Of a stretch of DNA of 64,000 nt, positions 1 through 64,000 are shown one piece after another. Positions within the stretch are counted from its first letter, which is position 1, and each line of letters starts with the position of its first letter. Both the position numbers and the translations under genes were made by a program. The notes beneath the pieces are model-generated. The model made no database searches. It was not told where the DNA came from and worked only from the letters and a program-made list of their open reading frames with translations. This DNA comes from Botryllus schlosseri (lineage: Eukaryota). Location of the stretch: contig CM119382.1 in NCBI GenBank assembly GCA_051294905.1, positions 9,424,001 through 9,488,000 on the forward strand, given 5' to 3'.

Positions 1-297
1 TGTTTTAGTCTTGAGACTTGAAGAATCAGGATTGCGTCTCCCATCTAAATTTTTACCTGGTGGAAATTTATGTCAAAATATTACTGTATCATTCACATTT
101 AGATGAACACTAGAAATAGCAAGTACCATGAGTAAAAAATGAGCCATATTATACCTGATTCACGTATAATTGTACAATTGGGCTGTTCAGAAAAATTTTT
201 AAGTACTGCTGGCCTAAGCATTGAATCGTTAACTTGCCTATAAAACGCAAAAAATCAAATTCAGATCAATTTCAACCAGTAAAGTCTGAGTCATAAC

Positions 298-748
298 TAG
301 GCCAAGTTTTTGTTGCAGTTAAATCCGTGGAAAGTTGCATTTATTTTTGACAAAAGTTGCAGTAAAAAGTTGCATTTCTTTTTCCACAAAAGTTACACTA
401 AAAGACCACATTTTGCTCGGTTGACTAAAAAAAAAAGGTCAACTTTCCGGCTCAGCTCCCGAAATACCTGTAAGAGCGTTACTTCAGTGGTGATTTACGG
501 TGTTTCAGTCGAATTTGGCCGTGAATTTCACCAAAATCAAAAATACTTTCATGAAAAATCGAAAAAGTTGCAAAATGTTGCATAAAGTTGCATGAAAAAA
601 AATGGCTAAAAGTTGCAAAAAGATGCACTAGAAGATTCCTTCAAACAGCTTAAAACAGCATTCTACATATCTTACGAGTATTTAGGAAGCTGCCGGAAGC
701 TGTAAAAAGTTGCAAGAGAAGTTGCGAAAGTTGCAAAAACTTGCCCTA
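298..748. mobile_element. Non-autonomous hAT MITE
   Basis: TIRs TAGGCCAAGTTTTTG / CAAAAACTTGCCCTA, exact 8-bp TSD GTCATAAC (290-297, 749-756), many internal AAAAGTTGCA repeats. Confidence 0.88.
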
Positions 749-934
749 GTCATAACAGTCTAGAAATTTGATAATTTTTTGAAATAATAGTATTTACGGT
801 AGCAAATACCGTCTGGATAAATATATCCGGTAAATTGGCTAACAGTGCTTGGATAGTTATGTTAAAGAAACGGTCATACAACTCAAAAACAAAATACTTT
901 CATCGTCGCAATAGACAACTGTATCAATTAATAC

Positions 935-3900
935 CTTTCTCCATGCTCTGCCGTCGATTTTCCTTTTTTCAACTATATAATTCCGTATTTTCGACCCGCC
1001 AGCGTTATCAGGATGCCTCCAGTGCAGCGTGACTGATCTTTTCGTCACGTGCGACACTTCCAAACTGGCCGGGGCGCCCGGCGTGTCGATCACTTGCACT
1101 CTGCAGGAACAGAATCTCATCCCCGCCACGTTGGTGGACACGACGGTGTACGTCCCGCTGTGAACTCGGTTGCAGTTTTCCACAGTCACAAAATATCGGC
1201 CGTCCTTCACGTTGATCAAAACTGATTCGCTAGCGATAAGCGCGTCTTGGTCTTTTTTCCAGGATATCTGAAAAGCATTATGGTAAATCCCATCGGAACA
1301 GGCACGGGTATACAAAATAACATTTCTGTTCAAATGCAGGTGAAAGTAAGGATTTTAACACATCAAAACTACTAAAGTAGAAGTAGAAAATGAATGGCTT
1401 GAAAACAGCTCAAGTAAGTAATTTCAAACTCGAATCCGACTCTAGTGATTCGACTTTCCTTGAGACTTTTTTCAAATTGTAAAATGACTCGACTGACTCG
1501 AGTAAATTTGTGCATTGACTCTATCCAAGTCATAACTCGAGACTAGAACAGCCAAGATCGACATTTCATTGTAACTTCACAGAATAGTTAAGTCACCACA
1601 TTATTGGTCTTTTGTCTATCAGTCCTGAAACTTGGAAAATAGGGCCAGGAACTGTTAAGACTGAGGAGAATTACACTATTATGGATGTGGGACATTCTAT
1701 GTCACTGGAGCAGAGTCGAACGAAGTCGGTCGAAACGGATTACACTCAAAACTCCGACATACATAATGACTTGGATTCGGACTCGAGTCTTAACACTATG
1801 ATTGTGAGTTGGTTACAACCCTGGAACGAGTTGTATTAAGAATGTGACACCGTACTCACCTCAGGTGTCGGCGTACCCGAAATGTCTGCAGACACGCGTA
1901 ACGTCGCCCCAGCTCTTACTTCCAGATAATTTCTCAGCCCGACATCCATGTGGATTGAAGGCGGATCTTAAGAGACACCACGATCCATTTTGAACAGAGA
2001 CATACCAGAGGTAGCCAGCAAGTACTCCCAAGTACTCAAGTACATTTTGCTTCATTACAAGTGCATTTTCTTTCAAATTTTACTGGCTACTTGACTAGAT
2101 TGTTAAGTTGCCTGATAAGAACGCTTCACGCCAATTTTGAATCAATCCCAACCTATATAAGCATTGCTATAATAAAGAAAAGTTTTGGATATATTTAAGA
2201 AAAATGGATATATTATTTTCAAATTTTACTGGCTACCCCATGAAATCGTTTAAGTTGTCTGAAAAAAATCAAAGAATTTGCTACCGTCAATACTATTTTT
2301 TTTTTCAAATTCAAAATGTTGTATTCCAATAACTACGCTTCTACCGGTTGGAATTGAGTCGAATTTGCTGTGTATCGTATTATCACACAACTTAACAATT
2401 TCACCGGGTAGCCAGTAAAATTTCAAGAAATAAAATTACATTTATTTTTATTAAAGAAGTCCCAAACTGTTTCATTATATAGCAATGCTTATATAGGTTG
2501 AAGCCAAAATTATAGTGCAGGTCAACAATTTTATCAAGTAGCCAGTAACATCTGAAGAAAAAAGCTGTTGTTGAACAGCCCTAATGGTTACGTAAAACGT
2601 TTGTAGACTGCATTCACTTCTACTCCCGTTTTTTATTCAAGACCACTGACATTTTATACAGTGCTAAGATAATATACTAGTATAGTAGTTTTGGGTAAAG
2701 TTTGCACCGTTTTTTATGTGTGAAATCACAGAAATACCCATCACAGCAACTGCTGAATATATTTTCGACATATTTGTACCTTTTCGCAACATCAAAAATA
2801 ATTGTGGTGCAGTATACTTTAAGATGCATATTAGAATTTCACCATTAGCCACCATCGACTAACTACCAATAGCATGCGAGCCATCAACAAATTCTACTTT
2901 TCAAAGCTTTTTGCTTCTGAGTACTTTCCATACCATCCATTTCTACTTCCAATCGAAATACCGTTGCCAGATCTTGAAAATTGCTACTTCTACGGTGTTA
3001 CTTCCACTTCTACTGGAGTAGCAACACTGAGCACTTTGACCACTTCTGGATATAATTTTAAAAATAAATATTACCTATCATGTCCTTGACCAGGACGTGA
3101 CGTGATGGCATCGACGGCGGTCCGGTGCCGATTACGTTCATGGCGCTAACACGGAAACGATACTTTGAGCCAGTTTTTAAATCACGTACCACCGTGTTCG
3201 TTTGTGACACAAACAGCTCATCGCCAAATTGCAATTTCTTCCAATCAACGTCAACCTTAGCAATGGCTCAAGTGAACATATGTGATTGCAAATACAAAAA
3301 AAATATCATACCTCATCTTGATATTCCAGCTCATACCCAAGTAATTCACACCCACCAGTTGATTTCGGCGGAGCCCATTCAAGCGTTACCGTTGTGGCAT
3401 CTACATGGGTTATTTTAGGGGCAAGGGGTTGGGACGGTGTGTGCAGTGGGTTAGCGGCTTTATGCACGTCAGACACCTCGCTGTGGTGCCCGGTGCCTGC
3501 CTTGTTAACTGCGCTTACACGGAAGCAATATTTCAAGCCAGAGTCCAAAGAGTTGACCTGATAGAAAATAAGTATATACAGTTTGTATACTGCATACTGC
3601 AGTTGATCTACGTAACTTGGCATGGTATTAGATGAACGCCCCTTTTTCTGATATGAAGCCTATCAGTCCACGTACTACATATATGCTTCATATTATGGTA
3701 ATCTGATATTATTTAAACGATGCATACGCTTACGATATTCTCCCGCAATATGCTTGACTACATAAACTGTGAAATTCTCTCAGTTCGAGAGGCACATATT
3801 ACACAACCTACATTGATCGCACAACTATATTTTGTATCGAGCAATCTCTCTAGGTTGAGACATTGCAAACCAGGATTCAGGTCAACACGAGTTAAGTAAG

Positions 3901-6900
3901 AGTATGGCTTAACCAAATGTGGTTGGTTAGCATCTTTGTTACTTCAGGAACGCAACAAGTTCCCAATCACTACAATACATTCAAAAATAGCTGGCTTGTG
4001 GTGAAGAACTTGAAGATCGCAACACCCAATGCATGAATAAATTATTTAAAACTTGAAACATTATAGGTGCGTCTTATCAAGAGTCATCGGTACATTCTCC
4101 TAATAGTTTACTTTGCTTTGTGTATTTTGTCTGTGGTTTATAACAAATTATGTTGCTATTATACTTCAACCTTTGCTGTTGCCATTGTTACAATGCAAGT
4201 TTCATGGTCTCCAATTTTGATCATTACATCGTACTTTGCCATATTGGTTTTACTTACGAATATGTTTCAATCCCTTTAGTGTCCAATAACTCTTGAGTTT
4301 TAATAAATGTATTCATGCAGTGAATGTTTTATTGATAGCAATGCCTACTAAAATATATTAAATAATACAAATATTTTTACGGAAGATGTGGAATACCTTG
4401 TATAAGCAGGCAGATTTCATATGCCCAGCTACAGGCGTTCGGGAAACTTTCCTCCACCTAGAGCTGTCGCTGTCCTTCATTTCGAGCCAATAACCTTCAA
4501 TCGGTGCCCCGCCGTTTTCTTTCGGCGGTGTCCAGGAGACCACCATAGAGGTGGCGGTGACATTAGACACAACTGGCGTAGAAGGCGCTTGGGGAAGCTC
4601 TTAAATTTTCATATATTTAAAAATAGCGTCATAAAACTATTTAAACTTGAGGTATTTTACCGTAAGGATCCTTGGCAATCGCGGATGGCGACTCAGAAAA
4701 TTTTCCGACGCCTAATCGATTTTCAGCTGCGACTCGAAACTGGTATTCGACACTTGCAGTCAATTTTTTCACTCTGATTAAAGAAAAAATCTTAATGCAA
4801 AGATCCAATGGCAACAATATATAAATACCATAAAAATATTATATAAATATAACGGTATAAATATAAGCAATATAGATCAACTCCCTCACCTGTACTTAGT
4901 ATCAATGACAGAATTGGTTAACGGCGTCCAGTTGCGGTTTTTGCCCTCACGTTTTTCCACGACATAACAAAACAGATCTGCCCCACCGTTATCGAGGGGT
5001 GGGTCCCAAGTTACTGTGAGGTGGTCCTTGGTGACTTTGACGAGACGTACGTTTTCAGGCGGCGCTGGTACATCTGTAACATTACTTCGTTTAGTGCGTA
5101 TCCCAAAACCTTGCCACACTGTTTGTGAATGAGAGAATGCCAAGTTCAACGATCAAAAGTTTAGAAGGTAAGAGTGTCACGCATTAACAGTAACCATCAG
5201 TATTGATGTTCAAAATTTGAAACTTCAAATTAACGGATTTAAGGTGGGTAGATCATAAATAATTAAAGAATTGCCCACCGTGAATACCATATTTTCCAAA
5301 TCCAAAATTTGCTATTCCAATTGTTTCACTTCTACTGGCTGGAATTTAGCCAAATTTCTTGTGCGTCGTTTTTTCAGTCGACCTAACAATTTCATGGGGT
5401 AGCCAGTGAAATTTGAAGATATTTTATATCTATTTTTATTAAATAAATCCAGAGCTTTTTTCTCTTATAGCAATGCCTATATAGGTTGAAATTGCACCAA
5501 AATTGGTGTACAGTGTATTTTAGGTAACCTAACAATTTTATCAAGTAGCCCGACATTTTTCAACATCCCTAGAGACCACGTCTAACAATTTTTAGTGGAG
5601 GGAGCAACCAAATGTCAACATGGTAAAATTTAAGATTTTTCTAGTAATTTCAGTAGATCATATCCGACCAAAAGTGTTTGCACATAAAAATACCTCAATA
5701 GCGAGATGCTCAACCGCATATTATAATATTAGATACACAAAAAACACAAATGGCGACAGAAGTAAAAGTATGCTTGCAAGGAACTAAATATTTAGAGTCT
5801 ACTCACCGTTCACTATCACTGTAACTCTCACAGTCTTGGTGCCTAACGTATTCGACGCGGTCAGATGATAGATACCATTGTCCGTCCGATTGCTCTTGGG
5901 TATAAATATTGTAGCTTCGTTGCCTAACGATGTGCAGTGTTATCAAACCCACTAAACGCGACTTGTGACATCGACTCAAACCTTTGCGAACGACCTGCAT
6001 ACGATCGGTGCTACCGGTTATGGCTGTGTTCCTGTCTTTTGTCCAAGTAACGGTTGGTGTCGGGACGCCATGGATAATAGCCGGTAAATGAATGCAATCA
6101 CCGCCTCGGACCTGGAGAGTGCGATTCACGCCAACGTCGAGGGTGATGTCTGGGGATGCTGAAAATAATGAAGCTGATGATATGTCTCAAAAATTCAGGA
6201 GCGAAAAGCTGACAAAAACGAATGGCATCAATCAGTTTACAGGGATACAATCTGATTTCAGGGATCACAAGTATTCTCATTGTCACTCTGGTTGTCGGAA
6301 TTTCGATTCACCCTGGCTGAAGTTCCTAGCATCAGAAGCACAGGAAGGAGACCGCTAGGGTGAGTATGAGCTCCACAATAAATAAAGTACAACTTTATGA
6401 ATCTGTATTTTGGGATCGATTACCTTCTCCATATCGCTGTATGTTAATATTTTCAGAGTGTGATTTTATGAGGATTAGCAAAATAGCGCTATCAACAAAT
6501 ATAGCTTATGGATAAATGAACTATTTGGTGGCACAAAGCAGTCATGGCAATTTTTAACGATGACGTTACATCATGAACATATAGTATTGAAATTACTTTA
6601 ATTCTGATACATCACACTCTGAACACACTTACCAGGAGGCTCTCGCGCTTCTGTTAACAGCGTCAACACAGGAATACTATCCCCGACATTATTCACGGCC
6701 TTCACTCTCAATATATATTTCATTCCCATGACAAGATCTCCCACTTTCAACGACGTTTCCGTCAAAAGTCGCCTAACAAAACATCAATATTGTGAGGATT
6801 ATGATTTTGGAGATGTCACGTGCTCATGCATAAAAAGAGGGTCTGATCATATTTTAAATGAAACATCAAATATTAAGCACTTCCGGACTAACGTATGAAG

Positions 6901-9900
6901 TTGGTTTCAGACCTGAAAAATATATTGATATTTTTGAGCCACACGAAATGGCATCATAGCTGCTGAAGGTATTTTCTCCCTTCATTAAAATTTGTTGCAC
7001 CATGTTATCAAGCGCCTGGCCAATAAATATATACAGGTATTTCCCTATTTCCATATTCTCGGAGCACTTAATAGATGAGGTCAAAAAACCACAATGTTAG
7101 AAATTTCAACATATTGCAAGATTGACTGTCACAATGTTTCAACGTTTTCAACGCAGTCAAAGATATTTATTTGCTAAATAAACCAGGAATTTTCAGTGAT
7201 ATCATTATCATATCAAAATTTTCTTATTTCTGCAGCATTAATTACGATTAACAATTTATTGATTAATTATTTACTATCATTAATGACTAATGATAAATCA
7301 CTGATGATAACGGATAATGAAAACTGCTACTGTTGAACGTTTTATCTACATTCTTGGCAAGCTACTTAGTAAGGACAGACACTTTCTACACGAGAATGTA
7401 GGAAAGTATCTTCCGTTGTACTACAACAAATTTTAATTATTTCTACCATAATGAGTGATGTAACTACAGGAATTCTTCATAGGTCAAGATTTCGTTGAAA
7501 TAAAGTTTTTTCATGTAAAAATTTGTCAGTTTTCAAGTCAGAAAATGTTTTTCTGGCCAAACTTTTTCGTAAGAACAGACAGTTCCAACCAGAAATGAAG
7601 ATAAGTAGTACAATTCTAACATTATGTGCGAAAACACCATTTAAAAACATGAGTGCAAAATTCTGTCAAAATCAAGTTTTTTAAGGTCAAAAAATGTCAA
7701 AATATTGATTTTTCAGGTCTAAGTCTTCCACTTTACGTCAAAAAGAAATCGCCCTATTGATGACATATGTGACATCGTACTTGCTGCACGGAACCCATTC
7801 ACTGCTTCCTTGCTTCTTCCTGTCCACCGCATACCCATTAACCGCAGATCCCCCGTCGATACGAGGTGGATTCCATTTTATTAACAAAGAATCGTCTTTT
7901 TTCTCAACAACCCTCAAATATTCAGGCCGACCGGGCACAGCTGAAAATGATCCAATTAGATTGCTAATGTGAAATGGGGTGTGATGTTTTTTCGCTTACT
8001 GAGTGCATCTTGACATAAGACAGGTGGACAATTCACGAATGGACCTCGGCCCATTTCGTTTTCGGCACATATACGGAATGCGTACGTCGCCCCTTGAATT
8101 AGGTTTCCAACTTCATATTCAAACTGAAATGCAAAATTATACAATCAGCAACACACTATTTATATCTGCAGTGTTTCATTCATACCATCACTTATTCTAT
8201 GTTATCATGATTACAATGGTCATAAACACATTATATTAAAGATATAATCAATATGTCATGGACACATCATATTATAATTCATGTTGTGAGTGGTTGTATG
8301 AATGAAATCAAATATGATATAATACATTGCTAAATATACTGAAACGCATATATGAATCGAAAATTTAATAGATCTGAGATCTTCTTGAAAAATTGTATCT
8401 CACCCGCAACAAATTGTTGGGGTTGAAAAGGTTTAAGAGAGAGTTGCTATGATCACAGTAATATTTCATCGGCCAATGATTTTCATATTTAAAAGACACA
8501 TTAGGTACCTTTTCAGTTTCCTTCACAGACAGCCACGCCTTCATTGAAGTATTCCTTTTCTCGATGACATATTGCAATATAGGCAAGCCGCCGTCATCCA
8601 CAGGAGCCCTCCATTTTAACCCCGCGGACGAACAGCTGATTTTCGCAGTTTCAAATTCCTATGTGGGCAAATATTACTTCATTAAAACTTGCATACTACT
8701 AAGTACTGTAATTTACTCACAGTTACAACACCAGGGACTTCAAGCACGTTAACGAAACAGGAGCACGTTTTTGTGCCGTATTCGTTTTTGGCTGTTATTA
8801 TGTATTCTCCCCAATCAGCGCGGCAGGCTTTTTGAATTCGAAGTCTTGTTGCTAAAGTTGCAGTTTGATATAAAAATGCGGTATTGTATTCCAGTGTTCA
8901 TAATCTTGACAACTGCAAATTCCTACTTATTAATATTGTTTTCCATTGGAGACATAAAGTCCTCCATGGGATTGGTCATAGTATGTTAATCCAAGTTTAA
9001 GCTTGTGAGTCTTCTCAAAACAACGACTTTGAAAAGGCACTGGTTCCATATACTGTTCTTACCGTTTTGAATTTCGGATACTTCCACGTATTCCGGCAGT
9101 TCCTTCGAATTCTTTTTCAGCCATGATATCTCCGGCCATGGCCTTCCGGAAATACCCGCGGTAATCTCTATAGTTCTACCGCTCCGCACAGATAGTCCAT
9201 CAAGTATATCCGCTCCAAGCTCAACTAACGGAAGATCTGACAAAACAGCTCCTTTCAAAATCTTGAGTAAATTTAGGCGAAACGAGTAAAGAGATGTGGA
9301 AAATCAGCTTGATTTCAACATTTTCACCAGTACAATATCAGAGAGTGCGAAATTAAATATTGTAATAACTACAAACTGAATAAATACATGACTAATATAT
9401 TATATGGTGTCATTGTAAAATATTGGAGCATTTAGTTGTAATAAGCCCAATGCAGACCTAGTAAATCAAAGGATGCACACATCGGCATCACAGTGACAAT
9501 AAATATCCTGACAAGTTCACAATCGTTACATAGTCGCAGCATTAAATTAACCATGATCCACATGACACAACAAAATATTGACAGTAGCGAAATTCCGTAG
9601 TTACCTATCCTTTCTCTGGCAGTGGCTTCAATCTGAACCGGCTTACTCTCGCCAGCCCTGTTAACAGTCTTGACACGAAAATTATAGGTTTTCCCATCCT
9701 CCAAGGAATCCACGCAACACTCGAATTCATCCGTTTTCTTGTCGCAGCATTTCGTCCAAGTTCCATCATCCGATTTCAGTTCGACGATGTAAGACAGCCT
9801 GCGATCTCCGCCATCGTACCACGGAGCGTCCCAGGCCAAGGTAACAGTCGTCTTGGTCGAATCTCGGACTCGTAAATTGCTTGGTACGGCCGGGATACCT

Positions 9901-12900
9901 ATCGGGTCTTCACAGGGGGTCGGATCGGTGGGGACACTGAAGGGTCCGGCACCGGCTGCGTTTTCCGCGCACACTCGGAATTGATACACCGAGTTTTCGT
10001 ACAATCCAGACACCACCTGGAACAAGACATATTATCCTTGGGTTTGATAATTTTACAATAGAGAGAACATCGTTAGGAGTATTGAAAGTATACGACCCAT
10101 TCCAATCAGAGTTATACTATCAACAGAATCAGACGTTCAATGCGTTTCTACCTACGTGGAAACCTTTAAATCTCAATTGGTCATATCACAGCATTCAAAA
10201 CATGAAGTATGAAGCCATTTAGGTTGGAGAAAATGACATTCTATGAAGCCGTGATCAACCTACGCCCTACGGCATCGTCACAAAGTCCAATGAAGTGGAT
10301 ATGATGATAAAAAATTTAGCTTTTTGATGTTGAACTCACATTATTGTCTTTGGGGTTGCATGAAAGGTACATATTTGAACTTCCCATATAAACCATGTTC
10401 TTACAGCATCATCATTAGTGAATACTCGACTGGCGGCCTAATATAATACTCCCTTTGGGATCAAATCACTTGGGTACTCGATTTTGATCAGCGAGAATCA
10501 TTGTACCTTAAACTCGGTCGAATGAATTAATTCTCGGACAAGTCTGGTCCACCGGTTCGTCAGGCTGTCTTTTCGTTCTAATCGGTAACCTGTGATGGTG
10601 CTGCCTCCGTCGTCTGGCTCATTCCAGACTATGTGCATTGACTTTCGGGTGGCTTCCGCAACTGTGGGTTTTTCTGGGGCTGCAGGCTCGTCTGAAAGGA
10701 TCCTCCATGTTAGCATCAATCTCATTACTTATTTCATCAATTGAAAACACAGGATTTCGATACAATGAAACTATTGGTAGTATTCGAAATGACTTTTGGA
10801 GTGGTATTTTAGTCAGGCCTTGGTCTAGACAAGATGCAAATTAGAGATATGCACACTGAATGGGAAACAACTGAAGTTAACGTAAGAGGACAACAATTAG
10901 TGGAAAAGAAGTGGCCTGCATCAGTAAGGGAGGTTCATGAATCATATCGTTGTCTGGGAATCACGAGCCGACTGATGCCTCGATCTGACTGACGTTCTGA
11001 TGAGTAATGTTTCTATGACACGAAATTTGGAGAGTGTCCGGTAGAATTGATAATAAGTGGATCACTACAACGCGGCAGATATATTACATTGGAACAGCAA
11101 GAAAATTCAACAATAATGATCTGCAACATTGGGAACAACTTTAACAATATACAGTAGACCGGGGTAATTTGGACTTGAGGGTAACTTTGGACACTAAGCA
11201 GTAAAACATTAAAGTGGGTATTGATGGAACAGGGTTGCCGCTAGATGTCCAATTCTGTTTAGGAGGCAACAGTACCACAAGTAGTCTCAATAAAAGGTGG
11301 ATTCTTTTCAGTACCAGTTAAACCTGACCCATATTGATAAATTATTTGCGTGGGTGGATTTCATCAGAATTGACGGTAATTGAAATTCTTACAACCAAAC
11401 ATAGATAGCATGTGAGTCATAGATTCAAAACTCGGCAGCAGATACCGCAAAGTAGTCTTGACTAGGGCAAAAATCTCAGCGGACTCACCCTCAGATCAGT
11501 ATAAGAAGATGTGATATTCAAAGTTACCCCCTCAAATTTCGTCAAAACGGGGTCACTTTGGACAGTAGAAAAAGTGATAGTTAGAGCTCTAGTAAGTGGC
11601 TGCTTCATCTGCGTCAAAGTGTATCGTCAACTATATAACTTGCCTCGTGGCTTTTTAAAATGGAATGAGAAGGTTAATAAATTAGGTAAAACTCACGCAA
11701 CAGGCCAGAAATATACTATTTTGTTTCAGTTTTAGCCACTGCTCTAATCAACTCTTACCAAACAAGCCTCATTCAAGAGGTTTCGTAAACAATAGAATGT
11801 AAAGACATACCAAAAACTACATTGTCCAGAGTTACCGCACGTGCCGGGGTAACTTTGGACACAAATAATTTACAAAAATAAGGTACTTATTCATGACCAT
11901 GGAGATTTTGGAGTAGTTAATTCTAATCTTCGCTCCATAACCCCTGAAAAACACAAAACTTGCCTCCCCTACACTCTAACATTTCCCAGATATTTATCGA
12001 AATTATTGAAAACTGTCCAAATTCACCCCGGTTTACAGGTATATTGTTTTGTCAAGCCAAAAGATATTTAGTTAGTATAGTTGCCGGAAATTTATCATTG
12101 ACTAACAATATAAAACACGACGAAATGGCACTTACTGAACGCCATCTTCGCAACGTAAGGTTCGGACTCGAGCCAAACACCTCTGCCGAATTTATTTTCC
12201 GCAGCCACTCGAAACACGTATTCCGTTCCGGTGGTGAGCTTGTTAACACGACACCGATTTGAGGATAATGTCGTGGAAAATGTGGTCCAATTCTAAAATG
12301 ACACAGAGAGAAGCAATAATAATAATCTAGATATGTGGCACGTGTAGAATTGTCCAAGATTCAAATAACATTAGATATCTCCATCAAGTATTTCATCACA
12401 ATGTACCTTTTTCCCAGTTTCCCGAAGCTCAATGGTATAACTCAGGATTTCGAATCCGCCATTATCCTGCGGTGGTTTCCAACGAACCGTGACTGCTTCT
12501 TTAGTACGATCCTCAAAATTCCATGGCGACGAACATATCCCTGGTATGTCTACAGAGAAAGACTTTCAGCATTAAAATTAACCTTCAAAAAGGTTGACTT
12601 TACCTGACACAAATACTTCTACAGATGCAGTGGCTCTTCCCTGGTCATTCTCGACGCAAATAAAATATTTTCCTTTATCACATCTCCTGCACGGGTCAAT
12701 TAGGAGCTCCGTTGTACCATCAAGTATCTAGCAAAAATAATACATTCGTAATTGGCATATGTAATTACCATGACACTAAGATCAATTGAAAATTACAGAC
12801 ATGCAAAATGCTATTAAAAATGTCCCGCCAAACATCACTTGATTAAACCACTTCCTCCACAAATACATTTTATCATTTCACCTCATTCAACATCTCACAT

Positions 12901-15900
12901 TATGGCTACACAATGAGTATATAAACTTCTATGAAAAAAAAAATCACGCACACAGCTCTATTTGGCAATTTAATTACAAACTTGTGTAGCATAATCATAT
13001 CATCATGATTGGCTTTTTTCATATATTATCATCCGCTGGTGAAAAGCGTTGAGGTACGATTATAAGATTCAAACATTCAATAGTTCAATATTATCACCTG
13101 GACAAGATTACGAGGAAAAAACATGCAAATTTACCTTCAATTTTCGAGTTTCCGAGTCTACAACGTCCGATTCTCCTTTGTCGTGATGGATCCAACGTAC
13201 CTCCGGTTTTGGCATTCCGGTGATCACAGCGTTCAACAACAATCTGGAACCGCCCCGTACTTCGATGCCTCGTTTAAGGTGAGCAGCAAAACGTACTGAT
13301 GGAGCAGCTACAAGGAATTTAAAAAGTAGATCTTGATTGATTGACCGTTTTTTTCAGTAGCAATAAAATGATGATTCTCGTTGATGACAGAACTGATAGT
13401 ATAGATAGGAAAGTAAGCCACATGTGCAACTAATGATTGGCACTCATTACTAGTCCAATACAATGCATAGTCAAAGGAGACTAACGTAAATGCCTGAACG
13501 TAACAGTTCTCTGCAGTGGTCGGATTCAATTTTGTTGTCAGCCATTTCTATCACAAAAGTCATATTTTTCAGCCGGTTCTGTTACATAAAGTAACCAGTA
13601 ACCATTAATACTAGCCAGTTGGCTGATGTCATGTATTTTTTTAGAGTTCTATTGAACTAGTGCAAATAGGCTGAATCCGACCACTGGTTTAAGGTCTCCT
13701 ACTCTGATAACAAATCGACAAACACGTACCAATCGGGTCCTTTGCGAATACAGAATGTAAAAGAGCCGGCTGGCTCATGCCTGCTTTATTCTCAGCAAAC
13801 ACTCTATATTCATATTCAAGCCCTGGCGTCAGATTCTCCACAATATACTCCGTGTTAGGAAATTCGCTCGCGTCACATATCCAATTTTCCGACCCTTTTT
13901 CACGAAATTCCACGCGATACCCAGTCAAATGGCATCCACCTTCTTGACGCGGTTTTCTCCAAGACAGTGCGATTGTCCTAGATGTGGAATCGTTGTGACA
14001 TAGTTGCTCCGGGCTTGACGGTGGGGATATCGGGTCCATGGCTTTGACTGTGGACTCCAACTCGGCAGGCTGTCCGCGGCCTATTTTGTTGTGCGCGAAG
14101 ATGCGGAAGTTGTATGACTGCCCGCGAATCAGTTCTGGTACTCTCCATGTCATTTTTTCTGTGTTTAGAGTCACTGTTTTCCACGTGCGCCTACCGCATT
14201 CCCGTCTGTTGCAGACAACACGTGACTGTCAATGTTTTTGGAAAAGAAAGCACACAAGAGGTAGTCGTAGTCAAAGTCAGTATTAAAGTTACTGAAGCAA
14301 CTTCAGAGCCCAACTTTTAATTCATCTGTGTTCGAAAAAACTTACACGCACCGCCTCAAATTTGTAAATATAATGATGAATTTCCTTTGTCTTTTAGTCA
14401 AAAAATCACAACTGATGGAGTTTTAACCTAATATCGTAACGGATGGATTCAAAATTGCACCTTACATTTATCGGAGTTCTATATTAAAATTTTCAAGTTT
14501 CCGCTGGGTTTGGATATTCAATTATCTGAATTATATCATGTCAGCCCATATTAACATGCTTTTCAATGGACTCATATTTCAAGCATATTGGTCTGCGTTG
14601 GAATTCGGTACTACTATATCATACCAGAAAGAAGGTTGCATGATAACATTTAACGGGATTCAAAACAAACTAATTCTCCAAATTACTGTGTGCCGTATAC
14701 AGCATTTAACAGTTCCCTACAACTTACTTTTCAATAGAATAATACAAAATATGTGAACCACCATCGTCGACCGGCTGTTTCCATGACAAAACACACGATT
14801 CGTTACGGATATCGCATACCGTCAATTCTTTTGGACAACAAGGTCGATCTAAGAACAGATATTATAATAGGAGAAATGCATTGACCACGAGCGGAAAGAA
14901 CTTACCAAGGACCGTCACTCTGCAAGACTTGGACACACTGTCCTTCTTATTTGTGACAGTTATATTATATATCCCGTCATCAATCTTGGATGCAGAAGGA
15001 ATGAATATTGATGCGGTATTGTTACAAATCGATGTCTGTCCACAAAAAATATGAAGGTAATGTCAGCTGCCAAGACGTACCACATGTACACAACGATTAT
15101 TTAGAACTCTCTTTTCCACCATAGAGCAAAGCTCTTCGCCTGCCAAGAAGTGTGGATACAACAGTACTATTCACAAATCATACCAACTATGATGTGTGAA
15201 ATATATCACAACTATTCCCTTAAATGAATAGATAAATTCAAAAAAGTTCACCCACCAAAACATGTCTTGCCAGGTCTTTATCCCCGAGTTTCCATGATAT
15301 ATCCGGCACTGGTTTCCCGTCAAACTTCGTAAGAATGCGTAATCTCTCGCCAGCATTAACGATTAGATTTTCTGGTAAGTCTAACGTAGGCGGATCTGCA
15401 CGGAGATCAAATCCCCGGTTAAAGCAGCAGTTTATTTGATACCGTGTGATATTTTTCATACAGTCAGGTTTTTCAACTAGTACTTCTTCCGATTCTTCGC
15501 TTGGATTACCGATCCCGACAGAATTGAAGGCGGATACTCGGAATTTGTACACACGTCCATTGCGAAGGCCTTCAATCTGAATTATAGAGTCAAAGCACTC
15601 AGTAAAACACTTATCGACAGGAAAAATGCTTCAAGGCCGATATCATAGTAAATAGTCTTTAAAAACTCAGTGAGTATAAATAGAGATTTTTCAACACACA
15701 TTAATCCATTTTCTATTATCTATTTGATTAATGTTGGTAATTCAAGTGTAACGGTATGCAAGGTGAGCACAGGACTGAATTCATACAACAAAGCAATGAA
15801 AACTTTGTCTGATAAATCCTATTTACACACATCTAATAGAATTGTAGCACGTTTTATCTACCTAATCACAACGTATGTGTCTCATGTATACATGAAATAC

Positions 15901-18900
15901 AGCAGTGATTTCATTTCATATTCATATTCCACAATTAGTAGTGTCATCAATGCCAATCCAAAATAGAATCAGTGTCTTAAAATAACATGCAGTCCCTAGA
16001 GCTCTTCAAAAAGGACTTTTTTTCTCAAATCGTACTGGCTACTTGATAAAATTGTTAGGTTACCTAATTTAAGCCCACACACCAAATTTGGTTCAATTCC
16101 AACCAGTAGCCGCATTGCTACACGAGAAGAAAGTTTCTATTTCTTATATAAAACTAAATAACAAAAATTGAATATTTTCTGGAATCGGAGTTATTACCGT
16201 CGAAAAATTTGGATTATGAATAAAATAGTATTTACGGTGACCAATTCTTTAATTATTTATTATAGTGGTGCCCACCGTAAATACTATTTTATTCAAATCC
16301 AAAAATTTTCGACGGCAATAACTCCGATTCCACTGTTTGGAATTGAACCAAATTTGGTGACAATCGTTTCTATAGGCAGCCTAACACTTTCATGGGGTGA
16401 ACAGAAAATTTTCAGATTTTTTGTCGTTTAGTTTTATATAAGAAATAGAAACTTTCTTCTCCTGTAGCAGTGCGGCTACTGGTTAGAATTGAACCAAATT
16501 TGGTGTGTAGGCTTAAATTAGGTAACCTAACAATTTTATCAAGTAGCCAGTACGATTTGAGAAAAAAGTCATTTTTGAAGAGCCCTATTGTACACGTGTG
16601 ATAACAAATTCGACATTTATTTTAGCTTACTGTTTCTCTTAGTCTGCACCAGCATGGTGCTTGGACAATGCGAAGAAACTGCGAGTCAGTACCACAATTT
16701 ATCTCAGAGCGTCTAGCAGGGAAGTTTTTCAAGTCATTAGCCCGATCCTCCCAGGGATAGAACCCTTAACCAACCATTTGTGAAATCTGCGTTCTACCGC
16801 TCAGTTAATTCTTTGGTTTGAATTTGCGAAACATGCAAGTGATTGCTTATGAGAATTTTCTCTTACCAGTCCTTGAACGTTTACTAACGGTAGAACGTTA
16901 CATCTGATCCAGCTGTCATCGTCAGCAAGACATCTATCCACGTAATAGCCGAGTATGTCGTCTCCGCCGTTGCGGGCTGGCTCGACCCATTTCAGCGTGA
17001 CTGACGTTTGACTTTTATCGATCAGATACAAGCTTGTCGGTGGCCCAGGAGGCACTAAAATACCACGTAGAAAGACAATATTTGAAGGAATTCTTTTATG
17101 TACTGACTAAGTGACTACCAAAACCATTTAGAATCATACTTACATATGGGATCTCGTACAAGTATCACGGGCGTTGGTTCACTCGGCTCTCCATAGCCAG
17201 CTTCATTCACTGCCATCACACGGAATTGATATTCTGAATAAGGTGTGACATCTTCGCACTGAAAAGAGACACATCGTGTGACAATGGCAACCTAAAATTC
17301 ACTGGCGATCTTACCTTGTACGTGCAGTTAGGTCCTGCGGTTTTGCCAGACTTGGACCATTTTTCACTTGTTTCAGACACGGCCTTTTTTTCAACGATGT
17401 AAAACTCGATATCGGCGCCTCCGTCGAAGGTCGGATTTTTCCAAACCAGGTCCACGTCGTAACGGGAAACGGAGGCGGCCTTTAGAAATCTTGGTTTTCC
17501 GGGCGCAACTACAGGGAAAGGTTCAGTGTTTACAAGCATCATCGATTTAGGAAATTGATTTACACGCATTGAAATACACTCAATAGCAGAAAATGGCACC
17601 AAACACACACTAACACATGACGGCTGTTATAAAATCAGTATTTTTAATTACCAAATGGTGTTAACCCATTTGTGTCTCAATAGTACATCGTAGCTCTGTG
17701 ACTTTAATTCAGTATAGACACTGGACATGTAGCTAAAATGGTTTGAGGTGATTGCCGGCATATAAATTACATCAATGTATGACTCACAAATAAATTATCG
17801 TGCAGAATTCTTTTTTAAAATTGCATGTTATAATATATATGACACAGTAGCTTGGTACTTGATAGGAATGGCGGCAAGATTGAACAAAAATGAAATCAAC
17901 TACTGCTTTACTACCTATGAGACATATAATCACTACGAAATGCTGTTTCGTATCAATAAAACGGAAATTCGACTCTTGCATTTCAAAGTTCCAAAAGTCA
18001 GTTGACTGCGCAGCAACTCCATTCAAATCCGTCCACACCAGACATCAATTTAAAATATCAATACGACTCACCAAACATACAAACAGCAGTCGCCATGGTA
18101 ACATCACTCCATAGACTTTGCCCTCCTTCATTAACAGCCGCAACACGATACCCATGGGCGGCACCTTCTTTCAAATCAGCGTCACTGTACAGACAATCCT
18201 GGATATCGTCACACAACCGAGTCCACGTCTTCTGCTTGGAATCCGACTTTTCGATGACATATCTCGATATTTTACTGCCCCCGTCGTAATCTGGAAGCAT
18301 CCATTGAAGGGTGATGGAGGTTTTTGTGGTTCCGACGCATTTGAGATTCCGCGGAGCGTCGGGCCCAGTAATTTTTGGCTTGCAAATCACCACGTTAGAT
18401 TCTTCACTCAGTTCAGATTGGCCGGCTCTATTGACGGCTGCGATTCTGTGTAACAATTGAAGATCATTAACAACTGCACATGGTTTCTTCCTTGAAATAA
18501 TATATAATAGGATGGAAAATAACTAAATGACTGTATATTGCAGTGGTTCTTATACTTTTGTAAGGAGCTAAGCCCCACAATTGTCATTCACCAAAAAGAA
18601 TATGTACATTGTACGTATTTAGGTAAACCTACATCTCGCTACACATAAAGGAGATGAATGAAACCGGCCTGAATTTACCCTATCAGATACACAGATTCCG
18701 AAAATGTAAATTATAATCTAGTTATGACACCAGAACTCCAACAAAATTCACTCTCAAAGATGAAAATTGGAATTGTTCCGAGGAATCGCAACGCTGTGAT
18801 ACAATGAAGCATTAACGTTAAGTTTCCATTGTTCGGTAACAATGTGTCTGGACGAAGTTGACCAGTTGCCTGAGACGATTTTGGGAATGTGTGATTTCAA

Positions 18901-21900
18901 ATTAGTTAGTGTCACTCTCATATCATGTTTGCAACAAAATCCATTGCTTTTTTCGATTTAACATCTACCATACTCGTATAGTATTCCGTATATAGGCTAG
19001 TACCGGCCCGATATCTTGTAACAAAGAGCAAGAGTTTCTCAAATGGTTACGAGTCTATGTCAACTTTGCATTTTTTTCGAACAACCCAGCATGCCAATGT
19101 AAGGCTCATATACTCAAACACGTTAAGTAAATAATGACAGGTTGAGATTGGAATTGCCAGTTACAACTTTATACAGAAAAATGACAATCATGGATACGCA
19201 ACTCGAATGCAGTCCCATTTCTGCACTTACTTGAAAGTGTACTCGAACTTGTGCGGTATCAAATCCACTACGTCGTGCTCGCATTCGTGCACTGCTGCCT
19301 CCCACAAAACATAATCGCTTGTCCATTCCGTTTCACCCATGACACGTTTTCTCAGCATGACGACATAATGGGTGATCGCACCTCCTCCGTTGAATTCCGG
19401 CTCACGCCAGCGTAAGCGACATCCGTTCCTTGCCACCTGACGAAGAGACAGTATAATTTACGAATGGGCATGCGGACAAAGTAATGTGTGTCAAAACCAC
19501 AAGTTTATATCAGAGAGGAATTCCAAATAGGTTAGGGATAAAGTCAAGAGTCATGAGTAAGGATAGGGTTAACTTGGTTTAGTTTGAATAACTCACATTC
19601 ATGGCACTCGCTATTTTTAATGGCTGGCCATTTTGAATGACTCGGCATTATGAATTTCCGCTGATTTTAAACTCGCTATCTTAAATGACTCGCTGTTTTT
19701 AATTCGATTTATTGTTAACAATTTCATCATTTCAATACACCGCAAGACGGCGATGCAATGAAAGATAGGAAAGTGTTGAAACGACTTGGAGTAGTCTTCG
19801 AAATCAGACACCCACCTGGCCTAGGCAGTGTAAAAGGGAGGCCTGCACACTGAATGAAAGTAAAAGAAATTAATATAAAAGGATAGGCTACAAAAAGAGG
19901 TAGTACGTGTCGGAAGGCGTGATCGATATGTCATATGTATATGTGACATGTTGAACGATTACCGTATATGAAAGTACGCACTGCTTGAAATAATTTCGTA
20001 AGCCTAATTCGACCACCAATCGCGATTTGCTTCCAAAATCTCACCTCCACAACAGCAGGCTTCCCCGGTCTTGTCGGTGTTTCAATTGGATTATCAGCAA
20101 GAATCGGATCGGTCACTTCGCTGGGTTTACTCAGACCACACGTATTTTCGGCAAAAACCCTGAAATAGTCCGCAGGTTGATATCATAGAATATATTTGCG
20201 GAGGTGGTCAGCAACAATGTACTTGCAGTCAAGTAGATATTTTCCTAAAATAACCACACCCGATTCCTACTCTTGCTTGACTACTAACGCTAACTACTTT
20301 GACTTTGTATTCTGAATATTTGTGGACTAAATAACCGCACAGTAACTATACCTGAAACAATATTCCTTGGACTTTTGCAGCCCGGACACAAAGTAATGAA
20401 AGGTGTCCTCGTCCAAAGGCTCGTTCCTGAGTCTGATCCAGTTTCCCTCTGCACCCTGTCGCATTTCAACGTAGTATCCGGTGATGTCTTGACCGCCGTT
20501 ATCCCGGGGTTCCTGCCACGTGACCGTCATGCAGTCTTCGGAAACGTCTTGCATCTCAACAGCTTCTGGTGGGACGGGTACGGCAAACGGATTTGCGGCG
20601 GTGATGTTAGTGGTGACGCACTCTTTGCCGGGGCCTAGCTTGTTGATGGCGCTGACCTATGAATAAGGTAATTAATTTGGAATTAATAAAAATTCAATTA
20701 CATAGACTACTTAACCAAGCTTTTTTAGTGGCATTGTACATATACACAGACACTATGAGAAAAAACGTTAGTATTCTCCTGGCTGTAGAGTGGAGACAGA
20801 TACAAAAATACCCAAATCACTTGTTAAATCGGCTAAACATTAACAGCGTCAGTTTAAACCAAAGAACAAACAAAAAACACCAAATTGCTATAAAATAGGC
20901 ATATCCTATATGGTCGCATATCTATTATGTCTAGGACACCAAATCTTTTGAGCAGACATTTCTTTGACAGGCAACCAGGCATCTTTGGGGCCCGAGCAAT
21001 GATACAGAGTACCAGTTGTAGTTTTTGCTGTGGGTTAAGTGCACTTTTACTGAGCCTTGAGGTACACCACAGGTAACCAGATGAAGAGAAGATAAAGAGT
21101 CATAAATTGCAACCATTTGTTGGCATCCAGTGAGGTAGCTTTACGTAAGCTCGAATTGTGGGCCTCTGAACCCGTAACGCGCCAATTTCAAAAGAAAAAT
21201 ATCATGATCTCACCCCGAAATCGTAGCAGCAGCCTTCCGTTAAATCTTCGACTCGATATTTCCTTGTTTCACTTCCAACCACAGCAAGCTTTGTCCACTT
21301 TTGACGCCCTAATTCGCGTCTCAAAATTTGGTAACCAGTAATCTCACACCCGCCGTCATCATCGGGTGCAGTCCATAGGAGATCACAGTAGCTCACGTTG
21401 ATATTATCAACATCTAAACACAGCGCACAATTCAGCGGAGTAGTAAGAATATCAGAATTTGGCCATACCGAGGCTGACTGGAGCGGTAGGTTTGTCGAGG
21501 ACTTGTACTGTGCATACTGCCGATACTTTTCCGTGTTCATTTTGGGCGATGATAGAATAGTCGCCGTGATCATCCCTTTTGGTCTGCACAGTGAAAATTA
21601 TTGCATATCATTTCATTGCATTAAGATCAGGTTGAGGTATAGTAAATACTGTACAATGAGGAACAAGCAATCAAATATTCGCAGGGTTGCACGATTTTCT
21701 GATGACTCGACTTGACTCGAATCATTTTTTCAAAATACAGGAAATGAGTCGACTCGACTCGAGTCAATCTGTGTATTGACTCGACTTGGACTCGAGTCAT
21801 TGCGCATGACTCGAACCAAGTCATTGACTCGAGACTCAGACGGCCAAGACCGACATTTCATTGTAATTCCGAAGCCAACACACCATTAGGATTTCGTCTG

Positions 21901-24900
21901 TTGGTACTGGTACTTGGATATGCCACCAGAAACTGCTAAAAATGAGGAAAATTGGTATATTATAAATGCGAAACATCCGTTATCACCAAACAGAGTTATA
22001 AAAAGTGAGTTTACCAAGACTTTAACTGGAAACTGAGCAGTCTATACAATGACTTGGACTCGAGTCATAATTCCATGACTCGGACTCGACCCTCTGCTCG
22101 CTGACTTGGACTCTGACTTGAGTTGTGCTTCAGTTTCATCCAATAATGTCATCTGTACCCAGGTTTCTGAGTAACTAATCTTTAGAACCAGACCAGTAAT
22201 GCAGGATTCCCGCAAATAAACCTGAGCATGATTGCTGAATCAGCAGGAATATGAAGTTTTGATTTGTATATTCTTAAATGTGATTTACAATGATTTTCGA
22301 ATGCATTTGTGCATCAAATAAGACAACCACAAATGTGAAGTTGGGAGTATTCCGCTAGTGCCAACCTTTAATATTCGCAGCATCGATCCATATTCGGTCC
22401 TTTCGATGATGAGAGATTTTTCAGACTGAAGGGGAACGTTGTTGCAAGTCCATCTGGTGGACGGATACGGACGACCTAATACTTTGGCGACAATTTCAAC
22501 TTCTTCTCCAGCAGTAACTGTTATGCCGTCAGATGCACCGCTGACCAGTTCAATAGTGGGTAGTGCTGAGGAAAAATTTCAAAATTTAACACATTTGGCT
22601 CCATGTTAATAAAGTATATAAAAATAAACTACATCATTTAGGAAGAAAAAATTTGAAAGCCCACGCTACCAATGCTGCGAAAGATAGTGATAGATATAAT
22701 ATTCATTTAAATAATTAAATAATCTCAACCCTTCAGAACACTCTTCAGAAACGCTGATTGATTGATTAATAAATTACATTTAGCTTTCAGACGGGAACAA
22801 CTATACGCTTAACCATATGTCATTACCCCTGTCATCTTGTATCAAAACAAGATCAGTTGCTTCCGACTCCTCTCCGGCCCCCGCTTTGTTCACAGCTTTA
22901 ATTTGAAACTGGTATCTTGTGTCGGTTTTCAATTCTCGTAGTATAGCCTTTGTTTCGTATCCGTTCGTGCTAAGCATCACAGTAAAGTCTTCTTCATCCT
23001 CTGCGCGTGCCTCCACAATATAACCTGGAAATATGATCAACGTCAATAGCTGTGGCGCGCACACTTAAGAAGTCTTCTTCTATTTTGTAATACCTTCTAT
23101 GCTTCTAGTCCCGTGATATATATATATGTATTAGGGCTGTTAAAAAAAACTTTCTGCCAGATTTCACTGACTGCTTGATAAAATTGTTAGGTTGGTTAAA
23201 AAAACGCTGCACACCAACTTCGGCTCAATTCCAACCAGTGGAAGCGATATTCTTGCAGTAGAAAGTTTTGAATTTATCATTCAAAAACAATAAAATACAA
23301 TTTCAAAATTCTTCTGTCAAACCCATAAAATTGTTAGGCTGTCAGTAGACATGATTCACTCCAAATTTGGCTCAATTCCAACCACTACAAGCGAAGTTAT
23401 TGCAGTAGAAAAATTTGGATTTGAATAAAATAGTATTTACGGTGACCAACTCTTTGATTATATTATTTATTATAAAATCATGAAATTACGGTAGCAATTT
23501 TTCTACTGCAATAACTTCGCTTCTAGTGGTTGGAATTGAGCCAAATTTGGTATGCATCATCTCTACTGACAGCCTAACAATTTTAGGGGTTCAACAGAAA
23601 AATTTTGAAATTTCATTTTTTTATTTTTAATGATAAATTCAAAACTTTCAACTGCAAGAATGTCGCTTCTACTGGTTGGAATTGAGCCAAAGTTGGTGTG
23701 CAGCGTTTTTTTAACCAACCTAACAATTTTATCAAGTAGCCAGTGAAATCTGAAGGAAAATTTTTTTTGAACAACCCTAATATGTATAACCAAAATTACT
23801 TGTCTATACACATTATACGCATATCTTCAATGTTCAATAAGGCACTGACAGTACTTGAAAACATCATAGCAATAAATTACATGATTGATAAGATAATAAC
23901 AGTTCCTTCTAAAAAATATCACCACACATGAATTAACCCATCCAAAAAAACAGGACGCACATAAAATCGAGCGGTCGATTCTTACGTGTGATTTTCGAGC
24001 CACCGTCATATTCCGGCGGTGACCACACAAGAGTTAGAGAGTTCTTCTTGACATTCGAATATGCGATATTGGCAGGGGCGTCCGGAACATGCAACGGATC
24101 TTCAGCGACTATGATTTCCGACTCGTCCGAATACGGACCGCGACCGTACGTTGTCACAGCGCATACTCGGAACACATACGATTTTCCCTGTCGAAGATCT
24201 TGAACGCTGAATTCTTCAGCATCGTTACCCTCTGCGACCTGTACGAAAATTATTTATACATGACAGAATACAGGGAGTCGCCTGTCATCACTATATGGGT
24301 TGATAGACATAGGATAGACAAGGATGAGCAATATGTACTGTACATATACTCCTGCGTAGCAACACAATTTTGAAAATTGAAATTCAAAGTTACCGCCAGC
24401 CCATACTTTAGAAGCAAAGTAAGAATCTTCGGTGGCACAGGTACAAGACCATGCCAAATGCAAAGACATAGGACAGGATGCAGCTGATAGGATCAAAGGT
24501 GGTCAAAGTGGTCAGTGTTGCTAATCAAGTAGAAGAAGTGCATGTTGTCAAAACTTAATTCAGCAGTACTGATTAATTGTGGCTAGGATACTAAGATAGA
24601 AAATCCTCTGTTCATCCGCAGCATAGCAACACAGACTAGGGAATCAGTCATATCATTATTATTTGTATTACAGGATACCACAACCCTTCATTAAACAAAT
24701 ACAAACGCATAACAGTGAAATACCTTAATCCAAGCTTTGCGGTCAATCTCTCTTTTCTCAATGCAGTACGACAAAATTTTTGAACCGCCATCGTCAGCGG
24801 GAGCTTCCCACGACAGAAAACAAGACGCAGATGTGACTTCGCTGGTTTTCAAATTCAGAACTTTACCGGGTTTGGCTGCAAAGTTTATGTTATTCGGTCT

Positions 24901-27900
24901 GTAGACTGAAGCCCATATAAATTTACATTACCGTATACTGAGATAGTAAATGTACACTCTGCTGTTCCTTCCGCATTTTCAAGCAGCAGTTTATAATCTC
25001 CACAGTCGGTGATGCGATATGAATTCCGAATTTTCAAACTCGTGAAAGTGGCAGCGGTTTGAATGTCGCTACGTTCGTCTTTAGTCAACACTGTGTTATT
25101 TGAGGATTGTATCCAAGTCATCGTCGGGACGGGGCGTCCAAACACCGGAACCCGGATTGTAATGCTCTCCGGTTCAACGACCGTGATATGCTTCTTATCG
25201 TCTGCTACTCGGAAGCTGGGGCCAACTGTGAAAGAGAGTAGTAATTTGATGCATCGCCAGTTTTGCTAGATGAAGATATTTGAAGAGCTTCTTGAAGGTA
25301 CAGAACCGCAATATACAATTGACAACTGACCAGTATATTCATATCGAAACGAGCGCGAATATTTTCGGCTGACACTCGTCAGGGGTAATCGTCAGCAACA
25401 TTGTATATCAACGATTGATTAATATATTATTCAATCAGATGACGCTATCCTTTGCAGTGCATTTGAGTGCATCCTTTTTAAATGGGTAAATCATGGAATG
25501 CCCGTATATGACTCGACTGTGTTGAATATCAATCCCAGTTTGCGTTTTTGAGATTCAACTCATCGTATTTGGATAGGTATTGTAGCGCCAATGTGCTTAG
25601 CATACTAAATAATGTAACGTAAAAATACCTTCAGGAATTTTCTTTCGTATTTTATACTAATTACCCTATTGCCACAGATAGTACATTGTGTAGCATATTT
25701 CGCCCTATTATCAATAGTTCTATCCTTGTGAAAACAACAAAAGATTGTGATACAATGAAAAAATTCTTGAGACCAACTGTGACTGCAAGTTATGAGAGCG
25801 AATTCCTGAAGGTGTTTCGACATTACATAAATCACTTTTGCCCAGACATGATCAGTGATCACGGCCTCATTGTGTAATTATTAGCACTGTTAACGTCCGT
25901 GTGGCTATTTTGGCCTGCGGTGAGCAATGTGGTTGAGAACAGTGGAGTTTTATAGTTATAGTTTCAACATCGTTTGCTGGCTTCAGTTTAAGAACCCCCT
26001 GAGCAAACTAGAACAAATAAAAGATGACCAACCTCTGGCGTCTACCGCGGCAAGAAAAGGAGTTTCGTGACTCGGTTTCCCATACCCCACCCGGTTCTGT
26101 GCTTTCACCCGGAACGAATACTTTGACCCTTCCTCCAAGTCAGCTACGGTATGACTCGTGATATTATCTCCCGTTATTCTCACTCCCGTTGTCCAATTAT
26201 CGGCGTCTTCGTCGTCAGTTGCTTTGCAGCATTGTTGAATCAGATAGCCGGTAATGGCAGAGCCACCGTCACTGAGAGGTTTGGACCATAATATGTCTAT
26301 CGTGGAGCTGGTAGGATTTTCACAGATCACTTGTTGAGGCGATGACGGTAAATCTGAGATAGTACGAGAAATCAAATAAGAGAGATTTACTATCATCAGA
26401 GAAAGTGTTAGACATTCCAAGACTTGAGTACATTGAGCAGATAGGCTGTTCAAAAATAATTTTTTAGTTTAAAATTTGCGCCTACTTGATAAAAATGTCA
26501 GATTGGCTAAAAAACGTTGCACGCCAAATTTGTCTCAATTTTTCTAGAACATTTGAAGCTGTTTTGAATTTATTGAAAAAAATTCCAAACTTTACTGTCA
26601 GCCCAATTAAATTGTTAAGTTGTATAAAATAACAATTATTGCTCACTTCCAATGGGTAGCAGTGAAGTTATTACAGTTGAAACTTTTGGAGTTGCAAAAA
26701 TAGCATTGACAGTGGGTAATCACAGAAATATTATTGAAAAACTCGAATAACTCTTCTTTCACGGGTTGGAATTATGTTAAATTTGTTTCTCGTCACTTTT
26801 GTAGACAATTCAACCATTTGAAGGAGCATTAAGTAAAAATTAGGAAAAAAATTACTTTTTATAATAAATTCAGAACTTTCAAACTTTTATAGCTTCACAT
26901 CTTTTGTTGGAATGGAGCCAAATCCATCAATCAAGGATAATTCAAGAATTATTTACGAAAAACTCAAATAACTCCGCTTCTACTAGTTGGAATTGATTCA
27001 AATTTGTTTTGCATCGTTTTTGTAGACAAAACAACAATTTCATGGGGTTAACAAAGAAATTTGAAAAACTATTTTTTCAATTTTTCTTGATAAATCAAAA
27101 ATTTTAATTGGCTCTGCGGCGGCTATACTTGTTAGAAGAATTGGACCAAATTTGGTGTGCAGCGTTTTTTAGGGTAACATGACAATTTATTCAGTGAATG
27201 GCTGGAATCCAAAAATAAAAAAGTTATTTTTTAACAACCCTACTGTACAAGCTCAACGTCACATCAAAACTTGAAAATATTTGAAAACATTGCTTTCTAT
27301 CACCTCTGCCATCTATGTGACAAATTTACTTAATAAATTAGACAACAAATAGAAAATTATGCCGCTTCTCTGAATTGTTCCTTTGCGTCATTGCAAGAAA
27401 ATCAATATTAAACCGTATATACTTTCCAGAACAAAAATCAATCTTACTAATCGTATCTTCCATCGTGATGAGAGGTGTTGACTCGCTAGCCTCGCTGGTT
27501 CCAAACTTATTCGTGGCACACACACGAAAGTAATACTGCAATCCTTCCTTGACATCAGGTTGGGTGATTTGCGCAGTGGTATCCGGGCCTTGCACTTTGA
27601 AGCATCCCATCCAACTAAAAATATAACTGATTCTTGAGTGTTCTTAATCGAAATGCATTAAATGTCTGATAACCTACCCAGAATTCATTTTTCCACGTAG
27701 CTCAACAATGTAACCCGTAATATCACTTCCGCCATCAAATCCAGGGGCTTGCCATGATAACGATATATGGTCATGTCTGACTCCTGTTACCTCTAATTCG
27801 AATGGTGCGTCTGGAGGACCTATGAAATGGAGTCATCGTATGCAAGTTCAAAATGCATTGAACACATAAATGTCATATGATGATGTAGTGTTTGGTCACC

Positions 27901-29021
27901 TTTCAAGATAGTATCGGATAGTTTTGTGAACATTCTTACTATTCGTTGATCATTATCAAGCAAATATCAATACAGAAGCTGTGTATCTGGTGCAAAAGAA
28001 CGGTATTTTTCAATATTTTTCCTAATTTTTGTTCAATTAAATTCTCATATCAATTTGGTCGACCATATGTGTGAACCAAAGCGTATCGCATGTCGAGACA
28101 TGCTGGATCAGTTGCGTTAAACTAGACAGGCCCATCATCAACATTCAAATTACTCGCAATTAATGGTAGCCAGTTTTAACAAGTGTTGAAGATAATGGTA
28201 CGTATACAAGGTATGTACCAGTGAGAGGTATCACAATATACAGTATCATACGCAGATATTTATGTGAATCAAGTTGAATCACTTCAAGAGTTCCAATATG
28301 ACAGTATCCAAATCAGAATAACTCAACTTACCATACTGTGCTCTAACAAGCACAGATTTTGCTAACTGTTCCGGGGCTGATAAGCCCACTGCATTTTCAC
28401 TCGAGACTCTGAAGAAGTACTGGCATCCTTCGTTCAATTTGGTGACCTGTCATGAAGCGAAACGGATTGTAGGAGCAAAGAGAGGAACGTAAGAGAGAGA
28501 GGCAGAGAAACAGAAAGTTATTTCAACACACGGTCGACAGGATATCACACTGAATTTTGCGTGCCAAGTTTGGAAAGATAAAAGTCGAAAATGTGCTTTG
28601 AAGCAGATTATACAGGAAGTCATGAAAATAAACAGTATGAAAACAATGACCAACAGTGGTGAAACTAGGATCATTGGAGATGCTCTAGGTATGAATCATA
28701 TGACTTATTTGTTAACCTGTGATTCAACTTGAAATATTTTCACCCTAACTACAATGCACAATCTCGATTGAGGGAAACCATGGTGTTAAATATTATACTT
28801 GAGGATCCGAACAAAAATATTTACCACAATTGACGTATCTTGAAAATTTTCGGACACGGTCTGCCACATTTTCCTTCGAATGTCGCGTTTCTCCACCAGA
28901 AACCCTGTTATTCTACTTCCGCCGTCGTCTTGAGGCTCTTCCCAAGTCAACGACACGGTGTTGGCAGTCACGTCAACCACGGCAAGATTGCTCGGAGAAC
29001 TGGGTTTATCTACAATGGGAA
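935..29021 (-). CDS. TTN: Titin I/A junction and D-zone Fn3/Ig repeats (many exons)
   Basis: Runs of two to several Fn3 domains separated by single Igs; matching minus-strand ORF fragments at 857-1333, 9432-10025, 13689-14174, 18058-18456, 20327-20554, 25983-26453, 28786-28980. Confidence 0.9.
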
Positions 29022-32000
29022 AGGGAGCTGGTAGCTTAGACCCCGAAAGATTGAAAGAAAATCCATAAAGTTGTCAAAAATTCTGAAAATTTATCTGATT
29101 TCCAGAAATCGCATGGTAAGATATGTGGAAATATTTCAAATTCTGTCAGAAATACCAAAAGTTGGTAAATGTAAGCAACATCTGTGCGCATACGATAGTA
29201 CGACAAAGTTCTGGTAAATCTCATTCACAGCTCAGAGATCACTGTACTACCATATCTGCTTCACCCAAGTGTTATTCGAAAAATAATATCAAGGAGGTAA
29301 ACACAAGAAATGCGGTGACTGACAGCTTGACAGCGTTCAATAATTTCAATAAAAGCTTCAGAAGTAGTTTTGATTCAACATGCCAATTTACTGGCTAATC
29401 TCAGGTCAGGCATCTTCTGTACACGCTCGCACACAGAATATAAATTTTCAATAAAAACATTTCTGATCCCAGATGGATAGAGTATGGTGCAACGACTCTT
29501 GAAAATGCCGAAATTGGGATATAAAACCTACCTATCACTTGTACTTTGAAATCTGCAGACGCCTTCCCGTGCTTGTTTCCAGCGAAGATGCGGTAACATC
29601 CGGAGTAGGCGCGGAGTGGTTTTTGGATGAAAACTCTGAGCAAGCCGTCCGACTGGCGCAGGAAATTTTTATCGGCAGGCTCCACCGTGTTGTCATAAAC
29701 CTGCAGTTTAATTAGTTATCGAAGTTTTGAACCTTTCAAAGTGACAAATCATTGAGGGTGATGCAACACAAAATTTGAGACCATGAGAATAGGATTCATG
29801 AATTTCGTTCAAATATGGTCACAAATATATTTTATATCTTGAAACCAACCTTGTAAATAGCTATTGAGGGTCTTGGCGTTCCTTTCATGTCGACTGGTAT
29901 TGACAGGCAGGAAGAAGTCTTTGCTATGACGTTATCATTTGCGATGAATAGCGTAGGCGCGATGGCAAGATTCACAATGCCTTTCGTGTACGCATCTTTC
30001 TTTTTGGAGAAAGCCGCATATTTACCAACGTCCTTCACGTCAAATTCTGATACCACGAGGATGTGTTTTTTGCCCTGAAAAAACAGATATCACATACGGA
30101 ACGTGATGTAGTGGATACAGTCCATTGCATGAACACTGCAGTCTTTTACAGTTATCAATCTTATCATCTTCACATTGAATTTGATGCGCTGCATCCTCAC
30201 AGCAATCAATTACATTGACATTGCTACTTTCTGGTATTTCCTTGATCACATTTCTACAGATAAATCCACACATCATTTATTTACATAAATAATGCTCATA
30301 AATATGAGAATATTGACAACAGTGCACTAAATCTAAATACAAACAAATATAGATCACTCACATTTTCCAAAACTTTGATAGAGTGTCTGCGATCATCCTT
30401 TATAAGAACACCATCCAATGTCCATTCGATGTCATAGGCACTTTTATTGAGCTCACAAACCAGTTTCACATCGAGTCCAGGTTCGTAACTTGTATCGTAG
30501 AGTTTTTTGACGAATCGCAAAGGTGCCTGCGTCACTTTCAGTTCGGTTGAGCACGAATCATCGATCAAGCGGCAAGTGTATGTTTTCTATAGGAAAATTA
30601 ATGGATCATAGACATCCAATAAGCATGGGCCCGAAATACGGTGACAGCATACGGTAAAGGTCTGGAAATGACATAGTATTAGAGCTACCACTATAATCCC
30701 AATTGGCAGTGGTGTCAAGTTAACCCAGGTTCACCACAGAATATATGCAAAAGTGTTGGAGAATTACCTAAGCTAAAAATCACCACCAAAACTACAGAAA
30801 GGAAAACTTAACAATTGATTACTTCATAATCATTAATTTAATAATCATTTCATCATTTCTAAAGGCCCCAATATTGTGATACATTGAAAAGATATCAAGC
30901 AGTCGACTTGGAGTAGTCTTTTAATCAGACACCCACATCAAGATCAAATTAGGTTTTTTAATGGACCGCCTCCAATCAATCTCTTTTAAAAATGCTGCTT
31001 AGACTCCAGCAAATATTTGGATGAAAATAGGTATTATCGGAGTCTGAAATGCTATACTTCTAACAATGGCGGGAAATTAAATTCTTGTCAGCTGGTTCTA
31101 TTGTAAAAGTCTAATCTTTCAAGCAGCTTTGCTATTAAAAGTGATAGAAAGTAACAGGTACAAACCGATACAAAACAGGTGAATCTGTCCACTGACATTT
31201 ATCCCCACTAGATCCAATTATCAGTGGGGAATAAAGCCACCAACCTCATCGAATCCAATTTGGACATCTTCGATGATAAGCGATCTTGTAAATCCCGAGG
31301 CGACAGCCTGAATTCGACTCTCCTCATTCAGACTGGAAATCGATTTTCCGTCGACAAACCATTCAACGATAGCTCCCTTTGACGACACTTGCAATGACAA
31401 AATAGCGCGAGACACCTCTTCTACAACAGTGACTTTGCTGAGCCGTGACACAAATTTCGGGAGCGCTTCAAACACGAGAAGGCGAGCATACGCTCGGCAA
31501 TCGACAACCTGATATCGGAAAAAGCAGTGAGAGTGTGAAACGTTAGTAATGTGAAAAATCTTCATATCTTCTCAGAGATCGGTTATGGATTTATTGATGT
31601 TACACGGACTGAAGCGGATATAGGCCTATGCTGTGAAGTTGTATCACATTTTCAAGTAGAAATAGCATCTTTCAAGACAGGCAAAACCAGCTTCAGACCT
31701 TTAATATGTTATCATGAACCTGTATCACCAAAGCGGACTCATAAATAGTACTACTTGATGGTGTCATTCAAAACTATTTTCATTGATCATGTTATACGGG
31801 CTAAACTGGTTAGTGTTTATGTTCAATTGAGTATTAACAATGATGGAAATTTATCTATTTTACACTTGATACATACCTTAAGCCGTACTGAATGTAGTCT
31901 AATATCAAAACCACTTCATTGTTCAGTGAAGGAAAACGCTATCTAATTAAATCAGTACTCAGAACAGATAGAAGTATTATATTATTCACCACTGCCGAAA

Positions 32001-35000
32001 ATGGTGCCCACAATTTCTTACCGAGTAACACAAACATTGTCATCAATTTATATTGGAGAGGTGGACTGAAAAATGTGTTATGCAAACTAAATTTCTAATG
32101 GGCCTATGGTAGGTTCGTAAATTGCAAATCATACATACCTGGGAAGTAATAACAGAGCAATCATCCCGCAAAGTACATCCCTTTATTCGGAGAACATACT
32201 CTCTGTCACTGTTTTCCATTGTGATATCCTCGCAAGGAAACATTTCTATGCCGTTTTTGTACCAGGTTACCTAAAACAATGCAATAATGATAGTTCACAA
32301 CCGTGAATACCAGTGTTACTAATCAGGTCTTTGGTCTGACCCGACCGGGGATTGAACCCACGACCTACCGATCAAGAAGCCGGACGCTTCACCATTACGC
32401 TATCTTTTCGGCAATAGTGTGGGAATACTTACTTTCACACCGGCTTTGTTTGTGATGCATGAATATATCGCCATCTCCCCTTGCCGTATACTAGCATCCT
32501 TGGGCGGGACATCAAAGCTGATAGGCACAACTTTAATGACAGCGGATAACGTTGCATCTCCGCATATCGCATTCAGCTCTCCATTGTGACACAGATCCGC
32601 TTTACTGATCCGCAAGGCTCGATTTTTTCCTTCAGAACTCAGTTCGAAAGCCCCGTCATTTTCCAGCGGCATCCCGTTCAAATGCCACATAACCGGGTAT
32701 TTTTCCTTGCTCACGGTGCAATTGAGACGTATTTCGTCTCCAATGCAACACCAAACGTCGCCGATGATAGATGTAAAGCTGGCCGGTAATTCTGAAATGA
32801 ATTGTACGCTTTTGAATCCTAGAATAATCAAAGAAAATTTCAAATAACTCCGCTTCTACTAGTTGGAATTGAGTGAAATTTGTTTTGCATCGCGTTTGAA
32901 GACAGCTCAACAATAAATTAAAAATTTTTATTGGATCTGTGAGGTCTTATACTTGTTAGAATTGAACCAAATTTGATGTGCAGCGTTTTTTAGGGTAACC
33001 TGACAATTTATTCAGTGATTGACTGGAATCAAGAAAAAAAAAGTTATTTTTGAACAACCATATTGTGTATGCATAATAATTTAGTGACAAGAGTCCGAAC
33101 ATTCATTCAATACCTTGCACCGATAACGTTGCACTGGTTGAAGTGTCTTCACCACACACTCTGTTTGTATAGCAACCAGCCTGGTGGAGTTGTACATCAT
33201 GCAAAACCAAGCGACGTAGCACTCCATCAGAATGGACATCAACGGTCGCGCCAGATTCAATGATTTTTCCATCTTTCAGCCATTCCACCTACAAACAATA
33301 CATTAGTCAATCACATTATATTCGTGGGATTGTATGGTATGAATTTACATACCACAACATTCGGACGGGACACTTCACATTCCAACAATGTGCTCTCAAA
33401 TTCGGTGCATGTAACATCAGAGAGAGTTGAAGCATAAAAAGCAGGCGGCCAATCCACCCACAACTTGGCACTTGTCTCATCATCACCAATGCAGCATGAA
33501 ATAGTATTTCTAAGAACAAAACGACAGTAGTGAGTGATCGAATTGAGATAAACTAAAATATTTAATGTGAAAATTTAAAGCAATTTAATCATAGTTAGTT
33601 ATGAGGATGTGTCCTTACTACTGTATATCAGCAGATGATCTAGTTCAGCGGTTCTCAAATTTTTTTGACACACCCCCTCGATGATGGCGAAAAATTTCAG
33701 GCGGCTTCGTGCCTCCCCTCAAATGCTTTCACGGCCCCCCATTTTGAGAACCACCGATCTAGATGGAAATACACCAACTATAATCCACTTATCCGTGAAC
33801 AAAGTTACTGCTATAGAATGCGCCAAATTAAAGTGACTCAGGTTTTTTACTGTACATTCATGATCATTACTCCATTGAGATCGACAATGAAATCACAAAT
33901 TCACACAAGTAACCAATTGAGTCGCAACTTATCAGTGAGAAACACTGTCTTTTCCATGCCCTATATGGTAGCAGTAAGAGTAGTACCTATCTTCCTCATT
34001 ACAGTCGTTGATAACCAATGTTCTAGTCTTGAAATACTGAGCCATCGCATATTTGGAGGATGGGACCAACTCCACGCCTTGTTTGCCCCCGCTGTACCAG
34101 GTAACCTGCTGATCTCTCGGAGAGACAACACAAGAAAACGTGGCGACACCGAGATGCGGGATCGATACGTCTTTGATACCCTCCAGAAATCCACACGGGG
34201 CAGCTGCGTAATAATTTGAATCAAAATTCCATTTCTACGCATTGTCGAATACTGCAAAATACCTTTGACAAGGAGATCGGCAGTGCATTTCGCGTATCTA
34301 GCCACAGCTAGAAAGGTACCAGCGTTGGACATACTGCACCAAGGTATTGTCAGCGTTCTCTTGAATCCATCCGAGTTCACAACCATGTTCTCCCCGATCT
34401 CAACTGGTTCGCCGTTACAGTACCACTCGACAGGAATATCTTCGGATATTTCACACTCAAAGGTGACAGGATCTTTTTCGAAACTTTCCAGATTTTTGAG
34501 GGTTTTGAGAAATTTCACACCATCTGTAACAACGCGGGTGTCAATGATTACCAGACATGGAACAGTTGTATAGTTCTTACTTCAGCAAAGTGGTAGCTAT
34601 TGGGTGCATTTATATCATAGGGAAAGTAGCACATATCGCCAAACATCTCTATGTCAATATAAGAAATGTCAGAGGTAATATCATCAACTACTACACAATT
34701 TAAGAATACATAAGTCGATACAAATATCATTCTAGACTAAATTTTCGGGGATATTTGGCAAAGTTAGGTTGGAATTTCGGAGAAAATAAACTGTTAGTCT
34801 TATCTCGTCCATTGACATGACTGCTGGTTTTTCAGTAGCAATCATATGCGAGAGATATTGCATTTCTGAATGGTATTCAGAGCCGGAGTGGAGTATAATT
34901 GGGGAACATTACAGGTTATGATAATGCTACTGTAGATCAAAAAGATACAACAATGCCACAGGGAACATCCCAAGTTGTGATATGCTAAATTCACTTTTGC

Positions 35001-38000
35001 CCATGCTGATTGTTGTATAGTTGTCGACAAGTGCACCTAAAACATACTTTCATATGAACTCACCTTTTACCGACAGCGTTCCCTTGGTACTTCCTGTTTC
35101 ACATTTGCACGAGTATGACCCTGCATCCTTTCTCGTGACATTTTTTATGACCAGACTTCTGCTTTTTCCGGTGGAAACAAATTCGTATTTTCCAGAAGCA
35201 GTCGTCAATTCCTTGCCGTCACGATACCACTTTACTTGCCCCGATATACTAGAATGTAAACAGGTCACGATTACATATCCTGCAAAGAGCTATTCGTGAA
35301 ATAAATCGCAAGGTTCACTAACCGATCTAAAGTGCATGCCATGGTCGTTGATGGCTGCCCATCTTCGGCGGTAGTATCACAAATGGGTTCCGCAATCTTT
35401 GCAGGTTTTTCTTTGACTGTCACTTCGCACGAAGAAGTAGCCTTGCGTATTTTGCATTCATACTCCCCTTCATCTTGAGGCTGAGATTTTCACAGAAGGG
35501 TGATAAAAAATCGTATAAATCGGAGAATAGATTACTATTCAAAGTGTCTTCACGCCCCTACAATGATACAGAATTCGGGCTACAATAAATAATACCCGGC
35601 AATCTCAACAAAATCATTCTGAAAAGAAAAACAAGTATAATATATGAGAAACGAAAACTAGGAACTAAGTATAATGTTATAGCTATTATAACCTCTGTTA
35701 TATTCAAAAAAGTGATACTCTCCATTATTTACCTTGCAGTTTTTGATGACCATGTGCACATTCTTTCCATCATGACCAAACGCGAATTTTTCGGAGGCCT
35801 CCAAAAGATGTTTGTTGTATGTCCATTGGACCTTTACATCCTTTGCGGTGTTGATCGTGCATGATAAAGTAGCATCAGTTTCTTCCAATGCCTTCACGGA
35901 TTTCAATGGTTTGGTGAAAGAAACTTCCAACTCTAGATGTTAAGTTGCAATTATAGTTAAGGTGCTCAATCTTATCAAGCACAATCTGTCATACCGAGGG
36001 AAAAGTTGGGTTCTCAATTAAGTCTTAATATAAACAGTAGGGTTGTCCAAAATTTGGAAAATCTTACAAATCCTCCGTTGTAATGTCTTAATCTATAGAT
36101 TATTGATAAAAAACGACACTGGGCCTAAAAGAAGCTCACAGGAAGGCCGTTAAGATTTCGTGCAAAGCGTTTGAAAGTAGCTGCCGAAGAATGGGCGTGC
36201 CACCGACCATCGAACGGCGAGAAGACTAGTAATCACGAAACCACGGCTCTTGATTGGCTGATCGGCTATGCTTCAATGACCACGGCTGCTGCAGCTTGCT
36301 GATTATGTGATCAAGGAGTCTGCTACCGGCGGCGATTCTGAAAGCGCATTGTATGTAGGTTTACAATTAATGATTTAGGATTGATTCAGGGTATGTTGAG
36401 GTACGAAATACATGATGAACAAACAACAGCTGCTTCACAAAAATGTCTAAAGCATGACCGGTTTAATGTGAGGGACACCGACGTAGCCTATATGCCTTGT
36501 TTTCAACGAGGGAAAGCATAGGCGCTTATACAAGTGGCGACGGATTCCAAGTTTCAGAAAGGATCTATCATTATTGAATACAAATATAAAACTTAACAAT
36601 GACACTACTTTGTCTGTGTGATCTTATTGGGCTCAGGTTGTAGTACATAGTTGAAGTTTTGAAAGCTCTAAGGATCGGCTGAATCAGCGGGTTATGCTTG
36701 GCACTTATCAGATGCTTACATCAAATTGTATTCACTTGCAAGTCTTGTCAAAGTCCTTAATGCTGACGCGGAAAAGGGGTGTAAAAGTAAGCACATACTA
36801 TGCTTGATATGATATGTCAAAGTCCTTAATAATCGTGCAGAAAAGGAGTGTAAAGGTAAGCACAGACAACGATGCATAGTGCACAGTATCCAGCATAGTT
36901 TGTATATCATATCAATCATAGTCTGTGCTTACATTTACACCTCGTTTCTGCGGCATCATTAGGGACTTTGAAAACACTTACAGTTGAATTCAATTTGCTG
37001 TTAACATCTGATAAGTGCCAAGCTTAACTGTCTGATTCAGCCGATCCCTAGAGCATTCAAAACTGCAACTATGTACTACAACCTGAGCCCAATAAGATCA
37101 CACAAATTATATTGTCATTGTTAAGCTTTATATTTGTATTCAATAATGATATATCCTTTCTGAAACCAGGAATCCGTCGCCACTTGGATAAACGCCAATG
37201 CTCTCCGTCGTTGAAAACAAGGCATATAGGCTACGGCGGTGTCCTTCACATTAAAGCGGTCATGCTTTAGACGTATTTGTGAAGCAGATGTTGTTTGTTC
37301 ATCATGTATTTCGTACCTCAACATACCCTGAATCAATCCTAAATCATTAACTGTCAACCTACATACAATGCGCTTTCAAAATCGCCGCCGGTAGCAGACT
37401 CCTTGATCACATAATCAGCAAGCTGCTGCTGCCGTGGTCATTGAAGCATAGCCGATCAGCCAATCAAGAGCCGTGGTTTCGTGATTACTAGTCTTCTCGC
37501 CGTTCGATGGTCGGTGGCACGCCCATTCTTTGGCAGCTACTTTCAAACGCTTTGCACGAAATCTTAACGGCCTTCCTGTGAGCTTCTTTTAGGCCCAGTG
37601 TCGTTTTTTATCAATAATCTATAGAATAACACATTACAACGGGGGATTTGTAAGATTTTCCAAATTTTGGACAACCCTAATAAACAGTCACTAGTCAGTA
37701 AATACTAGATTAGATAATTGTAATCTCATATCATTCACTCACTCACTCGCATGACTAGCATATATATCAAACTTTTATGCGCTGTCCAAGTTTATTGTGA
37801 ATATTTCAATTATCAGTTTTTCAATGTTTATATTCATTTCGGACAATGTCCACTCTCCATAGCTCTTTTAGGACTAAATTCCAATGCATATTTTACCGTT
37901 ATTGTAGACCAGTGATTCTTAACCTTTTCTCTTCCCACTTTCAGAAATTCTTAAGGTCTGCCTCCCCCTCCCCTTCAAGCCTATCGGATTCGAGCCCAAT

Positions 38001-41000
38001 GTATACACCCCGATTTCAATCTCACATTCCCATTTCATTTGTAGCTCTTGAATACCACATTTAGTTAATCATTGTGGCCAGGAAGATTCGATGCATGACT
38101 ACTGTACAAATGTCTCAGACTCTTTAAAATGCAATAGAACTTCTGATTCTTATGTGCAGTGTGCTGCAAGATACAATACCACGTTTCAGACATTTAGCTG
38201 GTTTAACCGCTGTCTAGTGTGATGGAACTGTGTTCATACAGACTTTGCAATCTAGAAGTAGTGTACACGGAGCATAAAACCCACAATATATACGACAATT
38301 TTTGATATTCAATGAATTTTGTCGAACATAAATTTGTAAATGATATCCGGGACATATAGAACTATAGTTTTACTATAGCCCTTTGTATCCCCATGAGAAC
38401 TAGTACACCTTCTATACTGCTACGCCATTTGTCTTGGGCGCCACCATAGCAACCACCCCACCCCCACCCCATGTTGTTCCCTAAGCATTCGGCCCCCTTC
38501 GAAATTCATATCACCCCCAGGGGGCGCTGGCGACAAGGTTAAGAACCACTGTTGCAGACCAATATTATTGGTGTTTGTGTAATTGACTTCACAGCGTTCT
38601 TTTAAATACAACAAGCATGAATCTCACCCTTCACTGTGAGTTTACATGTGGTTTTGGAGTCCACACCATCGCAAGTCCATTCGGTATCATCAGATAGATC
38701 GGTTTTTTGAATAGTCAAAGTGCGCTTTATCCCAGAACCACCAGTCTCAAACCTAAAAATAACTTAAAATATAAAAAAGGAACAGCAAGTACTAAACTAC
38801 TAGAAGTAATTCAGGATCACGGAAACGTTGTTTGAACTGATCTGAAAAGTCTTACTTTTCATTATCAACAATCTTCATATTCGCCTTCCACCAAAACACT
38901 TCAGCATTGGGTCGGCTGACTTCACATTCCAACACAACTCTATCCATCTCTTCACAACTCCTGGACTTGAGGGCTTTTGGGAATTTTACCGGAGGTTCTA
39001 GCAAACAATATCCAAACAATTTATGAAGTATTCAACAGCGGGAAAGTACCGTTCATGGCTCACCTTTCACTAAGAGTTTGGCTTTTGATTCTGCCTTTTT
39101 CGACACAAACCTAATTTCTGAAGAATCCGACAGCTGACAGTCGTGTAATTTCAAAGTGTGACGCACGCCATCCTCCAGCATCTCAACCATTTTACCCCTC
39201 TTCAATTTCTTTCCATCTACCAACCCGAACAAATTAGTCATGATTTTTATAGTCGTAAAAGCTCTACACCAGTTACCTTTTAACCAGAAGTATGGTATAT
39301 CATCATAATTGGTAGTCACAGAAAATTCAGCGGTATATTTCTCTACCACTGTGTTGTCGCAAAGCTGCTTCACTATTTTCACAGAGTACTCTGAATATAA
39401 CATAAGCATTGTTTGTTATTGTTTGTCGTGTTATTTGCATTCTTTTACCTTCGACGTAGAACATTGCAGCACATTTCTCCTCTTCGGCATGAGCGGATAT
39501 GGCCGTTGCGTCGTCATCGAGACAAGCATTGTGGAACACAAGCCAGTGTACGTAACCTTGCGATCCAAAGTCGATGTTTTTGGTCCTGGCCATTTTAGCG
39601 CCGTTTTTATGCCAGTTCACTTCCACGTCTTTGTGCGAGAGGGTGATTTCAAATCTTGCTTCGTCGCGCTCTGTCACCTTCAATTCCTTTAGGGGCTGCA
39701 CGAATTTGATTTCACGTGCTGGAAAAAAATTCGATGATGAGATTTCTGAATCCAGCTTATCTCCAGAGATGTCAAGTCAGCATGATAAAATGCATCATTG
39801 AATAATCGAATAAGAAGCTTAGAGGCAGTCATCATCCCGTAGACTGTAAACACATTTCTGGTAGTTTCTGGGCCTGTTTGATGGAACCGAAAACCTTTAC
39901 GCATCATAGAAAAAATGGGTAATATCATCACTAGGGCGATTTTTTTACCTAAGAAACGCAAGATTTTGACCTAAAAAATCAAAATTTTGACATTTTTTAT
40001 CTTAAAAATATCAATTTTGACCAAATTTGACCTAACGTATGCAAATTAGGTGTTTTCCCACATAATGTAAGAATTGTACTGCTTATCTACATTTTTGGTT
40101 GGAACTGTCTGTCCTTACAAAGTAGTCTGACCTGAGAAAATACTTTTTTGCCTCAAAAACTGACACATTTTTACAAGCAAAAGCTTCATTTTAAAGAAAT
40201 CTGGCCCTATGAAGAATTCGAATAGTTACATTACACATTATGGTAGAAATAATTAAAAAAATTTGTAGTACAACGAAAGATACTTTCCTACATTCTCGAG
40301 TAGAATGTGTCTGTCAAGTTAGTGGTCTTTAAGGGAGCTTTGCGACCTTCGCCTTACAGAAACTTCAATAGAACTACTTATAAATAACGAATGTAAAAAA
40401 GGTAGCACTGAATGTTGCCTATATTAAATTTGAGTTGCATACATTAATTGAATTCAGGGTTAGTTTCGATTTTTGAGGGTACACCAGTTCGCAACAATTT
40501 CTTTAAAGTTTTACCGGTCCACGAGGTCAAAAAAGTTGAGAACCACTGCATTACAGTATACAATTATTAAAAAGTAAGTTGTTTTGTCCCGTAGAAGTGA
40601 AAGTCGTTTGAAAATATAACTACTTGAGTAAGTACTGCAAGTAGGCAAAACATACTTGAGTGCTCTAAAAAAGAAGCGCACCCAAGAACTTCATCATCCG
40701 TTCAATATTTCTAACTCAGTCATTAATATTATGTACTCGTAAAATCGACTGATGATATCAACTTACGCTGAACTGTTAGCTTTCCGTAAGTTCTCGAGTC
40801 GTCTGCGTCGCACACGTATTTCTTCTCGTCTTCGAAAGTACAATTACGCAGGACTAGAATTCTCTGACACCCGTCCGCGATGACCGAGTGTTTCTCCGAT
40901 TCTTGCACCAAAGTGCGTCCTTTGTACCAACGCACTTGCGCGTTAGGCCGAGAAACCTAACATGATAATGTGTCAAATCTACGGAGATACTGAATGCGCA

Positions 41001-44000
41001 GCAACATGATGTAGGCCAATATGAATTAAAATTGCAACTCGAAGCTATAGCAAAGTGATTATCCAGTCTACTGCAGCTGTATGGAGTAATTTGATATATA
41101 TATTGCGCATTGCACTATAACAGTGAATTGCCATAGTGTAGATGCAAGAGCACAGGACGAGACAGATTAGTTATGGAACACAGGCAATATGTCTTTATCA
41201 AACATCAGACTATTTTGGCTGCAGAGGTGGTCAGTAACGAAGTACTTCTACTTTTTAAAGTACTTGAAGTAGATTTTGCCTACTAGCACTACTTATTAAG
41301 TAGTTATGATTTTAGACTACTTCTACTTCTACTTGACAGTTTTCAGTTTTTTAGGCAAAAACATACGTAGAATACCTACTTACTTGTGAACCGCCACTCC
41401 TACTTCTACTTGAGTAGAAATTCCTGCGTTACTTCTACTTCTACTTGAGTAGCGACGGTGACTACTTTGACCACCTCTGGTTGGCTGCCACTAGTTCATA
41501 TTAGGAATACTCTCAACTTTTATACGATTCAATATGATAGTTATGATATTGAATTTTAAATACATATAAAGTGACGATGAGTGATGATTTTTTTCAGATA
41601 CTGAACTGATACGCCCTTTTTCACTAAGAATTATACTATGTTAACTAGATTTATAGGTGTCAATTCAGTTCATTATTAAAATTTCATGATTTCAAAACAC
41701 CACAAGACATAGAATGAAAAGATAGGAAGGTGTCGAAACGATTTAGAGTAGTCTTTGAGATCAGACACCCATCCCATAGTGACATTTCTTTCCGTAGTTG
41801 AATGCTTTAAACCTCAATAGATCGCTTGTAAGCATCCAAAACGTAGTACAAAGCTATGCACAATCGCTAAAATAGCATTTCTGCATGTTTCAAGTGGTGA
41901 TCAGCCCACAGTATTGTCAGTTTAGTGTGCAATGGCATAGGTATGGTCGGAAAATTACCAAATAATATTGAAGTGGTGGAGAACTGGCATAATATTCTTT
42001 CTGGTCGAATATTTAAACTTAGCACATCATCCATACTTCTATGACATCACGATGGGAGACAATCAAATAATAATCGGCTAGTCTCAAAGATTAATACTCA
42101 GCATCAAATTTCTCTGGCGCTTGATTTTTTCCTACCATAAAAAAATGACAATAGTACTACAAATATCAGTACATTCTTGAAATGTGTTGGAATAAATCAG
42201 TACACTAACCTGACATTCGAATCTGGCATCGGACAATTCCTCCACAATAACATCCTTCAATCCTCCTACGAATTCCACAGGGGGTTCGAGAACTTCCAGT
42301 CGCGCATCGGAGGTCGCACTGCCGGCTTTGATTTTAACATGCCCTGATTGACTCGCGGTAAGATGATACAGCGTCATTCTGTGTTTTCGCCCGATACTTT
42401 CAAATCTAAATGTTCCATATTATGGTATTTTCATAAATTTTCACTTACTTGAAGATTTGATAGGCCGATATTGAATATAATCATTTCATCGAAATAGGTC
42501 TAATTGCAGAGGTGGTCAGTTACAAAGTCCATGGTGATTGCATACATATATGAAACATACCCTGTTGGTAGTGTCATTGGCATAATGATTTTTTTGAACG
42601 AAAAATAAAAATTTTGACGTTTTTGACGTTAAACAACTTGATTTTGACAAAATTTTGACCTTATGTTTGTAAATTAGACGATTTCACACATAATATTCGA
42701 ATTCTCTACTTGTTGCTGACGATTACCCCTGACGAGTGTCAGCCGAAAATATTCGGGTTCATTTCAATATGAATATACTATTCAATTGAATATCCGAATT
42801 GTACTACTTATCTTCATTTCTGGTTGGAACTGTCTTCCCTTACAAATGGGTTTGGCCTGAAAAAACTTTTTGACTTGAAAACTGACAGATTTTTTGATGA
42901 AAATATTTAATTTTAACGAAATCTGGACCTAGGAAGATTTCCAGTAGTTACATCACGCATTATGGCAGAAATAATTAAAATTTGTTGTAGTACAACAAAA
43001 GATACTTTCCTTCATTCTTGGTTAGAAAGTGTCTGTCCTTACTAAGTAGCTTGCCAAGAATGGAGAAAGAACGTTGTTGGCTGGCAACACTGAACTTGTG
43101 TGTACACTGCTGATGACACAACGTGTTGCTTCATTATAGCAATGTTGTCTACATCACAATTTTTCATCATGCGCTTCGTGATATATAAACCAATGCCCAT
43201 GCAGTCTTGCTTCAGTTAGGGTATTGCGGCACGTTGAGCATAACACCATGTCAACCTATTTGTTTCATTTGACCGTTTATGATTCACAATGAGCAGACGA
43301 TGGTCTACAACGGTAGGCCTAAAACGAGGCTACAAGATTTGAAATGTCAAGTGATAAGTTCACCGACACTGCAAACATCATCGATACAAACAAAATGCAG
43401 GTTGCAAAATAATTTTGACTCTGCAAACAATTTTGACAAAATTTCGACTTTTTTGTAATGTAAAAAATTCGCCCTAGTCAATAGACATTTGGTGTTTGTG
43501 GCAAGTATTTCAATATGAATATACTATTCAATTGTATATTGCATTTCTGTATCTTCAAGAAGCTCTTCAAAGTTTAATAGTTAAATAAGATTATTCCACA
43601 ATTCGTTAGTTGCCGATGGCGACTTACTTGACATTATCAGATGCAGTAAATAATTTGTCGTTGAGATACCATGTAACTGGCACATCATTATGAGAGACCT
43701 CACACTCAAAAGTAACATTGGTATCCTCGGGAACTTCTGTTTCTCGCAATCCTTGTCGGATCTTAACACCACGTTCTGAAACGAACAATGTTTGAGTAAA
43801 TCTACTACTAATGATCAAAGGCATTACGAAGAGAAAGAGAAGGTAACCAATTTTTGATTTCACTTCTTGCCAGCAAAACTATAGCAGTCGTGAAGTCAGT
43901 TAAGTGATTATCACAGAATGCCCAAGATTTTTCGAAGGAATTTCTCATAACGATATATGCCGAGAGATAATATGCCAAGTTACCATCAATTATAAGGTTG

Positions 44001-47000
44001 CATGATGTAACATCATCCTCCGACTTGCACGAATACAAGGTCATGTCATCCTCGGTCACTTTGGAAACCACCAATCTCCTCCACCGTCCCTCGACGACAA
44101 TCTCATACCGTTCGGAATCAAAGATCTCAACATCATTCCTGAACCATTTAACCTTGCCCAGGCTCTTGTTGACTTCGCAAGACAGCTCGGCTACATCCAT
44201 CTCCGCTACACTCACGTCTTGAAGCTTCTTTGTAAACTTGACCCCGCATTCTGATCACAAAGAGATAGAAAGCATGTTGTTATTTCATCACAAAGTAAAA
44301 ATCATGGTAAGCAGATTACCATTTATAAAAATATCCGTCGAAGTCTCAACACCTGCCACCTTGAAAGTATACTGGCCAGAGTCATCAACAGTCGTATCGT
44401 GGATGAGCAAAGACTGTTTAACGTCTTCAGTGCGGAATTTCACCGATTCCGAGCGGAACAGTTTATCGCCATTATGGTACCACGAGCCTAATGAAACAGA
44501 TAGCCGGAGGTAATGAATGAAAGCCCTACTAAACCAATGTCAGAAGCGAACCGTGTAAGTTTGGCGTGTTCACAGTGCACACCAGCTCAATCGTGGATCC
44601 TTCGTCATATGTCCCGCCAGTAAGATGTTGTACGATTTCAACAGCAGAGGTGACAAGAATAAGGGGTGCAGCACTCTGAAAAAGTAATAATCAGAGATAT
44701 CGAAAAACCAGATACAAGATATGATCAATCTATGATATCGAGTTACAAAAAAAATTTGTGCAAGAGAAGATCCTTTTTGCTGAGTGCAGTGGTGGAATAG
44801 CTATTTACTAATTGGAAAATCTCAGAAGGGGATCAAAATATCATCAATTACTTCAAAGTCAGCCTGAACAGGGACAGAGTTCCAGTACAGAAACTTATGG
44901 TATAATTTCAGTGCTTCTTCGTTTTACGATCATGACAAGCCAGTGTTCCCCATGACACCAACAAATAATTCCCATGAACACGAACAAAAATTTATAAACG
45001 TCAAAATAAATTGTTGTTTTTTTGTGCCTTTGGAGAGACGGATATTAGGGTTGGAGGTGGGTTAGGGTCAAAGTTGGGGTTAGGTTAGGTTAGGGTTACC
45101 ATACGTCCTCCTTTAGGAGGATTTGTCTTCCTTTTTCGGGTTTTTGAAAATGTCCTCCGAGGACGCCTAAATATCCTCCTTTTTGGCAATTCGTCCACCT
45201 TCACAGCTTATTGAGCTAAGTTGATGGATAAATTCGAGTGGGCATACATGAAGCTAAACGGGAAATACGTGGTTCGAACGGAAATGGCGACCTTTTTTTC
45301 GGGATTTACCTCCGGTATTCTAAGTTCGAAAATTTTGAAATAGTGTCCTTCCTTCCAGATTCCAAAGTATGGTATCCCAAGATTAGGGTTGGGGGAGGGA
45401 GGATATTAGGGTTGGGGAAGGGGGGTATTAGGGTTTGGGGTAGGGGGGGATAATAGGGTAAGGGTTGGGGATGGGGGGATATTAGGATTGGGGGAGAGGG
45501 GATATTAGGGTTGGGGAAGTGGGATATTAGGGTCGGGGGAGAGGGGGATATTAGAGTTAGGAAAGAGGGATAACAGGAACCCCTATGGATGTGCATATCT
45601 TGTGAATTTGATGAATCGACAATGCAATCCTCAAATAAAACATTTTTAGAACCATCGCTCTTATTTGAAGAATAGGGCCGAGAAGTAAATATGTACAAGT
45701 GATTTGTGGTACAGAACTTCAGAATAACGCGAAACAATAACTTCATATTGTTAATTTATTCGCTAAAAGCTAAAAGCTAAAAGTAAATATGTGTACGGAA
45801 AAATTCATTACCGGTATACTCAAAAAGTGCCGCGAGACAAATCAGTTACATACCTGTAAGCCTTTCTCTGTTTTAATCTTAATCTCTCCTTCATCCCCAT
45901 GTTGAACATTTCGCAAAACCAGGGTGTGTTCACATCCAGCTTTGGAAATGTTCACAGACTGACAGTCAAGAAGTCTCGTGCCATTCCGGTACCACGATAC
46001 CGTAACATCCCCAGAAACTGTGCATTTATACGTTACATCACTCCCTTCCACAGCACGAACTTCTTCCAGGCCTTTCTCAATAGTCACATCACTGTTTCCA
46101 AATTCACTTTTGCTCGAATCTTTGCCATTTTTCTCATCTGATCCATGAGTTACAAGAGGGGCAGTCACAACTAAATTAGCCTCTCCAAATCCAATGACAT
46201 CGCTCGAGTCGAATGCATCTATTTCACGAGTAGGCAAGTCCGGAGATTCTAATCCGACATGTGTCGCGGTCAGGCGAGTAATCACAGGGTCGACTAACTC
46301 GTACGTGATTTTTCCAGCCCTGTTCGACTTCAAGTTGCGAAGTTTGAGCGTATGGAAATTTCTGTGAATTGTTGAAAAATAATAATAAATCTGTTATCGC
46401 CAGTGATAGCAGAAATCAAGTAAATTGCTTTGTGCAAGATTGTAATAGATATCACTGTGCGATTTTTAGAAAGTGGTAGAGAATATCCATGTTACTTTGA
46501 AAAATTCCAACAAATTTGCTCAACGGTACCGTTTCGGTTTAGTTTTTGGTCGTTGTTCGAAAAGGTGTTGATACCTAATTTTAAAATTTGGTTTTGAATC
46601 ATAGATTTGTGATGTCACCAGATAGAAAATCCTAAAATATTTAGAAACCAACCAAATTCTAATCTCAGCTATGATGTGAGAAAGCTTATACGTAACATCA
46701 CAATTTTAAAGTATTTATAGACCTCAGAAATAATTGCAGATTGAATTTTCACCATCATTGCACACTCACCCTGTTTGTTGGATTTCCACATCGGGATCAT
46801 TGTCCAGCTTCTCCCCGCACAGATACCAATTAATTTTGGTAGACTCTCTTTGAGTGGTTACCTCAAATGTGGCATCACCTCCTTCTGGAACGGACTTGTC
46901 TTGAAGGCCATCTTTTATGCAACAATCATAAAATGTTAAGATTCTATTGTCACAATTCAAAATCTATACACTGCAATTACTAGTACCGGTATCTAATTAT

Positions 47001-50000
47001 TCGTATTTTGATTATCTACCTCGCCTGGAAAGGGTTAATTGTATCTTGTTCCTACTAGGATAATTTTGATTGATATATTTCCGGAATCAGTGTGATTACA
47101 TAGTTACTATTTACCAATGCAGAAACAATTTAAAATGTTAAGTTAATTGTTATACATATGAGATGCTCATATATCATAGTGTATTTACTGTCGCCCGACC
47201 AATATTTGCAGAGGCCTCTAAAGTTATCAAGTGATCAACAAATGGCATGGTCCTTCCAAAATATCTTGGAATAAAGTCGCACATGTCTGAAACATAGGAC
47301 TACTGGATGTCTGTGAACCAAATAATTGGGAAATACATTGTAATCACAGCCGTGATGAAAATTTTGGAGGGGCAACATGACAATGTGACACGCTGAAAAA
47401 TATGATGTCACATTGTGTAGTTGAAAAATTAAGCCTTCTCCATCCCTAGGTATGCTATGCAGCATGTATCCAAGCAGCAGATGAACAAAAACCACCGAAA
47501 GTAACAAAAATCTGCCGACGGATAATAATTTAAAATGAATGAGAGATTATAAGTACACTTTTAAATCCCACTAATTGGAATATGATCAATTACAAGACAC
47601 TTACACAAGGGTATCCTTGACTGAGACATTGCCAAAATGATTACCAAGGTCAGTACAGATACCACACTGATTGGGCAAATTACCAGATTGCACAAAATCT
47701 TGACTTGACACATCCAATCATTATGAAAAATAATAGTGACACTAGAACTGGTGCTTGAATTATATAAAAATCGTAATAATCGTAGGCTCTAACCAGGGGT
47801 TCCTAACCTTTTTTACACCATGACCCCCTTCGAGAACTTTGAAAAATCAATGCCACCCTCCCCCCCCCCCTATTTTTTATTCCTCCAGCTTCCCCGGATT
47901 CATTGACTCATTAGTTTGCACTGTTGAACATAGCATAAATAGAGGCTTGCACACTCCTTCTTGATGTTGTAGATGTATAAAGTCAAGCTTACGATAACTT
48001 TCACCATACTTTCTTTTTCCGCTGGAGTAGCCATTAGTCTAATTTCAAATACAAAAATAGTAGTAAAACAAATAAAGTAAACTCAAGTTCAAGAAGTTGC
48101 TTATTGGCGTACTAATATTGACAATAATTTTTAATCTACTTCTTTGTTATAGTAGAGTCGTCTTGCTGATGAAAAATGTTTCCATGGCCCCCTAGGTTAA
48201 AAACCGCTGCTGTTTATAGATATTATATATCAAGTAAGGAAAAAAACAAGTGGGAAGAGAGACTGACACGAACCAACCATTGTTTACAAAGAAGCATTAT
48301 GGACAGTAAGAAACAGAGGACGACATGAAAGGAGTGAACCTAAAATTCCTTGAAATTTCTGAATTGTTGATGCGATGTTATAGGGTTACCATATTGTGGA
48401 ATCGGGAAAGGAAGACACTTTTTCAAAATTTTTAGACTTACGATACTGGGAGTAAAATCAAGAAAAAATGGTAAAATTACCACAAAATCGTGGTTTGTTG
48501 ACTAAAAAAAAAAGTCGTCGCGTACGTTCGAACCCCGAAATTCCTGCTCAGCGTCATTTATGCGTATTTTCACTCGAATCTATCCATAATCTTAGCTCTA
48601 AAAGCTGTAAAGGAGGACGGATTGCCGGATTTAGGCGTCCTCGGAGGACATTTTCAAAAACCTGAAAAAAAGAGGACAAATCCTCCTAAAGGTGGATGTA
48701 TGGTAACCCTATATATTATGATTCACTGAAGTTTCTCTATTTGGAAAGCTCTGACCGAATATATTTATGTTCATTGTTCACTGTATCATACAGAAAATCA
48801 CCTTTAACTGTGAGGGTTGCGGTGGTGGAGCTAAGTCCGGTGACGCATCTGTAATCTGAAGCGTCTTGCAACGTGCTGTTGTGAATAATAAGCGAACGTT
48901 TGTATCCATCCTGAATAACAGTGTATCTGAAAATATATGAGAATGCCATAGATGACTGCTTGCGAAATAGTCTACCGCCAGGAAAATAATAAATCCATAG
49001 TTTGCTTTTAACACATTGCATAGAAGATACAGCATAAAGTTCTACAATGGACAAGGACAATACTAGAGCACAGGGTTGTAATGACTCGAGTCATTTTCTT
49101 GAAATAAGGGAAATGACCAGACCCACCTTGAATCAATCTGTTTGTTGACTCAACTTGTACACGGATCATTGTACATAACTCGAACCGAGTCATATGACTC
49201 GAGACTTGGACTACCATGACAGGCATTTCACTGTCATAGCACTTTATCGGAGGTGGCCACTGTACAAATTCCTGGTGCATCTTCGTGTTTAATGTAAAAT
49301 GACCAATGACACTATGAATAGGTTCACTTTTCAAAAATATATTCAGTATATATATAATAATATACAGGGGCTCTTCCACCCAATTGTCGTGACAACTTCA
49401 CGCAAAAAGGGATGTATGCCTTAAAACTACTTTTACTCAACAAAATAACAAGTGTAAAAAAAAGTAGTTTTGACTAAAAATGACAAGTGGAAGTAGTCAG
49501 AAAACCAACTACTTGAGTAACTAGAACAAATCCGCGAATCTACTTGAGTACTCCGAACAAATAGAAGTACTTTAATGACCACCTCTGGAAGTATGTATTG
49601 CCCATACAAAATATAAATCATCATTGTTAATTAATTTTAGCCACAGACTTACTTGTCTGCGTTTTCCTTCAAATTGATAGCTTTCCCATCTTTGTACCAA
49701 ATCACTTCTGCATCGCTGTCTTTCACTTCACACTCTAGTATCACTGTCTCCGTGACAGTGCAAGTGTAGGCGTCCAGACACGATGAGAACGCACTGGTGT
49801 CTTCCACTTCCAGGCCCGATATCAGCTCGTAATTGAGTTGTCGTAATTTATCAATATCGTCTGAAACAGAGGATGAAAGAAGTGCAAAGGTCGTCCAGCC
49901 TCATTATTGAAAATGTTACCTGCCACTTTCAGATTCCCTGTCGACGAATAAGGTCCGGCTACTATTCTATAGCGTGATTCATCTTCTTCGCCGACGCCCT

Positions 50001-52567
50001 TGACAGTGAGCCTATAGACATCGCCGATTTCTTCAATGGTATATTTTTCGCTCGGGTTAAGTTTGGAGTTGTCTTTATACCTGTTACGAAATCATGTCAC
50101 CAATTCGTGCAATGCGGTGTCAAATACGAACGATCGGAAGCCAAGCTGCGACAGCGTCAAGATGTAGAATATGTAATACGAACCAATTAACTTCGATTTC
50201 CGGTAAATATGTTTTCAGCTGGGCTTCAAACGTAACATCTGTCCCCTTGAGTGCGTTGATATCGTGCAGGCCGACAATCTCCTTCACCGCGTCTTCGACG
50301 GACGTTCTTCTCGCCATCAAACTCATCAACCCGTGGATTTTCTCGTCGTCACCTTTCGCGATTCTCATCAAGTCACCGCCCTAATAGAAAGTCCACATAT
50401 GGAGCTGTTTCTGTGTCAATTGTATTAGCTTTCACCGAAACGTCAGCCTAACTAGGTGTAGTTTGTCGGCACAAACCCTGGCCTAACGCGCGAACATAGC
50501 AACTCACTGCGCTAAGCGGTTATATTGCCACTTATCGCAGATAAGTCGAACTCTAAGAACTTGGATTCGGACACATACACATTACACGATATTGAGGCAG
50601 CAGCAAGATACAATCGCCTTCCAAAAATTCATTGTTACCTCAAAACTTTCTTGGAATTTGGAAAGCGTAGGCTTGAAGTCTTTCAGATTGTAAAACCTTG
50701 CATACTTTTCATATTCACGAGGATCGACCTCACGCAGCAATTCGATAATTTCCCAAATACCGTCAGATTTTACCTCCGGCCGATCCGTTGACGACACTCT
50801 GAATGTGGTTTATGGTTAAATTACAAGGCCAGGCATAGGCCAACATATTACATACTTGCGTAGACTGTCGAGCTCTAGCGTTTCCTTCATGAAGCTCTCT
50901 GACACGGATACTTGAAAAGACGAATCAGCCTGACCGTGCTTATTCGCCGCGACGCACCTGAATTATAGTGCACTCTCAATTTTTGTCACGTCCTCTCGAC
51001 CGAGGCTACGAAATTACAAATAATATCAGCCAGCAAACCTGTAGACACCGGTATCTGGCACATCTACACTCGAGACGGTGAGGGTGTGAGTGTGAGTTTT
51101 CTCATCATGCTGCATCTTGAAACGACCATACCCGTGTATTTTCATCCATTTACCCTTAGTCCAGTGAACATTTGGTTTCGGATTTCCGTAAATTCTTGCA
51201 GTCATTACCATCGTTTGTCCTAGAGAAGGAACCAATTGTTTTAAACCGTACAGTTTCGTTGAACTGAAGTTTAGTATGTCTATACCCGAATGTTTTCGCT
51301 GATCTTTTGGCCGCTTCATAAAAACGGGAAGTGTGATTTCTGGGTCGGGTTCCTCGACCACATCATCCAGTCCTTCATCAGACTCTTCTGTTGACGACGG
51401 TCGATCAGCTGTTAACGATTGTTTATTTGTCAGTATCGACACCTCGTTCGCGCGATAACTGGATTATGATACTCACCAGTCAACAGGCTGAAACGATACT
51501 TGGTTTCACCGTGATTATTGGCGGCGTAGCAATCGTATACTCCGTAATCACAGTCTTCCACATGACAAATTGTCAAGACATATTCCTTTTTCAATTCATT
51601 ATGAAAAATTGATATTCTCCCATCATCTTCCAACAGTTTTCCCTGTGTAAAAAGCGAGATAGAGGCCTTCTGGGAAACATCAAACATTCAAACATACATG
51701 GATAAGTATATACAAGCCTACGGATCGCATAGCTGTATATCGATATTCTATAAATGGCTGTCTTCACAATTCGTAAAATGCCCCAGACAAAATGTGCTTT
51801 TCGTTCATTCGTCTCGATAACGAAGGCCTACTAACCTGTTTCAACCACAAAACCTGTGGTGCTGGATTCCCCACGATACGACTACGGAATGTAACCTTGT
51901 CTTGCAATTTGGCGATCTCACTTTTCGGCTTTTTGGCGAACTCTGGCGCCGCACCTGTGAAGCAAAAAGTGCAACCTCGTCAGCTGCTGCGCAAGGATCG
52001 ACATTGCTTATAGATCTACCTCTAGCATTAGATGGTGAAGCTGGATCCATTCCCCTGAGCTTCTGTATGACAACTCAATACGTGCAATCGACTTCATGTG
52101 AATAAAACAGCGTGTTAGGCGGATGGCCAGACATGTGCTCCGAAAACTTCGATAACAGGCATACCTGAATATTTGCGGTTACTTCGTCCAACGCGATACC
52201 GATCTTCGTATAGATCCGGAAACGTTTCGTGGACGAAATCTAAAATTGTCGTAACATCGTTGGTTTTGATATTGTATTTTTCTAATTGATTGCAGAATCA
52301 TACGTACCAGTGTTGAAAATGGTAAAATCTCACTATTCCAGGATATCGTTTAATCAAGTTCATTATATCAGTTTCACGCAGGATAAAATGGTAATAATAG
52401 TAGTATGAATTTATAGGCAACGGCCAGCGTAAAAATGACAAATGCGTTACAATTAAAGTTCCAGAATCATAAATGTCAGTTATTATTCCATTTATGAATG
52501 CATCCACCACAGAGTTTGAACGGATTGTGCAAATAGTTCTGTCGCGCCCAGTGAGGGGCAATACGAA
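935..52567 (-). CDS. TTN: Titin/connectin ortholog, multi-exon, 5' portion; continues beyond the left edge, true 5' end unresolved
   Basis: Dozens of GT-AG exons splice in phase into Ig and Fn3 domains (W..P..DGG..I..Y.VE motifs). Domain order follows vertebrate titin, e.g. FAGNKHGKASADFKVQVI-DKPSSP...EKRDIRRKMW (I/A junction), WSKSGKTAGPNCTYK, FRVCAENAAGAGPFSVPTDP, CRVQVIDTPG...EKRKIDGRAWRK. Last exon seen is 1267-935. Confidence 0.93.
1420..1823. mobile_element. GACTCGAGTC-repeat MITE family (hAT-like), copy 1; left end approximate
   Basis: Clustered GACTCG/CGAGTC motifs, ends TTACAACCCTG; homologous to 21682-22125, 49071-49215 and ~59545-59640. Confidence 0.65.
2070..2583. mobile_element. 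TAGGGCTGTT hAT MITE family, left-truncated copy
   Basis: Ends TTGAACAGCCCTA; internal TTGATAAAATTGTT/AATTGAGTCGAATTTG modules. Confidence 0.7.
5270..5571. mobile_element. TAGGGCTGTT hAT MITE family, partial copy
   Basis: Same internal modules (TAACAATTTTATCAAGTAGCC), ends CAACATCCCTA. Confidence 0.6.
7330..7735. mobile_element. TAGGGCGA hAT-type family, internal fragment (inverted relative to the other copies)
   Basis: Reverse-complement match to 39960-40320 and 42590-43075 (e.g. GGAAAGTATCTT..GTTGTACTACAACAAATTTTAATTATTTC). Confidence 0.7.
11152..12039. mobile_element. Tc1/mariner-pogo-type MITE
   Basis: TA|CAGTAGACCGGGGTAATTTGGAC ... GTCCAAATTCACCCCGGTTTACAG; internal GGGGTAACTTTGGACA repeats in both orientations. 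Confidence 0.7.
15997..16587. mobile_element. TAGGGCTGTT-related MITE with long inverted arms
   Basis: TIRs TAGAGCTCTTCAAAAA / TTTTTGAAGAGCCCTA; roughly 170-bp near-perfect inverted arms; no TSD seen. Confidence 0.8.
19720..19812. repeat. Unclassified ~100-bp structured repeat (copies at 30845-30934 and 41670-41770)
   Basis: Shared GAAAGATAGGAA.GTGT.GAAACGACTTGGAGTAGTCTT...TCAGACACCCA; all three copies in the same orientation. Confidence 0.7.
20980..21120 (-). mobile_element. Degenerate LINE reverse-transcriptase remnant
   Basis: Translation contains VTCGVPQGSV followed after a short gap by LLGP (RT motif GVPQGSVLGP). Confidence 0.4.
21682..22125. mobile_element. GACTCGAGTC-repeat MITE family, copy 2
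   Basis: Starts CAGGGTTGCA; shares GGCCAAGACCGACATTTCATTGTAA-like block with 1550-1575. Confidence 0.65.
23132..23779. mobile_element. TAGGGCTGTT hAT MITE, full copy
   Basis: TIRs TAGGGCTGTTAAAAAA / TTTTTGAACAACCCTA; exact 8-bp TSD ATATGTAT (23124-23131, 23780-23787). Confidence 0.88.
25275..25400 (-). mobile_element. Short hammerhead-bearing repeat (~125 bp; Penelope pLTR- or retrozyme-like)
   Basis: TGTTGCTGACG...GAATATACT...TTCTGTACCTTCAAGAAGCTCTTCAAA shared with 42704-42794, ~56955-57055 and, without the ribozyme part, ~43510-43570. Confidence 0.6.
25353..25386 (-). ncRNA. Hammerhead motif, same family, titin-sense orientation, stem I disrupted
   Basis: Core identical, but the 3' strand of stem I reads GCGC instead of GGGT (2 of 4 pairs lost). 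Confidence 0.6.
26442..27242. mobile_element. TAGGGCTGTT hAT MITE, older copy
   Basis: TAGGCTGTTCAAAAA / TTTTTAACAACCCTA ends with family modules; TSD not preserved. Confidence 0.72.
29532..44675 (-). CDS. TTN: Titin distal tandem Ig segment (about 17 further Ig domains over many exons)
   Basis: Repeated F...L.D..V.E...A.F.CEV....V.W.K.G...L.I......D...Y.C pattern, e.g. VKFLKTLKNLESFEKDPVTFECEI, VKFTKKLQDVSVAEMDVAELSCEV; junctions checked were GT-AG. Confidence 0.85.
32310..32404 (-). mobile_element. tRNA-derived SINE head (truncated)
   Basis: A-box TAGCGTAATGG, B-box GGTTCAATCC, then GGTCGGGTCAGACCAAAGAC; no acceptor stem. Confidence 0.72.
32820..33062. mobile_element. TAGGGCTGTT hAT MITE, right-end fragment
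   Basis: Near-identical to 26960-27242; ends TTTTTGAACAACCATA. Confidence 0.68.
33646..33756. mobile_element. Charlie-like hAT mini-MITE
   Basis: CAGCGGTTCTCAAA / TTTGAGAACCACCG; flanks ATCTAGTT / ATCTAGAT (7/8 match). Confidence 0.78.
36038..37679. mobile_element. 1.64-kb hAT foldback element
   Basis: TIR TAGGGTTGTCCAAAA; inverted arms of about 700 bp; exact 8-bp TSD ATAAACAG (36030-36037, 37680-37687); no ORF. Confidence 0.92.
37910..38551. mobile_element. Charlie-like hAT MITE
   Basis: CAGTGATTCTTAACC / GGTTAAGAACCACTG; flanks TTGTAGAC / TTGCAGAC (7/8 match). Confidence 0.78.
39932..40320. mobile_element. TAGGGCGA hAT-type family, left portion
   Basis: Begins TAGGGCGATTTTTTT; homologous to the copies above and below. 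Confidence 0.7.
41222..41479. mobile_element. CAGAGGTGGTCA hAT MITE with TACTTGAGTA repeats
   Basis: TIRs CAGAGGTGGTCA / TGACCACCTCTG; flanks TTTGGCTG / GTTGGCTG (7/8). Partial copies at ~2880-3048, ~20198-20305, ~42507 and ~49425-49587. Confidence 0.82.
42704..42794 (+). mobile_element. Hammerhead repeat copy inserted into a hAT-type element
   Basis: Interrupts sequence that is contiguous in the homologous copy at ~40060-40085; flanked by CGAATT at 42698-42703 and 42795-42800. Confidence 0.65.
42725..42758 (+). ncRNA. Minimal type I hammerhead ribozyme motif (intact copy, antisense to titin)
   Basis: ACCC-CTGACGA-G(TGTCAGC)C-GAAA-ATAT-TC-GGGT: core CUGACGA/GAAA, stem I ACCC/GGGT, palindromic helix III AATATT, UUC triplet with predicted cut after 42754. 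Confidence 0.72.
45040..45575 (+). repeat. G-rich minisatellite, unit about GGGATATTAGGGTTGGGGAG
   Basis: About nine degenerate ~20-bp units at 45382-45575 plus TTAGG(G) units at 45040-45090. Confidence 0.85.
45091..45380. mobile_element. TAGGGTTACCATA hAT MITE embedded in G-rich minisatellite
   Basis: Reverse-complement match to 48381-48711. Confidence 0.75.
45854..49860 (-). CDS. TTN: Titin I82/I83-like Igs, short linker at the PEVK position, first distal Ig (exons 49860-49653, 48926-48802, ~46910-46770, 46361-45854)
   Basis: In-phase exons encode Ig strands (VILECEVKDSDAEVIWYKDG; ATFEVTTQRESTKINWY; VTYKCTVSGDVTVSWYRNG). The acceptor of the ~46910 exon is uncertain. Confidence 0.78.
47794..48209. 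mobile_element. Charlie-like hAT MITE
   Basis: CAGGGGTTCCTAACC / GGTTAAAAACCGCTG; no TSD preserved. Confidence 0.6.
48381..48711. mobile_element. TAGGGTTACCATA hAT MITE
   Basis: TIRs TAGGGTTACCATA / TATGGTAACCCTA; homologous copies at 45091-45380 and ~55345-55626. Confidence 0.8.
49071..49215. mobile_element. GACTCGAGTC-repeat MITE family, left-end fragment
   Basis: Starts CAGGGTTGTAATGACTCGAGTC, the reverse complement of the 1823 end. Confidence 0.6.
49920..51408 (-). CDS. TTN: Titin N2A element: acidic linker, I80-like Ig, UN2A helical segment, I81-like Ig (exons 51408-51286, 51219-51039, 50957-50856, 50798-50639, 50380-50184, 50080-49920)
   Basis: GNPKPNVHWTKGKW (I80-like); IIELLREVDPREYEKYARFYNLKDF and DDEKIHGLMSLMARRTS (UN2A-like); YLPEIEVNWYKDNSKLNPSEKYTIEEIGDVYRLTVK...YRIVAGPYSS (I81-like). 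Confidence 0.88.
51477..51954 (-). CDS. TTN: Titin: first recognisable Ig domain (exons 51954-51836 and 51642-51477)
   Basis: Spliced translation APEFAKKPKSEIAKLQDKVTFRSRIVGNPAPQVLWLKQ|GKLLEDDGRISIFHNELKKEYVLTICHVEDCDYGVYDCYAANNHGETKYRFSLLT; canonical sites, phases match. Confidence 0.85.
52020..52567 (-). CDS. Candidate non-Ig 5' exons of titin (52567-52304, 52239-52165, 52062-52020)
   Basis: Three stop-free exons with AG/GT ends and matching phases (0,0,1), introns of 64, 102 and 65 nt, leading in frame into the first Ig. No recognisable domain; part could be UTR (in-frame ATGs: MNLIKRYP..., MDPASPS... at 52050). Confidence 0.45.
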
Positions 52568-53746
52568 CTACAGATTAGAAATCGAGTCTAAAAATTAGTG
52601 TTTTGCTTGATTCAAGACCATTCAAGTATAACCGGGCATTTCGAATATAGAATTCGGTAATTGGGAGCGGTATGGGAGATTGCTGTCTTACAACGAAAAA
52701 ATGAGATATATATTTGAAAGAATAATTTAGACAAATAGCGTGGAGACGCCTCCAAGATATATCTATACATTCGAAATGTGTTGGCTTATCCTTTCAGACT
52801 GACTCGACAAATCCCCAACGAATATTGGCTGCTGTGGAAATTCAAGTTGGATATTATTGGGCGGATATAAATTGCCAATGTTAGGATTGCTAGCGGAGTC
52901 ACTATATAATTTGGCGATGGCATCGATTAATCATATATTTGGCACCATCATGATATATAGGCAATTAGGCATACTACAGTCGGCGGTTGGGTAAGGTTGG
53001 CTTGGGTTAGGCCAGACCTGGGATAAGTGCGGCCCGCGAAGTTATTCTGTGCATCCCGCGAAAGGTTGCTTGGATCAGAATATAAAACTTGCTTTTTGAT
53101 TGACTAAAACCATAGGCCGTATCAAATGAACAGGAAAATCGTTTACTTTGAAGCCTGTTCATTCATATGTCACGATTACGCTGCCTACGTACCTGACATG
53201 CGTAATCCAGATTCAAAATATAGACAATGTGGCAAAGTATGAGTAGCAATTGAAGTCACAAGAAATCACTCTTTCCATATAGTTTAGTTCAAACCATCCT
53301 TGTTGACATTGTAAAATTACGCATTATACGGTATGTGTTTCAATTAAAAATGCGATGTGTTTCCAAATCCCTAATTCGTAAAACAAGTCAATCAGTGCTC
53401 GCGATTACTATATGACCCATTATATCCATCGCCCATAAAGGATTAACGGGCATGCCAAAAAAAGAAAGTCGAACACTGAAATTCAAAGAAGGTCTAGAAT
53501 TTAGAGCACTAAATATTCGTATACTGGAGTCAGGGGTAAACCCGTCCTTTCAGTTTTTGCCGATCATGTCGCCGAGATTAAGGATTTTAATTGAAGTCGG
53601 TCTTGTTACAAAGGCACGAAACACTCGGTCGAGGGACGGCGAAGTTCACAAAAACTGCAAGCTTCGCTCATCATTATAGCCACACTGCTCGGAAGACAGC
53701 GACCAATAAAATAAGCTTTGTACACAATTACATATACATTTCAGTG

Positions 53747-54056
53747 TAGTGGTTCTCGAACTGGGAGACGTGAAAGCATCAGAAGGGTGGCGCGAAACCG
53801 AAGTATACTGAAAATAATTTCGCGCTATGCGCGATATACACCCAGCTTATAGTCGTTGCTCTGTGTATATTATTGTCAAACTTTGATATTTCGCAATTCT
53901 CTCATCAACACCCATAATCTTCCATACCATGAAACTATCCGTTGGGATGGCTAACATTCTGGTTGCATATTTTCATATTTTGTGATATGATAAGTGGGCG
54001 CGAAATTGTTCACTATCATAAAGGGAGGCGTGACTAAAAAAGTTTGAGAACCACTG
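53747..54056. mobile_element. Charlie-like hAT MITE
   Basis: TAGTGGTTCTCGAAC / GTTTGAGAACCACTG. Confidence 0.62.
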
Positions 54057-55626
54057 TTTTAGAACGTGGATAGGGGTTTAAAGATAGCTAAAATGTATCA
54101 TGTCCAACATTATTTCGAATCATGACAGCTAATAGATATTTTTTAATTATTCGTCACTAAACTTAAATCCTGGCCCTAACCCCCAACCATAACCAGTAAT
54201 ATCCTTCTAATCCATCCATAGCGCAATCTAACCAAACCCATCTCCTTATACTTAGCCTAACCAAACCTTACCCGACCCCTGACACTATAATACATTATGA
54301 CATCGCCAAAGTATATGCTGACATCGACAAATCCACTTCATATTTTTGTTGGCCTCTGAATAATAAATACTTCCTTCTAATTTCTGTCATTTCCCCCAGT
54401 ACCAAATCCCTCGCCCTTTCCCAGATACTGACTATCGAACTGCAGTTATACAGTCCCACGCCAGTCAACGCTCTTTCTGAGCATCACACGTCTGTGGCGA
54501 CGGCGTGAATTATATATACATGGACTTTATTGCCTAATTATCACCCGTTCAGAAGGTCACCGTGTTCAAATCAAGTATATTTCGTTGGCTGAGCAACTCG
54601 TCAGCTGCATGCTCGATGTGTTAAATATATGTCCTTATTTTTGGCACAGCCGAAGATAGCGACATATAGGCCTTCTAAAAATGCATATTATGGCTATAGA
54701 AACGTGTTTTTAATTTTCATGACCGACGTTTCAATGAATTTGAGCCAGTCTCTGATTTTGATTTGGACTTGTAGTTGAAGATCTTATCGAGATAAGAGAT
54801 GCACGTGATCCGCATTTGGGATTGGAATAGGATTGCATTAGAAACCGTGGCGTTGGTTATGAACAAGCGTTTGATAGATTTACATTTCGGTCAATGTAAT
54901 GTAATCTCTGTTATATAATTGTTTTCGGGAATCGTACGTGAATCAGGCAGCGTATTGAAACTGCGATTTCGGTTTTAGTGAAAGGGGTTTGAACACTGTT
55001 TCCACCAGTGGGTCTCGATGGGAATTGGTAAGAATAGAATTCTAGTGTTGCTACATCCTGTGTAGGTGTTTAAAGTCCGCTAACGCTAATCGCCTTTTCA
55101 GTTATCTGACGTGAATCCGGTAGCGTATGAAAGACTATAAAAACGATTTCAGTCTTAGGGGAGTTGGGATTTTACCCCTATTCGCCTCAGTGGATCGCGA
55201 TAGAATTTGGGAGGAATAATGTTCAAGCGGTTCCACGTCTTGTGTATAGGTGCCGAAAGTCCGTTGCACAATCGTTTTTCGGTTATCTGACGTGAATCCG
55301 GCTGCTCCTATATAAATTCGTGATTTCATTCTGGGGAAGAAGCGGTTAGGATCCTAGGACGCCTAGATGTCCTCCTTTTTGGCAATTCGTCCTCCTTTAT
55401 AGCTTTTAGAGCTAAGATAGTGGATATTCTAGAGAAAATTGCCATAAATGACGCTAAATAGGAAATTCGTGATTCAAATGAAAGTGACGACCTTTTGTTT
55501 TCAGTCAACCGACCGCGAAATGGGAAAAATCTGCCATTTTCAGGATTTTCCTCCGGTATTCTAAGTTTGAAAATTTTGACAAAGTGTCCGCCTTTCCCGA
55601 TTCCAATATATTATATGCTAACCCTA

Positions 55627-56370
55627 CGAAAAATGAACACCAAATCCTAGCAATGCAACGTCATAGTCAGAGTTCACGACTCTCATCTGTACCTTTACGT
55701 ACCAATTTATCGCCTTACTACCGTAAGCATCGAATTTTGCGAGTTGATGAATTATATCGCTTCGAAGTATCGAAAGTTGTTCACAAATATTTTTCCAATA
55801 GTCTGCCTCCTGTGTTTGATGACTTTTTCATACCTGCTAAACATGTCCATTCCCATTACACGAGATCCTCGTTGTGGAAGCTCTAGCTCCCTCTCTCCTA
55901 TCCGTATGGAGCAATCCTACATCACGTGACTTATCGCATAGTTATAAGCGAGCGCATATCGCATATTAGCCCTTTTGATATGAGACTCACGTACGCCGTA
56001 TAACCTACTGCTTGAAGTAACCACCCGTCCAATACATATGGAAAAGGCAATTGTCGTCTATTGAACTACCAGTCAAGAGCTACACGCAGGACGTTCGTAT
56101 CCGCTACTGCCAGCTAAGGATATTGGAAGCCGCTATCCGTAACATACGGACTTGCTGTATATACCATCGCAGAATATCCGACAGACAGCTCCTTTCACCG
56201 CATCGTCTAAAGGAAACATCTACTTACCCCCACCCAATAGCAACCTAACTAAGAGATCTATCGACTACTCGGGACCTATCATCTGGAATGCATTACCACC
56301 ATATATCCGTGAATTGCCTTATAATAGATTTAAAAAAGCCCTACTTGATCACCTCTTGTCGTTACACTAA
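55627..56370 (+). mobile_element. 3' fragment of a non-LTR retrotransposon ORF2 (CR1/L2-like tail), interrupted by a solo LTR
   Basis: ILRVDELYRFEV..VHKY....LP..F..F......H.HYTRSS|SKGNIYLP...TKRSIDYSGPIIWNALP..IR...FKK.L..HLL, the typical post-RT tail; frame restored when the insert is removed. Confidence 0.8.
55873..56202. mobile_element. Solo LTR (330 bp)
   Basis: TGTGG...CCGCA termini with 4-bp TSD TCGT (55869-55872, 56203-56206). Confidence 0.8.
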
Positions 56371-56969
56371 CACTGTTGCCCTACCTCGCCCAGACATTGC
56401 TTCATTGATCATTTGCTACTATTGTTTGATTTTTTTTCTATTTTTCTTTCTTAACTAAACATTTTTTTACAGCCAGAATGTTCAGAGTCAAGTGTACCTG
56501 TTTGATGCTGGTGTGATCAGACTAGATGACCTTCACGGTCTTATCGATCATTCCTATCTAATACCGAATACTGTGCACGCATATTTCTGTACCACCATCA
56601 CTGCCGTTTGTTATGTATTTTGGTTTGATGAAAATAAAGACTCTCTCTCTCTCTCTCAGTGGCAGCTTTCGAGTTTCGATTAGGTTGTGTCCGCACCATA
56701 GGACACTATGGTTGGATAATCCCGCCTGTGCGAAAAATTATCGAGACGACAGATTTCGCGTCATCGGGTGGGGGGGCTCACACTTTCATCTGTGGGCCTA
56801 GGAGTCGACCTTTATCAAAATACATCAGCCCAAGCTTTGTCAACAAAAGGAGTTCGTGTACCATCTTAAAATAGTACAGTGAACGCTCTCTTATTTGAGA
56901 TCTCATTTCATGCTGGAGACGTCATGATATTCAATGTTGTTTCCTATTCTCGACTAGTTGCTGACGATT

Positions 56970-57003
56970 ACCCCTGACGAGTGTCAGCCGAAAATATTCG
57001 GGT
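56970..57003 (+). ncRNA. Minimal type I hammerhead ribozyme motif (intact copy, intergenic)
   Basis: Identical 34-nt motif to 42725-42758; predicted cut after 56999. Confidence 0.72.
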
Positions 57004-58007
57004 TCATTTCATTATGAAGATACTATGTTGAAGTTCTGTACCTCCAAGAAGCTAAAAATTTTGAAAAGGTCTCCTCTTTTCAGACTCCCAAAATATGCTA
57101 ACCCTTCAATCTTTTCAATATATTGCAATATTGTAGTGGATTTGATTTTTAAAAAAGATAATTATTAATAATACTCTTTATCAGAGATGCATGGCTGAAT
57201 CGTGGTTTCTCATGATCAAAATCCGGATCCTGTTTCCGCTTGTAATGTTATCCGGAACAAAGGAATCCTGCTCAAAGCTCTGACGCCCTTGCTCTGACTC
57301 AAAGCTCTGACGCCCTTTGTAATTGTGCCTCGAAAATGCATTGCAGTGGTGGTGCAATGATACCGAGCGATTTCAAATTCATACAGAACATCGAAGTAAA
57401 ATGAGTGAATTTAGAAATATAGAATCCTGTTCTGATGCGGATCCTGCACTCGGCTAAACATGCGAATCCGGATCCAATCGTGTTTTAAAAAATATTGTCG
57501 GGTTTGTGTGTAACCTACGGAGGTTAGTTATCTATAGTTAGTGGTGTATGTATAGTGTACCTTAGTAATCTGTAGTGCGAGTGTACGATCTTTATTCCAA
57601 GATACTGCTTGTGTAAATGGAGAAGAACCTCTATCAGGGACAGTGTAATTGATGGCAACGCCATGCACAACTTTCCGTTTAATTTCTCAATTATTCTATG
57701 CACGTAACCCTTCTGTCACGCGCAACTTACTGCCGAAAACAACCATTGTTTCCAGTCTGGTATCAGATGGCCATAGTGTTCCTCAGTGTGTTGAATGCCA
57801 ATGATGGAAGCACTTGTAAGTTATAGCAGCATGCGATTTTTAGTGATAGCTGAGAATTGAGATAGTGATAGCTGCGATGGCTGATTATATCCACGGGGCC
57901 TTGTTATACTGATTAGGCTACGAATATACAATTATTATATATTTTTTATTTAATTCCGCTTAAGTTGTTATAATAGCAAGCTTAAAGTTCCGTGTTATAT
58001 ATGCATT

Positions 58008-59495
58008 ATGTCACAAGTGGAGTGTGATCTTTGCTTCTACCTCGTGAAAAAATACTATGGACGGATCGTGGCGACTGTCGGCCAATTTCTCTGCAAAAAT
58101 AGATTGCAGACGTTGGGTCAAATCATCCACGGGACCAAGCTAAAACCTTCGTTGGTGCGCAAAGCGTTGTGTGTCCTGATCAAACACGGGCTAGTGAATT
58201 TTGCACGGAACAAAAAAAGGATGGAATACAGTTTTGATACCAACGGCACGACGCATATACTCATGATACCTAAAATCATCTATACTACCAAGTCACTTTA
58301 TGGCGATCCCGGTGAGATGATCATCGAAGAAACCCTAATGCATGGCATGATAGAAAAGGACTCCATAATTAATACCGTGAATCGACGCTTGGAGGAGGTA
58401 TCGCCCAAAGTTGAAAATGGTGTTGTAGAGAAAGTTTTCAATGATCTAGTCGCGGCAAGATTTTTAATTTCCGAACCCGTAATTCCATTGGATGATGAAA
58501 ATAAAGAAAAAGCCGGGGACGACGTCGAAGTAGACGTTGGATCTAAAAGAAAAAGAATTTGCAGTGATGATGAGATTGAGAACATTGCTAAAAAAGTTAA
58601 AGTTCTGGACACTTATTCTGTAAACTTTGTGAGATTCAACCAATATTTCCGGGATCAATACATCGTAAATGGAATCAAGCAAAAATTTGGTGCGCACTGC
58701 GGGGAGATCTTACGTGCGATATTAAGAATAAGCGAAGTTACGACATCGCCACAAGCAGAGCGCACCCAACCAATATCAAGCAACGAGATAAGGCAAGCGT
58801 TGCCTGTACATTTAATCATGCCGATAATACACGTGGAGCAATATCTAAACATAATGATCAGCGATCCGGGCAATCTATTACAAAAAATTGAAGAGAGCAG
58901 CAGCAACCTCTATGTGGTTAATCTGAAGAAATGCGTCGAAGCCGTGTGCCAAGCGAACGTGCTGTCTTACATTCTGGAGAGGTATGGCAGCAAGAGTTGC
59001 AGGATTTTCAAACTTCTGTTGCTTAAAAGCCATCTGGAACAGAAACAAGTCGAGGATTTCGCTATGATCCCGTCGAAAGAAGCAAAAGAGCTGTTGTACC
59101 AATTGTGGTCAGATCACATGCTCATTATGCAGGAAATTCCTAGAACTGTCGACCACGCGCCGTCACGGACGTACTACTTGTTTAACGTAAACATCAACAA
59201 AGTCATCAGGACTTTGCTGACTCGATCGTATCGCACGCTGCTGAATCTTTTAGCCCGGCAACGTCACGAGGTAAAATCCAATAAAAGACTAGCGGAAAAG
59301 CAAGCGAGGGTGGAACACATCAAGGTTACGATTGAAAACGCGGACGAAGCTCAGCTGCAAGAGATCGACGAAATGCTGACTCCGGCGGAGCGTGACCAAT
59401 TGCAGAAAATGGAACACTGCCATAATAAGCTTGGGAAAGCGCAAATTCAAGTTTCTAACACGGCGTTTTTATTTTCGTTACATTTGACTTATTAA
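58008..59495 (+). CDS. POLR3C: RNA polymerase III subunit RPC3/C62, intronless, 495 aa
   Basis: N-terminus MSQVECDLCFYLVKKYYGRIVATVG...VRKALCVLIKHGLV; EIPRTVDHAPSRTYYLFNVN and C-terminal coiled region typical of RPC3. Confidence 0.93.
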   Translation: MSQVECDLCFYLVKKYYGRIVATVGQFLCKNRLQTLGQIIHGTKLKPSLVRKALCVLIKHGLVNFARNKKRMEYSFDTNGTTHILMIPKIIYTTKSLYGDPGEMIIEETLMHGMIEKDSIINTVNRRLEEVSPKVENGVVEKVFNDLVAARFLISEPVIPLDDENKEKAGDDVEVDVGSKRKRICSDDEIENIAKKVKVLDTYSVNFVRFNQYFRDQYIVNGIKQKFGAHCGEILRAILRISEVTTSPQAERTQPISSNEIRQALPVHLIMPIIHVEQYLNIMISDPGNLLQKIEESSSNLYVVNLKKCVEAVCQANVLSYILERYGSKSCRIFKLLLLKSHLEQKQVEDFAMIPSKEAKELLYQLWSDHMLIMQEIPRTVDHAPSRTYYLFNVNINKVIRTLLTRSYRTLLNLLARQRHEVKSNKRLAEKQARVEHIKVTIENADEAQLQEIDEMLTPAERDQLQKMEHCHNKLGKAQIQVSNTAFLFSLHLTY

Positions 59496-60129
59496 TATTC
59501 AAGGATGATCATTTCAATACTGTACTGAAATGAATCAATCTGAGCCGTGTCATTTGACTCGATACATGATTTGAAGAAGTAATGGACTCATGAGGGGAGT
59601 GGACTATCTGAGTCATTACTGGGTCATGACTCATGAGCCTGTCCGAAGATCCTACTACACTCAATCATTAGAGGGCTGGTCTGTGCATATCAACCCGGAA
59701 CCGTAGTGTTGATATCTATCTAGACCAGTGGTTTTCAACCGTGGGGTCATTTGCCTTGAGTGTCGCTAAGCTGCTTTTTTTTTCTAAGTAATGAGCTTGC
59801 CAAATTTTTTTGGGGTCGTGGGTGGACCATTTTTAAATCGGAAATTGGGCCATAAGCCCATTACCATAATAGTAAAAGGTTATGAAACAGAAACTCTGGT
59901 CTTGACAGAAACTCTAAAGAGTTTCATTGCATTCAATGCACGTCATTAACCACAGGGCTTAGGTGCTCATACCGCCCAACTCTACGTTATGAACATTGAC
60001 ACATTTTCAAGTATTTTGACCTAGATCATTGTTTCAATGATCATAGGCCCATGCTTTGGGATTAGTGATTTCATTCCAACACTGTTCAACTTCAGTGCTT
60101 TTCAACTACTATTCTGCTGCTGGTATCTT

Positions 60130-60155
60130 AATTATATTTCTTTATTTAGTTTTAG
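60130..60155 (+). promoter_or_regulatory. 3' splice acceptor (possible SL trans-splice site) upstream of EMC4
   Basis: TTTCTTTATTTAGTTTTAG ending 26 nt before the ATG. Confidence 0.55.
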
Positions 60156-60181
60156 ATCATAGCACCACTAATTATATTGCA

Positions 60182-60718
60182 ATGTCGCTTGGAGATAGCC
60201 CAGTCAAGAGAAAGAACGATGGAAAATGGTTCATTGACTTGACGCCCCGGAAAGGAGACAGGAATCGGGAATGCCCAGACCCACCTGGATATTCAACCAA
60301 CAGACAACAACTGAAAGAAGCCTCTGGTGCAGCTAGAGAAGGCCCCGATCAACAATTGATCAACAAAAGAAGCTGGGACATTGCATTAGGCCCTATCAAG
60401 GGATTGCCGATGAATGTGTTCATTATGTATATGTCCGGTAATGCCATATCAATATTCCCAATCATGATGGTGGGAATGATGTTTTTCCGACCTATCCAGG
60501 CCATTATGGGAATAAAAAACACAATGAAAATGCTGGATAGAGCCGACAACAAGCATTTTCTAACATTCGTTTTTGCAATGGGCAATCTCTTGGCTATCGG
60601 ACTGGCCGTGTATAAATGTCACGGAATGGGGTTATTACCGACTCACGAATCGGACTGGCTTGCATTCAAGACTCCGTTGGAAAGGCGAGAATTTGTGTCT
60701 GGCGGATTTTCATTATAA
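60182..60718 (+). CDS. EMC4: ER membrane protein complex subunit 4 (TMEM85), intronless; probable start ATG 60182
   Basis: KRSWDIALGPIKGLPMNVFIMYMSGNAISIFPIMMVGMM..RPIQA and YKCHGMGLLPTHESDWLAF. The ORF-track start at 60056 (TTG) runs through a pyrimidine tract/AG acceptor at 60154-60155. Confidence 0.93.
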   Translation: MSLGDSPVKRKNDGKWFIDLTPRKGDRNRECPDPPGYSTNRQQLKEASGAAREGPDQQLINKRSWDIALGPIKGLPMNVFIMYMSGNAISIFPIMMVGMMFFRPIQAIMGIKNTMKMLDRADNKHFLTFVFAMGNLLAIGLAVYKCHGMGLLPTHESDWLAFKTPLERREFVSGGFSL

Positions 60719-61449
60719 TTCTCGTAACTGTTGAGAGACTGTATATGCTTTATTTTAAAGAAATGATATCTTACCGGCACATGCAGTTGAAACCTTGTTG
60801 CGAACAATACTACTAATATTTTCTATAAGGATTTGTTGTGTCAAAAGGCTATGTGTTGTTTTTGTGTGGGACGAATTGAATGATGTACCATGCAGAGAAA
60901 GATTGGGAGCGGTACTTTTAAGTTATGTGGGTAAAGGACTATGCTTTGATTCATTTTATTACGACTGATAGGCTACCATTCATGTGTTTCTATACGTGAT
61001 TAGTGTAGCAGATGAAATAGAATTTGTGCAATAGGTAATTTAGTTTGTATGTCTGTGCTTCTCAACCTGTCGGTTATATAGGATATGGATATGTATCATA
61101 TAAATATTTGTGTCATTCGGGAAGAATTTTTGCAGTGCGAATGAGTTTCAAAATTCCATGACAAAATGTTACAAAGATAAGTCTCGGGCAAGTTTGTTCC
61201 AGTGTCAATCATTAATTTAGTGAACACTAATTTCTCAGCCGAAAGTTGTACAATTGTAATTTCTTAATTTTGCTTAGCTGCTACATGGTGTTGTAGGCCT
61301 ATATATATTTCACAGTAATCATTATCAATCATTCTATACTATCTTTTGACGACTTGCAGCTAACTCATTTCTAGTGATGTGTTCCTAACACCGCATCGAT
61401 ACTACCAGAGGTGTTGTGATGATTGTTATTGTTACATAGCTGATGTTGC

Positions 61450-61471
61450 AATGTTCTGTGTATCTTTACAG
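61450..61471 (+). promoter_or_regulatory. 3' splice acceptor (possible SL trans-splice site) upstream of SETD9
   Basis: TGTTCTGTGTATCTTTACAG ending 17 nt before the ATG. Confidence 0.55.
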
Positions 61472-61488
61472 ATTGTATTGTTTATGTC

Positions 61489-62235
61489 ATGAGAGTAATT
61501 AAATCATTGTCAAAGAGATGGAGCTCATACAAGTACAGGTTTGTTCCGTGGATGAAGTTGAAGATACGCAGTCAGCCCACGACTAGAGTAATTGATGTCG
61601 AATCTGATAAAGTTGTTCCCGATGAAGAAATTTTTAGTCAGTTAAAAAGCCTTTTTGAGCACTTCAAGTCTCCTGGTGGTTTACAGTCATTTCATAAACT
61701 CAAAATTGCTGAAAGCACGATTGCTGATGCTGGATGTGGAGTATTTTTGACTGGTAGCAACCTTCCTAAAGGTCAAATAGTTGCACTGTATCCTGGAACT
61801 GTGTATCTACCATATGAGCCAATATTTCTCCAGTCGATATATAACAGATACATTTTCAAATGCACAGATGGTGTCCTGATTGATGGTAACAACAGAGGCC
61901 TGTCCAAGACGATATACAAGTCCTGTGAAGGCAGAGATAGAATTAGCCATCTACCAAGTGCTGACTTGACTTGGCTTGACCCAGAACCCACTGTGAGCGT
62001 TAACGTAGGCCAATTTGTGAACAACAGGTCCCTGTCAACGCCTGCCAATGTGTGTTATCAAGAATTTGATTTTCCTGTGGATTTTGACAGGGCCTTGAGA
62101 AAATTTATACCTAATGTATATTATCAAAGTAGGAACTTCCACCGTGGAATGAGAACTGTGGTCCTTGTTGCGGCGCGGGATATTTCCGAAGGAGAAGAGC
62201 TGTTTTCCTCGTACTACACTGTGATTAAATCATGA
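61489..62235 (+). CDS. SETD9: SET domain-containing protein 9 (C5orf35-like), intronless, 248 aa
   Basis: [11 protein letters not shown]-terminal motif; GVFLTG...[12 protein letters not shown]; GQFVNN; [15 protein letters not shown]. Confidence 0.9.
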
Positions 62236-62564
62236 GTTCAATGCTACGCAAATTTATATCACCTAAACTTTTTACTTATGGTAAAAGTTCAGCAACATTA
62301 GCTGAACGACACCTGGCCTCCCAACCAGGCAATGGTGAAGATACCGTGAAGAAAAAGCCAGAGATTGGTGGCGTTTGTTGTATGAGTGGCTGCGCCAACT
62401 GTGTATGGATTAAATACGCAGAAGAATTGCTGGAATACTACAAAAGCGTTGGCGGTGCGGGGGTTGACCAAGTGATGGACGCGATCGATAAAGAAGTTCA
62501 AGATGATAATTTGAAAGCATATCTGAGATTTGAAATCGGCCTCATGCTCAAGAAGAAGTCATGA
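62232..62564 (+). CDS. OXLD1: Oxidoreductase-like domain-containing protein 1; start at ATG 62232 or 62241
   Basis: [19 protein letters not shown] and [12 protein letters not shown] motifs; basic, Ser-rich N-terminus resembling a mitochondrial presequence. Confidence 0.88.
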
Positions 62565-62896
62565 TCGACTGGTGTCTCACGTAAAAGTGAGACAAACAAC
62601 ATCTCGTGTATGCCCAGCCCATGTAACTATACGGGGCATTTCTACAACCTACGCTAGCAGTCCAATTAATGGAGCTAAATATGTGTTCTCGAATTTTTTC
62701 ATCGCATGGTCATGTGACATAACGTTACTGGTCCATACTGCCTCTTCGTGTCATGAAAATGTCCTTGCGGAGGCTGGCTACCGCTCCTTATTGATATTTA
62801 GTGCTTAAGAATCTTTTTCTAACACTCTCTTCAGTTTCTAGTATCCTAAAAGCTTTTTTATTCAATGAGAGAGTAATATAACGCAATGAACTTGGT

Positions 62897-64000
62897 TCAA
62901 GATGAATGTTCTTCTTTCCATTTCTTTTTAGCTTTCATAATAACTTTCCGGTCTAGCACCATGGCGAAGGAGACGGCAAGGATGTAATACAAACTGCACT
63001 TGTACAGTTTCGAAGCACTCGAACTGTTGCCTTTTCTGTATATAGGAAAACAAGTGTTTTTCAAGCAAAAAGCGGCCATCATTATTATGGATGAGAAACT
63101 TACCTATGAAATTTGATGGACTCCGTCATCAGCCACGCATTGAAAGGCGCAGACAGTGCAACAAACGCCCATGACGTTATACCGGTCAAGGGCGCTGCTA
63201 ATGACAAACCGCAGAGCGCGAGTGAGTGTCCGACGGCCACATGCTTTGTTGCCTGCGGATGTGACAACGGGAGCATATGATAATTCCCTCTCGCGTAATC
63301 ATTCTTTCTTCGCCATGCGAGAGCGAAAAAATGAGGAAACTGCCAGCAGTAGAGTATACCGGCCAATATGAATGCCCCTGAATAATAAATAGCTTGGCGT
63401 TCATGAAGAACAATGCAGAAATTTAGCACTGATGTTTCTCACCTGCATCCAATGATCCCGTTGCTGCAGTCCATCCCATTATTGGAGGTATGGCTCCAAC
63501 AATTGAACCCGCCCAGGTATTGAACCAATGCCTTCTCTTCATTGGTGTATATATACCAGCGTATAACAGAATATTGGCCAATCCAAGAGCCGCCGTCAGC
63601 CCATTCACACCTACATCAAAATAGTGTATATCAATTATATGCCTATATCTCTTGTTTATATACTCACCGTAGTATAAACACGATACGCCGACAACTCCAG
63701 ATGATACAGCAAACATAGTAGCATGCAATGGTGTTATAATACTTCTCACTAATGGCCTGTTTTTGGTGCGGTCCATCAGCCCATCATATTCGACTTCAAT
63801 GATCTGAAAGTATCACTTCGCTAATAGACAATGTCTTTTGCATATTTATTGATGAAGATTACTCAAGTTGTGTTCTAACTTACTTGATTGAAGGTATTAG
63901 CAGCGCATGAACATAACACCGTCCCCACTGTAGCAAACAGGAATACTTGCTGATCGAACACTACTGGCGCCAAGCAGTATCCAGCATCGGCTGTCATCGC
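62897..64000 (-). CDS. COX10: Protoheme IX farnesyltransferase (heme O synthase), 3' portion; exons >64000-63884, 63803-63668, 63610-63443, 63377-63104, 63035-62897
   Basis: CAANTFNQ|[68 protein letters not shown]; all junctions GT-AG and in phase. Confidence 0.94.

What the first reader, a model, noticed from the sequence alone, without database searches (positions are those of the whole stretch)
51400..58000. Titin appears to begin one Ig upstream of N2A, with no Z-disc or proximal-Ig region in the window
Seen: upstream of the I80-like Ig there is only one Ig and ~130 non-domain codons. The next 5.4 kb are transposon debris with no Ig-like ORF, followed by unrelated genes including same-strand COX10. 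Established: vertebrate titin has Z1Z2, Z-repeats and dozens of proximal Igs before N2A. Inference, three options: (a) a naturally 'headless' titin or paralog; (b) titin split into two genes; (c) the phase-0 acceptor at 52568 receives distant exons, so the housekeeping cluster is nested in a titin intron.
Basis: partly seen in the sequence, partly recalled or inferred. Interest (0 to 1): 0.72.

Follow-up and report, generated by a model that had tools for sequence, protein, structure and literature searches.

The report
Sea-squirt titin starts just before N2A
In this sea squirt the giant muscle-spring gene titin seems to start its protein only one bead before the N2A signalling hub, from a tiny first exon also found in a distant sea squirt. 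The part that anchors vertebrate titin in the Z-disc is therefore not encoded next to it.

Summary
The core observation holds. On the minus strand, only one Ig domain (51954-51477) lies upstream of the I80-like Ig and the N2A helix motif. No Ig-like or other domain signal occurs between 52.0 and 64 kb on either strand. The neighbours are POLR3C, EMC4, SETD9, OXLD1 (+) and COX10 (-).

Two details fail. The 89-codon ORF at 52567-52301, behind the proposed acceptor at 52568, looks non-coding, is not conserved, and cannot be spliced in frame to the Ig.

I found instead a 31-nt first coding exon (52050-52020, MDPASPSNAR). A 65-nt phase-1 intron joins it to the Ig exon. A distant sea squirt (Logan contig L001) has the same ATG-GAT mini-exon, the same phase-1 intron and the same six downstream intron positions.

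The sequence between the upstream AG and the ATG differs in length, phase and letters. It therefore looks like 5'UTR, perhaps a trans-splice site.

Best reading: this titin gene really starts here, so option (c) is disfavoured. Options (a) and (b) cannot be separated. No RNA data could be reached, and an earlier scan note reports a second N2A locus elsewhere in this genome.

The parts
52051..52064 (-). AG acceptor (52064-52063) followed by 12 nt of presumed 5'UTR. It is a candidate spliced-leader trans-splice site or 5'UTR intron acceptor.
   Evidence: Read from the sequence. The L001 counterpart has 26 nt between the AG and the ATG, with no similarity and a different phase. Its use as an acceptor is inferred, not shown.
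52020..52050 (-). First coding exon (31 nt): ATG, then MDPASPSNAR plus the first base of a Gly codon. Purine at -3 and G at +4.
   Evidence: It is the only sensible ATG-started phase-1 exon within 300 nt of the Ig exon. L001 has MDFNAK in the same place. 0 of 20000 shuffles reproduce the MD..NA[KR] pattern.
51955..52019 (-). Intron 1: 65 nt, phase 1, GTAGAT...pyrimidine tract...CACAG.
   Evidence: It falls in the same size class as the next introns (57-81 nt). The L001 counterpart is 88 nt and phase 1.
51836..51954 (-). Ig-A, N-terminal half (the upstream-most Ig of the gene).
   Evidence: Pfam I-set, 1.8e-5. 49% identical to L001:1102-1218.
51477..51642 (-). Ig-A, C-terminal half.
   Evidence: Pfam I-set, 4.1e-7. 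Collinear with L001:1626-1794.
51286..51408 (-). Acidic linker (12 D/E in 41 residues) plus the first strand of the I80-like Ig.
   Evidence: Exon model and alignment with L001.
50856..51219 (-). I80-like Ig in two exons (51219-51039 and 50957-50856), with the WxKGKW signature shared with vertebrate I80.
   Evidence: Pfam I-set, 7.9e-11. Its best vertebrate match is the Ig just before N2A-Us: 40% identity, E=4e-18.
50639..50798 (-). N2A unique-sequence exon (tri-helix motif EVDPxEYEKYAR).
   Evidence: PDB 7NIP 'Isoform 11 of Titin', E=2.4e-8. Relatives listed.
52301..52567 (-). It is not an exon.
   Evidence: Codon score -0.04, spacer-like. No conservation. No usable phase-1 donor. No Pfam match.
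52065..57950 (.). 5.9-kb spacer between the titin start and the divergent POLR3C gene. It holds interspersed repeats and no domain signal.
58008..62564 (+). Cluster of POLR3C (58008-59495), EMC4 (Pfam match inside the ORF 60056-60718), SET-domain/SETD9 type (61489-62235) and OXLD1 (62232-62564).
   Evidence: Pfam. Same order and orientation in Styela clava chromosome OZ123512.1.
62921..64000 (-). COX10 (UbiA family), on the same strand as titin, running off the window end.
   Evidence: Pfam UbiA. tblastx to the Styela clava COX10 model.

Best explanation
This titin-type gene has a genuine translation start at 52050. A 31-nt first coding exon (MDPASPSNAR) is joined by a 65-nt phase-1 intron to the exon that opens the first Ig. 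The encoded protein therefore begins with a short leader, then Ig-A, an acidic linker, the I80-like Ig, the N2A helix and I81, and runs on to the A-band and kinase. The Z1Z2, Z-repeat and proximal tandem-Ig segments of vertebrate titin are not encoded in cis upstream. The mRNA 5' end is most likely made at the AG 12 nt upstream of the ATG. That could happen by spliced-leader trans-splicing, which is common in sea squirts, or from a nearby promoter; this step is inferred. The layout predates the split between this species and Styela clava, because a sea squirt branching outside that pair has the same mini-exon and the same intron positions. Ig-A is most similar to the I80-like Ig itself, so the N-terminus looks like a local duplicate of I80 and not a remnant of the proximal Ig chain. 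Whether another gene supplies a Z-disc anchor is open.
For: (1) The seven-exon model from the ATG to N2A-Us gives an open frame. L001, from a different sea squirt, has the same seven exons with all six intron positions and phases identical. (2) The mini-exon is conserved: both species have ATG-GAT at the start and AAY-GCN-A[GA]R-G|GTA at the end. It is the only sensible candidate in each species, and 0 of 20000 shuffles give the pattern. (3) Upstream of the ATG there is no similarity. The distance to the AG is 12 nt against 26 nt, which is a different phase, as expected for UTR and not for an internal coding exon. An in-frame stop lies 9 codons upstream in the unspliced sequence. (4) Nothing in 52.0-64 kb gives an Ig, Titin_Z or any other significant domain signal, and neither do the 960 nt upstream in L001. 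(5) The POLR3C tree places the L001 species outside the clade of the window species and Styela clava. (6) Genes flanking the titin start differ between species. The POLR3C cluster has no titin within 10 kb in Styela clava or in the L001 species, as expected if the start is a gene boundary. (7) Ig-A's closest relative in the window is the I80-like Ig (36% identity, E=6e-18). Its best vertebrate match is I80.
Against: I have no RNA evidence of any kind. None of the reachable collections held transcripts of this gene from this or a close species. The donor of the mini-exon (GTAGAT) is weak in this species. The shuffle test used a pattern defined after seeing the data. The Ig-A exon has the phase-1 acceptor typical of titin Ig exons, so it could also accept a distant upstream Ig exon. 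No muscle-type promoter motifs are enriched in the 1 kb upstream. Published summaries say that ascidian connectin has an I-band region (PMC12198301, citing Hanashima 2012, which I could not read). An earlier scan note reports another N2A element on another piece of this genome.
Confidence: 0.55

Rival explanations
1. Internal alternative start. The mini-exon is the first exon of a shorter isoform made from an internal promoter, like Cronos in vertebrates. The full-length mRNA starts far upstream, beyond COX10 or the window end, and splices into the phase-1 acceptor at 51955/51954. The housekeeping genes would then sit in a titin intron.
For: The Ig-A exon acceptor is phase 1, compatible with any titin Ig exon. 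The window ends at 64 kb, so the region beyond cannot be inspected. No promoter motifs are seen near the mini-exon.
Against: 12 kb upstream hold no Ig-like or other candidate exon. A transcript from beyond 64 kb would have to pass the same-strand COX10 gene and its 3' end, then run antisense through four genes. In Styela clava the same cluster has no titin Ig within 10 kb on either side. The start codon is conserved in a distant species.
Confidence: 0.2
2. Split or duplicated titin. The gene does start here, but a Z-disc/I-band part exists as a separate gene, or a second, fuller titin paralogue exists. This is compatible with the best explanation and differs only in whether the animal lacks a Z-disc titin segment.
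For: Earlier scan notes, untested here, place another I80-UN2A-I81 element and a titin-like gene with a giant exon on other pieces of this genome. Arthropods and nematodes divide the I-band and A-band functions between two genes (PMC12198301).
Against: One published survey counted a single titin orthologue in Ciona and Oikopleura (PMC5888912, table 1). The other N2A locus could be an uncollapsed haplotype. I could not read any other part of this genome.
Confidence: 0.3
3. Assembly misjoin or recent rearrangement between 52.1 and 58 kb has cut the upstream part of titin away in this assembly only.
For: The spacer is repeat-rich. The adjacency of titin and POLR3C is not seen in Styela clava or the L001 species.
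Against: There is no N in the window. The conserved start codon lies on the titin side of any such join and is also present in another species, so a misjoin would not create the 'headless' appearance.
Confidence: 0.07

Closest known systems
Vertebrate titin (connectin), N2A region I80-UN2A-I81
   Same: The N2A unique-sequence helix motif, an I80-type Ig with the KGKW signature just before it, and Igs after it. By earlier notes of this scan, A-band repeats and a kinase lie further on.
   Different: Vertebrate titin has Z1Z2, Z-repeats and about 80 Igs plus N2B before I80. Here the open reading frame starts one Ig before I80, and that Ig looks like a copy of I80.
Cronos titin isoform (internal promoter in vertebrate TTN)
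   Same: A titin product that lacks the Z-disc end and begins at its own short first exon spliced into the normal exon chain.
   Different: Cronos starts near the I/A junction and coexists with full-length titin made from upstream exons. Here no upstream exons are visible, and the start lies at N2A.
Ciona savignyi 'Titin' fragment H2YLF8 (UniRef) and ascidian connectin (Hanashima et al. 2012)
   Same: The N2A helix is followed by a few Igs and then FN3/Ig repeats, as in this window.
   Different: The Ciona entry is a fragment that begins at the N2A helix, so it says nothing about the N-terminus. The 2012 paper could not be read.
Split giant muscle proteins of invertebrates (sallimus/I-connectin plus projectin; TTN-1 plus twitchin)
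   Same: The thick-filament part is made without a covalently attached Z-disc/I-band part.
   Different: Those A-band proteins have no N2A element, whereas this gene keeps N2A at its very start.

Membership tests
Titin/connectin, chordate type | N2A unique sequence (tri-helix motif) flanked by Ig domains | tested here: met
   PDB 7NIP, E=2.4e-8. I-set domains on both sides. Relatives in fishes, Ciona and another sea squirt.
Titin/connectin, chordate type | A-band Ig/FN3 super-repeats and a C-terminal kinase on the same gene | tested here: inconclusive
   The FN3-rich part of the Ciona savignyi titin fragment matches further minus-strand exons of the window. The kinase is known only from an earlier scan note, 109 kb before the window.
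Titin/connectin, chordate type | N-terminal Z1Z2, Z-repeats and proximal tandem Igs upstream of N2A | tested here: not met
   No Ig or Titin_Z signal in 52.0-64 kb. A conserved start codon at 52050. Half-Ig searches of the PDB show no Z1Z2 preference. The test covers this window only, not the genome.
Spliced-leader trans-spliced sea-squirt gene | AG acceptor a short distance upstream of the start codon, with unconserved sequence beyond | tested here: met
   The AG lies 12 nt (window) and 26 nt (L001) before the ATG. This fits trans-splicing but does not prove it.
Spliced-leader trans-spliced sea-squirt gene | Leader sequence joined to the acceptor in mRNA | not testable with these tools
   No transcript data for this gene could be reached.
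Internal-promoter isoform (Cronos-like) | Upstream exons of the same gene that are also spliced to the shared exon | not testable with these tools
   None is visible within 12 kb upstream. The region beyond 64 kb is outside the window.

The most novel reading that the evidence does not exclude
Sea-squirt titin is natively 'N2A-first'. The protein has no Z-disc-spanning or proximal-Ig segment at all. It is tethered at its N-terminus through a duplicated I80 Ig and the N2A element, for example to thin filaments or ankyrin-repeat partners. The long Z-disc to N2A segment would then be either a vertebrate addition or a sea-squirt loss.
Probability: 0.25. Interest if true: 0.75.

Novelty: new variant of a known kind. 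Interest (0 to 1): 0.5.

Why it matters
Titin is thought to work as a ruler and spring because it spans from the Z-disc to the M-band. A chordate titin gene whose frame starts at N2A would mean one of two things. Either sea squirts anchor titin differently, making N2A an old anchoring site, or they split the molecule between genes as arthropods and nematodes do. Either answer bears on how the vertebrate I-band spring was assembled. The conserved mini-exon gives a precise, cheap target for 5' RACE or spliced-leader RT-PCR.

Tried and rejected
- A second candidate exon, 52239-52165 (phase 1-1, no ATG), has an ambiguous codon score of 0.07 and no counterpart in L001. I set it aside.
- A motif scan for E-box, MEF2, CArG, CRE, T-box and TATA in the 1 kb upstream found nothing enriched in either species.
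- PDB searches with the Ig halves gave unspecific Ig hits and no Z1Z2 signal.
- The protein database searches were of limited use for the main question. The I80 piece found one genomic ORF of a close relative whose DNA is not retrievable. The exhaustive search with the N2A piece returned only short fragments and no full-length titin. The short I80 exon found nothing.
- Exact look-ups of the window's POLR3C and of an Ig-A ORF found no record.
- Two metagenome scans yielded one 12-kb chordate contig (L004). It has I80-Us and the C-terminal half of an upstream Ig, but I could not find that Ig's N-terminal half or a start exon, so it did not help.
- L003 extends L001 downstream only.
- Rfam and tandem-repeat scans of the spacer were empty.
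- Hanashima et al. 2012 is not in the library.
Full report
WHAT IS THERE. The window comes from a sea-squirt genome, according to earlier notes of this scan. A POLR3C tree places it next to Styela clava. A titin-type gene runs on the minus strand from about 52 kb downwards. Its identity rests on the piece 50585-50809(-). This piece matches the solved N2A unique-sequence helix of titin (PDB 7NIP, E=2.4e-8) and N2A fragments of fishes. It also matches the UniRef entry H2YLF8 'Titin' of Ciona savignyi. Pfam finds I-set Ig halves at 51767-51979 and 51433-51687, here called Ig-A. It finds the I80-like Ig at 51029-51463 and further Igs downstream.

NOTHING TITIN-LIKE FURTHER UPSTREAM. I built an Ig profile from 26 Ig pieces of this window. 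It finds half-Ig exons elsewhere at E=1e-9 to 1e-29. It finds nothing better than E=4 between 52000 and 64000 on either strand. Pfam scans of 30 of the largest open pieces of the 52.6-57.5 kb spacer gave nothing reaching Pfam's thresholds. Parts of the spacer are copies of repeats that also sit in titin introns: 55352-55611 and 56946-57026. One plus-strand ORF gives only a weak lead to LINE-tail-type proteins. Beyond the spacer lie POLR3C, EMC4, a SET-domain protein, OXLD1 (all plus strand) and COX10 (minus strand). The window contains no N.

THE 5' END. The Ig-A frame opens at 51979 without an ATG. The exon must therefore be entered through the acceptor CACAG|G at 51955/51954, in phase 1. Within 300 nt upstream there is only one sensible ATG-started exon that ends in a phase-1 GT donor. 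It runs 52050-52020 and encodes MDPASPSNAR plus one base, followed by a 65-nt intron. The next five introns are 57-193 nt (four of them 57-81 nt), so this one fits the local size class. The start codon has G at -3 and G at +4.

CROSS-SPECIES TEST. The exhaustive protein search returned a genomic ORF from another sea squirt, and its contig could be fetched (L001, Logan run SRR10746997). L001 is collinear with the window from Ig-A to I81. Reading it by eye, I found the same seven exons with all six intron positions and phases identical. These include a 19-nt first coding exon, ATG GAT TTT AAC GCC AAA G|GTAAAT (MDFNAK), and an 88-nt phase-1 intron. The two leaders share M, D and N-A-K/R.

In 20000 shuffles of the 300 nt upstream of the L001 Ig exon, none produced such an exon, and 1.8% produced any MD-started one. 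The pattern was chosen after seeing the data, so this number is indicative only.

Upstream of the ATG the two species share nothing. The nearest AG acceptor lies 12 nt away in the window and 26 nt away in L001. These are different reading phases, which argues that this stretch is untranslated. An AG so close to the start codon is what spliced-leader trans-spliced sea-squirt genes look like. That step is inferred.

HOW FAR APART ARE THE TWO SPECIES? The same sample gave a POLR3C contig (L005). Its protein is 48% identical to the window's, against 59% for Styela clava and 49% for Ciona. In the tree it branches outside the window-plus-Styela clade, on a long branch. The start-exon layout is therefore older than the split between this species and Styela clava.

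The 'phase-0 acceptor at 52568' is the TAG that opens the 89-codon ORF 52567-52301. That ORF scores -0.04 on a codon-usage log-odds scale. Spacer ORFs score -0.02+-0.04 and coding pieces +0.16+-0.06. The held-out exons of Ig-A, linker, I80 and N2A score 0.08-0.17. The ORF has no counterpart in L001. It contains only two poor phase-1 donors. Its good donor at 52305/52304 is in phase 2 and creates TGA with the next candidate exon (read). I conclude that it is not coding. The true non-domain leader is about 11 codons. The only other non-domain stretch is the 41-residue acidic linker between the two Igs.

SYNTENY. In Styela clava chromosome OZ123512.1 the genes POLR3C, EMC4, SETD9, OXLD1 and COX10 keep the same order and orientation. 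The 10 kb on each side hold no Ig. The upstream neighbour is a discoidin-domain gene. In the L001 species the 10 kb upstream of POLR3C also lack titin. The adjacency seen here is therefore lineage-specific. That fits a rearrangement breakpoint between genes, with the titin start as a gene boundary. It does not fit an old nested arrangement.

WHAT IS Ig-A? Its closest relative among all open pieces of the window is the I80-like Ig (36% identity, pairwise E=6e-18). No other Ig piece reaches E=1e-3. Against vertebrate fragments its best match is also the Ig just before N2A-Us (34-37%), and not the Ig before that one. Ig-A therefore looks like an old tandem copy of I80 and not the last member of a proximal Ig chain.

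INTERPRETATION. Three things are shown:
- a conserved, complete start of the reading frame one Ig before I80;
- the absence of any upstream titin-like exon within 12 kb;

Two things are inferred: that this ATG is the main or only start, and that the 5' end is made by trans-splicing or a nearby promoter.

Option (c) needs a transcript that reads through the same-strand COX10 gene and its 3' end. It must then run antisense across four genes and skip a conserved start exon. I give it about 0.2.

Options (a) and (b) both accept that the gene starts here. They differ in whether a Z-disc/I-band titin part exists elsewhere. I could not read any other part of this genome. Earlier scan notes, untested, report another I80-UN2A-I81 element and a titin-like gene with a giant exon on other pieces. 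These may be a paralogue, a split partner or an uncollapsed haplotype. One published survey counted one titin orthologue in Ciona and Oikopleura (PMC5888912). A review states that urochordate connectin has I-band and A-band regions (PMC12198301, citing a 2012 paper that I could not obtain).

VERDICT. The best reading is a sea-squirt titin gene that natively starts at N2A. This is a moderately interesting variant of a known protein, pending RNA evidence and a genome-wide search for the missing N-terminal modules.

Noticed in passing
window 54922-55301: Three diverged copies (70-96% identical) of a unit about 175 bp long. Each copy carries TGACGTGA, a CRE-like core. Tandem Repeats Finder does not call the array.
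   Followed up: partly
window 56946-57026: A copy, 95% identical, of the short element at 42701-42781 and 25332-25399. Other notes of this scan call that element a mobile minimal hammerhead family. Rfam gives no match here at gathering score.
   Followed up: partly
window 55352-55611: An interspersed repeat with copies in titin introns at 48391-48626 (78% identical) and 45156-45365 (68%).
   Followed up: no
L004 (JGI metagenome contig JGI24158J21664_10010813), 3769-8030: A 12-kb contig in an environmental metagenome carries a chordate titin I80-N2A region with long introns. Its I80 is split at the same YR|C position as in the sea squirts. The source animal is unknown.
   Followed up: partly
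P0003 (636 aa, from the N2A-helix search): A protein of unknown origin with six tandem units of about 72 residues. It weakly matches the N2A helix piece (31% identity, E=1e-7, six stretches). This may be a chance similarity of helical repeats.
   Followed up: no
window 51219-50856 and L001 2376-2795: The I80-like Ig is split by a phase-2 intron at the conserved YR|C in both sea squirts and in L004. This may be a useful marker for orthology of this Ig across chordates.
   Followed up: partly
L002 (Styela clava OZ123512.1) 10001-18915: The five-gene block POLR3C-EMC4-SETD9-OXLD1-COX10 is conserved in order and orientation between this species and Styela clava. In the L001 species (L005), EMC4 does not follow within 2.3 kb of POLR3C.
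   Followed up: partly

What the first reader, a model, noticed from the sequence alone, without database searches (positions are those of the whole stretch)
62200..62245. SETD9/OXLD1 junction packs a poly(A)-like signal, stop, start and splice acceptor into 13 nt
Seen: ATT AAA TC ATGA G TTCA ATG. The SETD9 stop TGA (62233-62235) overlaps the OXLD1 ATG (62232-62234). The last SETD9 codons spell ATTAAA (62224-62229). The stop's final A begins an AG (62235-62236) that follows a pyrimidine-rich stretch (TGTTTTCCTCGTACTACAC) and lies 4 nt before a second in-frame ATG (62241). Established: ATGA overlaps are typical of prokaryotic translational coupling and of viral termination-reinitiation; ascidian operons are resolved by SL trans-splicing with essentially no intercistronic DNA. 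Inference: either SL splicing at the stop codon leaves SETD9 with almost no 3' UTR, or a dicistronic mRNA is translated by stop-start reinitiation.
Basis: partly seen in the sequence, partly recalled or inferred. Interest (0 to 1): 0.8.

Follow-up and report, generated by a model that had tools for sequence, protein, structure and literature searches.

The report
Conserved stop-start overlap between two sea-squirt genes
Two unrelated intronless housekeeping genes of a sea squirt (SETD9 and OXLD1) share four letters, ATGA, as the stop of one and the start of the other. The overlap is kept in several distantly related sea squirts, and RNA data point to two separate, partly overlapping messengers, not one messenger read twice.

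Summary
SETD9 (61489-62235) and OXLD1 (62232-62564) overlap by ATGA.

New here: the ATGA overlap is kept in five other ascidian loci (SETD9 only 50-69% identical). A more distant relative has TAA, 14 nt, then ATG. The order EMC4-SETD9-OXLD1 is also conserved.

RNA evidence:
- Single-cell 3' reads put the EMC4 3' end flush against an AG acceptor 17 nt before the SETD9 ATG. That is a Ciona-type operon junction with no spacer.
- In one bulk RNA run, OXLD1 is covered about 10-fold more than the SETD9 body. Coverage begins 60-130 nt upstream of ATGA, not at 62237.
- Word shares across runs suggest that the two RNAs vary independently.

Best reading: this is an operon junction that one cut cannot resolve. 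The OXLD1 mRNA starts inside the SETD9 coding sequence, probably by spliced-leader (SL) trans-splicing. The SL itself was not seen.

Translational reinitiation as the main route is disfavoured. An internal promoter remains a live rival.

The scan's first readers noted similar zero-spacer junctions elsewhere in this genome; none has been verified.

The parts
60182..60718 (+). EMC4 ORF, intronless. It lies upstream on the same strand.
   Evidence: Pfam EMC4, E 8.7e-43. EMC4 also lies upstream of SETD9-OXLD1 in L002 and in one contig whose DNA could not be read.
60719..61471 (+). EMC4 3' UTR, about 750 nt, ending at or next to the AG at 61470-61471.
   Evidence: run X21: depth of + strand transcripts is 109 in bin 61390-61468 and 6.9 in bin 61469-61547.
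61470..61471 (+). Candidate trans-splice acceptor AG for SETD9 (ctttacAG|), 17 nt before its ATG.
   Evidence: Sequence. It coincides with the EMC4 3' end, as in Ciona operons where poly(A) is added to the G of the acceptor AG (PMC1488885).
61489..62235 (+). SETD9 ORF, 248 aa, intronless.
62100..62200 (+). Zone inside the SETD9 coding sequence where OXLD1-containing RNA coverage begins. Candidate acceptor AGs are at 62152-53 (present at the same distance in all relatives, directly after the last upstream ATG at 62149-51) and at 62128-29 / 62131-32. A TATA-like TATATTAT, specific to this lineage, sits near 62114-62121.
   Evidence: run X23, total depth: 0.15 (62022-62100), 3.4 (62101-62179), 10.8 (62180-62258), 11.1 (62259-62337). 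AG and upstream-ATG map.
62200..62219 (+). Pyrimidine-rich stretch. It encodes the conserved SETD9 C-terminal motif LFSSYYT.
   Evidence: Codons TTT, TAC and TAC are invariant in six sequences, but the excess of synonymous conservation is not significant.
62224..62229 (+). ATTAAA hexamer (codons Ile-Lys).
   Evidence: Not conserved: GATAAA in L001-L003, ATTAAG in L005, AATAAA in L006.
62232..62235 (+). ATGA: the OXLD1 start overlapping the SETD9 stop.
   Evidence: Conserved in L001, L002, L003/4/8, L005 and L006.
62235..62236 (+).
   Evidence: Present. Shared only with L006. RNA coverage does not start here.
62241..62243 (+). Second in-frame ATG (Met4 of OXLD1).
   Evidence: Shared with L001 only. 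A 93%-identical relative's OXLD1 was called from this Met.
62232..62564 (+). OXLD1 ORF, 110 aa, intronless. The N-terminus is basic, like a mitochondrial presequence, from Met1 on.
62565..62890 (+). OXLD1 3' UTR. The only + strand 3' end detected downstream of the junction lies at roughly 62890.
   Evidence: run X21, + strand transcripts: depth 3.1, 8.5, 6.3, 2.3 over 62654-62950, and 0 over 61864-62337.
62835..63776 (-). Convergent UbiA-family (COX10-like) gene. Its poly(A) site at 62835 overlaps the OXLD1 3' UTR.
   Evidence: Pfam UbiA. T-run loose end before 62835 and minus-strand depth 29-172.

Best explanation
SETD9 and OXLD1 form the tail of an ascidian operon-type cluster of intronless genes (POLR3C, EMC4, SETD9, OXLD1). 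The gap between the last two has shrunk below zero, to a 4-nt ATGA overlap. The two proteins are made from two separate mRNAs that overlap each other. The OXLD1 mRNA begins inside the last ~60-130 nt of the SETD9 coding sequence, most likely by SL trans-splicing at an internal AG, so that ATG#1 of the ATGA is its first AUG. The SETD9 mRNA must run on past that point to keep its stop codon. One precursor molecule can therefore yield one mRNA or the other, not both; processing is mutually exclusive. Once the overlap formed, ordinary selection on a start codon and on a stop codon holds it in place. Shown: the overlap and its conservation; the operon-type EMC4/SETD9 junction; higher RNA coverage of OXLD1 that starts upstream of the ATGA. 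Inferred: that the 5' end is made by SL trans-splicing rather than by transcription initiation, and where SETD9 mRNA ends.
For: (1) ATGA is conserved in five other ascidian loci at 50-69% SETD9 identity. (2) The order EMC4-SETD9-OXLD1 is conserved. (3) Run X21 places the EMC4 3' end at the 61468/61469 bin boundary, flush with AG 61470-71 and 17 nt before the SETD9 ATG. There is no AATAAA within 40 nt, as described for Ciona operons (PMC1488885). (4) Single-exon genes are enriched in Ciona operons (PMC2760879), and all four genes here are intronless. (5) Run X23 depth is 0-2 over the SETD9 body, 3.4 in 62101-62179 and about 11 in 62180-62337, with no pile of starts at 62237. (6) In every lineage the OXLD1 N-terminus is basic and presequence-like from Met1. 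In L001 and L007 no AG lies between the SETD9 stop and the last usable Met, so a single cut cannot give two complete mRNAs there. (7) From 62152 to 62231 there is no upstream ATG, and an AG sits 78-79 nt before the OXLD1 ATG in all eight sequences. (8) Some runs hold SETD9-body words only and others hold flank words only. (9) The follow-up to an earlier scan note reports the host spliced-leader tag in this genome (not tested here).
Against: No SL sequence was seen at any site. The coverage step rests on roughly ten fragments from one run, from an individual whose haplotypes diverge from the reference. The candidate internal acceptors have weak pyrimidine tracts, whereas the best tract in the window precedes the AG at 62235-36. 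Runs X7, X8 and X12 hold SETD9-body words without OXLD1 words, so OXLD1 does not always exceed SETD9. Synonymous sites at the SETD9 3' end are not clearly constrained. No SETD9 3' end was located.
Confidence: 0.4

Rival explanations
1. An internal promoter. OXLD1 is transcribed from its own start site inside the SETD9 coding sequence (about 62130-62180) and is not trans-spliced. The two genes are simply nested and overlapping transcription units.
For: The same coverage profile fits. A TATA-like TATATTAT lies about 30 nt upstream of where coverage rises. No SL loose end was listed. The two RNAs appear to vary independently between runs.
Against: The TATA-like element is absent from all relatives. 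The neighbouring EMC4/SETD9 junction is of the operon type. Intronless genes in a conserved order are typical of ascidian operons. [quoted passage not shown]
Confidence: 0.25
2. The SL is joined at 62237, after AG 62235-36. OXLD1 then starts at the second ATG (62241). SETD9 mRNA ends ...UGA-G-poly(A), with a 3' UTR of essentially one base.
For: This is the only cut that yields two complete mRNAs under the Ciona rule, in which poly(A) is added to the G of the acceptor AG. It follows the best pyrimidine tract in the area. The window has lost the AAG found 2 nt before the ATG in all relatives and has AAA instead. The OXLD1 of two close relatives (93% and 87% identical) was called from Met4 or later. 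Runs with SETD9-body words but no OXLD1 words would fit a SETD9 mRNA that ends at the junction.
Against: Bin 62180-62258 is covered as deeply as the next bin, and 62101-62179 is already at 3.4. No pile of starts was reported at 62237. Run X21 has zero + strand 3'-end reads in 61864-62337. The AG and the second ATG are not conserved, and ATG#1 has the better context (A at -3 against T at -3).
Confidence: 0.2
3. Translational coupling. A dicistronic SETD9-OXLD1 mRNA is the main template, and ribosomes that terminate at UGA reinitiate at the overlapping AUG.
For: The ATGA overlap is strictly conserved. In L001 and L007 no single cut can separate the genes. Junction-spanning RNA exists.
Against: Coverage steps up about 10-fold between the SETD9 body and OXLD1. 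Some runs hold one gene's words without the other's. Reinitiation after a 248-codon ORF is inefficient in eukaryotes without a dedicated element (established knowledge). A UGGGA-type motif is not conserved upstream: CGGGA or TGGGA occur at different positions, or not at all. There is no clear extra synonymous constraint. L007 has a 14-nt spacer instead of an overlap.
Confidence: 0.08

Closest known systems
Ciona intestinalis SL-resolved operons without intercistronic DNA (Satou et al. 2006, PMC1488885; Satou et al. 2008, PMC2760879)
   Same: Same-strand neighbours with no spacer. The upstream 3' end falls at the AG of the downstream acceptor, as seen here for EMC4/SETD9. There is usually no AAUAAA. 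Single-exon genes are enriched. Mutually exclusive production of the upstream and downstream mRNA has been proposed.
   Different: In the described Ciona cases the two mRNAs abut and the coding regions do not overlap. Here the ORFs overlap by 4 nt and the downstream mRNA appears to begin inside the upstream coding sequence. The overlap is conserved across deep ascidian lineages. SL addition was not seen here.
Caenorhabditis elegans SL1-type operons (cited in PMC1488885 as refs 42 and 43)
   Same: Little or no intercistronic sequence. The poly(A) site and the trans-splice site coincide, so a precursor gives one mRNA or the other.
   Different: Nematode, a different SL system. A canonical AAUAAA is present in the upstream cistron. 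ORF overlap is not a described feature.
Viral termination-reinitiation at overlapping stop/start codons (calicivirus TURBS; influenza B M1/BM2 UAAUG). From established knowledge, not tested here.
   Same: The stop and the start share nucleotides.
   Different: It needs a dicistronic template and an upstream element complementary to 18S rRNA. Here the downstream ORF has its own, more abundant RNA, and no conserved motif was found.
Prokaryotic ATGA translational coupling
   Same: An identical four-letter overlap.
   Different: A 70S ribosome mechanism in bacterial polycistronic mRNAs. This locus is a nuclear chordate locus, with titin and spliced genes nearby.

Membership tests
Ciona-type SL-resolved operon lacking intercistronic DNA | Neighbouring genes on the same strand with no intercistronic DNA | tested here: met
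   4-nt ORF overlap. The EMC4 3' end abuts the SETD9 acceptor.
Ciona-type SL-resolved operon lacking intercistronic DNA | The downstream mRNA carries the spliced leader, joined at an AG acceptor at the boundary | tested here: inconclusive
   No SL loose end is among the 12 of 37 listed. Coverage starts upstream of the boundary.
Ciona-type SL-resolved operon lacking intercistronic DNA | Poly(A) of the upstream mRNA is added at the G of the downstream acceptor AG | tested here: inconclusive
   Met within bin resolution for EMC4/SETD9. For SETD9/OXLD1 no 3' ends were seen at 62236 in run X21, but SETD9 expression is too low for that to be decisive.
Ciona-type SL-resolved operon lacking intercistronic DNA | An unresolved polycistronic RNA across the boundary is detectable | tested here: met
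   Run X23 reads cover 62101-62258 across the ATGA at depth 3-11. Contigs in X1 and X2 span the whole stretch, though a contig spanning two genes does not show a single transcript.
Termination-reinitiation (coupled translation) | Stop and start overlap or lie within a few nt | tested here: met
   ATGA.
Termination-reinitiation (coupled translation) | The dicistronic mRNA is the template for the downstream protein | tested here: not met
   About 10-fold higher coverage of OXLD1 than of the SETD9 body. Word shares are independent between runs. This rests on limited data.
Termination-reinitiation (coupled translation) | A conserved upstream RNA element that tethers the ribosome (TURBS-like) | tested here: not met
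   No motif is conserved in position across loci. Synonymous constraint is not clearly raised.
SETD9 and OXLD1 protein families | Pfam SET domain; Pfam Oxidored-like (PF09791) with the CCMSGCxNCVW motif | tested here: met

The most novel reading that the evidence does not exclude
A chordate nuclear gene pair is expressed through true stop-start translational coupling: ribosomes finishing SETD9 reinitiate on OXLD1 at the conserved ATGA on a dicistronic mRNA. This contribution would be conserved across ascidian lineages alongside the separate OXLD1 mRNA.
Probability: 0.1. Interest if true: 0.85.

Novelty: new variant of a known kind. Interest (0 to 1): 0.5.

Why it matters
Ascidian operons are known for having no DNA between cistrons, and how they are resolved remains open (PMC1488885). 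In this junction the coding regions themselves overlap. In at least two relatives no single cut could release two complete mRNAs. That makes it a natural test case for whether upstream and downstream mRNAs are mutually exclusive products of one precursor, and whether a protein-coding sequence can double as the discarded outron, or the 5' leader, of the next gene. It also matters for annotation. No named tunicate OXLD1 (none from Styela clava, for example) appeared among the OXLD1 hits, although a Styela clava SETD9 is named. Standard eukaryotic pipelines may therefore miss the overlapped gene.

Tried and rejected
- Exact look-ups of the window's OXLD1 (from Met1 and from Met4) in public assemblies found nothing.
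The closest named SETD9 is from Styela clava, at 54-55% identity.
- Contigs L001-L008 look genomic: L002 carries the intron-bearing convergent gene, and none has an SL or poly(A) at its ends. They give no evidence about transcript ends.
- The X1 and X2 contigs span the whole stretch at a flat depth and were uninformative.
- The loose-end sequence at 62296 proved to be a divergent haplotype of the OXLD1 N-terminus (PKIFTDS-LAER against [16 protein letters not shown]), not a leader.
- The loose ends at 62523 and 60791 match nothing in the window.
- Synonymous-site conservation at the SETD9 3' end: three invariant codons (TTT, TAC, TAC), but no significant excess.
- A -1 frameshift fusion was considered and dropped. 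There is no slippery heptamer, and the sequence there is not conserved.
- DNA of the two closest relatives' contigs could not be read because the sample file was too large.

Full report
**What is there.** On the + strand the window carries four intronless ORFs in a row:
- POLR3C-like, 58008-59495
- EMC4, 60182-60718
- SETD9, 61489-62235 (Pfam SET)
- OXLD1, 62232-62564 (Pfam Oxidored-like)

A UbiA/COX10-like gene converges on the minus strand.

**Conservation.** Fetching those contigs showed that the two genes are adjacent in every relative found.
- The same ATGA overlap occurs in L001, L002, L003/L004/L008, L005 and L006.
- Their SETD9 proteins are only 50-69% identical to the window's, and 50-60% identical between groups. 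That is about as far as each is from Styela clava SETD9, the closest named protein.
- The last sense codon differs (Ser TCA, Thr ACA, Gln CAA, Ile ATA) but always ends in A.
- The most distant relative (L007, 40-49% identical) has TAA, a 14-nt A/T-rich spacer, then ATG.
- EMC4 lies upstream in L002 and in a contig whose DNA could not be read.

- The AG after the stop is shared only with L006.
- The hexamer is GATAAA in three loci, ATTAAG in one and AATAAA in one.
- The second ATG is shared only with L001.
- All relatives have Lys AAG, which puts an AG 2 nt before the ATG. The window has AAA.

**Which start codon is used.** In all lineages the ORF is open from ATG#1. The N-terminus is basic with few or no acidic residues, like a mitochondrial presequence, from Met1 on. 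ATG#1 has a purine at -3 in every sequence. In L001 and L007 no AG lies between the SETD9 stop and the last Met before the conserved CCMSGC domain. A single cleavage therefore cannot give both a complete SETD9 mRNA and a complete OXLD1 mRNA there. In L002, L003, L005 and L006 it would require a Met 15-41 codons downstream. So in most lineages either the OXLD1 mRNA 5' end lies inside the SETD9 ORF, or OXLD1 is translated from a dicistronic RNA.

**RNA evidence.** One read-laying run was allowed.

*Single-cell run X21.* Here + strand transcripts appear in the first_mate_on- column. Both the EMC4 and the convergent-gene 3' ends confirm this.
- Depth is 109 in 61390-61468 and 6.9 in 61469-61547. 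The EMC4 3' end therefore sits flush with AG 61470-71, 17 nt before the SETD9 ATG, with no AATAAA nearby.
- This is the architecture Satou et al. described for Ciona operons: poly(A) on the G of the downstream acceptor AG, usually without AAUAAA (PMC1488885).
- X21 shows no + strand 3'-end reads in 61864-62337.
- It shows a modest pile (up to 8.5) at 62733-62890. The only 3' end detected downstream of the junction is therefore about 330 nt after the OXLD1 stop. There it overlaps the minus-strand gene's poly(A) site at 62835.

*Bulk run X23.*

| Region | Total depth |
|---|---|
| SETD9 body, 61548-62100 | 0-2 |
| 62101-62179 | 3.4 |
| 62180-62258 | 10.8 |
| 62259-62337 | 11.1 |

- No pile of starts is reported at 62237.
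- If most OXLD1 RNAs began at 62237, bin 62180-62258 could reach only about 3.
- OXLD1-containing RNA is thus about 10-fold more abundant than SETD9-body RNA in this sample, and it begins roughly 60-130 nt upstream of the ATGA.
- Mapping dropout is unlikely to explain the low SETD9 coverage. Other runs keep more exact words in the SETD9 body (0.61) than in the flanks (about 0.35).
- Caveats: the numbers amount to about ten fragments. The individual carries divergent haplotypes. Only 12 of 37 loose ends were printed, and none is an SL.

**Word shares across runs.** I compared the shares for 61300-62800 with those for the SETD9 body 61560-62150.
- Runs X7, X8 and X12 hold 14-26 body words and at most 1-3 words elsewhere.
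- Runs X10, X11, X13 and X14 hold 10-16 words of the larger stretch but fewer than 3 of the body.
- If these are RNA libraries, which is only guessed, the two RNAs accumulate independently. That again argues against an obligatory dicistronic mRNA. It also warns that OXLD1 is not always the more abundant of the two.

**Candidate 5' ends.**
- Between 62152 and 62231 there is no ATG.
- The last upstream ATG (62149-51) is followed at once by AG 62152-53. That AG derives from the Arg codon of the conserved [MI]RTVVLV motif and lies 78-79 nt before the OXLD1 ATG in all eight sequences.
- Its pyrimidine tract is weak.
- A TATA-like TATATTAT about 30 nt upstream of the coverage rise is specific to the window's lineage.
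- The data cannot separate trans-splicing from initiation.

**Mechanism.** The best-supported picture is an operon-type junction compressed to a negative spacer. Two overlapping mRNAs arise as alternative products of one precursor. The OXLD1 mRNA starts within the SETD9 coding sequence, probably at an SL acceptor. The SETD9 mRNA reads on through the ATGA. Its own 3' end, near the junction or at about 62890, is not located. Once formed, the ATGA is held by ordinary selection:
- The ATG is the OXLD1 start.
- Any change of the fourth base would extend SETD9 by 20 or more codons in L001.

Conservation by itself does not therefore require translational coupling. Synonymous sites near the junction show only a hint of extra constraint.

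**Comparison with known systems.** The locus works like Ciona operons without intercistronic DNA and like C. elegans SL1-type operons, for which mutually exclusive processing has been proposed (PMC1488885). It differs in that the ORFs overlap and the downstream leader appears to be upstream coding sequence. My literature searches turned up no description of such an overlap in tunicates. That is not proof that none exists. The four-letter resemblance to bacterial coupling and to viral termination-reinitiation is real, but two defining features of that mechanism, tested here, were not met.

**Verdict.** This is a new variant of a known kind, of moderate interest. First-stage notes of this scan list similar zero-spacer or overlapping junctions elsewhere in the same genome; none has been verified.

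Noticed in passing
window 61390-61547: The EMC4 3' end (single-cell 3' reads) falls exactly at the AG acceptor 61470-71 that precedes the SETD9 ATG by 17 nt. This is a Ciona-type zero-spacer operon junction after a ~750-nt 3' UTR, with no AATAAA nearby.
   Followed up: partly
window 62835-62890: The OXLD1 3' UTR and the convergent UbiA/COX10-like gene's 3' end overlap by about 50 nt. The evidence is a poly(T) loose end before 62835 for the minus-strand transcript and + strand 3' reads up to about 62890.
   Followed up: no
window 62523, 60650 and 60791: Bulk RNA reads join sequences absent from the window: about 99 nt before 62523 (6 reads), 15 nt (ACGATTACTTTTCAG) after 60650 (10 reads), and 94 nt after 60791 (4 reads). 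They may be divergent haplotypes, chimeras or splice forms.
   Followed up: partly
window 62259-62296: A second haplotype of the OXLD1 N-terminal region carries an in-frame deletion (PKIFTDS-LAER against [16 protein letters not shown]). The EMC4 3' UTR has variants or indels every 20-30 nt. Heterozygosity is very high.
   Followed up: no
window 57950-62564; L002 3573-5860: All four same-strand genes (POLR3C, EMC4, SETD9, OXLD1) are intronless. The order EMC4-SETD9-OXLD1, and the convergent COX10-like gene, are conserved in a relative that is only 55% identical in SETD9.
   Followed up: partly
protein hits: A Styela clava SETD9 is named in public databases, but no named tunicate OXLD1 appeared among the OXLD1 hits. 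The overlapped downstream gene may be unannotated in tunicate genomes.
   Followed up: no
L007 740-805: In the most distant relative the two ORFs are separated by a 14-nt A/T-rich spacer with no AG. The nearest AG is 52 nt upstream of the OXLD1 ATG, inside SETD9, and there is no upstream ATG for 152 nt.
   Followed up: partly
window 61469-61547: Bulk RNA coverage of the first ~60 nt of the SETD9 ORF (about 6x, all from one read orientation) is higher than that of the rest of the ORF (0-2x). This may be read-through from EMC4 or an alternative EMC4 3' end near 61550.
   Followed up: no
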